A stretch of 51,840 bases of DNA from an uncultured Pseudomonadota bacterium (lineage in GTDB: Bacteria; Oederibacteriota; Muellerivitia; Muellerivitales; Muellerivitaceae): NCBI GenBank assembly GCA_963843375.1, contig CAWJKT010000021.1, positions 1-51,840 on the forward strand, read 5' to 3'. The number at the start of each line of letters is the position of its first letter. The stretch's first letter is position 1. Both the position numbers and the translations under genes were made by a program. Below are positions 1 to 51,840 of this stretch, in pieces. Under the pieces are notes generated by a model. The model was not told the DNA's origin and did not search any database. It saw only the letters and a program-made list of their open reading frames with translations.

Positions 1-3
1 GTT

Positions 4-396
4 TTGGTGAAGGTCAAGCAGCTACAAGATTTTTTTAGGAAACTTTATCAAATGTGGGAACCATTAGTTAGGGGCCGGATGGACGCTGCACGTTCAGATA
101 CAACCCAGATTAATCAAGTGGACGTTGGCAATGGCGTAAAGCTTCACCTTGGGGCCGGTAAAACGGACAATGATTTGAGTCAAGCAGAGATAGAAATTTT
201 CTATGGGCAATTTCTTGGAATAGATGATGAAGGTGCCCATTTGTGTTTTGAGAAGATTCACCGCATCAATAAGGCAGAGATAAATAAGCTCCGCAAGATC
301 AAAGGTGAGGAGGGTTCGATGGAACGCAAACGCTCGGAACTCATCGAAAGAGTCTATAATCCTCAGCCTAAAAAACTAGAAATTAAGGGAGCCTGA
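4..396 (+). CDS. 3' part of hypothetical protein (full copy at 47142-47645)
   Basis: Identical to the C-terminal 130 aa of ORF 47106..47645; truncated by the window edge. Confidence 0.85.
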   Translation: MVKVKQLQDFFRKLYQMWEPLVRGRMDAARSDTTQINQVDVGNGVKLHLGAGKTDNDLSQAEIEIFYGQFLGIDDEGAHLCFEKIHRINKAEINKLRKIKGEEGSMERKRSELIERVYNPQPKKLEIKGA

Positions 397-398
397 CA

Positions 399-1346
399 AT
401 GCCATTTGAAATCAAAAAAGCAGAACGAAAAGACGCAAGAATTAAGATAGCCCTATTTGGCCCTCCGGGGTCAGGTAAAACAATGTCAGCTTTGAAGCTG
501 GCCCGTGGCCTTTGCGATAAGTGGGAGGAAATCTGCGTCATAGATACGGAAAACAATTCGGCTTCACTTTATGCGGACTTGGGGCCTTTCAACGTGATTG
601 AAATGGAGGCACCTTATTCTCCAAAACGATACGTTGAGGCTATCAACCAAGCGGTAAAAGACCATAACATCAAAGTTATCATCGTTGATAGCGCTTCTCA
701 TGAATGGAATGGCCCCGGCGGATGTCTTGAAATGGTGGATGCCTTCGGGGATTGGAAAACAGTAACCCCGTTGCATAATGAATTTATTGGGGCCATTACC
801 GGTAGTCCCAAGTTCGTCATCGGTTGTATGCGCTCCAAAATGGAGTATGTCATCACGGACATTGAGAAGAACGGCAAGAAAACAATTAAAGTGGAAAAAA
901 TTGGCCTCAAGGCCGAACAGCGCGAAAATGCACCTTATGAGTTTGGATTGACGTTTGTCATGGATTCAAAAACGATGGCCCATTTGGACAAGGACCGGAC
1001 AAATCTTTTTAACGGGATTGCGCCTTTCCAAATAGATGAATCCACGGGAAAGAAAATACGGGAATGGAATGAATCTGGCAAGGTAATGACCGAAAGAGAA
1101 AAATTCCGTCTTCAACTTTCAAAGAAGCCTATTAAGTTGGCTTCCTTGGATGAACAAAAGAAAGTCAAGGAATTGCCGGATGATGTCAAGGCGGCCCTCA
1201 AAGAAAAGGGTTACGAAACTATCGGAGAGGTGGCTGATTATTACCGCTCAAGAGATTGGGATTCCGAGTCCATAAAGTTTGAATTGGGCCTTATTAATGA
1301 AATGCCAGTTTTGGAAACTATCGGAAATAAAGAAGTGGAATTTTAA
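399..1346 (+). CDS. AAA_24 / Sak4-like ATPase, putative single-strand annealing recombinase
   Basis: Walker A GPPGSGKT, VIDTE, IIVDSASHEW motifs typical of phage Sak4/AAA_24; RBS AAGGGAG upstream. Confidence 0.85.
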   Translation: MPFEIKKAERKDARIKIALFGPPGSGKTMSALKLARGLCDKWEEICVIDTENNSASLYADLGPFNVIEMEAPYSPKRYVEAINQAVKDHNIKVIIVDSASHEWNGPGGCLEMVDAFGDWKTVTPLHNEFIGAITGSPKFVIGCMRSKMEYVITDIEKNGKKTIKVEKIGLKAEQRENAPYEFGLTFVMDSKTMAHLDKDRTNLFNGIAPFQIDESTGKKIREWNESGKVMTEREKFRLQLSKKPIKLASLDEQKKVKELPDDVKAALKEKGYETIGEVADYYRSRDWDSESIKFELGLINEMPVLETIGNKEVEF

Positions 1347-1369
1347 AAAAGAAAGAGAGAAAAAAGCCA

Positions 1370-1600
1370 ATGGCAACCCAAGCAAGGAAGGTTAAGGATC
1401 CCCAGGACCGGACGGTAGGGGTCTCAGTGACACGGCCCAAACGCCTAGCCGAAAGCGTTGATAAGGTGATCCGGGCAATGGCGGTGGAACTCAATCTGGA
1501 CATCAACCATTCCCAGGTGGTTTGTGCCCTGGAAGAACTGATGTTGGAAAACCCCAAGGTTTACCAGATGGTTTGCCTTTGGCTGAAGGCCACGTCTTAA
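1370..1600 (+). CDS. Small putative ribbon-helix-helix DNA-binding protein
   Basis: Beta-strand-like VGVSVTRP followed by two predicted helices (KRLAESVDKVIRAM; NHSQVVCALEELM). Confidence 0.5.
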   Translation: MATQARKVKDPQDRTVGVSVTRPKRLAESVDKVIRAMAVELNLDINHSQVVCALEELMLENPKVYQMVCLWLKATS

Positions 1601-1606
1601 AGATGC

Positions 1607-1635
1607 TTGATTTTCGATTTAAAAGGGATTAGGTT
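1607..1635 (+). promoter_or_regulatory. Putative sigma70-type promoter upstream of the replication gene
   Basis: TTGATT-17 nt-TAGGTT in an intergenic gap. Confidence 0.45.
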
Positions 1636-1716
1636 ATGAACAATTCAACTCTTGCGGCTACCAAGAGCGGCATTAAAGCCCGACGTGGGTGCCAGCCCTG
1701 GGAACGTTAAAACGAA

Positions 1717-1757
1717 CTCGGGGGTAGCCCTGGCCCCTTCGCCGGGTTTTTTATTTT
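1717..1757 (+). terminator. Intrinsic terminator or attenuator-like hairpin in the replication gene leader
   Basis: GC-rich hairpin ctcgg-gggtagccctggcccc-ttc-gccggg followed by TTTTTTATTTT. Confidence 0.5.
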
Positions 1758-1776
1758 CGGAGCAAAAAGGCGGTCT

Positions 1777-2280
1777 ATGAAATGGTACGGAAGGGAAGCC
1801 AATAATCGTTATGACCCGAAAATGGTCAAACTTTTCGATAGGTACAAATGCGAGGGATGGACGGTTTACTGGACGGTGCTGGACATGATCGCTGAGAAAT
1901 TGGATGCCAACCACTACACTTTTTGCCTTGAAGAAGAAACCCAATATATATCAAAGTTCCTGGAATTGACCATTGAAAAGGTGGACGCAATCCTGAACTA
2001 CTGTGTAGAACTTGGACTTCTAGACCGGGAGCCTCAATCCAAGCAAATAAGGTGCCTTAAAATCATGTCCCGACTGGATGATACCACTTCCAGAATCCCT
2101 GAAATTCGAAACCTTATTAGGCAAGCCAAGCGCTTCGAAGAAACTTCGAAGTTACTTCGTGCACCTACATACGTACCTACTTACTTACCTACGGACTTAC
2201 CGGCGGGGAAGATGTATCCATCCGCAGAAGAGCTATTTGAAATCGAACGATTAAAAAGCCAAAAAGGAAAAACTGCATGA
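1777..2280 (+). CDS. Putative replication initiator (DUF4373/Lin1244-like N-terminal domain)
   Basis: DPKMVKLFDRYKCEGWTVYWTVLDMIA...ILNYCVELGLL pattern of phage replisome organisers; short internal DNA repeats near the 3' end. Confidence 0.7.
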   Translation: MKWYGREANNRYDPKMVKLFDRYKCEGWTVYWTVLDMIAEKLDANHYTFCLEEETQYISKFLELTIEKVDAILNYCVELGLLDREPQSKQIRCLKIMSRLDDTTSRIPEIRNLIRQAKRFEETSKLLRAPTYVPTYLPTDLPAGKMYPSAEELFEIERLKSQKGKTA

Positions 2281-2426
2281 ACAATTCTGAACATCGTGCG
2301 CCTAAAGAACCTAGAACAAGCAGTATTGGAATTAGGAAAACGGGTAAAAGATTTAGAAAATAAGGTAAACCCAGCTTGGTTGAAAAATGCCTTAGACCTC
2401 AGTAAACCGAATAGTAGGAAAAAACG

Positions 2427-2636
2427 ATGAATTCAACGATTCCAAAATCCATTTTAAAATGCCCTCATTGCCGGGGTCCATACCTCCGTCACCACTACCG
2501 GCTTCACATTCGGGGAGTCAGAATGATTGACGGAAAGGCCATTTGCCCGGCCATGAAAGACCACCCTAATTATCACCGCCGGGACGTTAATTTGAAGCTT
2601 AAGGGTAAGGCGGTTTGGAGATTGGGGGCCCTATGA
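2427..2636 (+). CDS. Small basic hypothetical protein with CxxC
   Basis: ATGA-coupled to neighbours; CPHC motif; conserved in the second copy. Confidence 0.6.
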   Translation: MNSTIPKSILKCPHCRGPYLRHHYRLHIRGVRMIDGKAICPAMKDHPNYHRRDVNLKLKGKAVWRLGAL

Positions 2637-2839
2637 TCCTTCTTGAATACCCAGCGGAAATGAACCTGCCTCAACGTGAAGCTGATGAATCGCATGGCCG
2701 GTTTGAGTTTGGAGGCCAGCTTTTTACCTTGGGTTACCATTGCGGTAACTGCGGGGAAGTCCATGAGGTGGTCTTTGGATTTGACAGGCTTCAACCGCAT
2801 GATGATGGGGCCGGAAGGTTTACAAGTTCGGGGGCATAG
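2633..2839 (+). CDS. Hypothetical Zn-ribbon protein (C-terminus differs between the repeat copies)
   Basis: ATGA overlap with the upstream ORF; CGNCGEVH motif. Confidence 0.5.
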   Translation: MILLEYPAEMNLPQREADESHGRFEFGGQLFTLGYHCGNCGEVHEVVFGFDRLQPHDDGAGRFTSSGA

Positions 2840-2987
2840 CGGTATGAGGGTTATTGATTGGTGTCTACGGGCAAAAACGTCTTAGAGCTTTCTGGGGATT
2901 AAAAATGCCGAAAAGGGCCGATGGCTTTATGGATGGCGTAAAAACTACTTGAGAAAGGAGCTTAAATTCTATGTTTCCAGAAAATGA

Positions 2988-3512
2988 ATGAGCTTCAAAC
3001 CCCCAGTCCTGCGTCTTGGCAAGAACACCAAAACGGTCATCGGCGGCTTCAAACCAAAGACCGGGACTCTCAAGTGGGCAACCTTCGGGGTAAAGGACTC
3101 GGAGAAGACCAAACAGAAGCGAATGAGCCGGAACGGGAATACCCACCGGGGGAAATTAAATAAACTCTTGCCGTTGGTGAAGCGGGTCATCTGCCAAGAG
3201 TACGTGAGCCAGAACGGTGGGGAAGTTCGTAAGCTTGAAAAGTCCTTCGACTTGGAGCACATTCACGGCAAGGACGGAATGCACGGGGGAATCCCGGCGG
3301 TCATAAGCCCGATCAACTTACAGCTTTTAGACCGCAAAACGCATATCTTGAAAACGGACGGGCTTGAAATCTCCAGCCACTTCGACGGACGGGATAAGGT
3401 CATCCAAGCCCGGTTAACCGAACTAGCGGAAAGAATTCGAAGGAAAGCGGGAATCAATCCAAATTGGAAGGATTACAAGGCGGCCTATGAAAGCGAGGTT
3501 TACGACGAATGA
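2988..3512 (+). CDS. HNH-like nuclease domain protein
   Basis: DLEHIHGK...NLQLLDRKTHILKT resembles an HNH (beta-beta-alpha) motif. Confidence 0.55.
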   Translation: MSFKPPVLRLGKNTKTVIGGFKPKTGTLKWATFGVKDSEKTKQKRMSRNGNTHRGKLNKLLPLVKRVICQEYVSQNGGEVRKLEKSFDLEHIHGKDGMHGGIPAVISPINLQLLDRKTHILKTDGLEISSHFDGRDKVIQARLTELAERIRRKAGINPNWKDYKAAYESEVYDE

Positions 3513-3700
3513 GAACCTACGGGGAATTATGCAAGGCCCTTGGAATCAAAGATCCTCCCGCTAAAAAGTATTCAACCCATGAATATCGAACCGAATATTG
3601 GAGGAACTACTATCAAGACCACAAGAACGATCCGGGAGTTATAGAAAAAAAGAGGGCAGCATGGCGAAAGTGGAATCAAAAGCAAAAGCGCCAAAACTAG
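3509..3700 (+). CDS. Small basic hypothetical protein
   Basis: ATGA overlap, RBS GAGG. Confidence 0.6.
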   Translation: MRTYGELCKALGIKDPPAKKYSTHEYRTEYWRNYYQDHKNDPGVIEKKRAAWRKWNQKQKRQN

Positions 3701-4002
3701 TCGAGGCCTTTATCAACTGGGAAACCAATTTACGGGAAGGCCTGAATTACGGAACGGTAAAAATTCTTTCTGCGGATGGAATGGTTTGGGAAGTAGCGGT
3801 TTTCCGGGGCAAGGATGAGGGCCCTATCCTAGGATGGGGAAAGCCAAGAAGGCGCCAACACCTGGAGGCCTTGAAGAAAGATTACGGAAAGGACTTGGCG
3901 GGAATGGCCGAAACATGGCGGACCATGATTTTCAACCAGGACAAAGGATACGAATTGGGAAGCCCTTTATTCCTGGAACAGATTAAAAAGATGTTGCAAT
4001 AA
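3661..4002 (+). CDS. Hypothetical protein
   Basis: In-frame ATG at 3661 with RBS GAGGG; ORF track 3598..4002. Confidence 0.6.
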   Translation: MAKVESKAKAPKLVEAFINWETNLREGLNYGTVKILSADGMVWEVAVFRGKDEGPILGWGKPRRRQHLEALKKDYGKDLAGMAETWRTMIFNQDKGYELGSPLFLEQIKKMLQ

Positions 4003-4021
4003 CACAAAAACATAGTATTGT
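3991..4021 (+). promoter_or_regulatory. Putative promoter with operator-like AATAACAYAA motif
   Basis: TTGCAA-16-TATTGT; atgttgcaataacacaa is nearly identical to 47090-47106. Confidence 0.5.
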
Positions 4022-4028
4022 AGAACAC

Positions 4029-4244
4029 ATGGAACAGCAACAAGTCAGGCCACAATTTAACGATCTCACTGACCGCATCGAACGTTGCAGGCATTCATGG
4101 CCAGTGGATATCGCCATCTGCCCGAAATGCGAGTGGGAAGAAGAAGTGGCCCGGCTTGGAGCGAATCCAAAAATAGACAATGGAGAAATTGGCGAATGGG
4201 CAGAAAACGCAAAACAGAGGACAGTTCTACCGAACCAACCCTAA
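4029..4244 (+). CDS. Small Zn-ribbon-like hypothetical protein
   Basis: CRH...CPKC motif. Confidence 0.55.
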   Translation: MEQQQVRPQFNDLTDRIERCRHSWPVDIAICPKCEWEEEVARLGANPKIDNGEIGEWAENAKQRTVLPNQP

Positions 4245-4507
4245 AGCTAGTCACTAAAGAACAAGTTCCGGAAAAGGAATGGATTAACTTCGAATGCCCG
4301 AAAGGCCATCAAGAAGCAATGCCGGCCGAAGTCAACCCACTCTGTGGTCATAAGGATTGCAACTATCGCCGCATAATGAAACCGCGCCGGACTTGTCCGA
4401 AATGCGAGGGAACCGGCCAGAAGTTTCCGGGGTCCGTTCGACCCTGTGTTTGTTGCTGGGGCAATGGAACCGTGGCGCCGGAATTTACGCCGGAGGAATC
4501 TGAATAA
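4196..4507 (+). CDS. Cys-rich zinc-finger protein (DnaJ-like CxxCxGxG repeats)
   Basis: CPKGH, CPKCEGTG, CVCCWGNG; TAATG-coupled to the next gene; start chosen at in-frame ATG 4196. Confidence 0.65.
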   Translation: MGRKRKTEDSSTEPTLKLVTKEQVPEKEWINFECPKGHQEAMPAEVNPLCGHKDCNYRRIMKPRRTCPKCEGTGQKFPGSVRPCVCCWGNGTVAPEFTPEESE

Positions 4508-5304
4508 TGGGAAAAGATACGCGGATATCTTGGGCACATCACACTCAAAACTTTTGGATTGGTTGTACTAAGGTAAGCCCTGGTTGCGCCAATTGTTACG
4601 CCGAAGCCCAGCAAGATCATCTTTATCACCGGGTAAAGTGGGGAAAAGGAAATCCCAGGTCATTGACCAAGACTTGGAAAGAGCCTTTGAAATGGGACCG
4701 TGAAGCCCAAGAAAAAGGGATTCGTTGCCGGGTTTTCACCAATAGCCTATCCGATTTCTTCGATGAAGAAGTGTCTGAGGATTGGCGCTTCAACGCCATG
4801 GACGTTATCAAGAAAACTCCAAACTTGGATTGGCTGATATTGACCAAGCGAATCCAAAAAGCACATGACTTTTTGGCTAATGTGATTGGGTGGCCATGGC
4901 CGAACGTTTGGGTTGGAGCTTCGATAGAAAATCAAGAAGCTGTAGATTACCGGCTTCCAATCCTTGGACGCATTCCGGCTGCCGTACATTTCATAAGCGC
5001 TGAACCACTACTTGAAGCTATTGATATTCGCGCCCATTTAATCAAAGCTACTCATTATTCACCAAATACCGGTCCCGAAGGAGAAGTTTGGAATCATCCG
5101 CTTGATTGGGTTATCTGTGGGGGAGAAAGTGGAGAAGGTTTCCGCAATATGCGGGCATCATGGGCTCAAAACCTATTCGATCAGTGCCAAGCGGAGAAGG
5201 TAGCATTTTTTATGAAACAGGATTCAAGCCTTTACAACGAGTCCAAGGGCAAGATACCGGATGGGCTTTGGAATGTGAAAGAATTTCCAAAGGTGAACTT
5301 ATGA
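4507..5304 (+). CDS. DUF5131 (phage Gp37/Gp68) family protein
   Basis: [52 protein letters not shown] signature. Confidence 0.92.
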   Translation: MGKDTRISWAHHTQNFWIGCTKVSPGCANCYAEAQQDHLYHRVKWGKGNPRSLTKTWKEPLKWDREAQEKGIRCRVFTNSLSDFFDEEVSEDWRFNAMDVIKKTPNLDWLILTKRIQKAHDFLANVIGWPWPNVWVGASIENQEAVDYRLPILGRIPAAVHFISAEPLLEAIDIRAHLIKATHYSPNTGPEGEVWNHPLDWVICGGESGEGFRNMRASWAQNLFDQCQAEKVAFFMKQDSSLYNESKGKIPDGLWNVKEFPKVNL

Positions 5305-5489
5305 GCCTTACACCCGGATGGGAAGAAAAGGATTTTGAATCTAAAACTCCAGGAATCCAGATATCTTTCGATGTGTCCCGGGATGAGAACTTTTATTACT
5401 TGGACAACGGAAGCGAGTTCAAGCGGTTTCCAAACACAAAAGCAGGGTGGCAGGATTTATGCGAAAGCTTAAAGAGTTTTGAACCATGA
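5301..5489 (+). CDS. Small hypothetical protein
   Basis: ATGA overlaps at both ends, RBS AAGGTG. Confidence 0.6.
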   Translation: MSLTPGWEEKDFESKTPGIQISFDVSRDENFYYLDNGSEFKRFPNTKAGWQDLCESLKSFEP

Positions 5490-5878
5490 AATTAACTCAA
5501 GAGGTCCGCGAGTTTGAAAACGGAGTCAAGGTAAAGTTGGACCCCATTGACCCCGAGATAGATGTCTACCTCTGGTTACCCGAACGGATGGAATGGAGAT
5601 TCGCAGGAAACTACGATCCGAACGATGGGGTTTTCTTCATGAAGCGCTGGCCGAAACATCTTCACAGGATTTTGAACTCATGGGGAATATCGGATTACAC
5701 CATCAAGATGTTGGAGCCCTTGGGCTTGAAGAAATTGGTGGTCATGGTGGAAGGGACAAAGGAAGTTTTTTCAATTGACCTGAAGGCGGCTAAAGACTGC
5801 GCCGTTTGGAAGTTCTGGCGGGAAGGCGGATTTGACCGTCAGATGTTCGTGGCACTCCCATACTGGAACAAGAAATAA
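5486..5878 (+). CDS. Hypothetical phage protein
   Basis: 130 aa ORF, ATGA-coupled. Confidence 0.7.
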   Translation: MKLTQEVREFENGVKVKLDPIDPEIDVYLWLPERMEWRFAGNYDPNDGVFFMKRWPKHLHRILNSWGISDYTIKMLEPLGLKKLVVMVEGTKEVFSIDLKAAKDCAVWKFWREGGFDRQMFVALPYWNKK

Positions 5879-5933
5879 GAGCGAAGGTTCCACATGACAC
5901 GCCACATAAACAAATTTATGGAAAGATGGAAAA

Positions 5934-6425
5934 ATGAAACTTTGTAAATGTGGAAAACCTAGAAGAAGTGATTTTGAAAGATTTTGTAAAGAATGCCATA
6001 ACTCTTATATGCAAAAGTGGCGAAAGAATAATCCAAATTCAAAAGAAGAAAAAATGAAAAATAGTGCAAGAGCTTATTTACGTATTTATTTAAAAAGAGG
6101 AAAAATAATAAAAGGAAACTGCGTGATTTGCGGAACTTCTGAAAAAATTGAAGGTCATCATCACGATTATCATAAGCCCTTGGATGTAACTTGGTTATGT
6201 CGCTCCTGCCATTCAAAAAAACATAAAGAAATTGGTAAAAAAATAAGATGTTATCCATTAAAAACAAAAGAGAATTCCAAATTGTGTTTGTTGTGTCGAG
6301 TCCAGCCGCGAAGGTTTAATCAAAGATATTGTAAATCCTGCCATGCCGAATACATGAGGGAATGGAACTTCCGGAAAAAGAAGCGTTTGGCGAAATTATT
6401 CCGGGAAGTGGAGAAATTAAGGTAA
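5934..6425 (+). CDS. HNH endonuclease with flanking Zn fingers
   Basis: CVICG...EGHHHDYHKPLDVTWLCRSCHSKKH; visibly AT-rich relative to neighbours. Confidence 0.8.
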   Translation: MKLCKCGKPRRSDFERFCKECHNSYMQKWRKNNPNSKEEKMKNSARAYLRIYLKRGKIIKGNCVICGTSEKIEGHHHDYHKPLDVTWLCRSCHSKKHKEIGKKIRCYPLKTKENSKLCLLCRVQPRRFNQRYCKSCHAEYMREWNFRKKKRLAKLFREVEKLR

Positions 6426-6682
6426 TGAATGATGAGGTGAAACCCATGACCACCCGCAGGAAAGACAGAAAGCCGAAGTTATCAGAATTACCGCAAGGAT
6501 TTAACCCACCTTTTGAAATTCAAGTAACAGGATGGGGTCACGGCATCATTCACACAGCAGGTTTGTTGAATGTCAACATGAGGTGTTTACCTGTAATGCC
6601 ATTGGAATTGGCTGACGTGGTCTGTGATGCCCTTAACCTAGCCTATCCCGTGGTCCGCAAGGGCAAAGGAGCGAAGCAATGA
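6425..6682 (+). CDS. Hypothetical protein
   Basis: TAATG coupling at 6423-6427; ATGA overlap with the next gene. Confidence 0.55.
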   Translation: MNDEVKPMTTRRKDRKPKLSELPQGFNPPFEIQVTGWGHGIIHTAGLLNVNMRCLPVMPLELADVVCDALNLAYPVVRKGKGAKQ

Positions 6683-7902
6683 AACAAAAGATCGAAACGC
6701 TGACGGAATCCCAAAAATCAAAACTGCCTGAATACATTGAAAAGTGGACCAAGATAGGACTTTCCACAGAACCCGCCAACCGGCAAAAGGCGGAAGAAGG
6801 CGTTCGAAAGGCTTATGAGGATGCTGGCTTATCAACTCCAAGAATTGTTTGGTGTTCTTCGCCATTAACCCAAGGATTAGTACGGGCAATAATTTTAAGC
6901 ATCTTTAAAAACGGGCTAAAGGAAATAGGGGCTTCCGTGAGGGATTCCGTGTGGGATTCCGTGGGGGATTCCGTGAGGGCTTCCGTGAGGGATTCCGTGG
7001 GGGATTCCGTGGGGGCTTCCGTGTGGGATTCCGTGTGGGATTCCGTGAGGGCTTCCGTGAGGGATTCCGTGTGGGATTCCGTGGAGGCTTCCGTGGGGGC
7101 TTCCGTGTGGGATTCCGTGGGGGCTTCCGTGTGGGATTCCGTGTGGGATTCCGTGTGGGATTCCGTGGGGGCTTCCGTGTGGGATTCCGTGTGGGATTCC
7201 GTGTGGGATTCCGTGTGGGATTCCGTGGGGGATTCCGTGGGGGATTCCGTGAGGGCTTCCGTGTGGGATTCCGTGGAGGCTTCCGGTTATGGCCAACACG
7301 ACGCGAATTGGCTTGGTTTTTATGATTACTTCTCCCGCGAACTGAATTTGCTGGAGGAAACCAAAAAACTGGAGGCGATTTGGTTAATCGCCGAAAACGC
7401 CGGATGGTTTTTGCCGCATGAAAAAATCTGCTGGATTTCCGAAAGGACTTCAAAAGTTCTCAAGGATGTCGAAGGCCGTTTGCATTGTGAAACCGGGATG
7501 GCTTGCCAATATCCTGATGGTTGGGGTGTGTATGCTTGGCATGGGGTCAGAGTTCAATCTTGGATCGTCCTAGAGCCCCAGAAGATCACCGCAGACTTGG
7601 TGATGAAGGAGCAAAATGCAGAAATTCGACGGGTTTTGATGGAGCGCATGGGGTTGCGCCGGTACCTCATCGAATCTAAGGCCGAGGTCTTGGACCACGA
7701 CGACCATAAAGTGAACTGGAAACGTGCGCTTTTACATGTTGGCGATGACGTAATTCTTTTCGTGGCCGACCCTTCCACTGGGCGGAATTACCCGATACAA
7801 GTGGACCCTTCCTGCAAAACCTGTGAGCAGGCGGACAGTTGGATTTACCAGGGAAACAAGACATGGGATGGAAAACCGGTCAAGCAATTGGCCAGAACTT
7901 AA
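6679..7902 (+). CDS. DUF6745-family protein with SVWD tetrapeptide repeat tract
   Basis: N-terminal LSTEPANR...PRIVWCSSP; GQHDANWLGFYDYF; RLHCETGMACQYPDGWGVYAWHGVRV; NAEIRRVLMERMG; DPSTGRNY. Confidence 0.85.
   Translation: MKQKIETLTESQKSKLPEYIEKWTKIGLSTEPANRQKAEEGVRKAYEDAGLSTPRIVWCSSPLTQGLVRAIILSIFKNGLKEIGASVRDSVWDSVGDSVRASVRDSVGDSVGASVWDSVWDSVRASVRDSVWDSVEASVGASVWDSVGASVWDSVWDSVWDSVGASVWDSVWDSVWDSVWDSVGDSVGDSVRASVWDSVEASGYGQHDANWLGFYDYFSRELNLLEETKKLEAIWLIAENAGWFLPHEKICWISERTSKVLKDVEGRLHCETGMACQYPDGWGVYAWHGVRVQSWIVLEPQKITADLVMKEQNAEIRRVLMERMGLRRYLIESKAEVLDHDDHKVNWKRALLHVGDDVILFVADPSTGRNYPIQVDPSCKTCEQADSWIYQGNKTWDGKPVKQLART
6928..7284 (+). repeat. 12-bp coding tandem repeat, about 30 units (GTG DGG GMT TCC)
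   Basis: Directly visible, e.g. gtgtgggattcc repeated; encodes S-V-(W/R/G/E)-(D/A). Confidence 0.97.
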
Positions 7903-7911
7903 GGAGCTTTT

Positions 7912-8328
7912 ATGGACTCGTTGAAAATCATGCAGAAAGTTGAAAAGCAGGACCGCCCTTTTGCCGGGGCGAAGGTTTACGAGCATATGGATGTAAACAC
8001 GTGCCACGACCAGGGGGACGTGCGGATTATTCGCCTCGCTTCCCTGCCGCCAGAGAGTGAATTGGAGGAAATTAAGGATTTCAAGGGCGTTGTGGCCCAA
8101 GGTCTTGCGGATGGTGCCGACCACCAGATTTTGGCCGAGGACCTGCCGGGCGTGAAGGCTTACCGCTGGAAAAAGGCCGATGTCTTCATTGGGCCTTTCA
8201 TCAGGACCGTTAAAGCCTGGACCTTGACCCACAAAAACCACAAGTGGGCCACGATGCCAGCGGGAGATTACCAGATTAGCTATCCCCGCGAATTGAACCT
8301 TGGCCAAATTCGTCGGGTGATCGATTAA
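7912..8328 (+). CDS. QGDV-motif protein, usual partner of DUF6745
   Basis: DQGDVRI...AQG...HQI...LTHKNH...MPAGDYQISYPRE...RRVID; RBS AAGGAG. Confidence 0.75.
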   Translation: MDSLKIMQKVEKQDRPFAGAKVYEHMDVNTCHDQGDVRIIRLASLPPESELEEIKDFKGVVAQGLADGADHQILAEDLPGVKAYRWKKADVFIGPFIRTVKAWTLTHKNHKWATMPAGDYQISYPRELNLGQIRRVID

Positions 8329-8354
8329 AAGCCATAGGGCAAAGGAGCGCACAA

Positions 8355-8990
8355 GTGAAGAAAATGACCCAACTAGAAACCTACCGGAAGGCACTGGAAA
8401 ATATAAAAACTTCGATATCTCATCATTCAAGGTCTGGTCATAAACTTAAAAAACGTTCTGATGGCAAAACTGATATGTATTACTTTGATGAATTTTGTGC
8501 TCTTTGTATTGCACTGGAAGCCCTCTCGGCCCAAGGGGAGCAGGGGACCGACACGGGATGCCAACATGAATTCGTATCCGACTACGGGTTACAACCAGCT
8601 TGCACGAAATGCGGAAAAGTTAAAGACCTTTTAGGTTGTCCCTTTTGCGGAGAAATACCGGATTTTGAAAGTGATGTTCAAGAAGTTGGAAGCTACTATG
8701 CGGTTGAGTGCCCAGGTTGCAACGCCCAAGGCCCGATAGCGGAATATCCCGATACGGTGTGTGATGTGTGGGACGCCCGTTCAAAAATCGAGACCGAAAA
8801 GCATGAAAGTGCCCCAACCCCAACCGCCCAGAAGCCGCCCACCGAGACGCAGGCACGGTGCCCGAAGTGTAAAACCGAAGTGGAATGGGTTGTACCACCG
8901 ATACCGGGAGTGAAGCCGTTTTTCCAATGCCAAGACCCTGACTGTAACTGGATGAGTGATGATGACTTTCCAGAAAGGAAAAGTATATGA
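8355..8990 (+). CDS. Mosaic Zn-finger protein with Lar-like (restriction alleviation) domain
   Basis: LLGCPFCG...VECPGCNAQGP...WDAR plus three further Cys pairs; RBS AAGGAG. Confidence 0.7.
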   Translation: MKKMTQLETYRKALENIKTSISHHSRSGHKLKKRSDGKTDMYYFDEFCALCIALEALSAQGEQGTDTGCQHEFVSDYGLQPACTKCGKVKDLLGCPFCGEIPDFESDVQEVGSYYAVECPGCNAQGPIAEYPDTVCDVWDARSKIETEKHESAPTPTAQKPPTETQARCPKCKTEVEWVVPPIPGVKPFFQCQDPDCNWMSDDDFPERKSI

Positions 8991-9238
8991 AAAAGCATTG
9001 GACTGAAAAGATCGAAGAACTTACTAAAGAAACTTGGTCATTAGGCACCGAACGAGACGAATTGAAAGTCCATATTCGGGAACTTGAGGCCGAACTAGAA
9101 GCCCGAAAGAAGGCTTGGGAGGGGTTGGTCGAGTGGGTCAATACTACTTGGGTTCAGGAAGGGGCTCTTGGATTTAAAGGAGCCTTGGCCGACAAGCTGA
9201 CCGCCCTAGAGGCGACCTTGCCGAAAGGGGGAGTGTGA
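8987..9238 (+). CDS. Coiled-coil hypothetical protein
   Basis: ATGA-coupled; heptad-like sequence. Confidence 0.65.
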   Translation: MKKHWTEKIEELTKETWSLGTERDELKVHIRELEAELEARKKAWEGLVEWVNTTWVQEGALGFKGALADKLTALEATLPKGGV

Positions 9239-9459
9239 TGCCTGAACGCCTTGAGGATTGGGAACTCGGTCGAAACATTGCACTTTTGAACGATGAAAAG
9301 TATTGGGAACAGACCTGTATCGGGGAATGTATCGCTAGCCATTCTACGGATTTCGGAACTTCGCCCGAGGAGATAACGCTTTACGACATCAAAGAGCCCT
9401 ACAAGACCGTCATTCGGGAAGCGTTGAAAAAGTTTCATGATACACAGCCAAACCCATAA
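9235..9459 (+). CDS. Hypothetical protein
   Basis: GTGA-coupled, RBS GGGGGAG. Confidence 0.6.
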   Translation: MMPERLEDWELGRNIALLNDEKYWEQTCIGECIASHSTDFGTSPEEITLYDIKEPYKTVIREALKKFHDTQPNP

Positions 9460-9499
9460 AGGGTGAAGCGGAAAGTTGTTCCATTGAAAGGGAGGCGGT

Positions 9500-9976
9500 A
9501 TGAGAGAAATCAAATTTAGGGCTTGGATAGTACCAACAAAAAGAATGGTTGACGTTTCTGGATTTTGTTTTCAGACCAAGGGCGTTGCGGTGGAATGTTT
9601 AAAAATTGGAAAACAGGATTTGGATAATAAAGAAGATCAAGAGTTTTGGTGGAATGAAAAAGAAGCTATCGTCATTCAATTCACCGGCCTCAAGGACAAA
9701 AATGGTAAAGAGATTTATGAGGGGGATATTGTGGCGGTTCCTTATGTGAGTCCAAGTGGTCAAACATTAGAAGTCGATAGAAACGTTGCGGTTGGGTTCG
9801 AGTTCGGAAGATTTGTGCTTTTGGAGCGTGAAGAACCAAAGCCAATAACAAAGTGGTGCCCCGAAAGCGAAGGGCCTTACGTGTCGAACTATGGAAATCT
9901 TAAGATTCTAAGTAATAAGACACTATTGGAAGTGGTTGGAAACATCTACGAAAACGCCGATTTGTTGAAGCGTTGA
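9500..9976 (+). CDS. YopX family protein
   Basis: MREIKFRAW...QFTGLKDKNGKEIYEGDIV...EVVGNIYEN signature. Confidence 0.95.
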   Translation: MREIKFRAWIVPTKRMVDVSGFCFQTKGVAVECLKIGKQDLDNKEDQEFWWNEKEAIVIQFTGLKDKNGKEIYEGDIVAVPYVSPSGQTLEVDRNVAVGFEFGRFVLLEREEPKPITKWCPESEGPYVSNYGNLKILSNKTLLEVVGNIYENADLLKR

Positions 9977-10018
9977 CATGAACGAGATGGAATCCATGTC
10001 AGCTAAGGAATGTGAGGG

Positions 10019-10154
10019 ATGATTGGATGGGCTTGCGGCGTGGTAGGGTTGCCTTGGAGAGTCGAGCGAGCCAGTAGGCACACGCACTTGAGGAAATTAG
10101 AGCTTGGTTGTTGCCGGTGAGAACTGACGAATCCGGCCAAGCCCATCGAATCAT
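10019..10154 (+). ncRNA. tRNA-like structured ncRNA, copy A
   Basis: GATGGGCTTG (10026-10035) pairs with CAAGCCCATC (10138-10147); GCGTG/CACGC stem; GCCGG/CCGGC T-like arm abutting the closing stem; same architecture at 15140-15288. Confidence 0.7.
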
Positions 10155-10173
10155 TACTTAGAGAGGTGACGCC

Positions 10174-10752
10174 GTGAACCAACCTAACGAGGAGTTGAAG
10201 CCCCTACCGTGTCCGTTTTGCGGGGGTTCAGCGATATTCAAACGAAACGAGCCCGGAAGTGAATCTTGCAAGGTTATTTGTGTGCCATGTCTCGTGGTCG
10301 GGCCAGTAAGGGCAACGAGGAAGGCGGCCATCGAAGCCTGGAACCGCCGCGCCCAATCTCCCCCGGTGGCACAAGTGGAAGTTTACAGGAAGGCGCTGGA
10401 AAAAATAATGAACGGTGATGGGTGGGATAAAAATAGTAGGCTGGCTTATGTTGAATGGGCTGAAAATCTAGCTAGAGAAGCCCTCCTGACCTCAAAGCCC
10501 GAACCAGTGGCCCCGATCTGTGAGAAGTGCGGAGATAAAGGTTGGTATTACAAAATGACGGGCGGTGGGCCAGGAGAAAGCCTGGATAAAAACAAGGTCG
10601 AGTGTTTGGAGTGCAAGCCAGTGGCCCCAGTAAGGAAGTGGGAAGCGGATGACGCTGTTGGATGGTTCCAGCAAGGTTTAGAAGAGGGGAAGGTGTGCTT
10701 TCGGGACTTGTCGCCCGAAGTCCAAGACGCACTGAGCGGGAGGAAGCCGTGA
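10174..10752 (+). CDS. Lar-family (restriction alleviation-like) mosaic protein
   Basis: ELKPLPCPFCGG...VICVPC...AIEAWNRR; RBS GAGG. Confidence 0.8.
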   Translation: MNQPNEELKPLPCPFCGGSAIFKRNEPGSESCKVICVPCLVVGPVRATRKAAIEAWNRRAQSPPVAQVEVYRKALEKIMNGDGWDKNSRLAYVEWAENLAREALLTSKPEPVAPICEKCGDKGWYYKMTGGGPGESLDKNKVECLECKPVAPVRKWEADDAVGWFQQGLEEGKVCFRDLSPEVQDALSGRKP

Positions 10753-10922
10753 ATAAAGACTGGATAGTGGTTTTGTTGCTTGTGGTGGTCTTCGGGTTTT
10801 GCTCTTTGGCGATTTGTGGCTCTTTCGACTGGCCGTTTAAGCGAGCCATTGGACTAACAATCCTGCTTTTGATCGCAGACGAGTGGGCAACTGAACGCTG
10901 GATGCACAGGGGAAAACAATGA
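10749..10922 (+). CDS. Small membrane protein (two hydrophobic segments)
   Basis: GTGA-coupled with RBS GGAGG; WIVVLLLVVVFGF and AIGLTILLLIA. Confidence 0.6.
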   Translation: MNKDWIVVLLLVVVFGFCSLAICGSFDWPFKRAIGLTILLLIADEWATERWMHRGKQ

Positions 10923-11539
10923 GTGAAAACAAGCCTGGGTTGAGCAACGAGGCATTTATCGAGAAGTGGCGAACGCCTTATGACAGAAGCATCAGCGGTA
11001 TTTGGGAGGCATTGAAAGAAGCCCTGGACCGCTTGGAGGCCCTTATCGGTCAGGGACAAGAGGAGAGGGATTTCAACTTTAAAGACGCTTTGGATTCGGC
11101 GTTGTTTGAACTCTTGGACAAATGCCGCGAGAACTGCAACCACGGGTGTCATACGGTCGATGACGACACGGCTTGGGATGAGTGCCCCGACCACAAGTTT
11201 ATGACCGATGAAATCGACAAACTTCGGAAAACTAACTGGCCCGAAGTCCAAGAGCGGCTATCCGGTGGCGGGGATGAGCGGTGGGAGAAGGAAGTGCCAG
11301 TGGCCCAAACGTGTCAGACTTGCGGAACATCTAACGGGATTCACGACTACTCTAAACAGCATTGGCCGCCAGTGGCCCCAGTAAGGAAGTGGGAACTAGA
11401 TGACAGCGTTGTAAATGAAAATTGGACTTATGAAATGACTTGCCCCGAATGCGATTACAGATGGGATGAGGACTGTGTTTTAGCGGTTCGTGATTGCAAG
11501 CCCGAAGTCCAAGACGCACTGAACGGGAGGAAGGCGTAA
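10919..11539 (+). CDS. Mosaic hypothetical protein with Cys motifs
   Basis: Shares short DNA modules with ORFs 10174 and 12440. Confidence 0.7.
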   Translation: MSENKPGLSNEAFIEKWRTPYDRSISGIWEALKEALDRLEALIGQGQEERDFNFKDALDSALFELLDKCRENCNHGCHTVDDDTAWDECPDHKFMTDEIDKLRKTNWPEVQERLSGGGDERWEKEVPVAQTCQTCGTSNGIHDYSKQHWPPVAPVRKWELDDSVVNENWTYEMTCPECDYRWDEDCVLAVRDCKPEVQDALNGRKA

Positions 11540-12426
11540 TGGCCGGATGGATTGGCGGTTTAGCTGAATGGCGAGAAGGTAATACCGCTTTTCTATCGGT
11601 CGCATTCACTTGGAAACTAAACGAGGCTTTTGAACGGGCAAACTTTTTGAGAGCGCAAGGGTTGAAGGTGAAGGCGGGAGGGCCAGCCCTGTTTTTGGTC
11701 AAGATGAAGCATATTTTGGCTGATGTTGCCGAATGTGGCGTGGATTACCCGGATGCAGTTTACCGCCACAATCCGAACGCTACGTTTGCCAGTAGGGGTT
11801 GTCCGGTTGGGTGCTGGTTTTGTATCGTCCCGAAGATGGAAGGGAAGGAGTTTAAATTGTTGGATAACTTTCCAGTTCGCCCGATTCTTTGCGATAACAA
11901 CCTTTCGGCGCTTCCGGCAGATTACCAGGATCACATTATTTCCCGTTACAAGGCGGAAGGGGTTGAATTGATGGACGCCAATAGCGGGTTTGAACCAATG
12001 ACCTTTTCGGTTGAGGTCTTTAACCGCTGGAAGGAAATTAACCGTGGGCCGTGGCGTTTCGCCTACGATGAAACCAAGGAACGGGAACAGGTTTTGAATG
12101 TGATGAAAATGCTTAAAGGCGAACCAATGAATAAAAAGCGGGTTTATGTTCTTATCGGAAACGAACCGTTTGAGGCGTGCATGGCCAGAATTTACGAAAC
12201 CATCGAAAACGGATGTGAACCCCACGTTCAACCATTCATCCCGCTTAACTCGCTTTATCGGGAACCGCAAGCCCGGCACGATTGGACAGTTCAAAAACTA
12301 AAAGATGTAGCCCGGTGGGCCAATGCGTGGATGTGGAGGCGGTTTAAATTCGACGAATACGATCGAACGATAAAAAAAGAAGTGGAAGTCTACGACGAAA
12401 AGCAGGGTCTTTTTACTTTTGCCTAA
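11539..12426 (+). CDS. Radical SAM protein
   Basis: SRGCPVGCWFC (CxxxCxxC), DNNL, RFAYD, VYVLIG; TAATG-coupled start with RBS GGAGG. Confidence 0.85.
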   Translation: MAGWIGGLAEWREGNTAFLSVAFTWKLNEAFERANFLRAQGLKVKAGGPALFLVKMKHILADVAECGVDYPDAVYRHNPNATFASRGCPVGCWFCIVPKMEGKEFKLLDNFPVRPILCDNNLSALPADYQDHIISRYKAEGVELMDANSGFEPMTFSVEVFNRWKEINRGPWRFAYDETKEREQVLNVMKMLKGEPMNKKRVYVLIGNEPFEACMARIYETIENGCEPHVQPFIPLNSLYREPQARHDWTVQKLKDVARWANAWMWRRFKFDEYDRTIKKEVEVYDEKQGLFTFA

Positions 12427-12439
12427 AGGAGTTGAGCCA

Positions 12440-12868
12440 ATGACCGCACCTGACAAGCCGGGGTTGAGCAACGAGGAGGGAAAGCCGACACCTGAACAGA
12501 TAGGGGGCGAAGAAGCGCTTAAATTCCAAGATGCCCAAACTCTCGCCGCCTATTGGGTGATGTGCGATAGCGAGAACCGGCGAAAAATGTGGGAGAGCGA
12601 CATTAAGAAGATTTGCGAGGCATTGCTTTCAGTATCCAGGCAGGGACAAGAGGAGAGGGACTACACGCCGGAAGAAGCGCAATTAGAAGTCACGAAGCGT
12701 TTCGGGCAAGGTTCCTCCGTTCAAGTAGATTTCGAGGTAAACAGCGATTGGACGTGGACCAAGCGGGTCACCTTATTCGACTGGGAAAGCAACGAGATTT
12801 CCGAAGCCGAAACATTCCGAGAAGCCTTCGCCGCCGCTGACGCAGCCAAGAAGGAGGGCGGGAAGTAG
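12440..12868 (+). CDS. Mosaic hypothetical protein
   Basis: RBS AAGGAG before ATG 12440; shares modules with ORF 10919. Confidence 0.7.
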   Translation: MTAPDKPGLSNEEGKPTPEQIGGEEALKFQDAQTLAAYWVMCDSENRRKMWESDIKKICEALLSVSRQGQEERDYTPEEAQLEVTKRFGQGSSVQVDFEVNSDWTWTKRVTLFDWESNEISEAETFREAFAAADAAKKEGGK

Positions 12869-12898
12869 GGCAGGATAAAACACGCAGAGGGAGAGAGC

Positions 12899-13003
12899 AT
12901 GGGCACAGAGTTTGAAGAAGGCCAGCCGTGGTGCCCTATCTGCGAAGAATGGGGGCATATCGCCATGGATTGCCCGGAAGTAGATGACGATGAGGATGAG
13001 TGA
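12899..13003 (+). CDS. 34-aa acidic CCHC zinc-knuckle microprotein (not in the ORF track)
   Basis: MGTEFEEGQPWCPICEEWGHIAMDCPEVDDDEDE, exact C-X2-C-X4-H-X4-C; purine-rich RBS GAGGGAG upstream. Confidence 0.65.
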   Translation: MGTEFEEGQPWCPICEEWGHIAMDCPEVDDDEDE

Positions 13004-13041
13004 CCGCCCCAAGAGGTCGGTAGACTAGAGAGGAAAAGGGA

Positions 13042-13773
13042 TTGAAGCCATTGGCACTCGATTTATGTTGCGGCATCTGGGAAGGCGGATGGGCCAATGG
13101 CCTGGTTAAAGCGGGCTGGCAGGTTATCGGCGTGGACATCGAGGACCAGGGCGGGTACGTGGGCCATAAGATTTTAGCGGACGTGCGCGAGATAGCCAAA
13201 GACCCCGAAAAGTATTTTCCGGCCTTGAAGTTTGATTTGGTGGTCGCAAGTCCCCCGTGCCAGGAGTTTTCGGTCAGTTCTCAACCCTTCAAGCGTTCTC
13301 GGGAGCGGTTCAACCTGGATAACCCACCCGACCGAAGCCTTTGGGATGCGGCTGTCACGATAGCCAAGAAGCTGAACGTGCCCTTGATTCTTGAGAATGT
13401 CCGCGGTGCGGTGAAGTTCATGGGTCCTCAGACATGGAACTACGGGAGTTATTACTTTTGGGGCGAAATGCCGGCCCTTACGCCAATCCCTTATCTCAAG
13501 GAAAACGGAGTTTGGAGCCACCGAAAAGGGTTTCAGAGTTCAGCGACACAAACGTTCGACCAAGACAGGGACACGCAGATTTCAGCGATAGCCAAAGCCC
13601 GAAATGGACTGCAAAGAACCAAGAGCATTTTCGTTGGAGAGTGTGACCGAATTGACGGAGTAAAGGGTGGTCTTTCAAGAAAGCGTTGGGCCGCAAGAGT
13701 TGCCATGATCCCCGAAGAACTGTCAACGTGGATTGGTGAGTGCTTTTATCCGCAGGAAATGAGAGGTCATTAA
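13042..13773 (+). CDS. Short DNA cytosine-5 methyltransferase-like protein
   Basis: Motif I LDLCCG..GG, motif IV SPPCQEFS, motif VI ENV. Confidence 0.8.
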   Translation: MKPLALDLCCGIWEGGWANGLVKAGWQVIGVDIEDQGGYVGHKILADVREIAKDPEKYFPALKFDLVVASPPCQEFSVSSQPFKRSRERFNLDNPPDRSLWDAAVTIAKKLNVPLILENVRGAVKFMGPQTWNYGSYYFWGEMPALTPIPYLKENGVWSHRKGFQSSATQTFDQDRDTQISAIAKARNGLQRTKSIFVGECDRIDGVKGGLSRKRWAARVAMIPEELSTWIGECFYPQEMRGH

Positions 13774-13898
13774 GGTGACGGTTGCTGAAAGGAAAAGTTG
13801 AGTTGCCGAAGGAAGGTTAGAAGGTAGCCATACCCGGAATGGGTGGCGGAAAGGTGAAGCCCAATGAATGACAATGATTTCATCGAAGAGTGTATCCT

Positions 13899-15128
13899 GT
13901 GAAAGAACGCCCCATCTTATTCAGCGGCCCGATGGTGAAGGCCATCTTGGAAGGTCGAAAGGGGCAAACCAGAAGAATTGTAAAAGAACTTCCTGACTTT
14001 ATTTATCGGCTATCGGATGATAGGATACAGGTAGTCTTTAATACGCTTTTGGAGGTTCAAGTTGAAAACCAAGGATGGAATCCAGTTGAGGCCGATACCG
14101 ACCTCTCCAAACCAGGACTATATGGCTGGAATGGATGGAAGGGTATATTCGCGGACCAAATACAAGGGTTTTGGGCGCAAGGTTTACGTGGATTGGTATG
14201 CGCTAAAAGGGCACGTGTCGGCAAAGGGTTACCCAACTATCTCACTTTGCCACGAAGGAAAAAAAATAACAAAGTCAGTTCACAAGCTGATTTGCATGGC
14301 CTTCCACGGATTGCCTCCGACCCCAGCCCATCAAGTGAGGCACTTGGACGGGATACCAGCCAACACGAATCCCAAGAATCTTTGCTGGGGAACTCAAGCG
14401 GAGAATTGGGCGGATCGCCGGATACATGGAACGGCGAGCGTTGGAGAAAAGCATTGGGCGTCAAAACTAACCAACGAAGAGCGGCGGCATTTGGTTTGGG
14501 CCATTCAAAACGGATTATGTTCACAGCACCACGCGGCAAAGGCATTGGGTATGAGCCAATCTGCTATTTCTTCCATCCTCCTTTCCAAGAATTGACCCGG
14601 CTATGGGTGAGGGAAACATTTACGATTGAGGATGGCGGGATGGAGTACTTGACCGATATCCCCAAGGATGGAACGCCTTACCTTGATGTTTTTGAAAATC
14701 CTTACGATAAAACGGAAATAACCAACCGGGAAGTACCGCACTATTTGGCTACGGAACCAGATTGTCACATTGTTCCTTGGGCTTGCATGGAAGGGGATTG
14801 CGACCACAAAGACAAGGAGGCGTGTAGCGAGAGAACCAAGTGGTGCCCATCCATCCATATGCCCCGATGGGCCAGCCGGATTGACCTGGAAGTGGTGAAG
14901 GTGCGAGTGGAGAGGTTACAGGATATTAGCGAGGAAGATTCTTTAGCGGAGGGGGTCGAAGCACTTCGCGGCCAGTTTGAAGGGGCTTTCAGTGCTGGAA
15001 AAAACGCATTAAGCGGAACCACGGCCAAGGAATGTTACGAGAGGCTTTGGAACGAAATTAACGGCCCCGAAAATTGGAACGCCAACCCATGGGTGTGGGT
15101 GGTGGAGTTCAAACGGATAAGACCTTAA
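13899..15128 (+). CDS. ASCH/PUA-like phage protein with a large in-frame insertion
   Basis: KERPILFSGPMVKAILEGRKGQTRR...RLWVRETF...PSIHMPRWASRIDLEVVKVRVERLQDISEEDSLAEG...NPWVWVVEF. Confidence 0.88.
   Translation: MKERPILFSGPMVKAILEGRKGQTRRIVKELPDFIYRLSDDRIQVVFNTLLEVQVENQGWNPVEADTDLSKPGLYGWNGWKGIFADQIQGFWAQGLRGLVCAKRARVGKGLPNYLTLPRRKKNNKVSSQADLHGLPRIASDPSPSSEALGRDTSQHESQESLLGNSSGELGGSPDTWNGERWRKALGVKTNQRRAAAFGLGHSKRIMFTAPRGKGIGYEPICYFFHPPFQELTRLWVRETFTIEDGGMEYLTDIPKDGTPYLDVFENPYDKTEITNREVPHYLATEPDCHIVPWACMEGDCDHKDKEACSERTKWCPSIHMPRWASRIDLEVVKVRVERLQDISEEDSLAEGVEALRGQFEGAFSAGKNALSGTTAKECYERLWNEINGPENWNANPWVWVVEFKRIRP
14062..14595 (+). CDS. NUMOD4-HNH homing endonuclease nested in the +1 frame of the ASCH-like gene
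   Basis: RPIP...YMAGMDGRVYS, KGYPTISL, VHKLICMAFHG, VRHLDGIPANTNPKNLCWGTQAEN, GEKHWASKLT, C-terminal HTH; RBS GGAGG at 14051-14055. Confidence 0.9.
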   Translation: MKTKDGIQLRPIPTSPNQDYMAGMDGRVYSRTKYKGFGRKVYVDWYALKGHVSAKGYPTISLCHEGKKITKSVHKLICMAFHGLPPTPAHQVRHLDGIPANTNPKNLCWGTQAENWADRRIHGTASVGEKHWASKLTNEERRHLVWAIQNGLCSQHHAAKALGMSQSAISSILLSKN

Positions 15129-15139
15129 AGGGCAGTTAG

Positions 15140-15288
15140 TAGCGGTTGAGCGCATGGGCGGCGTGGATCAGTACACGCTTTGCCGTTGGGGTCAGTAATC
15201 GAATATCGGGGGTCCGAGGCTAAGTTGACCCGTTGCTAAAACTCTGATAAGCCGGGGGAAAGTCCCGGCCCCATGCGCTGAACTGTTA
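15140..15288 (+). ncRNA. tRNA-like structured ncRNA, copy B
   Basis: AGCGCATGGG (15149-15158) pairs with CCCATGCGCT (15270-15279); CGGCGTGG...ACACGC; GCCGGG/CCCGGC arm; covaries with copy A. Confidence 0.7.
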
Positions 15289-15396
15289 ATTTGAGTGAAG
15301 AACTGAAAGCGTAGTCCCCAGGGAGCCAAGGTGACGAGCCACCGGGGGAGAGACCTAATGAACCTTTCCCCCAAACCTGGGCTTTTCTCTTGGAAC

Positions 15397-15425
15397 TTGA
15401 CAGGATTTAAGAATAGTCCAATAAT
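15397..15425 (+). promoter_or_regulatory. Putative sigma70 promoter
   Basis: TTGACA-17 nt-AATAAT upstream of ORF 15446. Confidence 0.6.
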
Positions 15426-15445
15426 TGGAACGAGGTTAATTTATA

Positions 15446-15781
15446 ATGAGTTCAACCCTACATGTAGCCTCCCATGAAAATCCATATGTCGCGGAGTTAC
15501 TCCGGTTAGGGATTCTAGCCGCCCGCCAGCGCCCGTTTGACCCTGAGGACTGGGAACTTTCCACGATGGAGGACTTGGGCGTCCAGTTACTCCAAGAGCT
15601 AGGGGCCAGTAGTTCCAGTGGTGTGAGTTATGTCGTAATCCCAGAACTACCAGTTCGTTCACGATGGTGCCTGAAGTGTAGCGAAACGTTCATCAGTGAT
15701 AATCTGTACTGTGATAAGTGTAGGGCAAATCCCGGTGATTACAATCCCAGGTTTCCGGGATTAAGGAGGAGCAGATTATGA
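15446..15781 (+). CDS. Hypothetical protein with C-terminal Zn ribbon
   Basis: CLKC...CDKC; RBS GAGG. Confidence 0.6.
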   Translation: MSSTLHVASHENPYVAELLRLGILAARQRPFDPEDWELSTMEDLGVQLLQELGASSSSGVSYVVIPELPVRSRWCLKCSETFISDNLYCDKCRANPGDYNPRFPGLRRSRL

Positions 15782-15954
15782 CACACTTTTTACTTCTCTT
15801 CATCGTCCTCTTTGGTGGATTCTTGGGATGGGGGCTTTGGGAAGATAGGCCAACGCAACTAGACAAGCGTTTGAGGGAACTGGCAGACTGTTATCCTCAC
15901 CGTACTTATTTAATGGACTCTTTTCAAGATATGATGAACACCCAACATCGTTAA
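15778..15954 (+). CDS. 58-aa single-TM protein (not in the ORF track)
   Basis: ATGA-coupled, RBS AGGAGG; MTHFLLLFIVLFGGFLGWGLW. Confidence 0.6.
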   Translation: MTHFLLLFIVLFGGFLGWGLWEDRPTQLDKRLRELADCYPHRTYLMDSFQDMMNTQHR

Positions 15955-16029
15955 AGATATGGATAGACGAGTATTGGAATATTGGCGCTCAAAACCGATG
16001 GATTTCCGAAAATGTGAAGAAGGAGACAG

Positions 16030-16443
16030 ATGCCGACTAATAGCAACTGGGATGGGAGATATTGCCGATGTGGGGCTGATTTATCAAAGATTGAAAAAGT
16101 TTCGGGACATATGGAATCGTGTTCCTCAAGGAAGCATATAAGGCCATATCTCGGCCCTGAAAATGAAGAATACGTAAAAGATATGGCAATCCGAACCGGG
16201 ACGCCATTTGGTAAACTCTTCGGCGATTCAAAAACGAGATACGGATTGCATGGAGAGAGGATAGATAGTAAACCTGTGGGTTATGTCCGTCGAGTTTTCA
16301 AATGTAAACGAGTAGAAATGACAACATGGAAACCTGGATGGTTTGAACACTTGAAAGTCTCTATTGGAGAATGGTTCCTGGGACAAAGACTATGTAACGA
16401 CGTGAACTGTCCTAGTTGCTCAAAGGCTAAAAATGCCAAATGA
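16030..16443 (+). CDS. Hypothetical Cys-containing protein
   Basis: RBS AAGGAG before ATG 16030. Confidence 0.6.
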   Translation: MPTNSNWDGRYCRCGADLSKIEKVSGHMESCSSRKHIRPYLGPENEEYVKDMAIRTGTPFGKLFGDSKTRYGLHGERIDSKPVGYVRRVFKCKRVEMTTWKPGWFEHLKVSIGEWFLGQRLCNDVNCPSCSKAKNAK

Positions 16444-16445
16444 AA

Positions 16446-16638
16446 CCGTAGTACCCAAGGATTCAAGGTTAGAGCGCCGGGGCCTGTGGGGGATCACGAG
16501 GCCCCAAACTTGGGTGGAGAAGCAGTTGGTAAGGCAGTGGGCGGTTCGACTCCGCATAAGGCCTAGGGTTAGGTGACACCGTTTGCCGGGTGAACGTGTC
16601 CGAGAGGGTTCGAATCCCTTATACGGCTCTCTTTTTTT
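16446..16638 (+). ncRNA. Structured RNA with two canonical TpsiC-type hairpins
   Basis: GCGG-TTCGACT-CCGC (16541-16555) and GAGGG-TTCGAAT-CCCTT (16604-16620); further stems ACCCAAG/CTTGGGT, GGGGCCT/AGGCCCC, GACAC/GTGTC, CCGTA/TACGG. Confidence 0.55.
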
Positions 16639-16651
16639 GAAAGGCAAAGCA

Positions 16652-17197
16652 ATGATTCGCCACAATCTCCCTGGATTCCTGGACTCGGTTCCGCAAAGAA
16701 ACATTGGTAAACCATTTAAAAAAGGCCATAGTGGGAATTCCAAAGGAAGACCAACAAAACCGCCAGAAGAATTGATCATAAAACGAGAAAACGGTTGTTG
16801 GATATGGATTGGATTGACCGATAAACTTGGTTATGGATCTTTTAATAAAAATAAAAAAAGGTATAGTTCTCACAGATATTTTTATGAATTAAAAAAAGGA
16901 ACGATACCCAAAGGATTGGTAATTGACCATCTTTGCCGAAATGCGTCTTGTTGCAATCCCGAACATTTAGAAGCAGTAACCAACAAAGAAAATATTCTTA
17001 GAGGTGTTGGGATTACTGCTAAAGAAGCGAAACAAACTCACTGTAAAAATGGGCATCCTTTATCGGGCGAAAATCTAAGGCTACATATTCGCGGTTATCG
17101 AAGGTGTCTAACTTGCATGAGAAATTACAGTAAGGAATATTGGAAAAATAAGGATCGACGGCCAAAAAACCACATAGAAGCCACAAACAATGGCTAA
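16652..17197 (+). CDS. HNH endonuclease with a terS-like (DUF5681-type) N-terminal motif
   Basis: CWIWIG...GYG...SHRYFYE...IDHLCRNASCCNPEHLEAVTNKEN...THCKNGH; FKKGHSGNSKGRP near the N-terminus; AT-rich. Confidence 0.88.
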   Translation: MIRHNLPGFLDSVPQRNIGKPFKKGHSGNSKGRPTKPPEELIIKRENGCWIWIGLTDKLGYGSFNKNKKRYSSHRYFYELKKGTIPKGLVIDHLCRNASCCNPEHLEAVTNKENILRGVGITAKEAKQTHCKNGHPLSGENLRLHIRGYRRCLTCMRNYSKEYWKNKDRRPKNHIEATNNG

Positions 17198-17567
17198 TCC
17201 AAATCCAAAACATAAATTTTCTAAGGGAAATAAGGCTAATCCTCATGGACGCCCCAAACTCACGCCAGAAGAACAAGCCATCCGCAAACTCACGAAAGCG
17301 GAAGTGGTTGAGATCACAAGCCTTATCCTCAAAGGGGATAGAACGGAACTTGAGGGACTCGTGAAAGCAATGGGCACCCCAATATTTCAAGCTATGATTG
17401 CCAGCGTTTCGGTGAAGATCATAAAGACAGGTGACATGGACGCATTGGACAAACTCTTGAACCGCCTTATCGGAAAAGTGAAGGAAGAGGTGGAAGTATC
17501 TGGGGAAGGGTTGCGCCCTGTCTTTTTGAAATTCGAGGATAACGGACGTCAAGCGAAACCTAAGTGA
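17190..17567 (+). CDS. terS: Terminase small subunit
   Basis: FSKGNKANPHGRPK motif, LLNRLIGK...VEVSG; directly upstream of and overlapping terL. Confidence 0.75.
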   Translation: MANPNPKHKFSKGNKANPHGRPKLTPEEQAIRKLTKAEVVEITSLILKGDRTELEGLVKAMGTPIFQAMIASVSVKIIKTGDMDALDKLLNRLIGKVKEEVEVSGEGLRPVFLKFEDNGRQAKPK

Positions 17568-18964
17568 ATGTCGAACCGATTGAGATAGGTCCGCAAAAAG
17601 GCCCACAGACTATTTTCTCGAAATGCCCTGCCGATATCGCGATTTACGGAGGGGCGGCTGGTGGTGGTAAGTCTTGGTCGGTTCTCTACGAAGCCTTACG
17701 AAACGTTGAAAATCCATATTTCACCGCTTTAATCCTTCGTCGCACAATCCCTCAAATCACGAATCCCGGTGGTCTTTGGGATGAATCCAAAAAGCTATAT
17801 TCTCTTGTGAATGGTTCGGCTAACAATTCTGCTTTGATATGGCGTTTCCCTTCCGGCTTTTACATCAAATTCGCCGGTCTTGAGCATGAGGATTCAAAGC
17901 TTGGCTTCCAAGGCGCCCAAATTCCCTATATCGCCTTCGACGAACTTACCCATTTCACAGAAACCCAGTTTTGGTATATGCAATCCCGTAACCGTTCGGA
18001 ATCGGGGGTTTCGGGATACGTCCGGGCAACCACTAATCCAGACCCGGATTCATGGGTGAGGAAATTCATTGATTGGTGGATAGGGCCGGATGGTTTCCCG
18101 ATTCCCGAGCGTGCGGGCAAACTGCGCTGGTTTATTCGCTTAAATGATGAAATTATATGGGCTAGCTCCAAAAAAGAGATATTCGATAAATACGGAGAAG
18201 GGCCCGAAATCCTGCCTCAAAGCGTGACGTTCATTCCTGCCAAGCTTGAAGACAACAAGATTCTGATGAAGAAAGACCCGTCTTATAAGGCGAAGCTTTT
18301 GGGGATGGGTCGGGTAGAACGAGGACGCTTACACGGTGGAAACTGGAATATCCGGGCTACGGCTGGCGACATGTTTGATCGTGACCGTTTCGAGATAGTG
18401 GAAGCTTTACCGCATGGCTGGATAGACCAAATCCGGTTTTGGGATAAGGCGGGCACGAAACCACGTGAAGGATTGGCGGTTCCTGATTGGACAGTAGGCC
18501 TAAAAATGCTAAAGTATCCCAACGGGCTTTACATCGTTTCCCACGTCGAGCGATTCCAGGATGAACCAGGGGAAGTGAACGAGGCCATTAAAAATATAGC
18601 GAAACAGGATGGGGTTTCGTGTAGGATAAAAGAGCAACAAGATCCTGGCCAGGCGGGGAAAGAGGAAGCGCAAAACTTTACCAAGATGCTTGGGAGTTTC
18701 ATTGTCCATACCCAGCCCTTTTCCAAGAACAAGGTTTTAAGGGCGGCCCCGGTTCGTGCCCAAGTATTCGCCCGGAACATCAAACTTTTGCGGGGACCGT
18801 GGAACGAAGCCTTTCTCTCGGAACTGGATTCCTGGACCGGCGACAAAGACGAAGTAGATGACCAAATCGACGCTTTCAGTGGGGCCTATAACGACTTAGC
18901 GGGAGTTCCAACCATGAGCATGGAAGCGGTGAATCGACAAGCCCGTATTTTAGGGAGACGTTAA
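17564..18964 (+). CDS. terL: Terminase large subunit
   Basis: Walker A YGGAAGGGKS, Walker B IAFDELTHF, RATTNP, nuclease RFWDKAGT...DWTVG...DDQIDA. Confidence 0.96.
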   Translation: MNVEPIEIGPQKGPQTIFSKCPADIAIYGGAAGGGKSWSVLYEALRNVENPYFTALILRRTIPQITNPGGLWDESKKLYSLVNGSANNSALIWRFPSGFYIKFAGLEHEDSKLGFQGAQIPYIAFDELTHFTETQFWYMQSRNRSESGVSGYVRATTNPDPDSWVRKFIDWWIGPDGFPIPERAGKLRWFIRLNDEIIWASSKKEIFDKYGEGPEILPQSVTFIPAKLEDNKILMKKDPSYKAKLLGMGRVERGRLHGGNWNIRATAGDMFDRDRFEIVEALPHGWIDQIRFWDKAGTKPREGLAVPDWTVGLKMLKYPNGLYIVSHVERFQDEPGEVNEAIKNIAKQDGVSCRIKEQQDPGQAGKEEAQNFTKMLGSFIVHTQPFSKNKVLRAAPVRAQVFARNIKLLRGPWNEAFLSELDSWTGDKDEVDDQIDAFSGAYNDLAGVPTMSMEAVNRQARILGRR

Positions 18965-20800
18965 TTGCCAACTGAAACCCAGTACAAGAAAATACTCATG
19001 CCTAGTGGTGACGTGGCCTCATTGGTGGGTGAAGATAGAACATACCGCAATCCGATCATCAACGATAAAAACCTAGTTTCAAACGTCCAAGGGGCTATGG
19101 GATTCTGGCAGACCAACCCTTTCGCGGGGCCGCAATCAGCGAACATGCCGGGACAGTCTATCCTTTCCGATATTGACACCTTTAACAAGAACCTCCGCTA
19201 TTACTTCGTTTCCCAATTCAGGCAGACACTTTCCCAAGCTTACGTTGAATATGGGCTTGTCCGCACGATCATTGACGTTCCCGTGGAAGACGGCTATCGC
19301 GGGGGCGTGACGTTTAAGACCGACGAACTGGACGAAGAAGACCTTATCAAGCTTTTAAAGCACATGAAGCGCCGTGGGGACTTCCAATGCTCGATGCGAG
19401 GGCAGAAGTGGGGTTCGTTGTTCGGCGGGGGTGGAATTATCTGTTTCGTGAGCGACCAAGACCCCGAAGAACCGCTTGACCTTTCCAAGATAGGGCCAAA
19501 CTCTAAAATCGAGTTCCGGGCCGTGGACTTGTGGGAACTGTCACCCAATAACATGAACGTGAATGAAGGCGACCCGGCGCAACAGAATCTTAATTACGAT
19601 TGGTTCCAGTATTACGGCGAGAAGGTCCACAAGACTCGGGTGAAGATGACGTTTGGCGAGGAAGTCCCAAGCTTTGTGCGGCCACGGTTGCGGGGGTGGA
19701 AGGCTTCCAAGGTCGAGCGCCTTATCCGGTCAATCAACCAATACCTCAAGCGGACTGATTTAGTTTTTGAAGTGCTGGACGAGTTTAAACTTGACGTTTT
19801 CATGATCGAAGGCTGGAAGCAGTCTTTGGCGACCCCTGAAGGCGAGGCCTTGGCCCTCAAACGGATTCAATACGCCAACGGGCGAAAGAACTACCTTCAC
19901 GCCACTATCCTTGACGTTTTGGACAAGTTTGAACAAAGGATGTTGAACTTCTCAGGACTTGCGGAAGTGGGCGAGGATGGACGGCTTCAAATAGCGTCCG
20001 ACATGAGAATGCCCCTCACGAAAATCTTTGGTATCAGCGCCCAGGGATTCAATGCCGGCCAGGAAGACCTCGAAAACTATAACATGATGGTCGAGGCCAC
20101 GGTACGGGAAGCGGCAAGTGACATCGTTATTTGGATGGCTGAAATTCGATGCGCTGAACTATTCCAGGTTATCCCCGAAGACCTTGAGGATGAATGGAAA
20201 CCTTTGCGGGTGATGACTTCACTCGATGAGCAAACGGTCAAGACGGGCAAGGCCACGATTATCGACAACGCCCGCAACCGCGGCGATATAACCCTTGAAG
20301 AGTACCGGGACGCTGTGAATGCCGGGAAACTGATGGACGTGAAGCTTGAAAACTCACCCGCAATCTTGACCGAACTCGAAACTGTTCAAGAAGAAAAGAC
20401 GGCGGCCGCCACGGATGAGAAAGGTGGTGAAGCTGGCAAAAGCGGTGGGAAAGCTGCCGAAGTACCGAGCGCCAAGGATGCCCCGAAGAAAGGGAAAGCG
20501 GTCGGCAATCTATTCCAGCGCATTATGAACGCCGTGGGAGTCCAACCAGGCGGGAAGTATATGTTCGAGTTTAAGAAACTCAAGAACGACAAAGACCCCG
20601 AACATGTGGAGACTTACGAAAACCTCAAGGATGAATACGAACACGATCACGGGACTTTTGAAATGACGAACGAGGAAGCGTGGGCGGCTCATGTTGAAAA
20701 TGGGCCGATATGGAAAAAGGCGAAGGAAGCGGTTCAAAAGGAGTACGGGGAAATACGCTGGCCGGTAGTTCAATATTTGTACAAAAAGCTAGGAGGGTAG
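18965..20800 (+). CDS. Portal protein (DUF1073 type) with a C-terminal extension
   Basis: Position after terL; IIDVPVEDG, FSGLAE...MPLTKIFGISAQGFNAGQEDLENY. Confidence 0.9.
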   Translation: MPTETQYKKILMPSGDVASLVGEDRTYRNPIINDKNLVSNVQGAMGFWQTNPFAGPQSANMPGQSILSDIDTFNKNLRYYFVSQFRQTLSQAYVEYGLVRTIIDVPVEDGYRGGVTFKTDELDEEDLIKLLKHMKRRGDFQCSMRGQKWGSLFGGGGIICFVSDQDPEEPLDLSKIGPNSKIEFRAVDLWELSPNNMNVNEGDPAQQNLNYDWFQYYGEKVHKTRVKMTFGEEVPSFVRPRLRGWKASKVERLIRSINQYLKRTDLVFEVLDEFKLDVFMIEGWKQSLATPEGEALALKRIQYANGRKNYLHATILDVLDKFEQRMLNFSGLAEVGEDGRLQIASDMRMPLTKIFGISAQGFNAGQEDLENYNMMVEATVREAASDIVIWMAEIRCAELFQVIPEDLEDEWKPLRVMTSLDEQTVKTGKATIIDNARNRGDITLEEYRDAVNAGKLMDVKLENSPAILTELETVQEEKTAAATDEKGGEAGKSGGKAAEVPSAKDAPKKGKAVGNLFQRIMNAVGVQPGGKYMFEFKKLKNDKDPEHVETYENLKDEYEHDHGTFEMTNEEAWAAHVENGPIWKKAKEAVQKEYGEIRWPVVQYLYKKLGG

Positions 20801-20803
20801 GCT

Positions 20804-21418
20804 ATGGCGCAAGAGTTTGGATTCTTAACTTTGGACACGCTGAAACACGCAATCATCAAGGACCGCCTCAAGAGCTTCAATGGGAATCAGACCAAGACGG
20901 CGCAGTCCCTTGGAATCAGCCGGGTTACGCTGGACAAAGCCATCGAGGACTACGAAAAGAAAGACGCCGCCGAGAAGGCCACCATCGAAGCCAATCAAGC
21001 CAGGTTAAACCTCATTTACAAACAGACCAGGGGAAGCGGTTGGGAATTTGACCCAAACACCGGAGACAGCTTTCCGGTTAAGACCGAGGGAATCCCGCCC
21101 GTGAAGTTGTTCAAGCGTCCCGATGAAACGGAACCTTTGGCGACCGAAGCCACACGAGTCAATGATCAAATCCGACAAGGCACTCAACTACTTCGTGACC
21201 CGAAAGCGCCGCCCGACCGTTCTGGAAATAGCGTGGTGAACATCCAGACCGAGGCCACGAAAGAGCATGAGCGTTTTAAAGGACTCGACTTGACGCCGCT
21301 ATCCGTGAGGAAAGGGTTAGATCACCGAGGACAGGACACGCAAGCCAAGCCGCAAGAGAAGCCTAAAGCCGAAAAGCCAAAGGGCAAGCGTGAGAAGGCA
21401 GGAAGGAAGGCCTCATAA
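20804..21418 (+). CDS. Protein with N-terminal Fis-type HTH
   Basis: TLDTLKHAIIKDRLKSFNGNQTKTAQSLGISRVTL matches the Fis/NtrC C-terminal HTH pattern; RBS GGAGG. Confidence 0.75.
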   Translation: MAQEFGFLTLDTLKHAIIKDRLKSFNGNQTKTAQSLGISRVTLDKAIEDYEKKDAAEKATIEANQARLNLIYKQTRGSGWEFDPNTGDSFPVKTEGIPPVKLFKRPDETEPLATEATRVNDQIRQGTQLLRDPKAPPDRSGNSVVNIQTEATKEHERFKGLDLTPLSVRKGLDHRGQDTQAKPQEKPKAEKPKGKREKAGRKAS

Positions 21419-21612
21419 TGGCAGCTTTAGTTAAAGTCTTTAAAGTAAAGGTGATTAGGACAACTATGGATAAATTGAAACCAGGTGAACTTTTCTTTTT
21501 AAGAGATACTGGAATCCAAGACAATGATTTAGTTATTTATAAAACCTTAGGAAAGCCTGAAAAGCTTGATGGAAAAAGAAAGTTCCGTGTGCCCGCAATT
21601 CGGTTGAAATGA
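21418..21612 (+). CDS. Small AT-rich hypothetical protein
   Basis: Coupled at both ends (TAATG, ATGA). Confidence 0.6.
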   Translation: MAALVKVFKVKVIRTTMDKLKPGELFFLRDTGIQDNDLVIYKTLGKPEKLDGKRKFRVPAIRLK

Positions 21613-22604
21613 TTATCCGCAAACTCTCGCCCGTTCGTGCCCCATCCTTTGAACTCCAAGCCATAGAGAAACGTCTCAAGGCTTTGTGGTGGGAGTTATT
21701 CTTCAAGCCGTTACTTCAAGGCGAGAACCTGCCCGAAGAAATCAAGAATGAAACGCCGGCCTATCCAGCCATTGAACTCGCCTTATCCAGTGGACGCCTC
21801 ACTTTCAACAATGGAATATTTTCGGGAAAGTTCAACGCCGCCGTATCGCGTGAACTGAAAAAACTTGGCGCTTGGTGGCAATCGAAGGACTCTACTTTCC
21901 ACTTGGCGACCGATAAAATACCAGTCCAAATCACCCGGGCGATCGAACTCAGCGAAACCCGTTTTGTAAAGAAGCTGGACAAATTAGACGCAAAACTTGT
22001 AAACATTCTGGACAAAAAGGTCTGGAAGCAATTTTCTTTGACGGATTTATTTGACAAAGCAATCTTTCGGATGGATAAAGAGTTCAGGAAGAATGTCGAG
22101 ACCGTAACGATTCAACCCAAGGTCACGGACTTCCAAGCAAAAAAGATTTCCGAAGAGTGGGAGGACAATCTCGAACGGGACATAAAAAAGTTCACCGAGA
22201 AACAAGTCCAAGACCTTCGGGCCTTAATCAAAGAGTCCTACTTCAAAGGCGATAGGTACGGCTCACTGATAAAGGCGATTCAAAAGATCAAGAACGTTTC
22301 CGACACGAAAGCGGAGTTCTTAGCGAGGAACGAAACCCGAAACCTCGCGGCGGCCTACCAAGGCGCAAGATACGTTGAAGCCGGGATTCCAGGGTATCAC
22401 TGGCATGCAGTAGCGGGAACGATAGACCACCCAACCCGCCACCGGCACAAGGAACTTTCGGAGATGTCGGCCAAGGGAAAAGTTTTTTACTGGGATGACC
22501 CGCCCAGGACGACAGAGGAAGGGCAACCGGCCCGGTACAACAATCCGGGGGAAGATTATAACTGCCGATGCTCGGCGACCCCGGTTTATGAGGGGAAAAA
22601 GTAA
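21609..22604 (+). CDS. Head morphogenesis protein (Mu F / SPP1 gp7-like)
   Basis: AEFLARNET...YHW...TRHRH...GKVFYWDDPP...PGEDYNCRC. Confidence 0.92.
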   Translation: MIIRKLSPVRAPSFELQAIEKRLKALWWELFFKPLLQGENLPEEIKNETPAYPAIELALSSGRLTFNNGIFSGKFNAAVSRELKKLGAWWQSKDSTFHLATDKIPVQITRAIELSETRFVKKLDKLDAKLVNILDKKVWKQFSLTDLFDKAIFRMDKEFRKNVETVTIQPKVTDFQAKKISEEWEDNLERDIKKFTEKQVQDLRALIKESYFKGDRYGSLIKAIQKIKNVSDTKAEFLARNETRNLAAAYQGARYVEAGIPGYHWHAVAGTIDHPTRHRHKELSEMSAKGKVFYWDDPPRTTEEGQPARYNNPGEDYNCRCSATPVYEGKK

Positions 22605-23726
22605 ATGGGCCTCGGACAACGCTTTTACGTGATGCACATTTGCGAAGGGGTGGCGAACTACCCCGAAAACGAGGAGATGCTTTTAATCCGTGAAGAAGCC
22701 CTTCGACGGATGGACCCTACGATGGAAATGGTCCCAGTGGTTTTTAACATGGACCACTTAACCTTGGAGCAGGGCGAAGAAATAGCAAGGTCCAAGAAAA
22801 AAGGGGCCAACATTGAAGGAGTGGCGAGGAAGTCCTTCTTCAATGAGTTTGATGGGCGCCACTGGGCAGAGATTTTAGTTTGGGACGAAAAGGCTCTTGC
22901 GGCAATCAACGGCGGCGGTTACGGAGTTTCTAACGCCTACGTGATAACTGGAAAGGCCCCAGGTGGTGAGTACCACGCCACGCCTTACGATGTGGAAGTG
23001 ATGGACGGGGAATACGACCACATCCTGATTACGAATATACCCCGGTACGAAGAGTCAAAAAGCATCGGGTTCTTGACGCCGGAACAATTTCAGGCGTATA
23101 ACGAGAAGCGGAAAGAGCAATTAGCTTTAGTCACAAATTCAAAGGAGTCGTCCATGGCTTTCAAATTGTTCGAGCGCAAAGCGGTTGATGGGTTCAAAGG
23201 ATTCGAGGGGCAGGAAGTCGAACTTCCGAAATCCAAAAAGACTGTTTTGATTACCAACGTCCTTAATGCCGCCGACGAGCAAATGGCGAAAGAGGAATCG
23301 GGCGATATGTACGCCAACATGGACCACAAGGTCAAGCTGTTCGATAACTCCATCTGCAACGTGGGCGAACTTCACGAGAAGTATAAGGCGGCCATGGAAG
23401 AGAACAGCCGCTTGAAAAACGAAAACGCCGAATGGGAAAGCGTCGCAGATGGAAACGACGACATTCACAAAAACGAAACGCCAGAAGAAAAGGCTGAGCG
23501 TGAGAAGAAAGAAAACGAGGCAAAGGAAAAAGAAAAAACCGAGAACGAAGCCAAAGAAAAAGAGAAGATGGACAACCAAAAACGCATCAAGGAAAAGGCT
23601 GAGCGCATCCGCAATGCCCATGTTCTCCATGACTCCAAAGTCAATATGGACGATGACGAAATCCAGCCCGAAATCAAAATGCAACGTGACCGGGTTGTGA
23701 ACCACCAAGTAACCGAGAAGAAGTAG
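22605..23726 (+). CDS. Prohead protease / scaffold (DUF2213-like)
   Basis: Position before the capsid genes; GVSNAY...YDHILITNIPRYE; charged coiled-coil C-terminal half. Confidence 0.75.
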   Translation: MGLGQRFYVMHICEGVANYPENEEMLLIREEALRRMDPTMEMVPVVFNMDHLTLEQGEEIARSKKKGANIEGVARKSFFNEFDGRHWAEILVWDEKALAAINGGGYGVSNAYVITGKAPGGEYHATPYDVEVMDGEYDHILITNIPRYEESKSIGFLTPEQFQAYNEKRKEQLALVTNSKESSMAFKLFERKAVDGFKGFEGQEVELPKSKKTVLITNVLNAADEQMAKEESGDMYANMDHKVKLFDNSICNVGELHEKYKAAMEENSRLKNENAEWESVADGNDDIHKNETPEEKAEREKKENEAKEKEKTENEAKEKEKMDNQKRIKEKAERIRNAHVLHDSKVNMDDDEIQPEIKMQRDRVVNHQVTEKK

Positions 23727-23728
23727 GC

Positions 23729-23815
23729 ATGGACCCGAAGCTGAAGGCGGCATTAAAGATTATCCTTCAGCACTTGCAGGGAATTGTAGCGGAGTTGAAA
23801 AAAGTAGTGGAGTAA
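23729..23815 (+). CDS. 28-aa amphipathic helical peptide (not in the ORF track)
   Basis: MDPKLKAALKIILQHLQGIVAELKKVVE begins 2 nt after the upstream stop. Confidence 0.35.
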   Translation: MDPKLKAALKIILQHLQGIVAELKKVVE

Positions 23816-23928
23816 GTTTAAGCAGAATGCTTTAGGAAACCATCGGCAACCCCGTAAGGGAATCGCCGGTTTCTCCCTCCTCAAGTCTCCTGAAAGGGTC
23901 TTAGACCCATAATCTCAGGAGGTTTCTC

Positions 23929-24723
23929 ATGGCTGTCACCGCAGGCGCACTCTCAATCGTGAAAGTTACCGCAACTCAAGCCCAGCTTTTAAGCGCGGCG
24001 GCCACTGGCGGAACCGGCCCATATACCTATCAGTGGTACGTTTCTTTCTCCATCGGCTTTACTGCCGGAACTTCTTATCTCATCCCTGGCGCAACCACCC
24101 TGGCTTACACCTATACCGGCATGCTTCCGGCCACGGATTATTATTTCGCCGTGATTGCCACGGACACCGGAGCCGGGTCCGCAACTTCCACTTCTTCAAC
24201 CTTGACGGTCTTGACGAACGCTGGAACTCAGCAAGAAATAAACCAGTTCCAACAAACGCCTACCTTGGGGCAGATCACCTCAAGCCTGAATACGGGGACA
24301 CGTTCCGCCGTTGTGGACGGTTCTTATTCCACCACTTCCAGCTTTCCTCCGGGCACAGCCTTGAAACAAGTCAATGCCGATAATTTCACGGCGGGTGAAG
24401 GGCTTAACACTATCCCTCACGTTGTTCCTTGTACTTCTGCAACTGCCGATACGGTCTTTGGTTTCGCCCAGTATTCCATGAAAGACCAAGTTTTTATCAC
24501 AGGTTCACCGCTTGAGGCTTCTCAATCTGGGAATACGCAATGGCTCATGGCGACAGCTTCCGGGAACGCAGGCGCCCCGGCCATGCTGGACGTGACGATT
24601 CCTGGCGGTGTAACCCCGATCACCGGAAACTCGGACGTGGTTGTCGGTAACTTCATTGACCAGCCGACTGTCGGAAACTTGGTTCGAGTGGCTATTAACT
24701 TGGTGCCTCGTACCACGGCCTAA
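23929..24723 (+). CDS. Capsid decoration/cement protein with N-terminal FN3-like domain
   Basis: Position before the MCP; ATGGTGPYTYQWY...GMLPATDYYFAVIATD; RBS GGAGG. Confidence 0.75.
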   Translation: MAVTAGALSIVKVTATQAQLLSAAATGGTGPYTYQWYVSFSIGFTAGTSYLIPGATTLAYTYTGMLPATDYYFAVIATDTGAGSATSTSSTLTVLTNAGTQQEINQFQQTPTLGQITSSLNTGTRSAVVDGSYSTTSSFPPGTALKQVNADNFTAGEGLNTIPHVVPCTSATADTVFGFAQYSMKDQVFITGSPLEASQSGNTQWLMATASGNAGAPAMLDVTIPGGVTPITGNSDVVVGNFIDQPTVGNLVRVAINLVPRTTA

Positions 24724-24792
24724 GAAAAATTCGTGAAGTTTTGAAGTTGAAAAAAAGATTTTAAACGCAGTCAAAAAATTGGAGGTAGCAAG

Positions 24793-25890
24793 ATGGCATT
24801 AGTTCTTAACAAACTGGGAAAGCCGCTCCGTCACATCATTCGGAATCGCAAGACGGGGGAACCTGTCATCTTGAATAAGCGGGAACAAAAGACCGCCGAT
24901 TACCAAGAGGACTACATCAAGAACGTCCTCGGCTTCGATGTTCCCATTACCACCATGACGACAATCGCCAGGGAAATCACGGAACAGGTTTTCTACGAAA
25001 TCGACCCGACCCTTTACGTCCCGACCGTAGAAGGTCAAGGCGCATGGTCCGATCAAATTCTGACCTACCGTTCTTATCAAATCGGAGACAGCTTCGAGAC
25101 TGGCATTTCCAACATGGCGCAGAACAATGCCCGCATCGAGAACGTTGATGCTGGTATCGACTCCGTGAAAATCCCGGTTTACTTGTGGGACAAGACAATC
25201 ACCTGGTCCATTCCCCAAATGGAAATGGCGGCCAAGGCCGGAAACTGGGATTTGATTGGGACTCTTGAGGAAAGCCGCAAGACCAACTTTGACTTGGGTA
25301 TTCAGCGCATCGCCTTCTTGGGAGGCCAAGGATTCCAGACGATTCAATCCAACATGTACGGGCTTTTGAATCTCCCGAACGTTAATGTAGATACCTCGGT
25401 CTTCACAGCGGCGGGTAACGTGGAAATCAGCGCCATGTCCGTGACCCAGTTGAACACTTTCGTCGCCAACCTCGTGAACGTCTACCGTATCAACTCAAAC
25501 CGTACTGCGTGGCCGACCCACTTCTACGTGCCGGAAGACGACTATATTGGCATGGGAGGAACTCAGTATTCCCCGACCTTCCCGATTGGGACTACGTTGG
25601 AGATTTTGGAGAAGGCTTTCAAGAAACAAATCCCGAACGGCGGATTTAAGGGTATCTTGCCCATTGCCTATGCGATTCCAGCCAACAGTTTCGGGGCCTT
25701 GTCAGTTCACACCTATATGCTCGTGAACCACAACGTCAAGACTTTCAACATGCAGTTGCCGGTTCCTTATACTACGACCGTCCCGAACAGCCTGAACAAC
25801 TTCCAGCTTCAAGACGTGGGGTATGCCCAGTTCACCGGAGTTCAGGCGATCAAGCCTCGGGAACTCTGCTACTTCACGGGGACTTTCTAA
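24793..25890 (+). CDS. Major capsid protein (DUF2184-like, HK97 fold)
   Basis: 365 aa, RBS GGAGG, IAFLG...YGLLNLPNV, followed by a terminator. Confidence 0.88.
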   Translation: MALVLNKLGKPLRHIIRNRKTGEPVILNKREQKTADYQEDYIKNVLGFDVPITTMTTIAREITEQVFYEIDPTLYVPTVEGQGAWSDQILTYRSYQIGDSFETGISNMAQNNARIENVDAGIDSVKIPVYLWDKTITWSIPQMEMAAKAGNWDLIGTLEESRKTNFDLGIQRIAFLGGQGFQTIQSNMYGLLNLPNVNVDTSVFTAAGNVEISAMSVTQLNTFVANLVNVYRINSNRTAWPTHFYVPEDDYIGMGGTQYSPTFPIGTTLEILEKAFKKQIPNGGFKGILPIAYAIPANSFGALSVHTYMLVNHNVKTFNMQLPVPYTTTVPNSLNNFQLQDVGYAQFTGVQAIKPRELCYFTGTF

Positions 25891-25914
25891 GACTCAAAAA
25901 AACTTAAACGGCTG

Positions 25915-25951
25915 AAAAGGGGGGCGGGATTCAGGGTCCCGTCCCTTTTTT
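25915..25951 (+). terminator. Intrinsic terminator after the MCP
   Basis: GGGGCGGGA-ttcaggg-TCCCGTCCC hairpin followed by a T run. Confidence 0.85.
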
Positions 25952-25965
25952 GTTTCAGGAGAAAT

Positions 25966-26718
25966 ATGGCGCTTTCAATCGGTTCACCAATCCAAGTCGC
26001 TTTGACGGACACCACGGCCAGTCTTTCGGTTCCAGTGGCCACTGGTGGAACTGCGCCTTATTCCTATCAATGGTATCGGGATACTTCTCCTACATTCACG
26101 CCTTCAAGCGCCAACATTCTTACGGGCCAAACGGCCACGACTATCATTGACGGTGCGGCCCCTAATCCGCTTCAACCCAATACCATTTATTATTATGCCG
26201 TTGTTGTTACGGACGCGACAACTCCGACGCCTTTGTCGGTTACGTCTTCCGTTCTCGGAATATGCACTCAATCCCAAGGAAACACGCTTTGGACGAATCC
26301 GGCCGTCACCGACTTCCAGAACTTTTACTATCGGGACTTCCCTTATGGGCCGAATATCAACACTCAAGTAACTAACACGGACATCTTGAAGGCTTACCAA
26401 CAGGCAAACCTATCCATCAACCAAATCAACTATTTGAAGCAAGGATCTTACACCCAAGGTTATCTATGGCTTTCAGCTCATCGGCTCTGCGTGAACATCA
26501 ATAACAGTTCCCAAGGCCTCAACGGACAATTCAACTGGGGCGAACAATCAAAGAGCGTTGGGGGCGTCTCGCAATCCTTCGCCATTCCCGAACAAGTCAC
26601 CAAGAATCCTGTATTCGCGGCTTTCACGAAAACCACTTATGGGGCTGACTATTTGATGGACCTTTTACCGAGACTGACCGGGGCCATGGGTTCCGTTGCC
26701 GGCCACACTAAACCTTAA
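25966..26718 (+). CDS. FN3-like domain fused to DUF4054 head-tail adaptor
   Basis: N-terminal ATGGTAPYSYQWY...LQPNTIYYYAVVVTD; C-terminal LWLSAH...SKSVGGVSQSF...TTYGADY. Confidence 0.8.
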   Translation: MALSIGSPIQVALTDTTASLSVPVATGGTAPYSYQWYRDTSPTFTPSSANILTGQTATTIIDGAAPNPLQPNTIYYYAVVVTDATTPTPLSVTSSVLGICTQSQGNTLWTNPAVTDFQNFYYRDFPYGPNINTQVTNTDILKAYQQANLSINQINYLKQGSYTQGYLWLSAHRLCVNINNSSQGLNGQFNWGEQSKSVGGVSQSFAIPEQVTKNPVFAAFTKTTYGADYLMDLLPRLTGAMGSVAGHTKP

Positions 26719-26727
26719 CGAGGATTT

Positions 26728-27225
26728 ATGGAATTTGAACCGGACAATATAAACCTCGAACCTTTGGAACGCTTCATAAAAGCGGTCAAGTCTAAGAATC
26801 CGCCCTATGCCAAAATCGGGATTCTAGGGACAACGGCACAACGCTCGAATGGGAAATCCACCAATGCGGAGATAGGTGCGGCCCATGAATACGGCTCACC
26901 CGAACACGGTTTGCCTATCAGGTCTTTTTTGAGAATGCCCCTTTCAACCCGATTGCCTAAGACCTTGGAGAATACTCCGCTTTTAGGGGACGACAAACTG
27001 AAAGAAGTCATCAAAGAGGGCACGTTCCGGCCTTGGATGGAAACTATCGCCACTTTAGCCGAAGGGGTTTCCAAAGAGTCGTTTGATTCCAATGGATTCG
27101 GGACTTGGGAAGAACTTGACGCCGATTACGCCGAATGGAAAGACCAATGGTTTGGAACCGATCAAATTCTTGTGGCGACCGGGCAACTCCGGGACTCGAT
27201 AACACATGAGGTAGTGGTCCCATGA
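26728..27225 (+). CDS. Neck / tail-completion protein
   Basis: NAEIGAAHEYG...PIRSFLR...LVATGQLRDSITHEV. Confidence 0.8.
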   Translation: MEFEPDNINLEPLERFIKAVKSKNPPYAKIGILGTTAQRSNGKSTNAEIGAAHEYGSPEHGLPIRSFLRMPLSTRLPKTLENTPLLGDDKLKEVIKEGTFRPWMETIATLAEGVSKESFDSNGFGTWEELDADYAEWKDQWFGTDQILVATGQLRDSITHEVVVP

Positions 27226-27710
27226 TAACGCAAGGAACCATCCAAAACGGAGCAAACCGGCCCATTAACTCGAATCAAGGATTCATGCCTCAAATGCAGG
27301 GAGGACTTCAAGGCTATTACCAGCCCATGACATTTGTTTCCATCGGAAAGTTTTTGGATACCGGCTTCGTCTATGAAGTGGGAGAACCTATTAACTTCCG
27401 AGGCGTGATGATTCCCTACAAGCCGCGCCAACTGGACATCAAAAGACAGGGGCAACGGCGCTGGAAGTGGTGGACTTTGTTTTGTACGCCCGAACTGATT
27501 TTAGCGATTGACGACGGGGTGATTGACAACTTTGAGGCCCAGTTTCGTTGCGCCAACTCGCTGGACTATTCGAGAAACGGATTCATGGAATATACGCTTA
27601 TTCAAGATTTCATGGGGACTATCAACAACTTGGTTTATGACAACAGCGGGAACGTGACGGATGACAATAGCCAAAACGCCTCGCATCTTCCAAATGTGGT
27701 GACGGAATGA
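27222..27710 (+). CDS. Putative head closure protein
   Basis: Synteny; GQRRWKW...DYSRNGFMEYTLIQDF. Confidence 0.65.
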   Translation: MITQGTIQNGANRPINSNQGFMPQMQGGLQGYYQPMTFVSIGKFLDTGFVYEVGEPINFRGVMIPYKPRQLDIKRQGQRRWKWWTLFCTPELILAIDDGVIDNFEAQFRCANSLDYSRNGFMEYTLIQDFMGTINNLVYDNSGNVTDDNSQNASHLPNVVTE

Positions 27711-28465
27711 GCCTTTTACTCCAGGGGACAAAATCGGCTTTAGCGCCTAACCTAACGGCCTCTTTTGGGGCTAGTGGTGGAGTTGCGCCTTACGTTTATT
27801 CGGTCAATGGTCGAGGAACTATCAATTCCTCAAGCGGGCTTTATACGGCACCGTCCACCGTGGCAAACTCCGTTCCTTTCTTTGATACCGTGACAGTAAC
27901 GGATTCGACGGGCGCAACTGATTCAACCACGATTATCTGCGGAACTCCCTGGATGCTTTTGCTTGAAATTATCCAACGGACTTTGAACCTGGACAAGTCG
28001 ATGATCTGGTTTGAGAACCAGAAGTTCTTTGAGCCTACAAACGCTATGGCGGGCATGTGGGTTGTCCTGATGTTCCCGAATTTGAAAACCTTTGCCTCTG
28101 GACTTCACCCGGCTGGGGCGGTTGTTCCTCCGGGACTTGGACCGGGATGGGACCAAACGGAAAGCTGGGCGAATTTCAGCGGGCCCGTGGACATCAACCT
28201 TTTCTCGCGTGACTTATCCGCCTTGAATCAGAAAGAGCAAGTCATCCGGGTTTTAAACGGCCCTTATTCACGCTTCCAGCAACAGGCAAACAGTTTCTAT
28301 ATCGCCAGGATACCTCATGCCGTCAATGATCTTTCGACCCAGGACGGCTCAGCTATCCCTTGGCGCTTCGTGATTTCCGTTGAAATGCAGTACGCAACCA
28401 ACAAGGTTTTCGGCTCGGATTACTACGATCAAATCCCTGTCCCGCAAATCGTAACTAACGTTTAA
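27707..28465 (+). CDS. Ig-like domain fused to putative tail terminator
   Basis: N-terminal ASGGVAPYVYSV...GTINSSSGLYTAP...VTVTDSTG; position immediately before the sheath. Confidence 0.7.
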   Translation: MSLLLQGTKSALAPNLTASFGASGGVAPYVYSVNGRGTINSSSGLYTAPSTVANSVPFFDTVTVTDSTGATDSTTIICGTPWMLLLEIIQRTLNLDKSMIWFENQKFFEPTNAMAGMWVVLMFPNLKTFASGLHPAGAVVPPGLGPGWDQTESWANFSGPVDINLFSRDLSALNQKEQVIRVLNGPYSRFQQQANSFYIARIPHAVNDLSTQDGSAIPWRFVISVEMQYATNKVFGSDYYDQIPVPQIVTNV

Positions 28466-28476
28466 AGGAGCTTAAA

Positions 28477-29934
28477 ATGGCGACGACAGTATTTCCTCTA
28501 ACGACGGTCGTGAATGTCTCGGTGGCGACCCCACCTACGGCTGTCAATGAATACAACACGAGCAACTTGGCGATCATCACTACCGAGGCCCCGAATCTTG
28601 GGACATTCGGTTCACTTGGATATGCCCTTTACAATTCACCAACGCAAGTAGGAATTGATTTCGGGTCCACGTCCCGCACGTTCCAAATGGCAAACGCCAT
28701 CTTCTCCCAGAATCCGAACATTCTCTTGGGGGACGGACAGCTTATAGTTATTCTCCAAAAGGTTGCCACTCAAACCTTGGTCTTATCAGGAACTCCGGCG
28801 ACAGGGGCAACGGAATTAACTTGGGGCGGAAACAACTCGGTTTCGATTCTTTACAACGCCAACGCCTCAACGATTCAATCAGCTATCCAAGGTATTCCTG
28901 GACTTTCGGGGGCTACCAGTACGGGGACTTTCCTAGCTAACGATGTGGTTGTAACTATGAACGGAGTCTATGGGACAGCTCCTTCGCTTTTCTCGCTTTC
29001 CGCAAACACGATGGGCGTTACTTTATCATCGGCCACCAACTCAGGCGGAGAGTCCATTGGAACGGCTATCACCCGAACCCAGGGCCTTGTCCAATACTTC
29101 GGAGTTCTTTCAAATCACACCTTGGCGATCATTGGGCAAACGGACCTCTTGGCGGCCGCCGCAGTCGTCCAACCGCTTCCCTTGATGTTTTTCCCCGTGT
29201 CCTATGCCACGGCGGACATTCTTCCGGGCGGCATGATTGACTTGATACGAACTGGCTCATTCACTCAAACCCGTTGCCTTTTCTATGAGGATTCTTCAAG
29301 CGGAGGAATCAACGCCGTTCTTTATGCGGCGGCTTACGCGGGGCGGGCTCTTTGCGTGGACTTCTCCGGTTCCTTGACTACGATCACTATGAACCTAAAG
29401 CAACTTGTCGGAATCGTGCCGGACCCGAATATCACTACCACTTATCAGGCGGACGCCACGGCGGCGGGGGCGGATGTTTACCTGGCTTTCGGTCAAACCT
29501 CAGTTGCGGGAGCGGCAGTCGGAGATACCTTGACTTCGGGGACAAACCAGTTCTTCGACAACATTTACAATATCCTCTGGTTCTCCGGTGCCATCCAAGT
29601 GGCCTACTTCAACTACTTGGCCCAGACCTCCACGAAGATCCTTCAAACCGAGGACGGTATGACGGGGCTTAAGAATGCCTTGCGTCAAGTTTGTCTGCAA
29701 GGGGTAGGAAATGGATTTTTGGCTCAAGGAATTTGGAATAGTCCGACCACTTTTGGGAACCTCACGGCCTTTTACGCCAATATCGCTCAGACAGGATTTT
29801 ATATTTATACCTCGCCTATCAGTCAGCAATCCGAAACCGATAGGGCAAACCGAAAAGCGCCACTTATCCAAGTGGCCGTTAAGTACGCCGGGGCCTTGCA
29901 GTCGGGCCAAGTCATTATCAACGTGAATTTGTAA
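28477..29934 (+). CDS. Tail sheath protein (DUF3383)
   Basis: VVNVSV...AIFSQNP...TITMNLKQLVGIVPD...RANRKAPLIQVAVKYAGA. Confidence 0.9.
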   Translation: MATTVFPLTTVVNVSVATPPTAVNEYNTSNLAIITTEAPNLGTFGSLGYALYNSPTQVGIDFGSTSRTFQMANAIFSQNPNILLGDGQLIVILQKVATQTLVLSGTPATGATELTWGGNNSVSILYNANASTIQSAIQGIPGLSGATSTGTFLANDVVVTMNGVYGTAPSLFSLSANTMGVTLSSATNSGGESIGTAITRTQGLVQYFGVLSNHTLAIIGQTDLLAAAAVVQPLPLMFFPVSYATADILPGGMIDLIRTGSFTQTRCLFYEDSSSGGINAVLYAAAYAGRALCVDFSGSLTTITMNLKQLVGIVPDPNITTTYQADATAAGADVYLAFGQTSVAGAAVGDTLTSGTNQFFDNIYNILWFSGAIQVAYFNYLAQTSTKILQTEDGMTGLKNALRQVCLQGVGNGFLAQGIWNSPTTFGNLTAFYANIAQTGFYIYTSPISQQSETDRANRKAPLIQVAVKYAGALQSGQVIINVNL

Positions 29935-29946
29935 AAGGAGACTTCT

Positions 29947-30411
29947 ATGCCTACAGTCGCATTATCAGGAAACGACACGCACGTTATTAACGGAAGGGTT
30001 TTGCAAGATTTCGGGGACGGAAACGTAGCCTATCTTACTTTCCCCAATAACGTAGCGGCAATTAAAACCGGCAAGAATGGGAATTCACTCTATGCCCTGA
30101 ATACTACCGGCTTCCAAGCTAACTTGAAATACCGAATTCTTCGGGGTAGCGCAGACGACCAATTTTTTAATAATCTTTATAACTTATCTTATGCGCCTGG
30201 ACAAAATTTCGCCGCCACAGTCTTGATGCAAGGCGCTTTTGTTAAAAACATGGGAGATGGAACCGGCTTTATAATTCAGGATACTTACACGGTCATAGGC
30301 GGAATATTCGTAAAAGCCCCAGAAGCCTTGACGAATCCCGAAGGAAGCAACGAGCAAAACTTGACTATGTGGGAAATCATGTTCAGTAACACGAGCCGGG
30401 TTATAGGCTAA
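29947..30411 (+). CDS. Tail tube protein
   Basis: Follows the sheath; 154 aa; RBS AAGGAG. Confidence 0.8.
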   Translation: MPTVALSGNDTHVINGRVLQDFGDGNVAYLTFPNNVAAIKTGKNGNSLYALNTTGFQANLKYRILRGSADDQFFNNLYNLSYAPGQNFAATVLMQGAFVKNMGDGTGFIIQDTYTVIGGIFVKAPEALTNPEGSNEQNLTMWEIMFSNTSRVIG

Positions 30412-30434
30412 AAATTTAACTTGGGGGGTGAAGA

Positions 30435-30830
30435 TTGAAAGAGATAGCTTTAAACAGCGGGGCAAAATTGGGAGTGGGGGAAGTTCCATGGGAAGAGGCC
30501 TTTAAACTTTTCCAAATGATCGTGAAGTCTATGAAATCGGTTGAGGTTGACCCAACCATCAAAAACCTAAGTGAGTTCATATCCGCCCTCATTGGGGCTC
30601 AAATTGCGGATGACGAAGTAGGTAAAGCCATGTGGGTCTGTTTGGGCCGGTGTACTTACGGTGGGACTCGAATCACAAAATCCACGTTTGAGGATATGAA
30701 GGCCCGCGGTGACTTCATTGACGTTTGTATCGAAGCGGGCCGGGAGATTCTAAACCCTTTTATGAAGGGCCTTTATGTCGCGTTACCACGGCTTACCGAG
30801 ATGATAATAAATACCCGGAAACCGAAGTAA
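30435..30830 (+). CDS. Tail assembly chaperone
   Basis: Between tube and tape measure; contains an in-frame slippery heptamer. Confidence 0.75.
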   Translation: MKEIALNSGAKLGVGEVPWEEAFKLFQMIVKSMKSVEVDPTIKNLSEFISALIGAQIADDEVGKAMWVCLGRCTYGGTRITKSTFEDMKARGDFIDVCIEAGREILNPFMKGLYVALPRLTEMIINTRKPK

Positions 30831-31000
30831 AGGCCGATGACCCGCTTATAATTTGTTTCAAGCTGTGCGAGGAAGGTTACGCCTCTTCCGTGGCCCAGGC
30901 CAAGACCATGGGGGCGCGGGAAGTCCTTCAAGCTTTAAACCGCATCCGTTTTCGGATGGACTGGGAACTAGCTTTCCAAGAGGTGAACCGTGTCAGTTAA
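30755..31000 (+). CDS. -1 frameshift extension of the tail assembly chaperone
   Basis: C CCT TTT at 30755-30761 in chaperone frame; the -1 frame is open to 31000. Confidence 0.7.
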   Translation, partial: PFYEGPLCRVTTAYRDDNKYPETEVKADDPLIICFKLCEEGYASSVAQAKTMGAREVLQALNRIRFRMDWELAFQEVNRVS

Positions 31001-31892
31001 TGCCGGGGAAATGTACGTCAATTTAGGACTCAAGGGCGACGAAGGAACGGTCGGCAAGCTGAACAAAACGACCGATGCTTTCTCCGAACTTAAATCCATG
31101 TCCATCGAGACAAAGGCCACGATATTAGCGGCTTTGGTCGCCCTGGAAAAAGTCGTTTCCACTTCCGGTGAACTCGGTACTACCCTCCGCAATTTCCAAA
31201 CCCTTTCAGGTATTGCCCCCCAAGTTTTAGAGCGTTACCAATACGCCGCCCAAAAAGCAGGGGTCGCCAACGAGAGCCTTTTAAACTCATTCATCAAACT
31301 TCAACAGACAGCTTTTGATATTCGAGCCGGAAAAGGTCTACCGGACTGGCTCACGCCCATTATCACGAGTCTTGCCCAACATGGACACGATATAGGCCCG
31401 GACTGGGCCGCTAGGTGGCAAAAAGACCCCACCTTGGGATTCCAGGCGATGCAACAATATGCCAGGGAAACCGATATTGACGTTTCAACTCGTGCCATTA
31501 CTTTGGAACGAACAGGGCTTTCGGCGGACCTTGTGGCGGCTCTCATGCGAGGGGCTTTGACCCCCAGCAAACTTTCCCAAGTCCCAACTGACGCAATCCT
31601 GACTAGTTCTGAAATAGGCCACTTGGACACGATGCGCCAAAAGTGGGATTCACTATGGTCTGTAGTAAGTCACACGGGCGCCAAAATGGTTTCGGACGTT
31701 CTGGAATCAAGGGATGAAAGACGCCGGAATCAAATCGAATACTACAAGGAACGCGGGATAGTCATAAACCAGAATATCAACGTCCACGGAAATGGGGATG
31801 CTCAAAGATTAAAGAAGGCCGCCCATGATGGAACAATGGACGCCGGAAGGCAAATTTCCCAAACTGTTTCAGGAAGCGGGACAAATAACTAA
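30990..31892 (+). CDS. Short tape measure protein
   Basis: Synteny; GEMYVNLGLKGD N-terminus; LERYQYAAQKAGV; helical; RBS GAGG. Confidence 0.7.
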   Translation: MSVNAGEMYVNLGLKGDEGTVGKLNKTTDAFSELKSMSIETKATILAALVALEKVVSTSGELGTTLRNFQTLSGIAPQVLERYQYAAQKAGVANESLLNSFIKLQQTAFDIRAGKGLPDWLTPIITSLAQHGHDIGPDWAARWQKDPTLGFQAMQQYARETDIDVSTRAITLERTGLSADLVAALMRGALTPSKLSQVPTDAILTSSEIGHLDTMRQKWDSLWSVVSHTGAKMVSDVLESRDERRRNQIEYYKERGIVINQNINVHGNGDAQRLKKAAHDGTMDAGRQISQTVSGSGTNN

Positions 31893-32689
31893 TGGCCATC
31901 AACGGAATCCCTAACATCAACTCAATTCCTGGACTCTCCCAAGCGGCGGCGGGACTTTCTAATCTCGTTCTCGTGACGCCTCTCATTTCGCCTAACTACG
32001 TCCCGACCGATCAAAACAACAACAGCATCGGGCCTCAATGGATGTTTGACTACGAGGGCGAGAATGTCTTTGAACTCAAGGCGGAAGTGACGAAAAACTT
32101 CATACAGACAAATAGCTCGGTCGCCTACCATATCGCTTTGAATCCTGAAATAGTAACGGTCCACGGTTTTAAGGGAGAAGTCTCGAATCTTTTCCCGCCT
32201 GGACTTCCGCCGGCCACCCAAGTCAACGCTGTTTTAGGGGCTATCAGCGCTTTTGCGCCGGGTTTCTCGGTGTCGGCCATGAACGTCATCAATGAGGCTA
32301 ATCAATCCTATCAGGCCATCAATAACGCGGTAAATGGGGTCGTGAATGCCTGGAACTCTCTTGTGAATGGGACTCCAATGCAGACCAAACAACAGCAAAT
32401 GTTTTCTCTTCTCTACGGATACATGACCCAACAGCTCCAAGGACTTCCGCCTGTTTTGTACCGGGTTCAAATGCCGTGGGGCGTTCTTATCACTATGGCC
32501 TTAACGGGTTTGAGGGCTATTCAGGATGAGAAAACGGACACGATCACGGACTTCTTTTTGACCTTTGAGAAACTACGATTCACTGAAGTAAATACCTTGG
32601 CGGTACTCCAAGCGACTGGCCGGGCGGTCACTCAATACGCCCCGAATGTAAATAATGGGTCGGCTTCCCTAACGGCGGTGGGATTCTAA
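31892..32689 (+). CDS. Baseplate / tail tube initiator protein
   Basis: Synteny after the tape measure. Confidence 0.65.
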   Translation: MAINGIPNINSIPGLSQAAAGLSNLVLVTPLISPNYVPTDQNNNSIGPQWMFDYEGENVFELKAEVTKNFIQTNSSVAYHIALNPEIVTVHGFKGEVSNLFPPGLPPATQVNAVLGAISAFAPGFSVSAMNVINEANQSYQAINNAVNGVVNAWNSLVNGTPMQTKQQQMFSLLYGYMTQQLQGLPPVLYRVQMPWGVLITMALTGLRAIQDEKTDTITDFFLTFEKLRFTEVNTLAVLQATGRAVTQYAPNVNNGSASLTAVGF

Positions 32690-33081
32690 TGCAACAGATC
32701 AATGGAATAACTTCGGGGGCCAATCAGACTTTGACCGTTACTTTGCCGGACGGTTCTTTGCTTTCAATCACACTCATTTACCGGGAGTCTCAATACGCAT
32801 GGTTTATGAATCTTTCCCAAACACCCGGCACTTTTATTTTGAACGGTTTCCAGGTAGTGAGCGCCGAAACCAATTCCAGCGGGTTAGGGAATATGCTCCG
32901 ACAGTTCAAGAATCAAATCAGTTTCGGCCTTTGCTGTTTTACTATCAACGACCGGAACCCTACGAACTTGCAGGACTTTGTGAGCCCTGCCACGGGAATC
33001 AATCCAGCTTCGGGCCTGTTTCTTTTGAGCGCCGCCGATATCCAAACGTTTGAAAACTACATATCGAGCCTAAAAGTATGA
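32689..33081 (+). CDS. Baseplate protein
   Basis: Synteny; TAATG-coupled. Confidence 0.6.
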   Translation: MQQINGITSGANQTLTVTLPDGSLLSITLIYRESQYAWFMNLSQTPGTFILNGFQVVSAETNSSGLGNMLRQFKNQISFGLCCFTINDRNPTNLQDFVSPATGINPASGLFLLSAADIQTFENYISSLKV

Positions 33082-33959
33082 ATCCTAAATTTCAATTAAC
33101 CTACCGGCTTGAAGTGGAGGATAAGTTTGGCCAAATCCAGGTGATTGCTTTTCCATTAACCATTGATTTTTCAATCGAACGAAATACTATGGCCGGATAT
33201 AACACCGCCGAGTTTACGGTTTTTAACTTGGCCGATAACCTGCGCTCTTTATTGGTTCGCAATAACATCTCATTTTCAGATAGACGGTCAATCAACTTTT
33301 ATGCCGGGTACGTCAGCCAAGGGCCAAACTTGCCTCTCGTGTTTTCGGGGTACGTTCAAAACTGCGTTTCAAACCGGGATACTGTGGACTGGATGACTAC
33401 CTTTTCGTGTTTTGACCCAGACCCGATAACTCGAAACAAAAACATTTCCGTTTCCTATGCGGCAGGAAGTTTCCAGTCGGGGAATATCCAAGACATCGTG
33501 AACACCTACATGGCGCCCGTGACTTTCGGAAAAATCGGAAACCTATTTCAAGCCAATCCAACCTTGCCGCGCGGGAACTCTTACAGTGGAAGCGCCCTAT
33601 CCATTCTTCGCAAAATCACGAATAAAAACTTTTTCATCGATAATGGAAAGGCTTACGTCTTGGCCCCTTGGGAATGCCTACCTAATTCGGGGCTGGAAGT
33701 GCTTGACGCTACCACGGGTCTTTTGGGGTCTCCGTCTTATGAGCAAACTTACGTCAACTGCAAAATGATATTCGAGCCTCGCATAGTCATGGCCCAGCAA
33801 ATGGAACTCAATTCAGACCAATCCTATTTGAACGGGACTTTTAAAGTGGTGGCCTTTGGACACAATGGACGCATTTCGGGAAGTTCGGGCGGTGAAGCCA
33901 TTACGACCGTTTCACTTTATAATCCCTTAAACAGCCAGGGATTGCAGGTGCTTCAATGA
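33078..33959 (+). CDS. Baseplate hub protein
   Basis: AEFTVFNL...FYAGY...VFSG...TGLLGSP...NGTFKV pattern. Confidence 0.75.
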   Translation: MNPKFQLTYRLEVEDKFGQIQVIAFPLTIDFSIERNTMAGYNTAEFTVFNLADNLRSLLVRNNISFSDRRSINFYAGYVSQGPNLPLVFSGYVQNCVSNRDTVDWMTTFSCFDPDPITRNKNISVSYAAGSFQSGNIQDIVNTYMAPVTFGKIGNLFQANPTLPRGNSYSGSALSILRKITNKNFFIDNGKAYVLAPWECLPNSGLEVLDATTGLLGSPSYEQTYVNCKMIFEPRIVMAQQMELNSDQSYLNGTFKVVAFGHNGRISGSSGGEAITTVSLYNPLNSQGLQVLQ

Positions 33960-34642
33960 CCGTTCCACTCAACACGATATTTTATAAAGCCAAGGATTCA
34001 GACCTTCATGACTTCCGCAAGGATGATATTCACCTGGATATAAACTGCCATGCCATTGGGACTATCCAATCCTTTAATCCCACACTCCAAACGGCAACGG
34101 CTTATATCAACTACCAAAAGGTCATTTACCAAGACACGGGCGGGGGCGTATGGGGACCAGTTCTATTTTCTTATCCGGTTCTCGTGGACTGCCCTGTCCG
34201 TTATGACTTTGGTTCCGTGGGTGGCGTTACGGTTCCCTATCAGCAAGGAGATGAAGTGATTATCGGATTCAATGACCGGGATATGGACTTATGGTTTTCG
34301 CAAGGGACATCAACACAAGGGCCGAATACGCCACGCTTCCACTCGTTCACGGATGCTTTAATTCTTGGCGGCGTTTCATCCCTGCCTAACGTGATTGATT
34401 CCTTTGACGCCAACCGGCCAGCTTTGAGAAACTTGTCGGGGACTTCTTACGTAGCGATAGGAACAACTAAAATAGAATTGGCGGCGAATGGGACAACCCT
34501 TAACACCCTTCTTCAACAACTCATTTCGGATATTCAAAATATAACGGTAGCTGTTACAACGGCCCCCGGCACAAGTGGACCTCCACTTAATGCGGCGGCA
34601 TTGGCGGCAGACGCTTCGGCGATAGGAGAATTTTTACAATGA
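33956..34642 (+). CDS. Baseplate spike (Gp138-like)
   Basis: IGTIQSFN...LVDCPV...GDEVIIGFNDRDMDLW...RFHSFTDALILGG. Confidence 0.88.
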   Translation: MTVPLNTIFYKAKDSDLHDFRKDDIHLDINCHAIGTIQSFNPTLQTATAYINYQKVIYQDTGGGVWGPVLFSYPVLVDCPVRYDFGSVGGVTVPYQQGDEVIIGFNDRDMDLWFSQGTSTQGPNTPRFHSFTDALILGGVSSLPNVIDSFDANRPALRNLSGTSYVAIGTTKIELAANGTTLNTLLQQLISDIQNITVAVTTAPGTSGPPLNAAALAADASAIGEFLQ

Positions 34643-35028
34643 GTTCTCAATCACTTCAAGGAAACATTATTCGAACTCTTTCCCAATCAGGTGACTTCAC
34701 CTACGGGAATAATATCTCAGGATACCTCGTGGAAAACGCGGCTATCGGCCAGGACATCACGACCGCAATCGCCTTACAGCTTGGCGAATGTTTTTGGGCC
34801 ATCAACCAGGGAATCAACTGGTTCTCGTGGCTGGGAAGCAAGAATCCAAACGGCTTAAACCTCGCGATAGCTTCTGTCATACTAAATAGAAATAATGTTT
34901 TAGGCCTCAATGGCCCGCCTTACGTTTTGAACCGTAACAGCCGGGCTTTCGATGTGACTTGGGACGTAATCACGGTGTTTAGTTCGTCTTTTCCGGGCAC
35001 TTCAAATATAGTTTTAGTCGGAGAATAA
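34639..35028 (+). CDS. Baseplate wedge / gp25-like protein
   Basis: GDFTYG...GECFWAINQGINW. Confidence 0.7.
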   Translation: MSSQSLQGNIIRTLSQSGDFTYGNNISGYLVENAAIGQDITTAIALQLGECFWAINQGINWFSWLGSKNPNGLNLAIASVILNRNNVLGLNGPPYVLNRNSRAFDVTWDVITVFSSSFPGTSNIVLVGE

Positions 35029-35029
35029 A

Positions 35030-36469
35030 ATGCCAGCTATTACAGGAAACCAACTTAACGGGTCAGGACTCACGCTCGCCAACCAAGCGGAGATAACCGC
35101 CTATTTGACGACCAACTACCAAGCCATTTATGGGCCTCAAATCAACTTGGGGCCGAACACACAGGACGGCGAAATGCTCGCCATTTATGTCCAATCAACT
35201 TTGGACGAATACGATATCTTTGCCACACTCTACGCCTGTCGGGACATTAACCAAGCGGTAGGAACCCAACTCGACACGCTCATTTATTGGATACAACGTT
35301 TGGGCGGCACTTACAGCCAGTATTTAATTACGATCACGGTTTCGCAGGCCTTGACGCTTTACGGGCAAGATCAAACTACCCAGCCCGTTTTTACCATTGC
35401 GGACGCATCAGGGAACCAATACCAGCTCGTTTCAACTCATTCTTTCAGTGGGGCCGGAACAGTTGCGGGATTCGTGTTTGAAGCGGTAGACCCTGGGGCA
35501 GTGGAATCGGGTGCAACTTCAATCACAGTTCCAGTTACGAATGTCTTGGGAGTAACATCTTTCACCAATCCAAGTGGGACGCCTTCGGTTCTCGGTATCA
35601 ACGCCGAAACGGACGCCGCTTTCAGGCTTCGGGCACTTGCTTCAGTGGCTATCCCAAGCCAAGGATTTTTTAACGGGCTTTATGCTGGACTCTCAAACAT
35701 CCCCGGCGAATCAAAGATTATCCTTTGCGAAAATTATCTCCAAAGCACCAGCCCCAATGCCGCCACGTCCGTCCCAGGAATACCCGGAAACTGTATCTGG
35801 GTGATTGCACAGGGTGTCGCTTCTCCGGCCACGATTGCCCAAACGATTTATAACCAGCGGTCTTTAGGATGCAACATGAAAGGCGCTCAGTCCTACAATA
35901 TCACCCAAGCGGACGGTTCAACTTTTACGGTTTATTGGGATAATGTGGTGGAAGAAAACATCTTCATCAAATTCACAGCCACTTCAATCAATGGGACAAC
36001 GCCGCCTCAACTCGCTGCTATCCTTGCGGGACTTCCAGCACTCTTACAACCCGTCATTGGGGCAACAATGAACGTCAATCAAGTTCAAGCCGCCGTCCAA
36101 CAAATTGACCCCAATACCCTAGTCACAAGCGCCGGACTTTCGACTACTTCAGGCGGTTCCTACACGAACACGCTCTCACCCACGGCGGCGAATTATCAAT
36201 TCCAAGTTTTGAGTGCGAACATTATCATAACGCCAATGATTCTGAATCCGTTGACCTCAACCGTGGCTCATTCAACGGGAACCGTCAACTTCCAAGCCCT
36301 CGGAGGATATGGGACGATCACCTATTCCATCTCGACCAATAACAGCGGCGGGTCAATCGACAGTTCTACTGGGGTCTATACGGCAGGGGCCACTCATCCA
36401 GCAACAGACACGATCACAGCAACAGATTCCTTGTCTAACACAGCCACGGCAACGGTCACGGTGACTTAA
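35030..36469 (+). CDS. Baseplate J-like protein with C-terminal Ig-like domain
   Basis: AVGTQLD, G.NAETDAAFRLR; C-terminal ALGGYGTITYSI...GSIDSSTGVYTAG...ITATDS. Confidence 0.88.
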   Translation: MPAITGNQLNGSGLTLANQAEITAYLTTNYQAIYGPQINLGPNTQDGEMLAIYVQSTLDEYDIFATLYACRDINQAVGTQLDTLIYWIQRLGGTYSQYLITITVSQALTLYGQDQTTQPVFTIADASGNQYQLVSTHSFSGAGTVAGFVFEAVDPGAVESGATSITVPVTNVLGVTSFTNPSGTPSVLGINAETDAAFRLRALASVAIPSQGFFNGLYAGLSNIPGESKIILCENYLQSTSPNAATSVPGIPGNCIWVIAQGVASPATIAQTIYNQRSLGCNMKGAQSYNITQADGSTFTVYWDNVVEENIFIKFTATSINGTTPPQLAAILAGLPALLQPVIGATMNVNQVQAAVQQIDPNTLVTSAGLSTTSGGSYTNTLSPTAANYQFQVLSANIIITPMILNPLTSTVAHSTGTVNFQALGGYGTITYSISTNNSGGSIDSSTGVYTAGATHPATDTITATDSLSNTATATVTVT

Positions 36470-37191
36470 TGACACAGCCAACGAATACCACGGAATTTCA
36501 AAATTATTACAGTGCGTTATTACCCCTTCAATTTCAAAAGCCGAACGCTATTGCCACGATTGAAACGGAAGTCTATCCGGTTCTCATGCCCCAAGACGGA
36601 GGACTCGTAACCGACAACGAAGGGGACATCGTAACGGATAGCGAAGGGTATCCCGTAACCGTCCTAGACCCGGACGCCGCACCCATTTTACCGCTTGCGC
36701 TCTTGCCGGCCTTTAACTTAGCGACGGCAGTAGGACAACAGCTCCAATTTATCGCAGAGGGAATAGGAGCAAAAAATTACGGGTATAATCTTTCGGGCCA
36801 ATATGTCACGCTTCCTGATTCTCAATATCGATTGCTTTTAGCGGCTGTCCAAGGAAAAAACTATTTGGTGGCCACGACAGCGGCGATACAGTCTTATGTT
36901 GCCCAATACTTTTCTGGTATTCTAAGGGTAAAGGATGAACTGGATATGAGGATGAGCTATCAAGTATTAGTTTCCTCGATTCCTAACTGGGTAGCTTTAT
37001 TCATCAGCCAAGGATTTTTACCGCGGCCTTTGGGAGTAGCGTTGAGTTTGACGACTACCGTTTCTTTCTTTGGGTGCATCACTTATTCAAACCCTACCCC
37101 GGCGGCATGGGTAAAATCGGCTTGTACTTATTCGGCACCTGTGACTTCGAGTTTTCCGATTTTACTTTATTCAGACGGGCTAACGCCCTAA
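36469..37191 (+). CDS. Baseplate wedge protein (DUF2612-like)
   Basis: FNLATAVGQQL...LPDSQYRLLL...LPRPLGV. Confidence 0.82.
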   Translation: MTQPTNTTEFQNYYSALLPLQFQKPNAIATIETEVYPVLMPQDGGLVTDNEGDIVTDSEGYPVTVLDPDAAPILPLALLPAFNLATAVGQQLQFIAEGIGAKNYGYNLSGQYVTLPDSQYRLLLAAVQGKNYLVATTAAIQSYVAQYFSGILRVKDELDMRMSYQVLVSSIPNWVALFISQGFLPRPLGVALSLTTTVSFFGCITYSNPTPAAWVKSACTYSAPVTSSFPILLYSDGLTP

Positions 37192-37204
37192 AAGGAGATT
37201 TAAC

Positions 37205-38245
37205 ATGGCTAGGATTCCAAGAGTCACAATGGTTCCGTTCGGAAATAACGCCGGCGCAGTCCCGGGCGGAATAGGCGTTTTCGGAAGTCTTGCGGCTGGT
37301 ACTCCGACCGAATCCATCAACATCGCCACGATCATGGCAGCGTCCGCTTGGTCTAACGGTTGGGGCTCCGCTCTCGTGAATCTTTTCCCGGCTCAAGAGG
37401 ATTTGAATTCACCCGACTTCGTTCACTCACAACAGATCGCGGAAATCCTTCAGGATGGAATTCCACCCTATGACGCAGGAACAACTTATTATATCAACTC
37501 AATTGTTCAAGTTTCGGGGCAGCTTTACATTTCCTTAGTTGATGGGAACATAGGAAATACACCCGCTTCTTCTCCTAGCAATTGGGCACTTCAAGATCCT
37601 GGCTTATTGGTTTATGGCGGGGTCATTGGTGTGGAATCTACATCTACCCAATTGAATCTAACGATTCCAGGATTTCCATCTAACTCCAATATTCCAATAG
37701 GAACTGTTCTTGAAATATTTGTTGGAGCCGCACGTCAAACAATCATAGGCGGTTGCGTAATTTCCATAAATGGGGGAACAGGTATTGCCATCGGACCATA
37801 TGATAACAAAGCTTTTTCTTCCCTCATCACTGTTCAACTTGCGAGCCAAATTCAGTTTAAATATAACGGTAGCATATGGGAACTTCTTTTTAATCCTCAG
37901 AATGATGGATTCCTAAGTCCATCGTCGGCTATTTCGGGAACAGTCAATAACTACGCACCTACGGGTTTTGTAGCTTCCATATCAAATTTTTTGAGTTTCA
38001 ATTTAAGTGGAGATACTACTTTAACCGGACTTGCCGAAGCCGCTTTAACCACTCCGGCTAATGGTGCCGAGGTTATTCTTTACAACAATTCAGTCCACAA
38101 TCTCATCATTGCCCATATTAGCGGTTCTTCTACTTTGGGAAATCAGTTCAGTATTTATAATTCCACCAACTTAACTATTCCAGCCAATGGGTTCGCCAAG
38201 GCTCGCTACAGTCGAGGAAATCAATTATGGTATGTTTCGATTTAA
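37205..38245 (+). CDS. Tail fibre protein
   Basis: AWSNGW...EDLN...ILQDGIPPYDAGTTYYINSIV baseplate-anchoring N-terminus; beta-rich, more AT-rich C-terminus. Confidence 0.78.
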   Translation: MARIPRVTMVPFGNNAGAVPGGIGVFGSLAAGTPTESINIATIMAASAWSNGWGSALVNLFPAQEDLNSPDFVHSQQIAEILQDGIPPYDAGTTYYINSIVQVSGQLYISLVDGNIGNTPASSPSNWALQDPGLLVYGGVIGVESTSTQLNLTIPGFPSNSNIPIGTVLEIFVGAARQTIIGGCVISINGGTGIAIGPYDNKAFSSLITVQLASQIQFKYNGSIWELLFNPQNDGFLSPSSAISGTVNNYAPTGFVASISNFLSFNLSGDTTLTGLAEAALTTPANGAEVILYNNSVHNLIIAHISGSSTLGNQFSIYNSTNLTIPANGFAKARYSRGNQLWYVSI

Positions 38246-38307
38246 CTAGGGTAATAGACATTAATTTTCGTTTGTAAAGAAAATAGACAACCACAATTTT
38301 TCAATGG

Positions 38308-38336
38308 TTGTCCAAACCTAAGAAGTCAAGTAAGAT
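38308..38336 (+). promoter_or_regulatory. Putative sigma70 promoter for the signal-peptide cassette
   Basis: TTGTCC-17 nt-TAAGAT in the gap after the tail fibre gene. Confidence 0.5.
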
Positions 38337-38391
38337 TGATTCGTCAAAACCCCGTGGGGACGGGGCAGGCTTCAAATTGAGGGGGGATTCC

Positions 38392-39918
38392 ATGGGTAAA
38401 ATTTTAGCCGTTTTGATTTTGACTTTCGGGCTTGCGGTCTCGGTCAAGGCCCAGGTTTCGGCCATCACGATCACTGGAATTTATCCAACCTGTGCCGCTG
38501 TCGGTCAATCTATCGCTGTGACATTCACTATTACAGATGATGGAAGTTATGGGACGGTTCTTTATGACGTTTTGTTTTCTGCTTCTACGACAGCCAGTTC
38601 TTCGGCTTATTCCGGCAGACTCCAAGCCTCTATGAATTGTTCGGGTGATGCTGGATGGAACTTCAACGATAATGGAAATGTTACGAATACAATCATACAA
38701 AACGTAACAATCCCAGCGGCAATCTATTCAGGAAATATTATTGTTATCGCCGGAGAAAATATAAATTATTTAACCTGTTCAAGTCCTTCAACATATACGG
38801 CCTATGCTTATCCCTGCACCCCTACAAATACACCAACCAATACCGCAACTTTTACGCCTTCAGCAACTCCTACTAAAACTCCGACTTTTACCACTACTAA
38901 TACCCCAACTATAACCTCAACTTTTACCATCACCCAAACGCTCACTAAAACCGGAACTATGACTGCCACCGCAACAACTACAAATACAGGAACCAATACC
39001 TCAACTTTTACAACTACAGCCACCCCCACGAATACTTTTCAATATACAGCGACCCAAACACCGACTAGTACACCAACGAATGTTCCGTCTTATACTCCCA
39101 CTATTACACCAACTGTGGGAATTCCTCTCTGGAATAAAGTTTTAAACACTTTTGACCCATGGCAGGATTCTAAACCTTCTCAGACTGTTACTCCCGGAGT
39201 TGGACAGGTTGATGATGCTCGGTTGAATTCAACGGTTGGACAACTCGCACAAAATCAATTAAATGCTACGGCGACACAAAACGCCATAAACTCATTCACT
39301 CCAACTCCCACAGGTTCACCAACCGCAACCCCCACCTTTACGCCTACGCCTCAAATTATTAGAAATATTGGAAATTCATACTCTCAATTTGTGACCTTTG
39401 CGGGAAGTATCTCGCAGTATTCAAATGTGGTGACTATAACTAGTTCTCAAATTTCAAAAAATGGTACTTTCGTGCCCAGTGAAATGGTAATGTTTGGAGT
39501 TAGCAACATGCCAGTAACAGGACAAATTGGTTGTATTATCGGATATTCGGCGGATGGAGCAACTCAAGCCCAAGGTGGGGGAAATACTCAAGCCCTTACA
39601 TTGGTGTTTGCGGCTGGTTACTCAAATGGAAATACTTATCAAATACCGGCTGTTTTAAATCTTTCTCCTTCCGGTTCACATCCTCCGGGGGATTATTACT
39701 ATTTCAATGCTCCACAGGCTGTTACCCAATTAGCCACTATTACTCCATCGGCTACTCTTCAAATTGTTTTGCAAATTGAATTTTTTGGTGAATACGCTTT
39801 TTATAAAAAAGATAATTATTATTTGGCTTATTGGAGATTACCCAAAGGAGTGTTAGGCCCTGAAAAACCAGTTTTTATTACTCACAATCCAAATTCTTAC
39901 TTTTGGAACCACGGATAA
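38392..39918 (+). CDS. Secreted protein with Ig-like N-domain and Thr/Pro-rich linker
   Basis: MGKILAVLILTFGLAVSVKA|Q signal peptide; long TPT tract; RBS GAGGGG before ATG 38392. Confidence 0.8.
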   Translation: MGKILAVLILTFGLAVSVKAQVSAITITGIYPTCAAVGQSIAVTFTITDDGSYGTVLYDVLFSASTTASSSAYSGRLQASMNCSGDAGWNFNDNGNVTNTIIQNVTIPAAIYSGNIIVIAGENINYLTCSSPSTYTAYAYPCTPTNTPTNTATFTPSATPTKTPTFTTTNTPTITSTFTITQTLTKTGTMTATATTTNTGTNTSTFTTTATPTNTFQYTATQTPTSTPTNVPSYTPTITPTVGIPLWNKVLNTFDPWQDSKPSQTVTPGVGQVDDARLNSTVGQLAQNQLNATATQNAINSFTPTPTGSPTATPTFTPTPQIIRNIGNSYSQFVTFAGSISQYSNVVTITSSQISKNGTFVPSEMVMFGVSNMPVTGQIGCIIGYSADGATQAQGGGNTQALTLVFAAGYSNGNTYQIPAVLNLSPSGSHPPGDYYYFNAPQAVTQLATITPSATLQIVLQIEFFGEYAFYKKDNYYLAYWRLPKGVLGPEKPVFITHNPNSYFWNHG

Positions 39919-39922
39919 GAAA

Positions 39923-40267
39923 TTGAAAACTTTATTCTTCTTCCTCTGGGCAAGCCTAGCTTGTGCCATTGATTACAACCCAATACTAGGAGACAACCCG
40001 AAGTCGTTCACGAATGGGACGATGATCTTGGAAGGCGGAGTAGGTTCGGGCCTGGGGCTAGGCGGAATGATCGCTTGCGATACCGACCCCGTCATGAAGA
40101 AGCTGGACTTCATGCCTAGCGTGATGGTGACACTGGCAACGGCCATGATGGACTTGACGCCGATCAGCCAGGGTGCCACGAACGGGCGAAAGAGGACCGA
40201 AGAGTTTTTGACCATTAACGGCATGATGTGGGGAAGCTACGGAGCGGTGAAGTTATTTAACTTTTGA
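39923..40267 (+). CDS. Small secreted/membrane protein
   Basis: MKTLFFFLWASLACA signal-like N-terminus; ends in F. Confidence 0.6.
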   Translation: MKTLFFFLWASLACAIDYNPILGDNPKSFTNGTMILEGGVGSGLGLGGMIACDTDPVMKKLDFMPSVMVTLATAMMDLTPISQGATNGRKRTEEFLTINGMMWGSYGAVKLFNF

Positions 40268-40276
40268 GGTGAGAGC

Positions 40277-40465
40277 ATGAAGTTTTTAATTTTGATGGCG
40301 TTACTTTTGACGACTCCATTGTTTGCCCAACTTGCTTCCCAGGATTTTGGCGCGGACACTGAGAACATTACGACCAACGAAGGCGTTCCAATAGGCAATA
40401 ACCATCGGGTACAAGTTACCCACAAGAAACACCATCACCACAAGAAAAAGGCGGTTCGTAAATGA
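40277..40465 (+). CDS. Small secreted protein with His/Lys-rich tail
   Basis: MKFLILMALLLTTPLFA|Q; ends HKKHHHHKKKAVRK; RBS GAGG. Confidence 0.7.
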   Translation: MKFLILMALLLTTPLFAQLASQDFGADTENITTNEGVPIGNNHRVQVTHKKHHHHKKKAVRK

Positions 40466-42339
40466 AAAAACTACTGGCGGTTTTGATCTTCTTGTTATTG
40501 GCGGCACAGGTTGAGGCCGTTCCACTTCGGACTTTGAACAATGCCACACCAACCAATCCCGAAGTTCCACCCGCACAATTCCAGGGGACTTATTCCCAGA
40601 TGCAATCGGAACCAGTAAGTCTTTTGATCTGTGGAGATAAATGGGACACGACCGACACAAACACTGAATATGCATGGAACTGTTCGGCTTCTCAATGGGT
40701 ATTTTCGTTTAGCTTTGCGCTCTCCCCAACACCAACGATAACACCGACACCTTCAAGCACCTTTACTTGGACCATTAGTCCTACTGGAACATTTCCGACT
40801 TATACGGCTTCGCCCACTAATACACCGACCGCAACCGGAACACTTGCCACGGCTACGATCACTCCAACACCTACGATCATTCCGACCGCTTCGTCTCAAA
40901 CTCAACCCAAGATAGATATATTTTTAGTGGCCGGACAAAGCAATGCGGTTGGACAAGGTGTTGCGGCCCAATCTCCGCATGTGGCCGGATTTCCGATATT
41001 TCAATACTATCAAGGGAAAGTCACGGCGGCGAATGACCCTGTAGGAAATGCCAATTATGGAAGCGCATGGCCTTCGTTCGGACTTGCTTATTTCATGGCT
41101 ACGGGCCACGCAATCATGTTCGTTCCTTCCGCCGTGGATGGAACAGCCCAAACTCAACCCGCCGATCAAGGAAGCGGAAATTGGAGTCCAACTGGAACGC
41201 TTTGGGGAATATCGGTCGGACTTTATCGGCAAGCCATCGGAGCCGCCGCCGCCTTGGGATATATTCCGGTAACAAAAGGCATTCTTTGGTGTCAAGGTGA
41301 AGAGGATGGAATCGCCATCAACAATTCTGTGGAGTCTCAAGGCCAATACTACAACGCTCTTGTTACCATGATTGCGAATTATCGAAATGTTTTCGGGTCA
41401 AATCTTCCTTTTTATATTTTTAGGACAGGTCTTGGATTCGATACTAATTCGGATACTGGATTTTCCGATGTTAGGCAATCTCAAGATGAAGTCGGAGAAA
41501 CTGACCCTAATACTTTGGTGGTCTTTAGGAATGCTGTTGATTACTCACTTTACGGCTATATGATTGACGAATATCACTTCACGCAAGCCGGTTATAACGA
41601 AATGGGAAGTATTGGTGCATCAAATGTTGTTTCCGCAAATGCAAAAGCAGATTTCCAACCTGTTCCAGTTAGTACACCAAATTATCCTGGTTATCCAGGC
41701 ATAGGTCAAAACGATGTTTATTATTCACATGGATTGGCAAATATTGGACCTTTAGATTTTGGATATGTGCCAGGCCGTCTTACAGTTTCAAATAATTTAT
41801 CGCCTCATAATGGAACTAGTAAAGATTGGTCTTACTTTTTGTCAAATGCTGGTAATTCTCCTGGGGAGGCTCCCGACCCCAATGCGACCTATGGATACAT
41901 GTTCGGTTGGAATGTAGATGACGGAGGCGGTGAGTTAGAACAACTTATTGGAACTGGAATAGGTTCCAACCCTAGATTCACTTGGGGTTTTTGGAATGGA
42001 ACGTCGAAAGCTCTGGATATGACATTGTTGACGAATGGAAATCTTGAATTAAGTGGAGCATATTTTAGCAATAATGTTCCGGTGACTGTGGCCGGTACTT
42101 CCGGGAATTATGTATGGACTTCCCCCCAACAAGGCGTAGCTGACAAAATCATAAATATCCATTTTAACGCCTACGTTAACACGGCCCCTACAACCATTAC
42201 TTTTCCGACTGTTTACGAATATTCGCCTTATGTTTTCTCTACCGGCGTGACTTATACAGCGTCAGCGGCGACAACTATAACGGTTGTTCCGATTGTGGCG
42301 GGCGCTCAAACTGGATGGGTTCGACTCGAAGGATTTTAG
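40462..42339 (+). CDS. Secreted SGNH sialate/carbohydrate O-acetylesterase (SASA/DUF303) domain protein
   Basis: Signal MKKLLAVLIFLLLAAQVEA; PT linker; FLVAGQSNA, WCQGEED, DEYH catalytic motifs. Confidence 0.85.
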   Translation: MKKLLAVLIFLLLAAQVEAVPLRTLNNATPTNPEVPPAQFQGTYSQMQSEPVSLLICGDKWDTTDTNTEYAWNCSASQWVFSFSFALSPTPTITPTPSSTFTWTISPTGTFPTYTASPTNTPTATGTLATATITPTPTIIPTASSQTQPKIDIFLVAGQSNAVGQGVAAQSPHVAGFPIFQYYQGKVTAANDPVGNANYGSAWPSFGLAYFMATGHAIMFVPSAVDGTAQTQPADQGSGNWSPTGTLWGISVGLYRQAIGAAAALGYIPVTKGILWCQGEEDGIAINNSVESQGQYYNALVTMIANYRNVFGSNLPFYIFRTGLGFDTNSDTGFSDVRQSQDEVGETDPNTLVVFRNAVDYSLYGYMIDEYHFTQAGYNEMGSIGASNVVSANAKADFQPVPVSTPNYPGYPGIGQNDVYYSHGLANIGPLDFGYVPGRLTVSNNLSPHNGTSKDWSYFLSNAGNSPGEAPDPNATYGYMFGWNVDDGGGELEQLIGTGIGSNPRFTWGFWNGTSKALDMTLLTNGNLELSGAYFSNNVPVTVAGTSGNYVWTSPQQGVADKIINIHFNAYVNTAPTTITFPTVYEYSPYVFSTGVTYTASAATTITVVPIVAGAQTGWVRLEGF

Positions 42340-42366
42340 TCAGCACTTCACTTTATAGGGGATGAG

Positions 42367-42615
42367 ATGGCCGATCTTATAAAATTCCTTTTTGAACTGA
42401 TCTTTGGGTTCCTAAAGGGCCACGATACGAACAAACACAAACGCATTGCGGCCATCATAATCATCGGACCGCTTTTAGCTTTAAGTGTCTTGGAAGTGGT
42501 TGGAGTAGTGGAACGGTTTCAGTGGTTCAAGGCTCACCCGGATTCGGGCTATCAAAACTCACGGATGCCCCCGCCTACGATGGACGCAGGGGCAAGCGCA
42601 AGGGAAACAAAATGA
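42367..42615 (+). CDS. Small membrane protein (holin/antiholin candidate)
   Basis: Hydrophobic IAAIIIIGPLLALSVLEVVGVV; upstream of the endolysin. Confidence 0.55.
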   Translation: MADLIKFLFELIFGFLKGHDTNKHKRIAAIIIIGPLLALSVLEVVGVVERFQWFKAHPDSGYQNSRMPPPTMDAGASARETK

Positions 42616-42857
42616 ACGAAAAACGAGACCCAGAGCATACCGAGGAAATGAAGCGAATCTTTATGACCTTGGGAAAAGTCGAAATGCGCTCTGTGGCAAA
42701 AGAGGCGTTTAAAGAGGCCTCGAAAGAGTTCTTGGAGTCCATTTATCAGCGGTTCGGAAAGTGGTCGCTTTACGCTATTGGAGCGGGCCTTATCACCTTT
42801 TTAATGACGGCGGCTATCTATGCGGCGGCCTGGTTGAATGGATGGAGACCGCATTGA
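42612..42857 (+). CDS. Holin-like single-TM protein
   Basis: ATGA-coupled; C-terminal TM; overlaps the endolysin start. Confidence 0.55.
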   Translation: MNEKRDPEHTEEMKRIFMTLGKVEMRSVAKEAFKEASKEFLESIYQRFGKWSLYAIGAGLITFLMTAAIYAAAWLNGWRPH

Positions 42858-43405
42858 GCGACTTTTTGCCGGCCTTTAACCGTACTATGAATTTTGAAGG
42901 CTACGATCTTGAGGATGTCCCGGGCGACTCTGGCGGCCTGACCTTTTGCGGAATAGCCCAAAATCCAAATCCAACATGGCAAGGCTGGCCGATCATTCAG
43001 CAATACCTACAAGCGGGGCCGGATTTCGAGACTGCCAAAAAGAACGCTTTAGCGGACAAGAACCTTTGGGGAATGGTAGAAGTCTTTTACGAGGATGGAA
43101 TTTGGGCCGCTAACTTTTTAGGGCAACTCGTTTCTCAAGAATTGGCAAACCAGGCTTATGACGCCATTGTCAACTTGGGAACGTCCCGGCCTGTCCGCTG
43201 GCTTCAAATGCTTGTCAATGTCGAACAGGATGGGAAGATGGGGCCTGAAACGGTTGAGGCTTGCAATAATGACAAGGATCCTGCTTCGTTAGTCCTGACG
43301 TTTATCGGGATGCGAAAGGCTGAATACGAGAGCATTGTTACCAGAAACCCGGAAGATGAAAAGTTTTTGGACGGATGGTTAAGCCGTTGTATGCTTTCAG
43401 TTTAA
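42854..43405 (+). CDS. Endolysin, glycoside hydrolase family 108 with peptidoglycan-binding domain
   Basis: FEGY...DSGGLTFCGIA, YDAIVNLG, DGKMGPET, KFLDGWLSR; start taken at TTG 42854 (RBS GGAG). Confidence 0.9.
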   Translation: MSDFLPAFNRTMNFEGYDLEDVPGDSGGLTFCGIAQNPNPTWQGWPIIQQYLQAGPDFETAKKNALADKNLWGMVEVFYEDGIWAANFLGQLVSQELANQAYDAIVNLGTSRPVRWLQMLVNVEQDGKMGPETVEACNNDKDPASLVLTFIGMRKAEYESIVTRNPEDEKFLDGWLSRCMLSV

Positions 43406-43432
43406 TTTCCAACGGACCCCAAAATCCGGTGG

Positions 43433-43584
43433 TTGTTCCCGGCCCATTCACCTGAACTTACGTGGGGCCTCGATGGAAGGGAACGGAAAATGAATTATCG
43501 AGGACCGTTCAAGGGGAGCCGGGGCGCTTCTCTCTTCCGAAACGTATGTCAACCCCTTCGAGCTGTCAGGAATGCTGGGAGCAA
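43433..43584 (+). ncRNA. Candidate structured RNA between the endolysin and the next gene
   Basis: 11-bp closing stem, nested stems and a potential 6-bp pseudoknot. Confidence 0.45.
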
Positions 43585-43610
43585 AATTTTATTTCCCAAG
43601 GAGGGAAAAG

Positions 43611-44420
43611 ATGGAAAAGCTTAAAGCTCGATTGTTATTGTTTGGTTCCAATCCTATCGTCGCATGGTTGGTTCGGCAGTTCACGACTTGCGGGGTGGCC
43701 TATTTGGGCCTTCACCCATTTACGCCTGTGGGATGGCAGACCTGGGCGATTAATGGGGCGGTGTTCATCGTTTCTGGAACTGTCCACGCTTTTGATATCT
43801 GGCTTCAAACGAGGGTGGCAAACGCTCCAGCGGTCACTACGGCTCCGAGTAATCCGGCATCAGTGGCCCCGGCCCAGTCTCATCTTCAAATGTTAAAAGC
43901 ATCGTTGAAGATGGTTTTGTTTTTGATGGGCACCGCTTTTTTGTTTGCTTCGTCCGCAAGTGCGGGTTATCTTTTGCCGACAAGTAACAATTCCGAAAAG
44001 TTTGGAATCGCTGAACCGAATGGACCGGTGGATGGGGTATATGCATTGCCTATCGCGGAATTTCAAGTGGGTTCAAATCTTCCGGTTCCAACTTATGGCG
44101 TGGCCATCACTGAAGATTTGGTTTGGGGAAGACTTACTCCGGCCTCCGGTGGGGTGAACATGGCTCCGTATTTGGGAATTGGCGCTTCCTTGTACGCCGA
44201 TACATCAGGAGTCATTAACGGAAATGGACCGCTTCAACTCTTGGGCGGCTTGAATGTCATTGGCCCTGATTTGGATCTTCTAGGATTGGGTAACGGCCAG
44301 GGCTTAGTCCCTGCCGGCCAGATGGTTTACAATTTCCAAACCGGGGAAAGACAAATAACGGGTGGCCTTACCGTCTTTTTGGATATCTTCCCAACCGTGA
44401 CAATCCAAAAGATATTTTAA
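43611..44420 (+). CDS. Membrane protein: holin-like N-domain, internal signal peptide, beta-rich C-domain
   Basis: RBS AGGAGG; two hydrophobic segments, A/P linker, KASLKMVLFLMGTAFLFASSASA|G, Gly/aromatic strands ending in F. Confidence 0.7.
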   Translation: MEKLKARLLLFGSNPIVAWLVRQFTTCGVAYLGLHPFTPVGWQTWAINGAVFIVSGTVHAFDIWLQTRVANAPAVTTAPSNPASVAPAQSHLQMLKASLKMVLFLMGTAFLFASSASAGYLLPTSNNSEKFGIAEPNGPVDGVYALPIAEFQVGSNLPVPTYGVAITEDLVWGRLTPASGGVNMAPYLGIGASLYADTSGVINGNGPLQLLGGLNVIGPDLDLLGLGNGQGLVPAGQMVYNFQTGERQITGGLTVFLDIFPTVTIQKIF

Positions 44421-44423
44421 TCT

Positions 44424-45182
44424 ATGTCAAAGCACAAGTTTTTAAAACACTTCGGGGGCTGGAACAAGCCAACGGCGGATGAAAGGGACTTTAAGTTTTT
44501 CATCCCCGTTTCAACCCCTCCGCCTCCCGAAGTGGACTTGCGGCCCGGGATGCCGCCAGTCTATGACCAAGGACAACTCGGAAGCTGCACGGCAAACGCC
44601 ATTGGCGCCGCTTTCGAGTTTGAACTCTTGCGCCAAAAACTGACGGACTTTACTCCAAGCCGACTTTTCATCTATTACAACGAACGGGTGATTGAGGGAG
44701 ACGTGGCGGAAGACTCAGGGGCACAGGGCCGGGATGGCTTAAAGGTGATTGCCAATCAGGGCGTTTGCCCCGAGACTATGTGGCCCTATGATATCAGCCA
44801 GTTCACCACAAAGCCGCCGGATACCTGTTATCAGGTGGCCAAGAACAACGTGGCGATTCAATACCTTTCAGTTCCGCAAGACCTCAACCAAATGAAAGCT
44901 TGCCACGGCCAGGGGTTTCCGTTCGTGTTTGGGATGAACGTCTACGAATCTTTCGAATCTGAAGCGGTAGCCACTACGGGGATAGTTCCCATGCCAATGC
45001 CCGGGGAAAATCTCTTGGGGGGCCATTACGTTTGCTCTGCCGGTCATTCGGATGCCAAGCAGGCCCTGTTAGTTCGCAATAGCTGGGGCTCAGGGTGGGG
45101 TTTAGGGGGCTATTTTTGGCTTCCTTACGCCTATATTGTGCCGGAAACGTCCGACTACTGGACAATCCGCAAGGTGGCTTAG
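44424..45182 (+). CDS. Papain-like cysteine protease (peptidase C1A)
   Basis: DQGQLGSCTANA (catalytic Cys), GGHYV, VRNSWGSGWGLGGYFWLPY. Confidence 0.93.
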   Translation: MSKHKFLKHFGGWNKPTADERDFKFFIPVSTPPPPEVDLRPGMPPVYDQGQLGSCTANAIGAAFEFELLRQKLTDFTPSRLFIYYNERVIEGDVAEDSGAQGRDGLKVIANQGVCPETMWPYDISQFTTKPPDTCYQVAKNNVAIQYLSVPQDLNQMKACHGQGFPFVFGMNVYESFESEAVATTGIVPMPMPGENLLGGHYVCSAGHSDAKQALLVRNSWGSGWGLGGYFWLPYAYIVPETSDYWTIRKVA

Positions 45183-45225
45183 AGGCCTTAAAAAGGGCCT
45201 TCAGGTGCAAAATTGGGGGGATTCC

Positions 45226-45261
45226 GGGGGTTCTTGGCTAACTGCCAGGGCCCCTTTTTTT
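45226..45261 (+). terminator. Intrinsic terminator ending the late operon
   Basis: GGGGGTTCTTGGC-taact-GCCAGGGCCCC hairpin followed by a T run. Confidence 0.8.
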
Positions 45262-45273
45262 ATTATTTTTTTG

Positions 45274-45307
45274 TTGTGTTATTATGTTTTTATGTTATTA
45301 TGTTTTT
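45274..45307 (+). promoter_or_regulatory. Putative early promoter overlapped by tandem operator-like repeats
   Basis: TTGTGT-16-TATTAT with an extended TG; TGTTATTATGTTTTT occurs twice. Confidence 0.55.
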
Positions 45308-45339
45308 GAAGGTTGACAGCAAGAGAAGGGGGCACGCCA

Positions 45340-45805
45340 TGAAAACCACGGCAAGGAATAAATATGGAAGGTGACTCAATCCCGGCATGACTCAGCTCGG
45401 GAATTCAAATTGTCTCGTAATGCCAGATTTCATCAATTCTTTTAGCAATGAAAGTTACCATCGTTGACCGAAACTCTCAAGGTTTCTGAAGGTCTTCAAC
45501 GCCAATTATGAGCTGAGAGTATGACTGCGGAATCCTCAGGTTCCAGATTGGCGATCAGGAAATTGGGACCATGAAACGGATCACGGTCTTTGCCGCCAAT
45601 GAGCAGTTGATTTGCCGAATGATCCTAAAGCTGGGAGATGAAAATCTGGCAACACGGCGGAATAGAGGTACGGAATTTCGTAACATTTGGCGTTGCTGGT
45701 ATCGGATGTTTACTACCGTCGAAAACGTAGAATGATGGCACTGCAAAAGACACAAAGCCGAAAAGGACCTCCGTGCGTATCTAGAAAACAGGGATGGATG
45801 CTTAG
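45340..45805 (+). pseudogene. Frameshifted or decayed ORF (or consensus errors)
   Basis: RBS AAGGGGG plus ATG at 45340, then only short fragmented frames across about 460 bp of otherwise dense genome. Confidence 0.35.
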
Positions 45806-45832
45806 ATGCCTAACCCACAACAGGAGGGAAAA

Positions 45833-46714
45833 ATGAGAAAATATAAATTCACAGGCGAAACCAAAATTGAGTTTGGCATTACCTTCAAGCGCATTCAATC
45901 CATTATGTCATTTGGGGTTATTAAAAAAGGCGAACTTGGCGGATGGATTGAGGATGAAAAAAACTTATCACCCGATGCTCAGGTGTCCGGGGATGCTTGG
46001 GTGTCCGGGAATGCTCGGGTGTCCGGGAATGCTCTGGTGTCCGGGGATGCTCAGGTGTCCGGGGATGCTTGGGTGTCCGGGAATGCTCGGGTGTCCGGGG
46101 ATGCTTGGGTGTCCGGGAATGCTCGGGTGTCCGGGAATGCTCAGGTGTCCGGGAATGCTCTGGTGTCCGGGGATGCTCAGGTGTCCGGGGATGCTTGGGT
46201 GTCCGGGAATGCTCGGGTGTCCGGGAATGCTCTGGTGTCCGGGAATGCTCAGGTGTCCGGGAATGCTCGGGTGTCCGGGGATGCTCGGGTGTCCGTGAAT
46301 GCTCTGGTGTCCGGGAATGCTTGGGTGTACGGCCAAGTTCACCTAAAATTTGGACTGTTTACTTCCGATTGCAAAGCAGACTTACGCTCCACAATTGCAG
46401 CCTCTCTCAATGTCTTTCCGTTGGAAGGCGCTTACACACTTTACAAGCGCGTAAAAAAAACAGCACCTTCCGAATATGTGAGTTGCTATGACTCAACCTT
46501 CACTTACAGGGACGGCGAAAAGAAAATGGCTAGGAACCCGGATATGGATTGGGCAGCTTCGTGTTCTTCTGGGCTCCATGCGTCCACACCATCTTATACC
46601 ACCGAGGGCGATACGCTTATCGCGGTGAAAGTCGAACTGACCGATATCATCACATGTCAGGAAGGGAAAGTACGCTGCAAAGCCTTGACTGTCATTGGAG
46701 AAGTCAAATCCTAA
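45833..46714 (+). CDS. Hexapeptide-repeat (left-handed beta-helix-like) protein with C-terminal phage domain
   Basis: KKGELGGWIEDEKNLS followed by VSGNAR/VSGDAW repeats; C-terminal CSSGLH...GKVRC; RBS GGAGG. Confidence 0.85.
   Translation: MRKYKFTGETKIEFGITFKRIQSIMSFGVIKKGELGGWIEDEKNLSPDAQVSGDAWVSGNARVSGNALVSGDAQVSGDAWVSGNARVSGDAWVSGNARVSGNAQVSGNALVSGDAQVSGDAWVSGNARVSGNALVSGNAQVSGNARVSGDARVSVNALVSGNAWVYGQVHLKFGLFTSDCKADLRSTIAASLNVFPLEGAYTLYKRVKKTAPSEYVSCYDSTFTYRDGEKKMARNPDMDWAASCSSGLHASTPSYTTEGDTLIAVKVELTDIITCQEGKVRCKALTVIGEVKS
45974..46333 (+). repeat. 18-bp coding tandem repeat, 20 units (RAT GCT YNG GTG TCC GGG)
   Basis: Directly visible. Confidence 0.97.
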
Positions 46715-46829
46715 CCCACCGGCCCAGGGCCAGAAAGGAAGCAAGAAGTGATAACAGACCCCTCAAAGGTCTTTGAATGGTTGGACAGAGCCGCCTTCTT
46801 TTGGTGGCTGTACTAGAAAGGAACAGATC

Positions 46830-47069
46830 ATGCCATTTTATGACATTGAATACCGGAGGCCGGTAGTCCAAGCCGCTATTTCCCAGGACAAGGTGATGGA
46901 AACCCCGTGGCGTTTGATTAAGCGATTCTACTCAGACCACGGGCAAGAAGCCGCAATGAAGGAGTTTAAAGAGCTACAGGTGGACTTCATGGGCCGTGAC
47001 CTGGAAATTAAATCCATTCAGGAGAGCGCCGAACTTACGCCACTTGAAGAATTCGGGGCCATGCTTTAA
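46830..47069 (+). CDS. Hypothetical protein
   Basis: RBS AAGGA before in-frame ATG 46830. Confidence 0.6.
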   Translation: MPFYDIEYRRPVVQAAISQDKVMETPWRLIKRFYSDHGQEAAMKEFKELQVDFMGRDLEIKSIQESAELTPLEEFGAML

Positions 47070-47077
47070 AAAACGCT

Positions 47078-47107
47078 TGTAATGTGATTATGTTGTAATA
47101 ACATAAT
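47078..47107 (+). promoter_or_regulatory. Putative promoter with palindromic operator
   Basis: TTGTAA-18-CATAAT; ATTATGTT-5 nt-AACATAAT inverted repeat at 47087-47107. Confidence 0.6.
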
Positions 47108-47141
47108 GATGTTGCTGTTAATAAAAAAAGGAGATTGCCGT

Positions 47142-47645
47142 ATGCCAAATGATTTGCAAGTCAAAGAGATTTTGCTTTCCGAGGGCGAAATCTTCCAGCC
47201 AATATCCGACGATCAGTTCAGGGCACTCCCCTTGAACGATGCGGCTTCGGTTTTGGTGAAGGTCAAGCAGCTACAAGATTTTTTTAGGAAACTTTATCAA
47301 ATGTGGGAACCATTAGTTAGGGGCCGGATGGACGCTGCACGTTCAGATACAACCCAGATTAATCAAGTGGACGTTGGCAATGGCGTAAAGCTTCACCTTG
47401 GGGCCGGTAAAACGGACAATGATTTGAGTCAAGCAGAGATAGAAATTTTCTATGGGCAATTTCTTGGAATAGATGATGAAGGTGCCCATTTGTGTTTTGA
47501 GAAGATTCACCGCATCAATAAGGCAGAGATAAATAAGCTCCGCAAGATCAAAGGTGAGGAGGGTTCGATGGAACGCAAACGCTCGGAACTCATCGAAAGA
47601 GTCTATAATCCTCAGCCTAAAAAACTAGAAATTAAGGGAGCCTGA
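47142..47645 (+). CDS. Hypothetical protein upstream of the Sak4-like ATPase
   Basis: RBS AAGGAG before ATG 47142; helical N-half. Confidence 0.75.
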   Translation: MPNDLQVKEILLSEGEIFQPISDDQFRALPLNDAASVLVKVKQLQDFFRKLYQMWEPLVRGRMDAARSDTTQINQVDVGNGVKLHLGAGKTDNDLSQAEIEIFYGQFLGIDDEGAHLCFEKIHRINKAEINKLRKIKGEEGSMERKRSELIERVYNPQPKKLEIKGA

Positions 47646-47647
47646 CA

Positions 47648-48595
47648 ATGCCATTTGAAATCAAAAAAGCAGAACGAAAAGACGCAAGAATTAAGATAGC
47701 CCTATTTGGCCCTCCGGGGTCAGGTAAAACAATGTCAGCTTTGAAGCTGGCCCGTGGCCTTTGCGATAAGTGGGAGGAAATCTGCGTCATAGATACGGAA
47801 AACAATTCGGCTTCACTTTATGCGGACTTGGGGCCTTTCAACGTGATTGAAATGGAGGCACCTTATTCTCCAAAACGATACGTTGAGGCTATCAACCAAG
47901 CGGTAAAAGACCATAACATCAAAGTTATCATCGTTGATAGCGCTTCTCATGAATGGAATGGCCCCGGCGGATGTCTTGAAATGGTGGATGCCTTCGGGGA
48001 TTGGAAAACAGTAACCCCGTTGCATAATGAATTTATTGGGGCCATTACCGGTAGTCCCAAGTTCGTCATCGGTTGTATGCGCTCCAAAATGGAGTATGTC
48101 ATCACGGACATTGAGAAGAACGGCAAGAAAACAATTAAAGTGGAAAAAATTGGCCTCAAGGCCGAACAGCGCGAAAATGCACCTTATGAGTTTGGATTGA
48201 CGTTTGTCATGGATTCAAAAACGATGGCCCATTTGGACAAGGACCGGACAAATCTTTTTAACGGGATTGCGCCTTTCCAAATAGATGAATCCACGGGAAA
48301 GAAAATACGGGAATGGAATGAATCTGGCAAGGTAATGACCGAAAGAGAAAAATTCCGTCTTCAACTTTCAAAGAAGCCTATTAAGTTGGCTTCCTTGGAT
48401 GAACAAAAGAAAGTCAAGGAATTGCCGGATGATGTCAAGGCGGCCCTCAAAGAAAAGGGTTACGAAACTATCGGAGAGGTGGCTGATTATTACCGCTCAA
48501 GAGATTGGGATTCCGAGTCCATAAAGTTTGAATTGGGCCTTATTAATGAAATGCCAGTTTTGGAAACTATCGGAAATAAAGAAGTGGAATTTTAA
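47648..48595 (+). CDS. AAA_24 / Sak4-like ATPase (second copy)
   Basis: Protein identical to 399..1346. Confidence 0.85.
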   Translation: MPFEIKKAERKDARIKIALFGPPGSGKTMSALKLARGLCDKWEEICVIDTENNSASLYADLGPFNVIEMEAPYSPKRYVEAINQAVKDHNIKVIIVDSASHEWNGPGGCLEMVDAFGDWKTVTPLHNEFIGAITGSPKFVIGCMRSKMEYVITDIEKNGKKTIKVEKIGLKAEQRENAPYEFGLTFVMDSKTMAHLDKDRTNLFNGIAPFQIDESTGKKIREWNESGKVMTEREKFRLQLSKKPIKLASLDEQKKVKELPDDVKAALKEKGYETIGEVADYYRSRDWDSESIKFELGLINEMPVLETIGNKEVEF

Positions 48596-49025
48596 AAAAG
48601 AAAGAGAGAAAAAAGCCAATGGCAACCCAAGCAAAGAAGGTTAAGGATCCCCAGGACCGGACGGTAGGGGTCTCAGTGACACGGCCCAAACGCCTAGCCG
48701 AAAGCGTTGATAAGGTGATCCGGGCAATGGCGGTGGAACTCAATCTGGACATCAACCATTCCCAGGTGGTTTGTGCCCTGGAAGAACTGATGTTGGAAAA
48801 CCCCAAGGTTTACCAGATGGTTTGCCTTTGGCTGAAGGCCACGTCTTAAAGATGCTTGATTTTCGATTTAAAAGGGATTAGGTTATGAACAATTCAACTC
48901 TTGCGGCTACCAAGAGCGGCATTAAAGCCCGACGTGGGTGCCAGCCCTGGGAACGTTAAAACGAACTCGGGGGTAGCCCTGGCCCCTTCGCCGGGTTTTT
49001 TATTTTCGGAGCAAAAAGGCGGTCT

Positions 49026-49529
49026 ATGAAATGGTACGGAAGGGAAGCCAATAATCGTTATGACCCGAAAATGGTCAAACTTTTCGATAGGTACAAATGC
49101 GAGGGATGGACGGTTTACTGGACGGTGCTGGACATGATCGCTGAGAAATTGGATGCCAACCACTACACTTTTTGCCTTGAAGAAGAAACCCAATATATAT
49201 CAAAGTTCCTGGAATTGACCATTGAAAAGGTGGACGCAATCCTGAACTACTGTGTAGAACTTGGACTTCTAGACCGGGAGCCTCAATCCAAGCAAATAAG
49301 GTGCCTTAAAATCATGTCCCGACTGGATGATACCACTTCCAGAATCCCTGAAATTCGAAACCTTATTAGGCAAGCCAAGCGCTTCGAAGAAACTTCGAAG
49401 TTACTTCGTGCACCTACATACGTACCTACTTACTTACCTACGGACTTACCGGCGGGGAAGATGTATCCATCCGCTGAAGAGCTATTTGAAATCGAACGCT
49501 TAAAAAGCCAAAACGGAAAAACTGCATGA
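49026..49529 (+). CDS. Putative replication initiator (second copy)
   Basis: One amino-acid difference from 1777..2280. Confidence 0.7.
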   Translation: MKWYGREANNRYDPKMVKLFDRYKCEGWTVYWTVLDMIAEKLDANHYTFCLEEETQYISKFLELTIEKVDAILNYCVELGLLDREPQSKQIRCLKIMSRLDDTTSRIPEIRNLIRQAKRFEETSKLLRAPTYVPTYLPTDLPAGKMYPSAEELFEIERLKSQNGKTA

Positions 49530-49678
49530 ATAATTCGGACATCGTGCGCCTAAAGAACCTAGAACAAGCAGTTCTGGAATTAGGAAAACGGGTAAAAGAT
49601 TTAGAAAATAAGGTAAACCCAGCTTGGTTGAAAAATGCCTTAGATCTCAGTAAACCGAATAGTAGGAAAAAACGATGA
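49526..49678 (+). CDS. 50-aa coiled-coil protein, intact only in the second copy
   Basis: MNNSDIVRLKNLEQAVLELGKRVKDLENK...; ATGA-coupled at both ends; copy 1 (2277-2430) has a 1-nt insertion. Confidence 0.65.
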   Translation: MNNSDIVRLKNLEQAVLELGKRVKDLENKVNPAWLKNALDLSKPNSRKKR

Positions 49679-51840
49679 ATTCAACGATTCCAAAATCCAT
49701 TTTAAAATGCCCTCATTGCCGGGGTCCATACCTCCGCCACCACTACCGGCTTCACATTCGGGGAGTCAGAATAATTGACGGAAAGGCCATTTGCCCGGCC
49801 ATGAAAGACCACCCTAATTATCACCGCCGGGACGTTAATTTGAAGCTTAAGGGTAAGGCGTTTTGGAGATTGGGGGCCCTATGATCCTTCTTGAATACCC
49901 AGCGGAAATGAACCTGCCTCAACGTGAAGCTGATGAATCGCATGGCCGGTTTGAGTTTGGAGGCCAGCTTTTTACCTTGGGTTACCATTGCGGTAACTGC
50001 GGGGAAGTCCATGAGGTGGTCTTTGGATTTGACAGGCTTCAACCGCATGATGATGGGGCTAGGAAGGTTTACAAGTTCGGGGGTATAGCGGTATGAGGGT
50101 TATTGATTGGTGTCTGAGGGCAAAACGTTTATTTCTGGATTAAATGCCAAGGGCCATGGCTTTATGGATGGCGTAAAAACTACTTGAGAAAGGAGCTTAA
50201 ATTCTATGTCAGAAAATGATGACTTCAAACCCCCAGTCCTGCGTCTTGGCAAGAACACCAAAACGGTCATCGGCGGCTTCAAACCAAAGACCGGGACTCT
50301 CAAGTGGGCAACCTTCGGGGTAAAGGACTCGGAGAAGACCAAACAGAAGCGAATGAGCCGGAACGGAAATACCCACCGGGGGAAATTAAATAAACTCTTG
50401 CCGTTGGTGAAGCGGGTCATCTGCCAAGAGTACGTGAGCCAGAACGGTGGGGAAGTTCGTAAGCTTGAAAAGTCCTTCGACTTGGAGCACATTCACGGCA
50501 AGGACGGAATGCACGGGGGAATCCCGGCGGTCATAAGCCCGATCAACTTACAGCTTTTAGACCGCAAAACGCATATCTTGAAAACGGACGGGCTTGAAAT
50601 CTCCAGCCACTTCGACGGACGGGATAAGGTCATCCAAGCCCGGTTAACCGAACTAGCGGAAAGAATTCGAAGGAAAGCGGGAATCAATCCAAATTGGAAG
50701 GATTACAAGGCGGCCTATGAAAGCGAGGTTTACGACGAATGAGAACCTACGGGGAATTATGCAAGGCCCTTGGAATCAAAGATCCTCCCGCTAAAAAGTA
50801 TTCAACCCATGAATATCGAACCGAATATTGGAGGAACTACTATCAAGACCACAAGAACGATCCGGGAGTTATAGAAAAAAAGAGGGCAGCATGGCGAAAG
50901 TGGAATCAAAAGCAAAAGCGCCAAAACTAGTCGAGGCCTTTATCAACTGGGAAACCAATTTACGGGAAGGCCTGAATTACGGAACGGTAAAAATTCTTTC
51001 TGCGGATGGAATGGTTTGGGAAGTAGCGGTTTTCCGGGGCAAGGATGAGGGCCCTATCCTAGGATGGGGAAAGCCAAGAAGGCGCCAACACCTGGAGGCC
51101 TTGAAGAAAGATTACGGAAAGGACTTGGCGGGAATGGCCGAAACATGGCGGACCATGATTTTCAACCAGGACAAAGGATACGAATTGGAAAGCCTTTTAT
51201 TCCTGGAACAGATTAAAAAGATGTTGCAATAACACAAAAACATAGTATTGTAGAACACATGGAACAGCAACAAGTCAGGCCACAATTTAACGATCTCACT
51301 GACCGCATCGAACGTTGCAGGCATTCATGGCCAGTGGATATCGCCATCTGCCCGAAATGCGAGTGGGAAGAAGAAGTGGCCCGGCTTGGAGCGAATCCAA
51401 AAATAGACAATGGAGAAATTGGCGAATGGGCAGAAAACGCAAAACAGAGGACAGTTCTACCGAACCAACCCTAAAGCTAGTCACTAAAGAACAAGTTCCG
51501 GAAAAGGAATGGATTAACTTCGAATGCCCGAAAGGCCATCAAGAAGCAATGCCGGCCGAAGTCAACCCACTCTGTGGTCATAAGGATTGCAACTATCGCC
51601 GCATAATGAAACCGCGCCGGACTTGTCCGAAATGCGAGGGAACCGGCCAGAAGTTTCCGGGGTCCGTTCGACCCTGTGTTTGTTGCTGGGGCAATGGAAC
51701 CGTGGCGCCGGAATTTACGCCGGAGGAATCTGAATAATGGGAAAAGATACGCGGATATCTTGGGCACATCACACTCAAAACTTTTGGATTGGTTGTACTA
51801 AGGTAAGCCCTGGTTGCGCCAATTGTTACGCCGAAGCCCA

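What the first reader, a model, noticed from the sequence alone, without database searches (positions are those of the whole stretch)
13899..15128. Homing endonuclease overprinted inside an intact host gene with both frames open
Seen: a full NUMOD4-HNH-HTH ORF (14062-14595) has its own RBS (GGAGG, 6 nt before TTG) and a possible internal extended -10 promoter (TG-a-TAGGAT, 14018-14026). It lies wholly inside an ASCH-like gene, in the +1 frame. The host frame has no stop across the 178 overlapped codons, roughly 2e-4 by chance under uniform codon use. Its conserved N-terminal (ILEGRKGQTRR) and C-terminal (RLWVRE...PSIHMPR) motifs flank the insert. I see no intein termini and no obvious group I intron core. 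Known: this family normally has only a short variable segment between these motifs, and homing endonucleases usually spare their host gene by intron or intein splicing or by standing free. Inference: a splicing-free parasitic strategy in which the nuclease sits in a tolerant loop and keeps the host frame translatable.
Basis: partly seen in the sequence, partly recalled or inferred. Interest (0 to 1): 0.88.

Follow-up and report, generated by a model that had tools for sequence, protein, structure and literature searches.

The report
Hidden HNH gene inside read-through phage gene
A selfish DNA-cutting (HNH homing endonuclease) gene sits in a shifted reading frame inside a phage ASCH-fold gene whose own frame is kept free of stop codons, so the host protein is probably made whole with a floppy loop and no splicing; a 2025 paper described this lifestyle in phage methylases, so this is a well-supported new example.

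Summary
ORF 13899-15128 (409 aa from GTG 13899) stays open across a nested 177-aa HNH ORF (14062-14595), which lies one base out of frame.

This is not chance. 83 of 84 loci with a related HNH have no stop in the host frame. Across 54 distinct alleles, 0 of 2521 stop-prone codon junctions carries the T that would make a stop, where about 410 were expected. A free-standing relative has 14 stops.

- **Selection:** it acts on the HNH (dN/dS 0.05-0.25) and on the host halves (0.04-0.64), but not on the host-frame peptide inside the insert.
- **Host protein:** the two halves fold into one ASCH domain (Z 12.7 to YqfB). The insert sits at the end of the family's variable loop.
- **Mobility:** nearly identical cassettes occur in diverged host alleles.
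- **Splicing:** no intron or intein signal was found.
- **Expression:** an extended -10-like motif upstream of the HNH start is conserved in 39 of 54 alleles.

The principle is published (ShiLan domain, PMC11855218). This scan has also noted it before in other genes on other DNA. I rate it a new member of a known kind.

The parts
13899..15128 (+). Host gene: phage ASCH-fold protein of PHROG 874, 409 aa, read through the insert. An upstream in-frame GTG at 13890 would give 412 aa.
   Evidence: ORF. PHROG 874 at E 7.5e-63. AF2 model plus VIA-align: YqfB Z 12.7, PH0355 12.1, ASCH 3s9x 11.7, over model residues 2-407.
13899..14021 (+). Host N-terminal part (beta1, helix, beta2, short loop). It carries the GxKxxTRR motif and the diverged upstream copy of the 'YGxPGDR(L/I)' motif (YRLSDDRI).
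   Evidence: Alignments A1 and A4. pLDDT is 71-96 for residues 1-50.
14022..14597 (+). Insert (cassette) of 576 nt = 192 codons. The boundaries can slide by 6 nt (14028-14603) because 'R(I/L)' stands on both sides.
   Evidence: Comparison of insert-free and insert-bearing alleles. Recently exchanged high-identity tracts in other allele pairs span the HNH ORF plus about 85 nt upstream and 25 nt downstream.
14018..14026 (+). Extended -10-like motif TGATAGGAT, a candidate cassette promoter 35 nt before the HNH start.
   Evidence: TGnTAnnnT lies within 90 nt upstream of the HNH start in 39 of 54 alleles, against 153 of 3981 background windows. The Ile codon here is ATA in 28 of 30 cases against 133 of 585 elsewhere, while the preceding residue varies. 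Function is inferred. The simple sigma-70 scan found no full promoter on the + strand.
14051..14055 (+). Shine-Dalgarno-like GGAGG, 6 nt before the TTG start of the HNH ORF.
   Evidence: Sequence. An SD-like motif is present in 22 of 54 alleles.
14062..14595 (+). HNH homing-endonuclease ORF (177 aa, I-HmuI-like, C-terminal HTH-like tail). It is one base out of frame with the host.
   Evidence: dN/dS is 0.05-0.25 in the 11 of 14 allele pairs where dS could be estimated.
14598..15128 (+). Host C-terminal part (RLWVRE strand to the end), which forms most of the ASCH fold.
   Evidence: dN/dS is 0.16-0.45 among insert-bearing alleles.
13042..13773 (+). Context: upstream C-5 cytosine DNA methylase-like gene.
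   Evidence: Pfam PF00145 at E 7.2e-8. Insert-free homologues in phages F116, LKA5 and PMG1 also lie next to DNA methyltransferase genes.

Best explanation
This is a 'hidden' out-of-frame homing-endonuclease cassette. A 576-nt element carries an I-HmuI-like HNH gene. It sits at the end of the variable beta2-beta3 loop of a phage ASCH-fold gene, just before the conserved RLWVRE strand.

The element is not spliced out. Its synonymous codon choices are purged of every T that would make a stop in the host frame. Ribosomes therefore read the host gene straight through and make a 409-aa ASCH protein with an extra loop of about 190 residues. That loop is mostly disordered and its sequence is unconstrained.

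The HNH protein is made separately by internal initiation. In this window that means TTG 14062 behind GGAGG. It probably also comes from a cassette-borne extended -10 promoter at 14018-14026.

The nuclease presumably cuts insert-free alleles near the 'GD|RLWVRE' site. Repair then copies the cassette in (homing). This explains near-identical cassettes in diverged host alleles.

Shown by computation: the anatomy, the stop purge, the selection pattern, the fold and the patchy, exchanged distribution. Inferred: read-through translation, disorder of the loop, promoter use, cleavage and homing.
For: **1. Stop purge**
- 82 of 83 loci (window, L005, L006 and 80 metagenome loci) have 0 stops in the host frame across the HNH ORF. 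The other forward frame has 3-17 stops.
- L169, from a genome collection, adds 0 of 56.
- I took 56 of these loci forward. I dropped 27: near-duplicates, contig-end fragments and L113. This left 54 distinct alleles with mean HNH identity 64%.
- In those alleles, 0 of 2521 stop-prone junctions carry T, against 1595 of 7004 at other junctions. About 410 stops would be expected.
- Controls: the free-standing relative L113 (65% identical) has 14 of 58, L007 has 11 of 93, and L008 has 59 of 167.

**2. Only openness is selected**
- Codon-position diversity in the HNH frame is 0.31 / 0.23 / 0.56.
- Host-frame peptide identity inside the insert is 33.5%, no better than the non-coding frame at 35.0%.
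- dN/dS is 0.05-0.25 for the HNH, 0.04-0.64 for host N, 0.16-0.45 for host C, and 0.88-3.09 for the host frame inside the insert. These come from 14 pairs; dS was saturated in 3-4 pairs per partition.

**3. One fold from two halves**
- The AF2 model has pLDDT below 50 at residues 52-81 and 108-203, with ordered flanks.
- VIA-align gives Z 12.7 to YqfB, with 101 of 102 residues aligned over model residues 2-407.
- In the insert-free homologue L009 (pLDDT 88) the site lies at the end of a low-confidence loop, residues 28-71.
- That loop varies in length among 66 insert-free relatives.

**4. Mobility**
- The insert label needs 11 changes on a 120-protein tree, of which at least 3 are forced by starred branches.
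- L125 and L127 share a 90-100% identical tract around the HNH (dS 0.045), while their flanks have dS of about 1. L110/L125 and L159/L165 behave similarly.

**5. No splicing signature**
- Rfam finds no intron in the window region at E<=10, nor in 16 allele loci (66 kb) at E<=0.1.
- Pfam finds no domain in the 412-aa read-through protein.

**6. Precedent**
- The same architecture is published for the ShiLan domain (PMC11855218).
Against: - There is no direct evidence that the read-through protein is made, that it works, or that the RNA is unspliced.
- All loci were found through intact HNH peptides. Alleles with decayed cassettes or closed host frames would have been missed.
- Alleles share ancestry, so the counts are not fully independent. 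Against that, third-position diversity is 0.56.
- L140 keeps the frame open (0 of 45) although its host gene looks decayed, with no N motif and no RLWVRE. Openness can therefore outlast host function for a while.
- An SD-like motif is seen in only 22 of 54 alleles.
- The simple promoter scan finds no full sigma-70 promoter on the + strand.
- A host-frame helix and strand at residues 85-104 have moderate pLDDT (64-78), so part of the loop may not be disordered.
- The hosts of nearly all alleles are unknown.
Confidence: 0.8

Rival explanations
1. The insert is removed by splicing of an undescribed kind: a ribozyme whose core overlaps the HNH ORF, or protein-level excision. The mature ASCH protein would then lack the loop.
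For: The insert is flanked by two diverged copies of the host motif: 'YGxPGDR(L/I)' upstream and 'CP(F)QxGxRL' or 'GGDRL' downstream. The ShiLan paper discusses a similar flank resemblance as a possible intron guide-sequence signature. I-HmuI, the nearest solved relative, is intron-encoded (plus recalled knowledge).
Against: - RNA splicing would give no reason to purge about 410 expected stops from the host frame.
- Rfam finds no intron model in the window or in 16 alleles.
- Only about 35-90 nt upstream and 2-25 nt downstream lie outside the HNH ORF.
- Third positions are uniformly variable (0.39-0.68 per 9-codon window), which leaves little room for a conserved RNA core.
- The host-frame peptide is no more conserved than a non-coding frame, so an intein-like catalytic domain is excluded.
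Confidence: 0.05
2. The ASCH gene is functionally dead or dispensable in insert-bearing phages. On this view the host frame is kept open for the cassette's own benefit, for example to keep ribosomes on the mRNA and so avoid polarity or decay.
For: L140 keeps the frame open although the host gene looks decayed. The family has no known function and is absent from many phages.
Against: - The host halves of insert-bearing alleles are under purifying selection: dN/dS 0.04-0.64 for N and 0.16-0.45 for C.
- They keep the family's nearly invariant residues in a joint alignment of 54 insert-bearing and 66 insert-free proteins.
- The free-standing relative L113 accumulates stops in that frame.
Confidence: 0.07
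3. The HNH is a domesticated partner of the ASCH protein and not a selfish element. The model is modification-dependent nucleases that combine a PUA-superfamily reader with an HNH domain. The overlap would serve co-expression.
For: - ASCH belongs to the PUA-like folds (fold matches).
- EVE-HNH enzymes such as VcaM4I exist (PMC7897488; search listing and abstract only).
- The gene sits beside DNA methylase genes.
- All 84 HNH copies found are intact and strongly conserved.
Against: - Most family members lack the HNH. All 80 of the best IMG/VR loci lack it, and no cultured-phage hit covers the insert.
- The distribution on the host tree is patchy.
- Cassettes are far more similar than their flanks, which is a sign of recent lateral exchange.
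- The HNH has its own DNA-binding tail and resembles the homing enzyme I-HmuI.
- A 65%-identical copy stands free elsewhere.
Confidence: 0.08

Closest known systems
ShiLan domain: hidden out-of-frame HNH endonuclease in mycobacteriophage DNA methylases (Arsenault, Gosselin, Gogarten 2025, PMC11855218; earlier PMC9957025, which I saw only as a search listing and abstract)
   Same: - The HNH ORF lies in an alternate frame wholly inside a host gene.
- The host frame has no stops.
- No intron or intein signature is found.
- The HNH start is a few tens of nt into the insert and its stop is within the last bases of the insert (here TGA ends 2 nt before the insert end).
- The flank resembles the insert end.
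- The in-frame product is predicted as a loop.
- The distribution is patchy and homing-like (compared).
   Different: - The host gene is an ASCH-fold protein (PHROG 874), not a methylase.
- The alleles come from environmental metagenomes and a tailed phage of unknown host, not actinophages.
- This window has a clear SD, whereas the paper reports no RBS and proposes leaderless initiation.
- Stop purging, frame-specific selection and a conserved extended -10-like motif are quantified here. I did not see those in the sections I read.
Pacc40 gp60 insertion (same paper, section 3.6)
   Same: It is a second, unrelated hidden ORF in a phage gene, with relatives that stand free next to the uninvaded gene. 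Here L113 is a free-standing 65%-identical relative.
   Different: The host gene and the insert family are different, and the paper calls the HNH assignment of that insert less certain.
I-HmuI, the HNH homing endonuclease of Bacillus phage SPO1 (PDB 1U3E)
   Same: It is the nearest solved relative by sequence (E 3.8e-10). The alignment covers the HNH core and the C-terminal helix-turn-helix.
   Different: I-HmuI is encoded in a self-splicing group I intron (recalled). Here there is no intron signal and the host frame is open.
Free-standing homing endonucleases that split a host gene into pieces (for example mobE in T-even-type phages; recalled, with PMC2790892 seen only as a search listing and abstract)
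   Same: An HNH homing endonuclease gene without intron or intein lies inside or next to a conserved phage gene.
   Different: Those leave two separate host polypeptides or sit between genes. Here a single continuous host ORF is preserved.
Inteins with the endonuclease in another frame (bioRxiv 10.1101/2025.01.02.630785, search listing and abstract only; scan note e1-3474245)
   Same: An out-of-frame HNH ORF sits inside an element that is translated in the host frame.
   Different: Those have a Hint splicing domain. Here the host-frame peptide is unconserved and matches no Pfam domain.

Membership tests
Hidden out-of-frame HNH insertion elements (ShiLan-type) | A complete HNH ORF in an alternate frame lies wholly inside a host coding gene. 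| tested here: met
   for the window. The same holds in 83 of 84 related loci.
Hidden out-of-frame HNH insertion elements (ShiLan-type) | The host frame has no stop across the insert, beyond what chance would give. | tested here: met
   0 of 40 junctions in the window (p about 1.6e-4). 0 of 2521 in 54 alleles. Controls show 14 of 58, 11 of 93 and 59 of 167.
Hidden out-of-frame HNH insertion elements (ShiLan-type) | No recognisable self-splicing intron or intein. | tested here: met
   Rfam finds no intron family. Pfam finds no family in the 412-aa product. The host-frame peptide is unconserved. Unknown splicing types cannot be excluded by these tools.
Hidden out-of-frame HNH insertion elements (ShiLan-type) | Patchy distribution among host-gene alleles and signs of recent transfer (homing). 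| tested here: met
   11 label changes on the host tree, at least 3 of them forced. Cassette dS is 0.045 against flank dS of about 1 in L125/L127. High-identity tracts are seen.
HNH homing endonucleases (I-HmuI-like) | HNH catalytic motif above Pfam's curated threshold, and homology to a solved homing enzyme. | tested here: met
   HNH_3 scores 39.6 bits against a cut-off of 24.8. 1U3E matches at E 3.8e-10.
   No NUMOD4 hit at E<=10 in 4 of 4 proteins. The more distant relative in L007 has a sub-threshold hit (E 5.9e-4, 20.5 bits against a cut-off of 23.4).
HNH homing endonucleases (I-HmuI-like) | Site-specific cleavage of the insert-free allele, followed by gene conversion. | not testable with these tools
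   Only the evolutionary footprint is available.
ASCH domain (PUA-like fold) | Pfam PF04266 above threshold. | tested here: not met
   There is no hit for the 412-aa protein or its halves. The insert-free homologue L009 scores 17.2 bits against a cut-off of 21.2 (E 0.0087).
ASCH domain (PUA-like fold) | ASCH beta-barrel fold. | tested here: met
   VIA-align: YqfB Z 12.7 (rmsd 2.3, 101 aligned), PH0355 12.1, ASCH 3s9x 11.7, EF3133 10.3, ZmASCH 8.3. Foldseek on the L009 model: YqfB E 6.9e-4 with probability 1.00, then 3s9x, 2z0t, 1t62 and ZmASCH.
Group I intron with an endonuclease ORF | Conserved ribozyme core detectable by a covariance model. | tested here: not met
   No Intron_gpI or other intron hit in window 13000-16000 at E<=10, nor in 16 allele loci at E<=0.1.
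Intein | A Hint splicing domain in the host frame, conserved among alleles. | tested here: not met
   No Pfam family in the read-through protein. Host-frame identity inside the insert is 33.5% against 35.0% for a non-coding frame.

The most novel reading that the evidence does not exclude
Hidden HNH cassettes may be self-contained expression modules and a widespread third lifestyle for homing endonucleases in coding genes, beside introns and inteins.

In this family the cassette leader carries a conserved extended -10-like element. Its nucleotides are kept while the overlapping host-frame residue varies. In one clade the element ends exactly 7 nt before the ATG, which would give a leaderless HNH mRNA. 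In the clade of this window it lies 29-47 nt upstream of an SD-bearing leader.

The cassette would thus bring its own transcription and translation start, be purged of host-frame stops, and sweep between ASCH alleles that have otherwise diverged to saturation.
Probability: 0.45. Interest if true: 0.7.

Novelty: new member of a known kind. Interest (0 to 1): 0.5.

Why it matters
Homing endonuclease genes are usually thought to survive inside coding genes only by riding in self-splicing introns or inteins. This locus and about 80 diverged relatives give quantitative evidence for a third route. The parasite leaves itself in the message, and selection on its synonymous sites keeps the host frame readable.

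The family offers a large natural data set for studying dual-frame constraint: 0 of 2521 stop-prone junctions carry a T. It also gives testable predictions about how the hidden gene is expressed, through either an extended -10 plus leaderless start or an SD start. Finally, it shows that gene callers and annotators will miss such nucleases and will report inflated 'hypothetical' host proteins.

It does not establish a new principle, because the ShiLan work of 2025 did that. No function is known for the host protein.

Tried and rejected
- **Protein homologue search.** I did not repeat it, so I have no count of long forms among predicted proteins.
- **RNA evidence.** One RNA run and one run of uncertain type each hold only a small share of the region's words. 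Laying them gave one 205-nt contig in the host C part and one 155-nt contig inside the HNH. Neither bridges a junction and no joints appeared. This says nothing for or against splicing or expression.
- **Promoter scan.** The simple scan found no sigma-70-type site on the + strand of 13600-15400, and its 2 minus-strand hits are at shuffle level. That scan requires a -35 hexamer, so it does not test an extended -10.
- **Direct repeats.** In 13880-14700 the search gave eleven short two-copy families. One is CGGCTATCGG / CGGCTATGGG, 591 nt apart at the two junctions. Equally good pairs occur elsewhere in the region, so I do not treat it as a target-site duplication. The protein-level motif duplication is the better evidence.
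- **Beta-hairpin mimicry.** I considered that the cassette ends encode mimics that complete the host fold. The insert-free model shows 'CPYGKPGD' as loop, not strand, so I dropped the idea.
- **Cultured phages.** No record carries the insert-bearing allele. 343 records match and none covers 80% or more of the query. A DNA search gave only short conserved matches.
- **Own genome.** It holds no second copy of this HNH.
- **Scan notes by place and by host C-half sequence.** Both look-ups returned nothing.
Full report
**What is there.** The window is a whole 51.8-kb contig of a 4.05-Mb, 32-contig genome bin. It is a tailed-phage genome. It encodes terminase large subunit, portal, major head protein, tail sheath and baseplate, all on the + strand. 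Its first 4.6 kb recurs at the end at 99.1% identity.

At 13890-15128 there is a 412-aa open frame. Homologues begin at the GTG at 13899, which gives 409 aa. Inside it, one base out of frame, lies a TTG-started 177-aa ORF at 14062-14595. GGAGG stands 6 nt before the TTG, and TGATAGGAT stands at 14018-14026.

The nested ORF is an HNH endonuclease:
- Pfam HNH_3 gives E 3.9e-10, above the curated cut-off.
- PHROG 59 gives E 2.5e-34.
- A profile of three alleles matches the solved homing enzyme I-HmuI (1U3E) at E 3.8e-10 over the HNH core and the C-terminal helix-turn-helix.
- NUMOD4 was not detected in 4 of 4 proteins at E<=10.

The outer ORF matches PHROG 874, a family of unknown function, at E 7.5e-63 in two pieces. 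Residues 4-36 match profile positions 65-97, and the C half matches positions 127-258.

**Is the open host frame chance?** A host-frame stop can arise only where an HNH codon ending in T is followed by one beginning AA, AG or GA.
- The window's HNH ORF has 40 such junctions and none has the T.
- In 50 other genes of the contig, 633 of 3231 such junctions do. This gives 1.6e-4. Only 1 of 477 equally long windows is open in that frame.

**Relatives.** Searching IMG/VR with the HNH protein gave two alleles at 63-65% identity (L005, L006), with the same nesting and open host frames. A metagenome scan with their alignment gave 107 confirmed relatives, of which the best 80 were kept.
- Of the 83 loci (window, L005, L006 and these 80), 82 have no stop in the host frame across the HNH ORF. 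The other forward frame has 3-17 stops.
- 81 of them show the host N and/or C part in that same frame.
- The exception, L113, is a 65%-identical HNH standing free between unrelated genes. It has 14 stops at 58 junctions.
- L169, the single hit in the genome collection (a 4.2-kb MAG contig), is also nested and open, with 0 of 56.
- More distant HNH genes have 11 of 93 (L007) and 59 of 167 (L008).

I took 56 loci forward. I dropped 27: near-duplicates, contig-end fragments and L113. That left 54 distinct alleles. They have 2521 stop-prone junctions with no T, against 1595 T at 7004 other junctions. Scaled by the contig's own bias, about 410 stops would be expected.

There is an ascertainment limit. 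All loci were found through intact HNH peptides, so decayed cassettes would be missed.

**What is selected.**
- Codon-position diversity in the HNH frame is 0.31 / 0.23 / 0.56.
- Third positions are variable along the whole ORF, at 0.39-0.68 per 9-codon window.
- The host-frame peptide inside the insert is 33.5% identical on average. The frame that codes for nothing is 35.0% identical.
- The host-frame peptide is rich in G, R, S, A, E and Q.

Nei-Gojobori estimates on 14 allele pairs (dS was saturated in 3-4 pairs per partition):

| Partition | dN/dS |
|---|---|
| HNH | 0.05-0.25 |
| Host N part | 0.04-0.64 |
| Host C part | 0.16-0.45 |
| Host frame inside the insert | 0.88-3.09 |

So both genes are maintained. 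Inside the insert, the host frame is kept open but not conserved.

**The host protein.** Insert-free homologues are common. All 80 of the best IMG/VR loci and 343 cultured-phage records lack the insert, among them F116p07, LKA5 gp08 and PMG1_00060 at 205-225 aa.

An AF2 model of the 409-aa protein used 120 aligned sequences.
- The flanks are confident.
- pLDDT is below 50 at residues 52-81 and 108-203.
- A host-frame helix and strand at residues 85-104 reach 64-78.
- The ordered parts together match ASCH-fold structures: YqfB Z 12.7 (rmsd 2.3, 101 of 102 residues, model range 2-407), PH0355 12.1, ASCH 3s9x 11.7, EF3133 10.3 and ZmASCH 8.3.

The insert-free L009 model (pLDDT 88) gives the same matches. 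Pfam ASCH itself is not reached: 17.2 bits against a cut-off of 21.2 for L009, and nothing for the window.

The insertion point lies between 'GD' and 'RLWVRE'. This is the end of the beta2-beta3 loop, which is low-confidence in the L009 model (residues 28-71) and varies in length among 66 insert-free relatives. This supports the 'tolerant loop' reading.

The gene sits beside DNA methylase genes here and in F116, LKA5 and PMG1.

**Boundaries.** The closest free and invaded pair is L018 against L156, L124, L091 and L104.
- Insert-free alleles read '...PYGQPGD|RLWVRE'.
- Insert-bearing alleles read '...YGQPGDRL-LCYHC...insert...RVGGD-RLYVRE'.
- In the window's clade, the upstream copy has diverged to 'YRLSDDRI'. 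The downstream end often reads 'CPFQVGxRLWVRE'.

The insert is thus flanked by two diverged copies of the host motif, and its ends can slide by two codons. In the window it is 576 nt, 14022-14597 or equivalently 14028-14603. The HNH start lies 35-40 nt inside it, and the stop ends 2 nt before its end. The ShiLan paper describes the same layout and a similar flank resemblance.

**Mobility.** A FastTree tree of 120 host proteins was built on the 156 shared columns, with the insert columns removed. On it the insert label needs 11 changes. At least 3 are forced by well-supported branches, and shuffled labels need 39.6. Insert-free L018 lies inside a supported clade of nine invaded alleles. The window's nearest relative, L009, is insert-free.

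The cassettes are much more alike than their flanks:

| Pair | High-identity tract | Flanks |
|---|---|---|
| L125/L127 | 90-100% over 421-1050 (HNH at 506-1027; HNH dS 0.045) | 30-70% identity, dS about 1 |
| L110/L125 | near-identical from the 5' end to just past the HNH | 16-60% after that |
| L159/L165 | 2410-3039 | lower on both sides |

This is the footprint of recent cassette transfer with co-conversion, as expected for homing.

**Expression of the hidden gene.** All 54 alleles have a start codon at the expected place: ATG in 42, TTG in 11 and GTG in 1. An SD-like motif is present in 22.

- TGnTAnnnT occurs within 90 nt upstream of the HNH start in 39 of 54 alleles. The background is 153 of 3981 windows in the same loci and 21 of 1007 inside the genes.
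- In 11 alleles without SD it ends exactly 7 nt before the ATG. This spacing would give a leaderless mRNA.
- In SD-bearing alleles it lies 29-47 nt upstream, often with a second copy 12 nt later.
- At the overlapping host codons, Ile is ATA in 28 of 30 cases against 133 of 585 elsewhere. The preceding residue varies (R, I, N, K, M, W) while the TA..AT pattern is kept. This points to nucleotide-level selection.

Promoter function is inferred. The hosts are unknown, and the simple sigma-70 scan found no full promoter.

**Splicing.** Rfam finds no intron family in 13000-16000 at E<=10, nor in 16 allele loci (66 kb) at E<=0.1. The read-through protein has no Pfam domain. An RNA splice would not need an open frame. 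A protein splice would need a conserved host-frame domain, and there is none.

**Literature and earlier notes.** Full-text searches found the ShiLan papers. PMC11855218 was read (abstract, sections 3 and 4). PMC9957025 and a genome announcement, PMC12613952, were seen only as listings and abstracts. These describe the same architecture in mycobacteriophage DNA methylases. None of the three searches returned a paper on an ASCH-fold host gene.

This scan has already noted the same lifestyle on other DNA. The host genes were methylases, DUF5131, DUF5664, an SNF2 helicase, a polyvalent protein and another common phage gene. A look-up with this host gene's C half found nothing.

**Verdict.** The finding is real, statistically overwhelming and mechanistically coherent. 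It is an instance of a kind published in 2025: a new host family and a large environmental clade. Two things are added here: quantified dual-frame selection, and a candidate cassette promoter.

Noticed in passing
window 16583-17197 (+): A second, free-standing HNH endonuclease gene (204 aa; PHROG 826 E 2.6e-45; Pfam HNH_3 E 6.2e-15) lies just upstream of the small ORF 17190-17567 and the terminase large subunit at 17564-18964. This is the position typical of packaging-associated HNH proteins.
   Followed up: partly
window 1-4610 and 47249-51839: The contig's two ends repeat each other at 99.1% identity (19 mismatches, 14 gap openings). This suggests a circular or concatemeric assembly of a roughly 47.2-kb phage genome from a slightly heterogeneous population.
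   Followed up: partly
L007 2057-3358: A more distant relative of the HNH (39% identity) is inserted in frame inside a DUF5131 gene. One 433-aa ORF carries DUF5131 in two stretches (E 4.1e-62) around a sub-threshold NUMOD4 hit and HNH_3. This is an in-frame domain insertion, not an overprinted one.
   Followed up: partly
L113 744-1343: A 65%-identical HNH gene stands free between unrelated genes, with 14 stops in the frame that is open in all nested copies. It may be a source or a sink of the cassette.
   Followed up: partly
L140 2239-3123: The cassette is intact and the outer frame is open (0 of 45). The host gene looks decayed, however. Only a C-terminal 'NG..W.DNP.V.V..F' remnant follows the insert, and no N motif is found.
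   Followed up: partly
window 13042-13773 and L001-L003: PHROG 874 genes lie next to DNA methyltransferase genes in this phage and in phages F116, LKA5 and PMG1. This hints that the ASCH-fold protein acts on or reads modified nucleic acid.
   Followed up: no
window 15129-15445: About 320 nt downstream of the host gene has no ORF of 60 aa or more on the + strand before 15446, and no Rfam hit at E<=10. I did not examine it further.
   Followed up: no
L023 and L062: In two IMG/VR loci the N motif and the C half of the PHROG 874 gene are not in one open frame. L023 has a stop between them, and L062 has them in different frames. These may be broken genes or sequencing errors.
   Followed up: no
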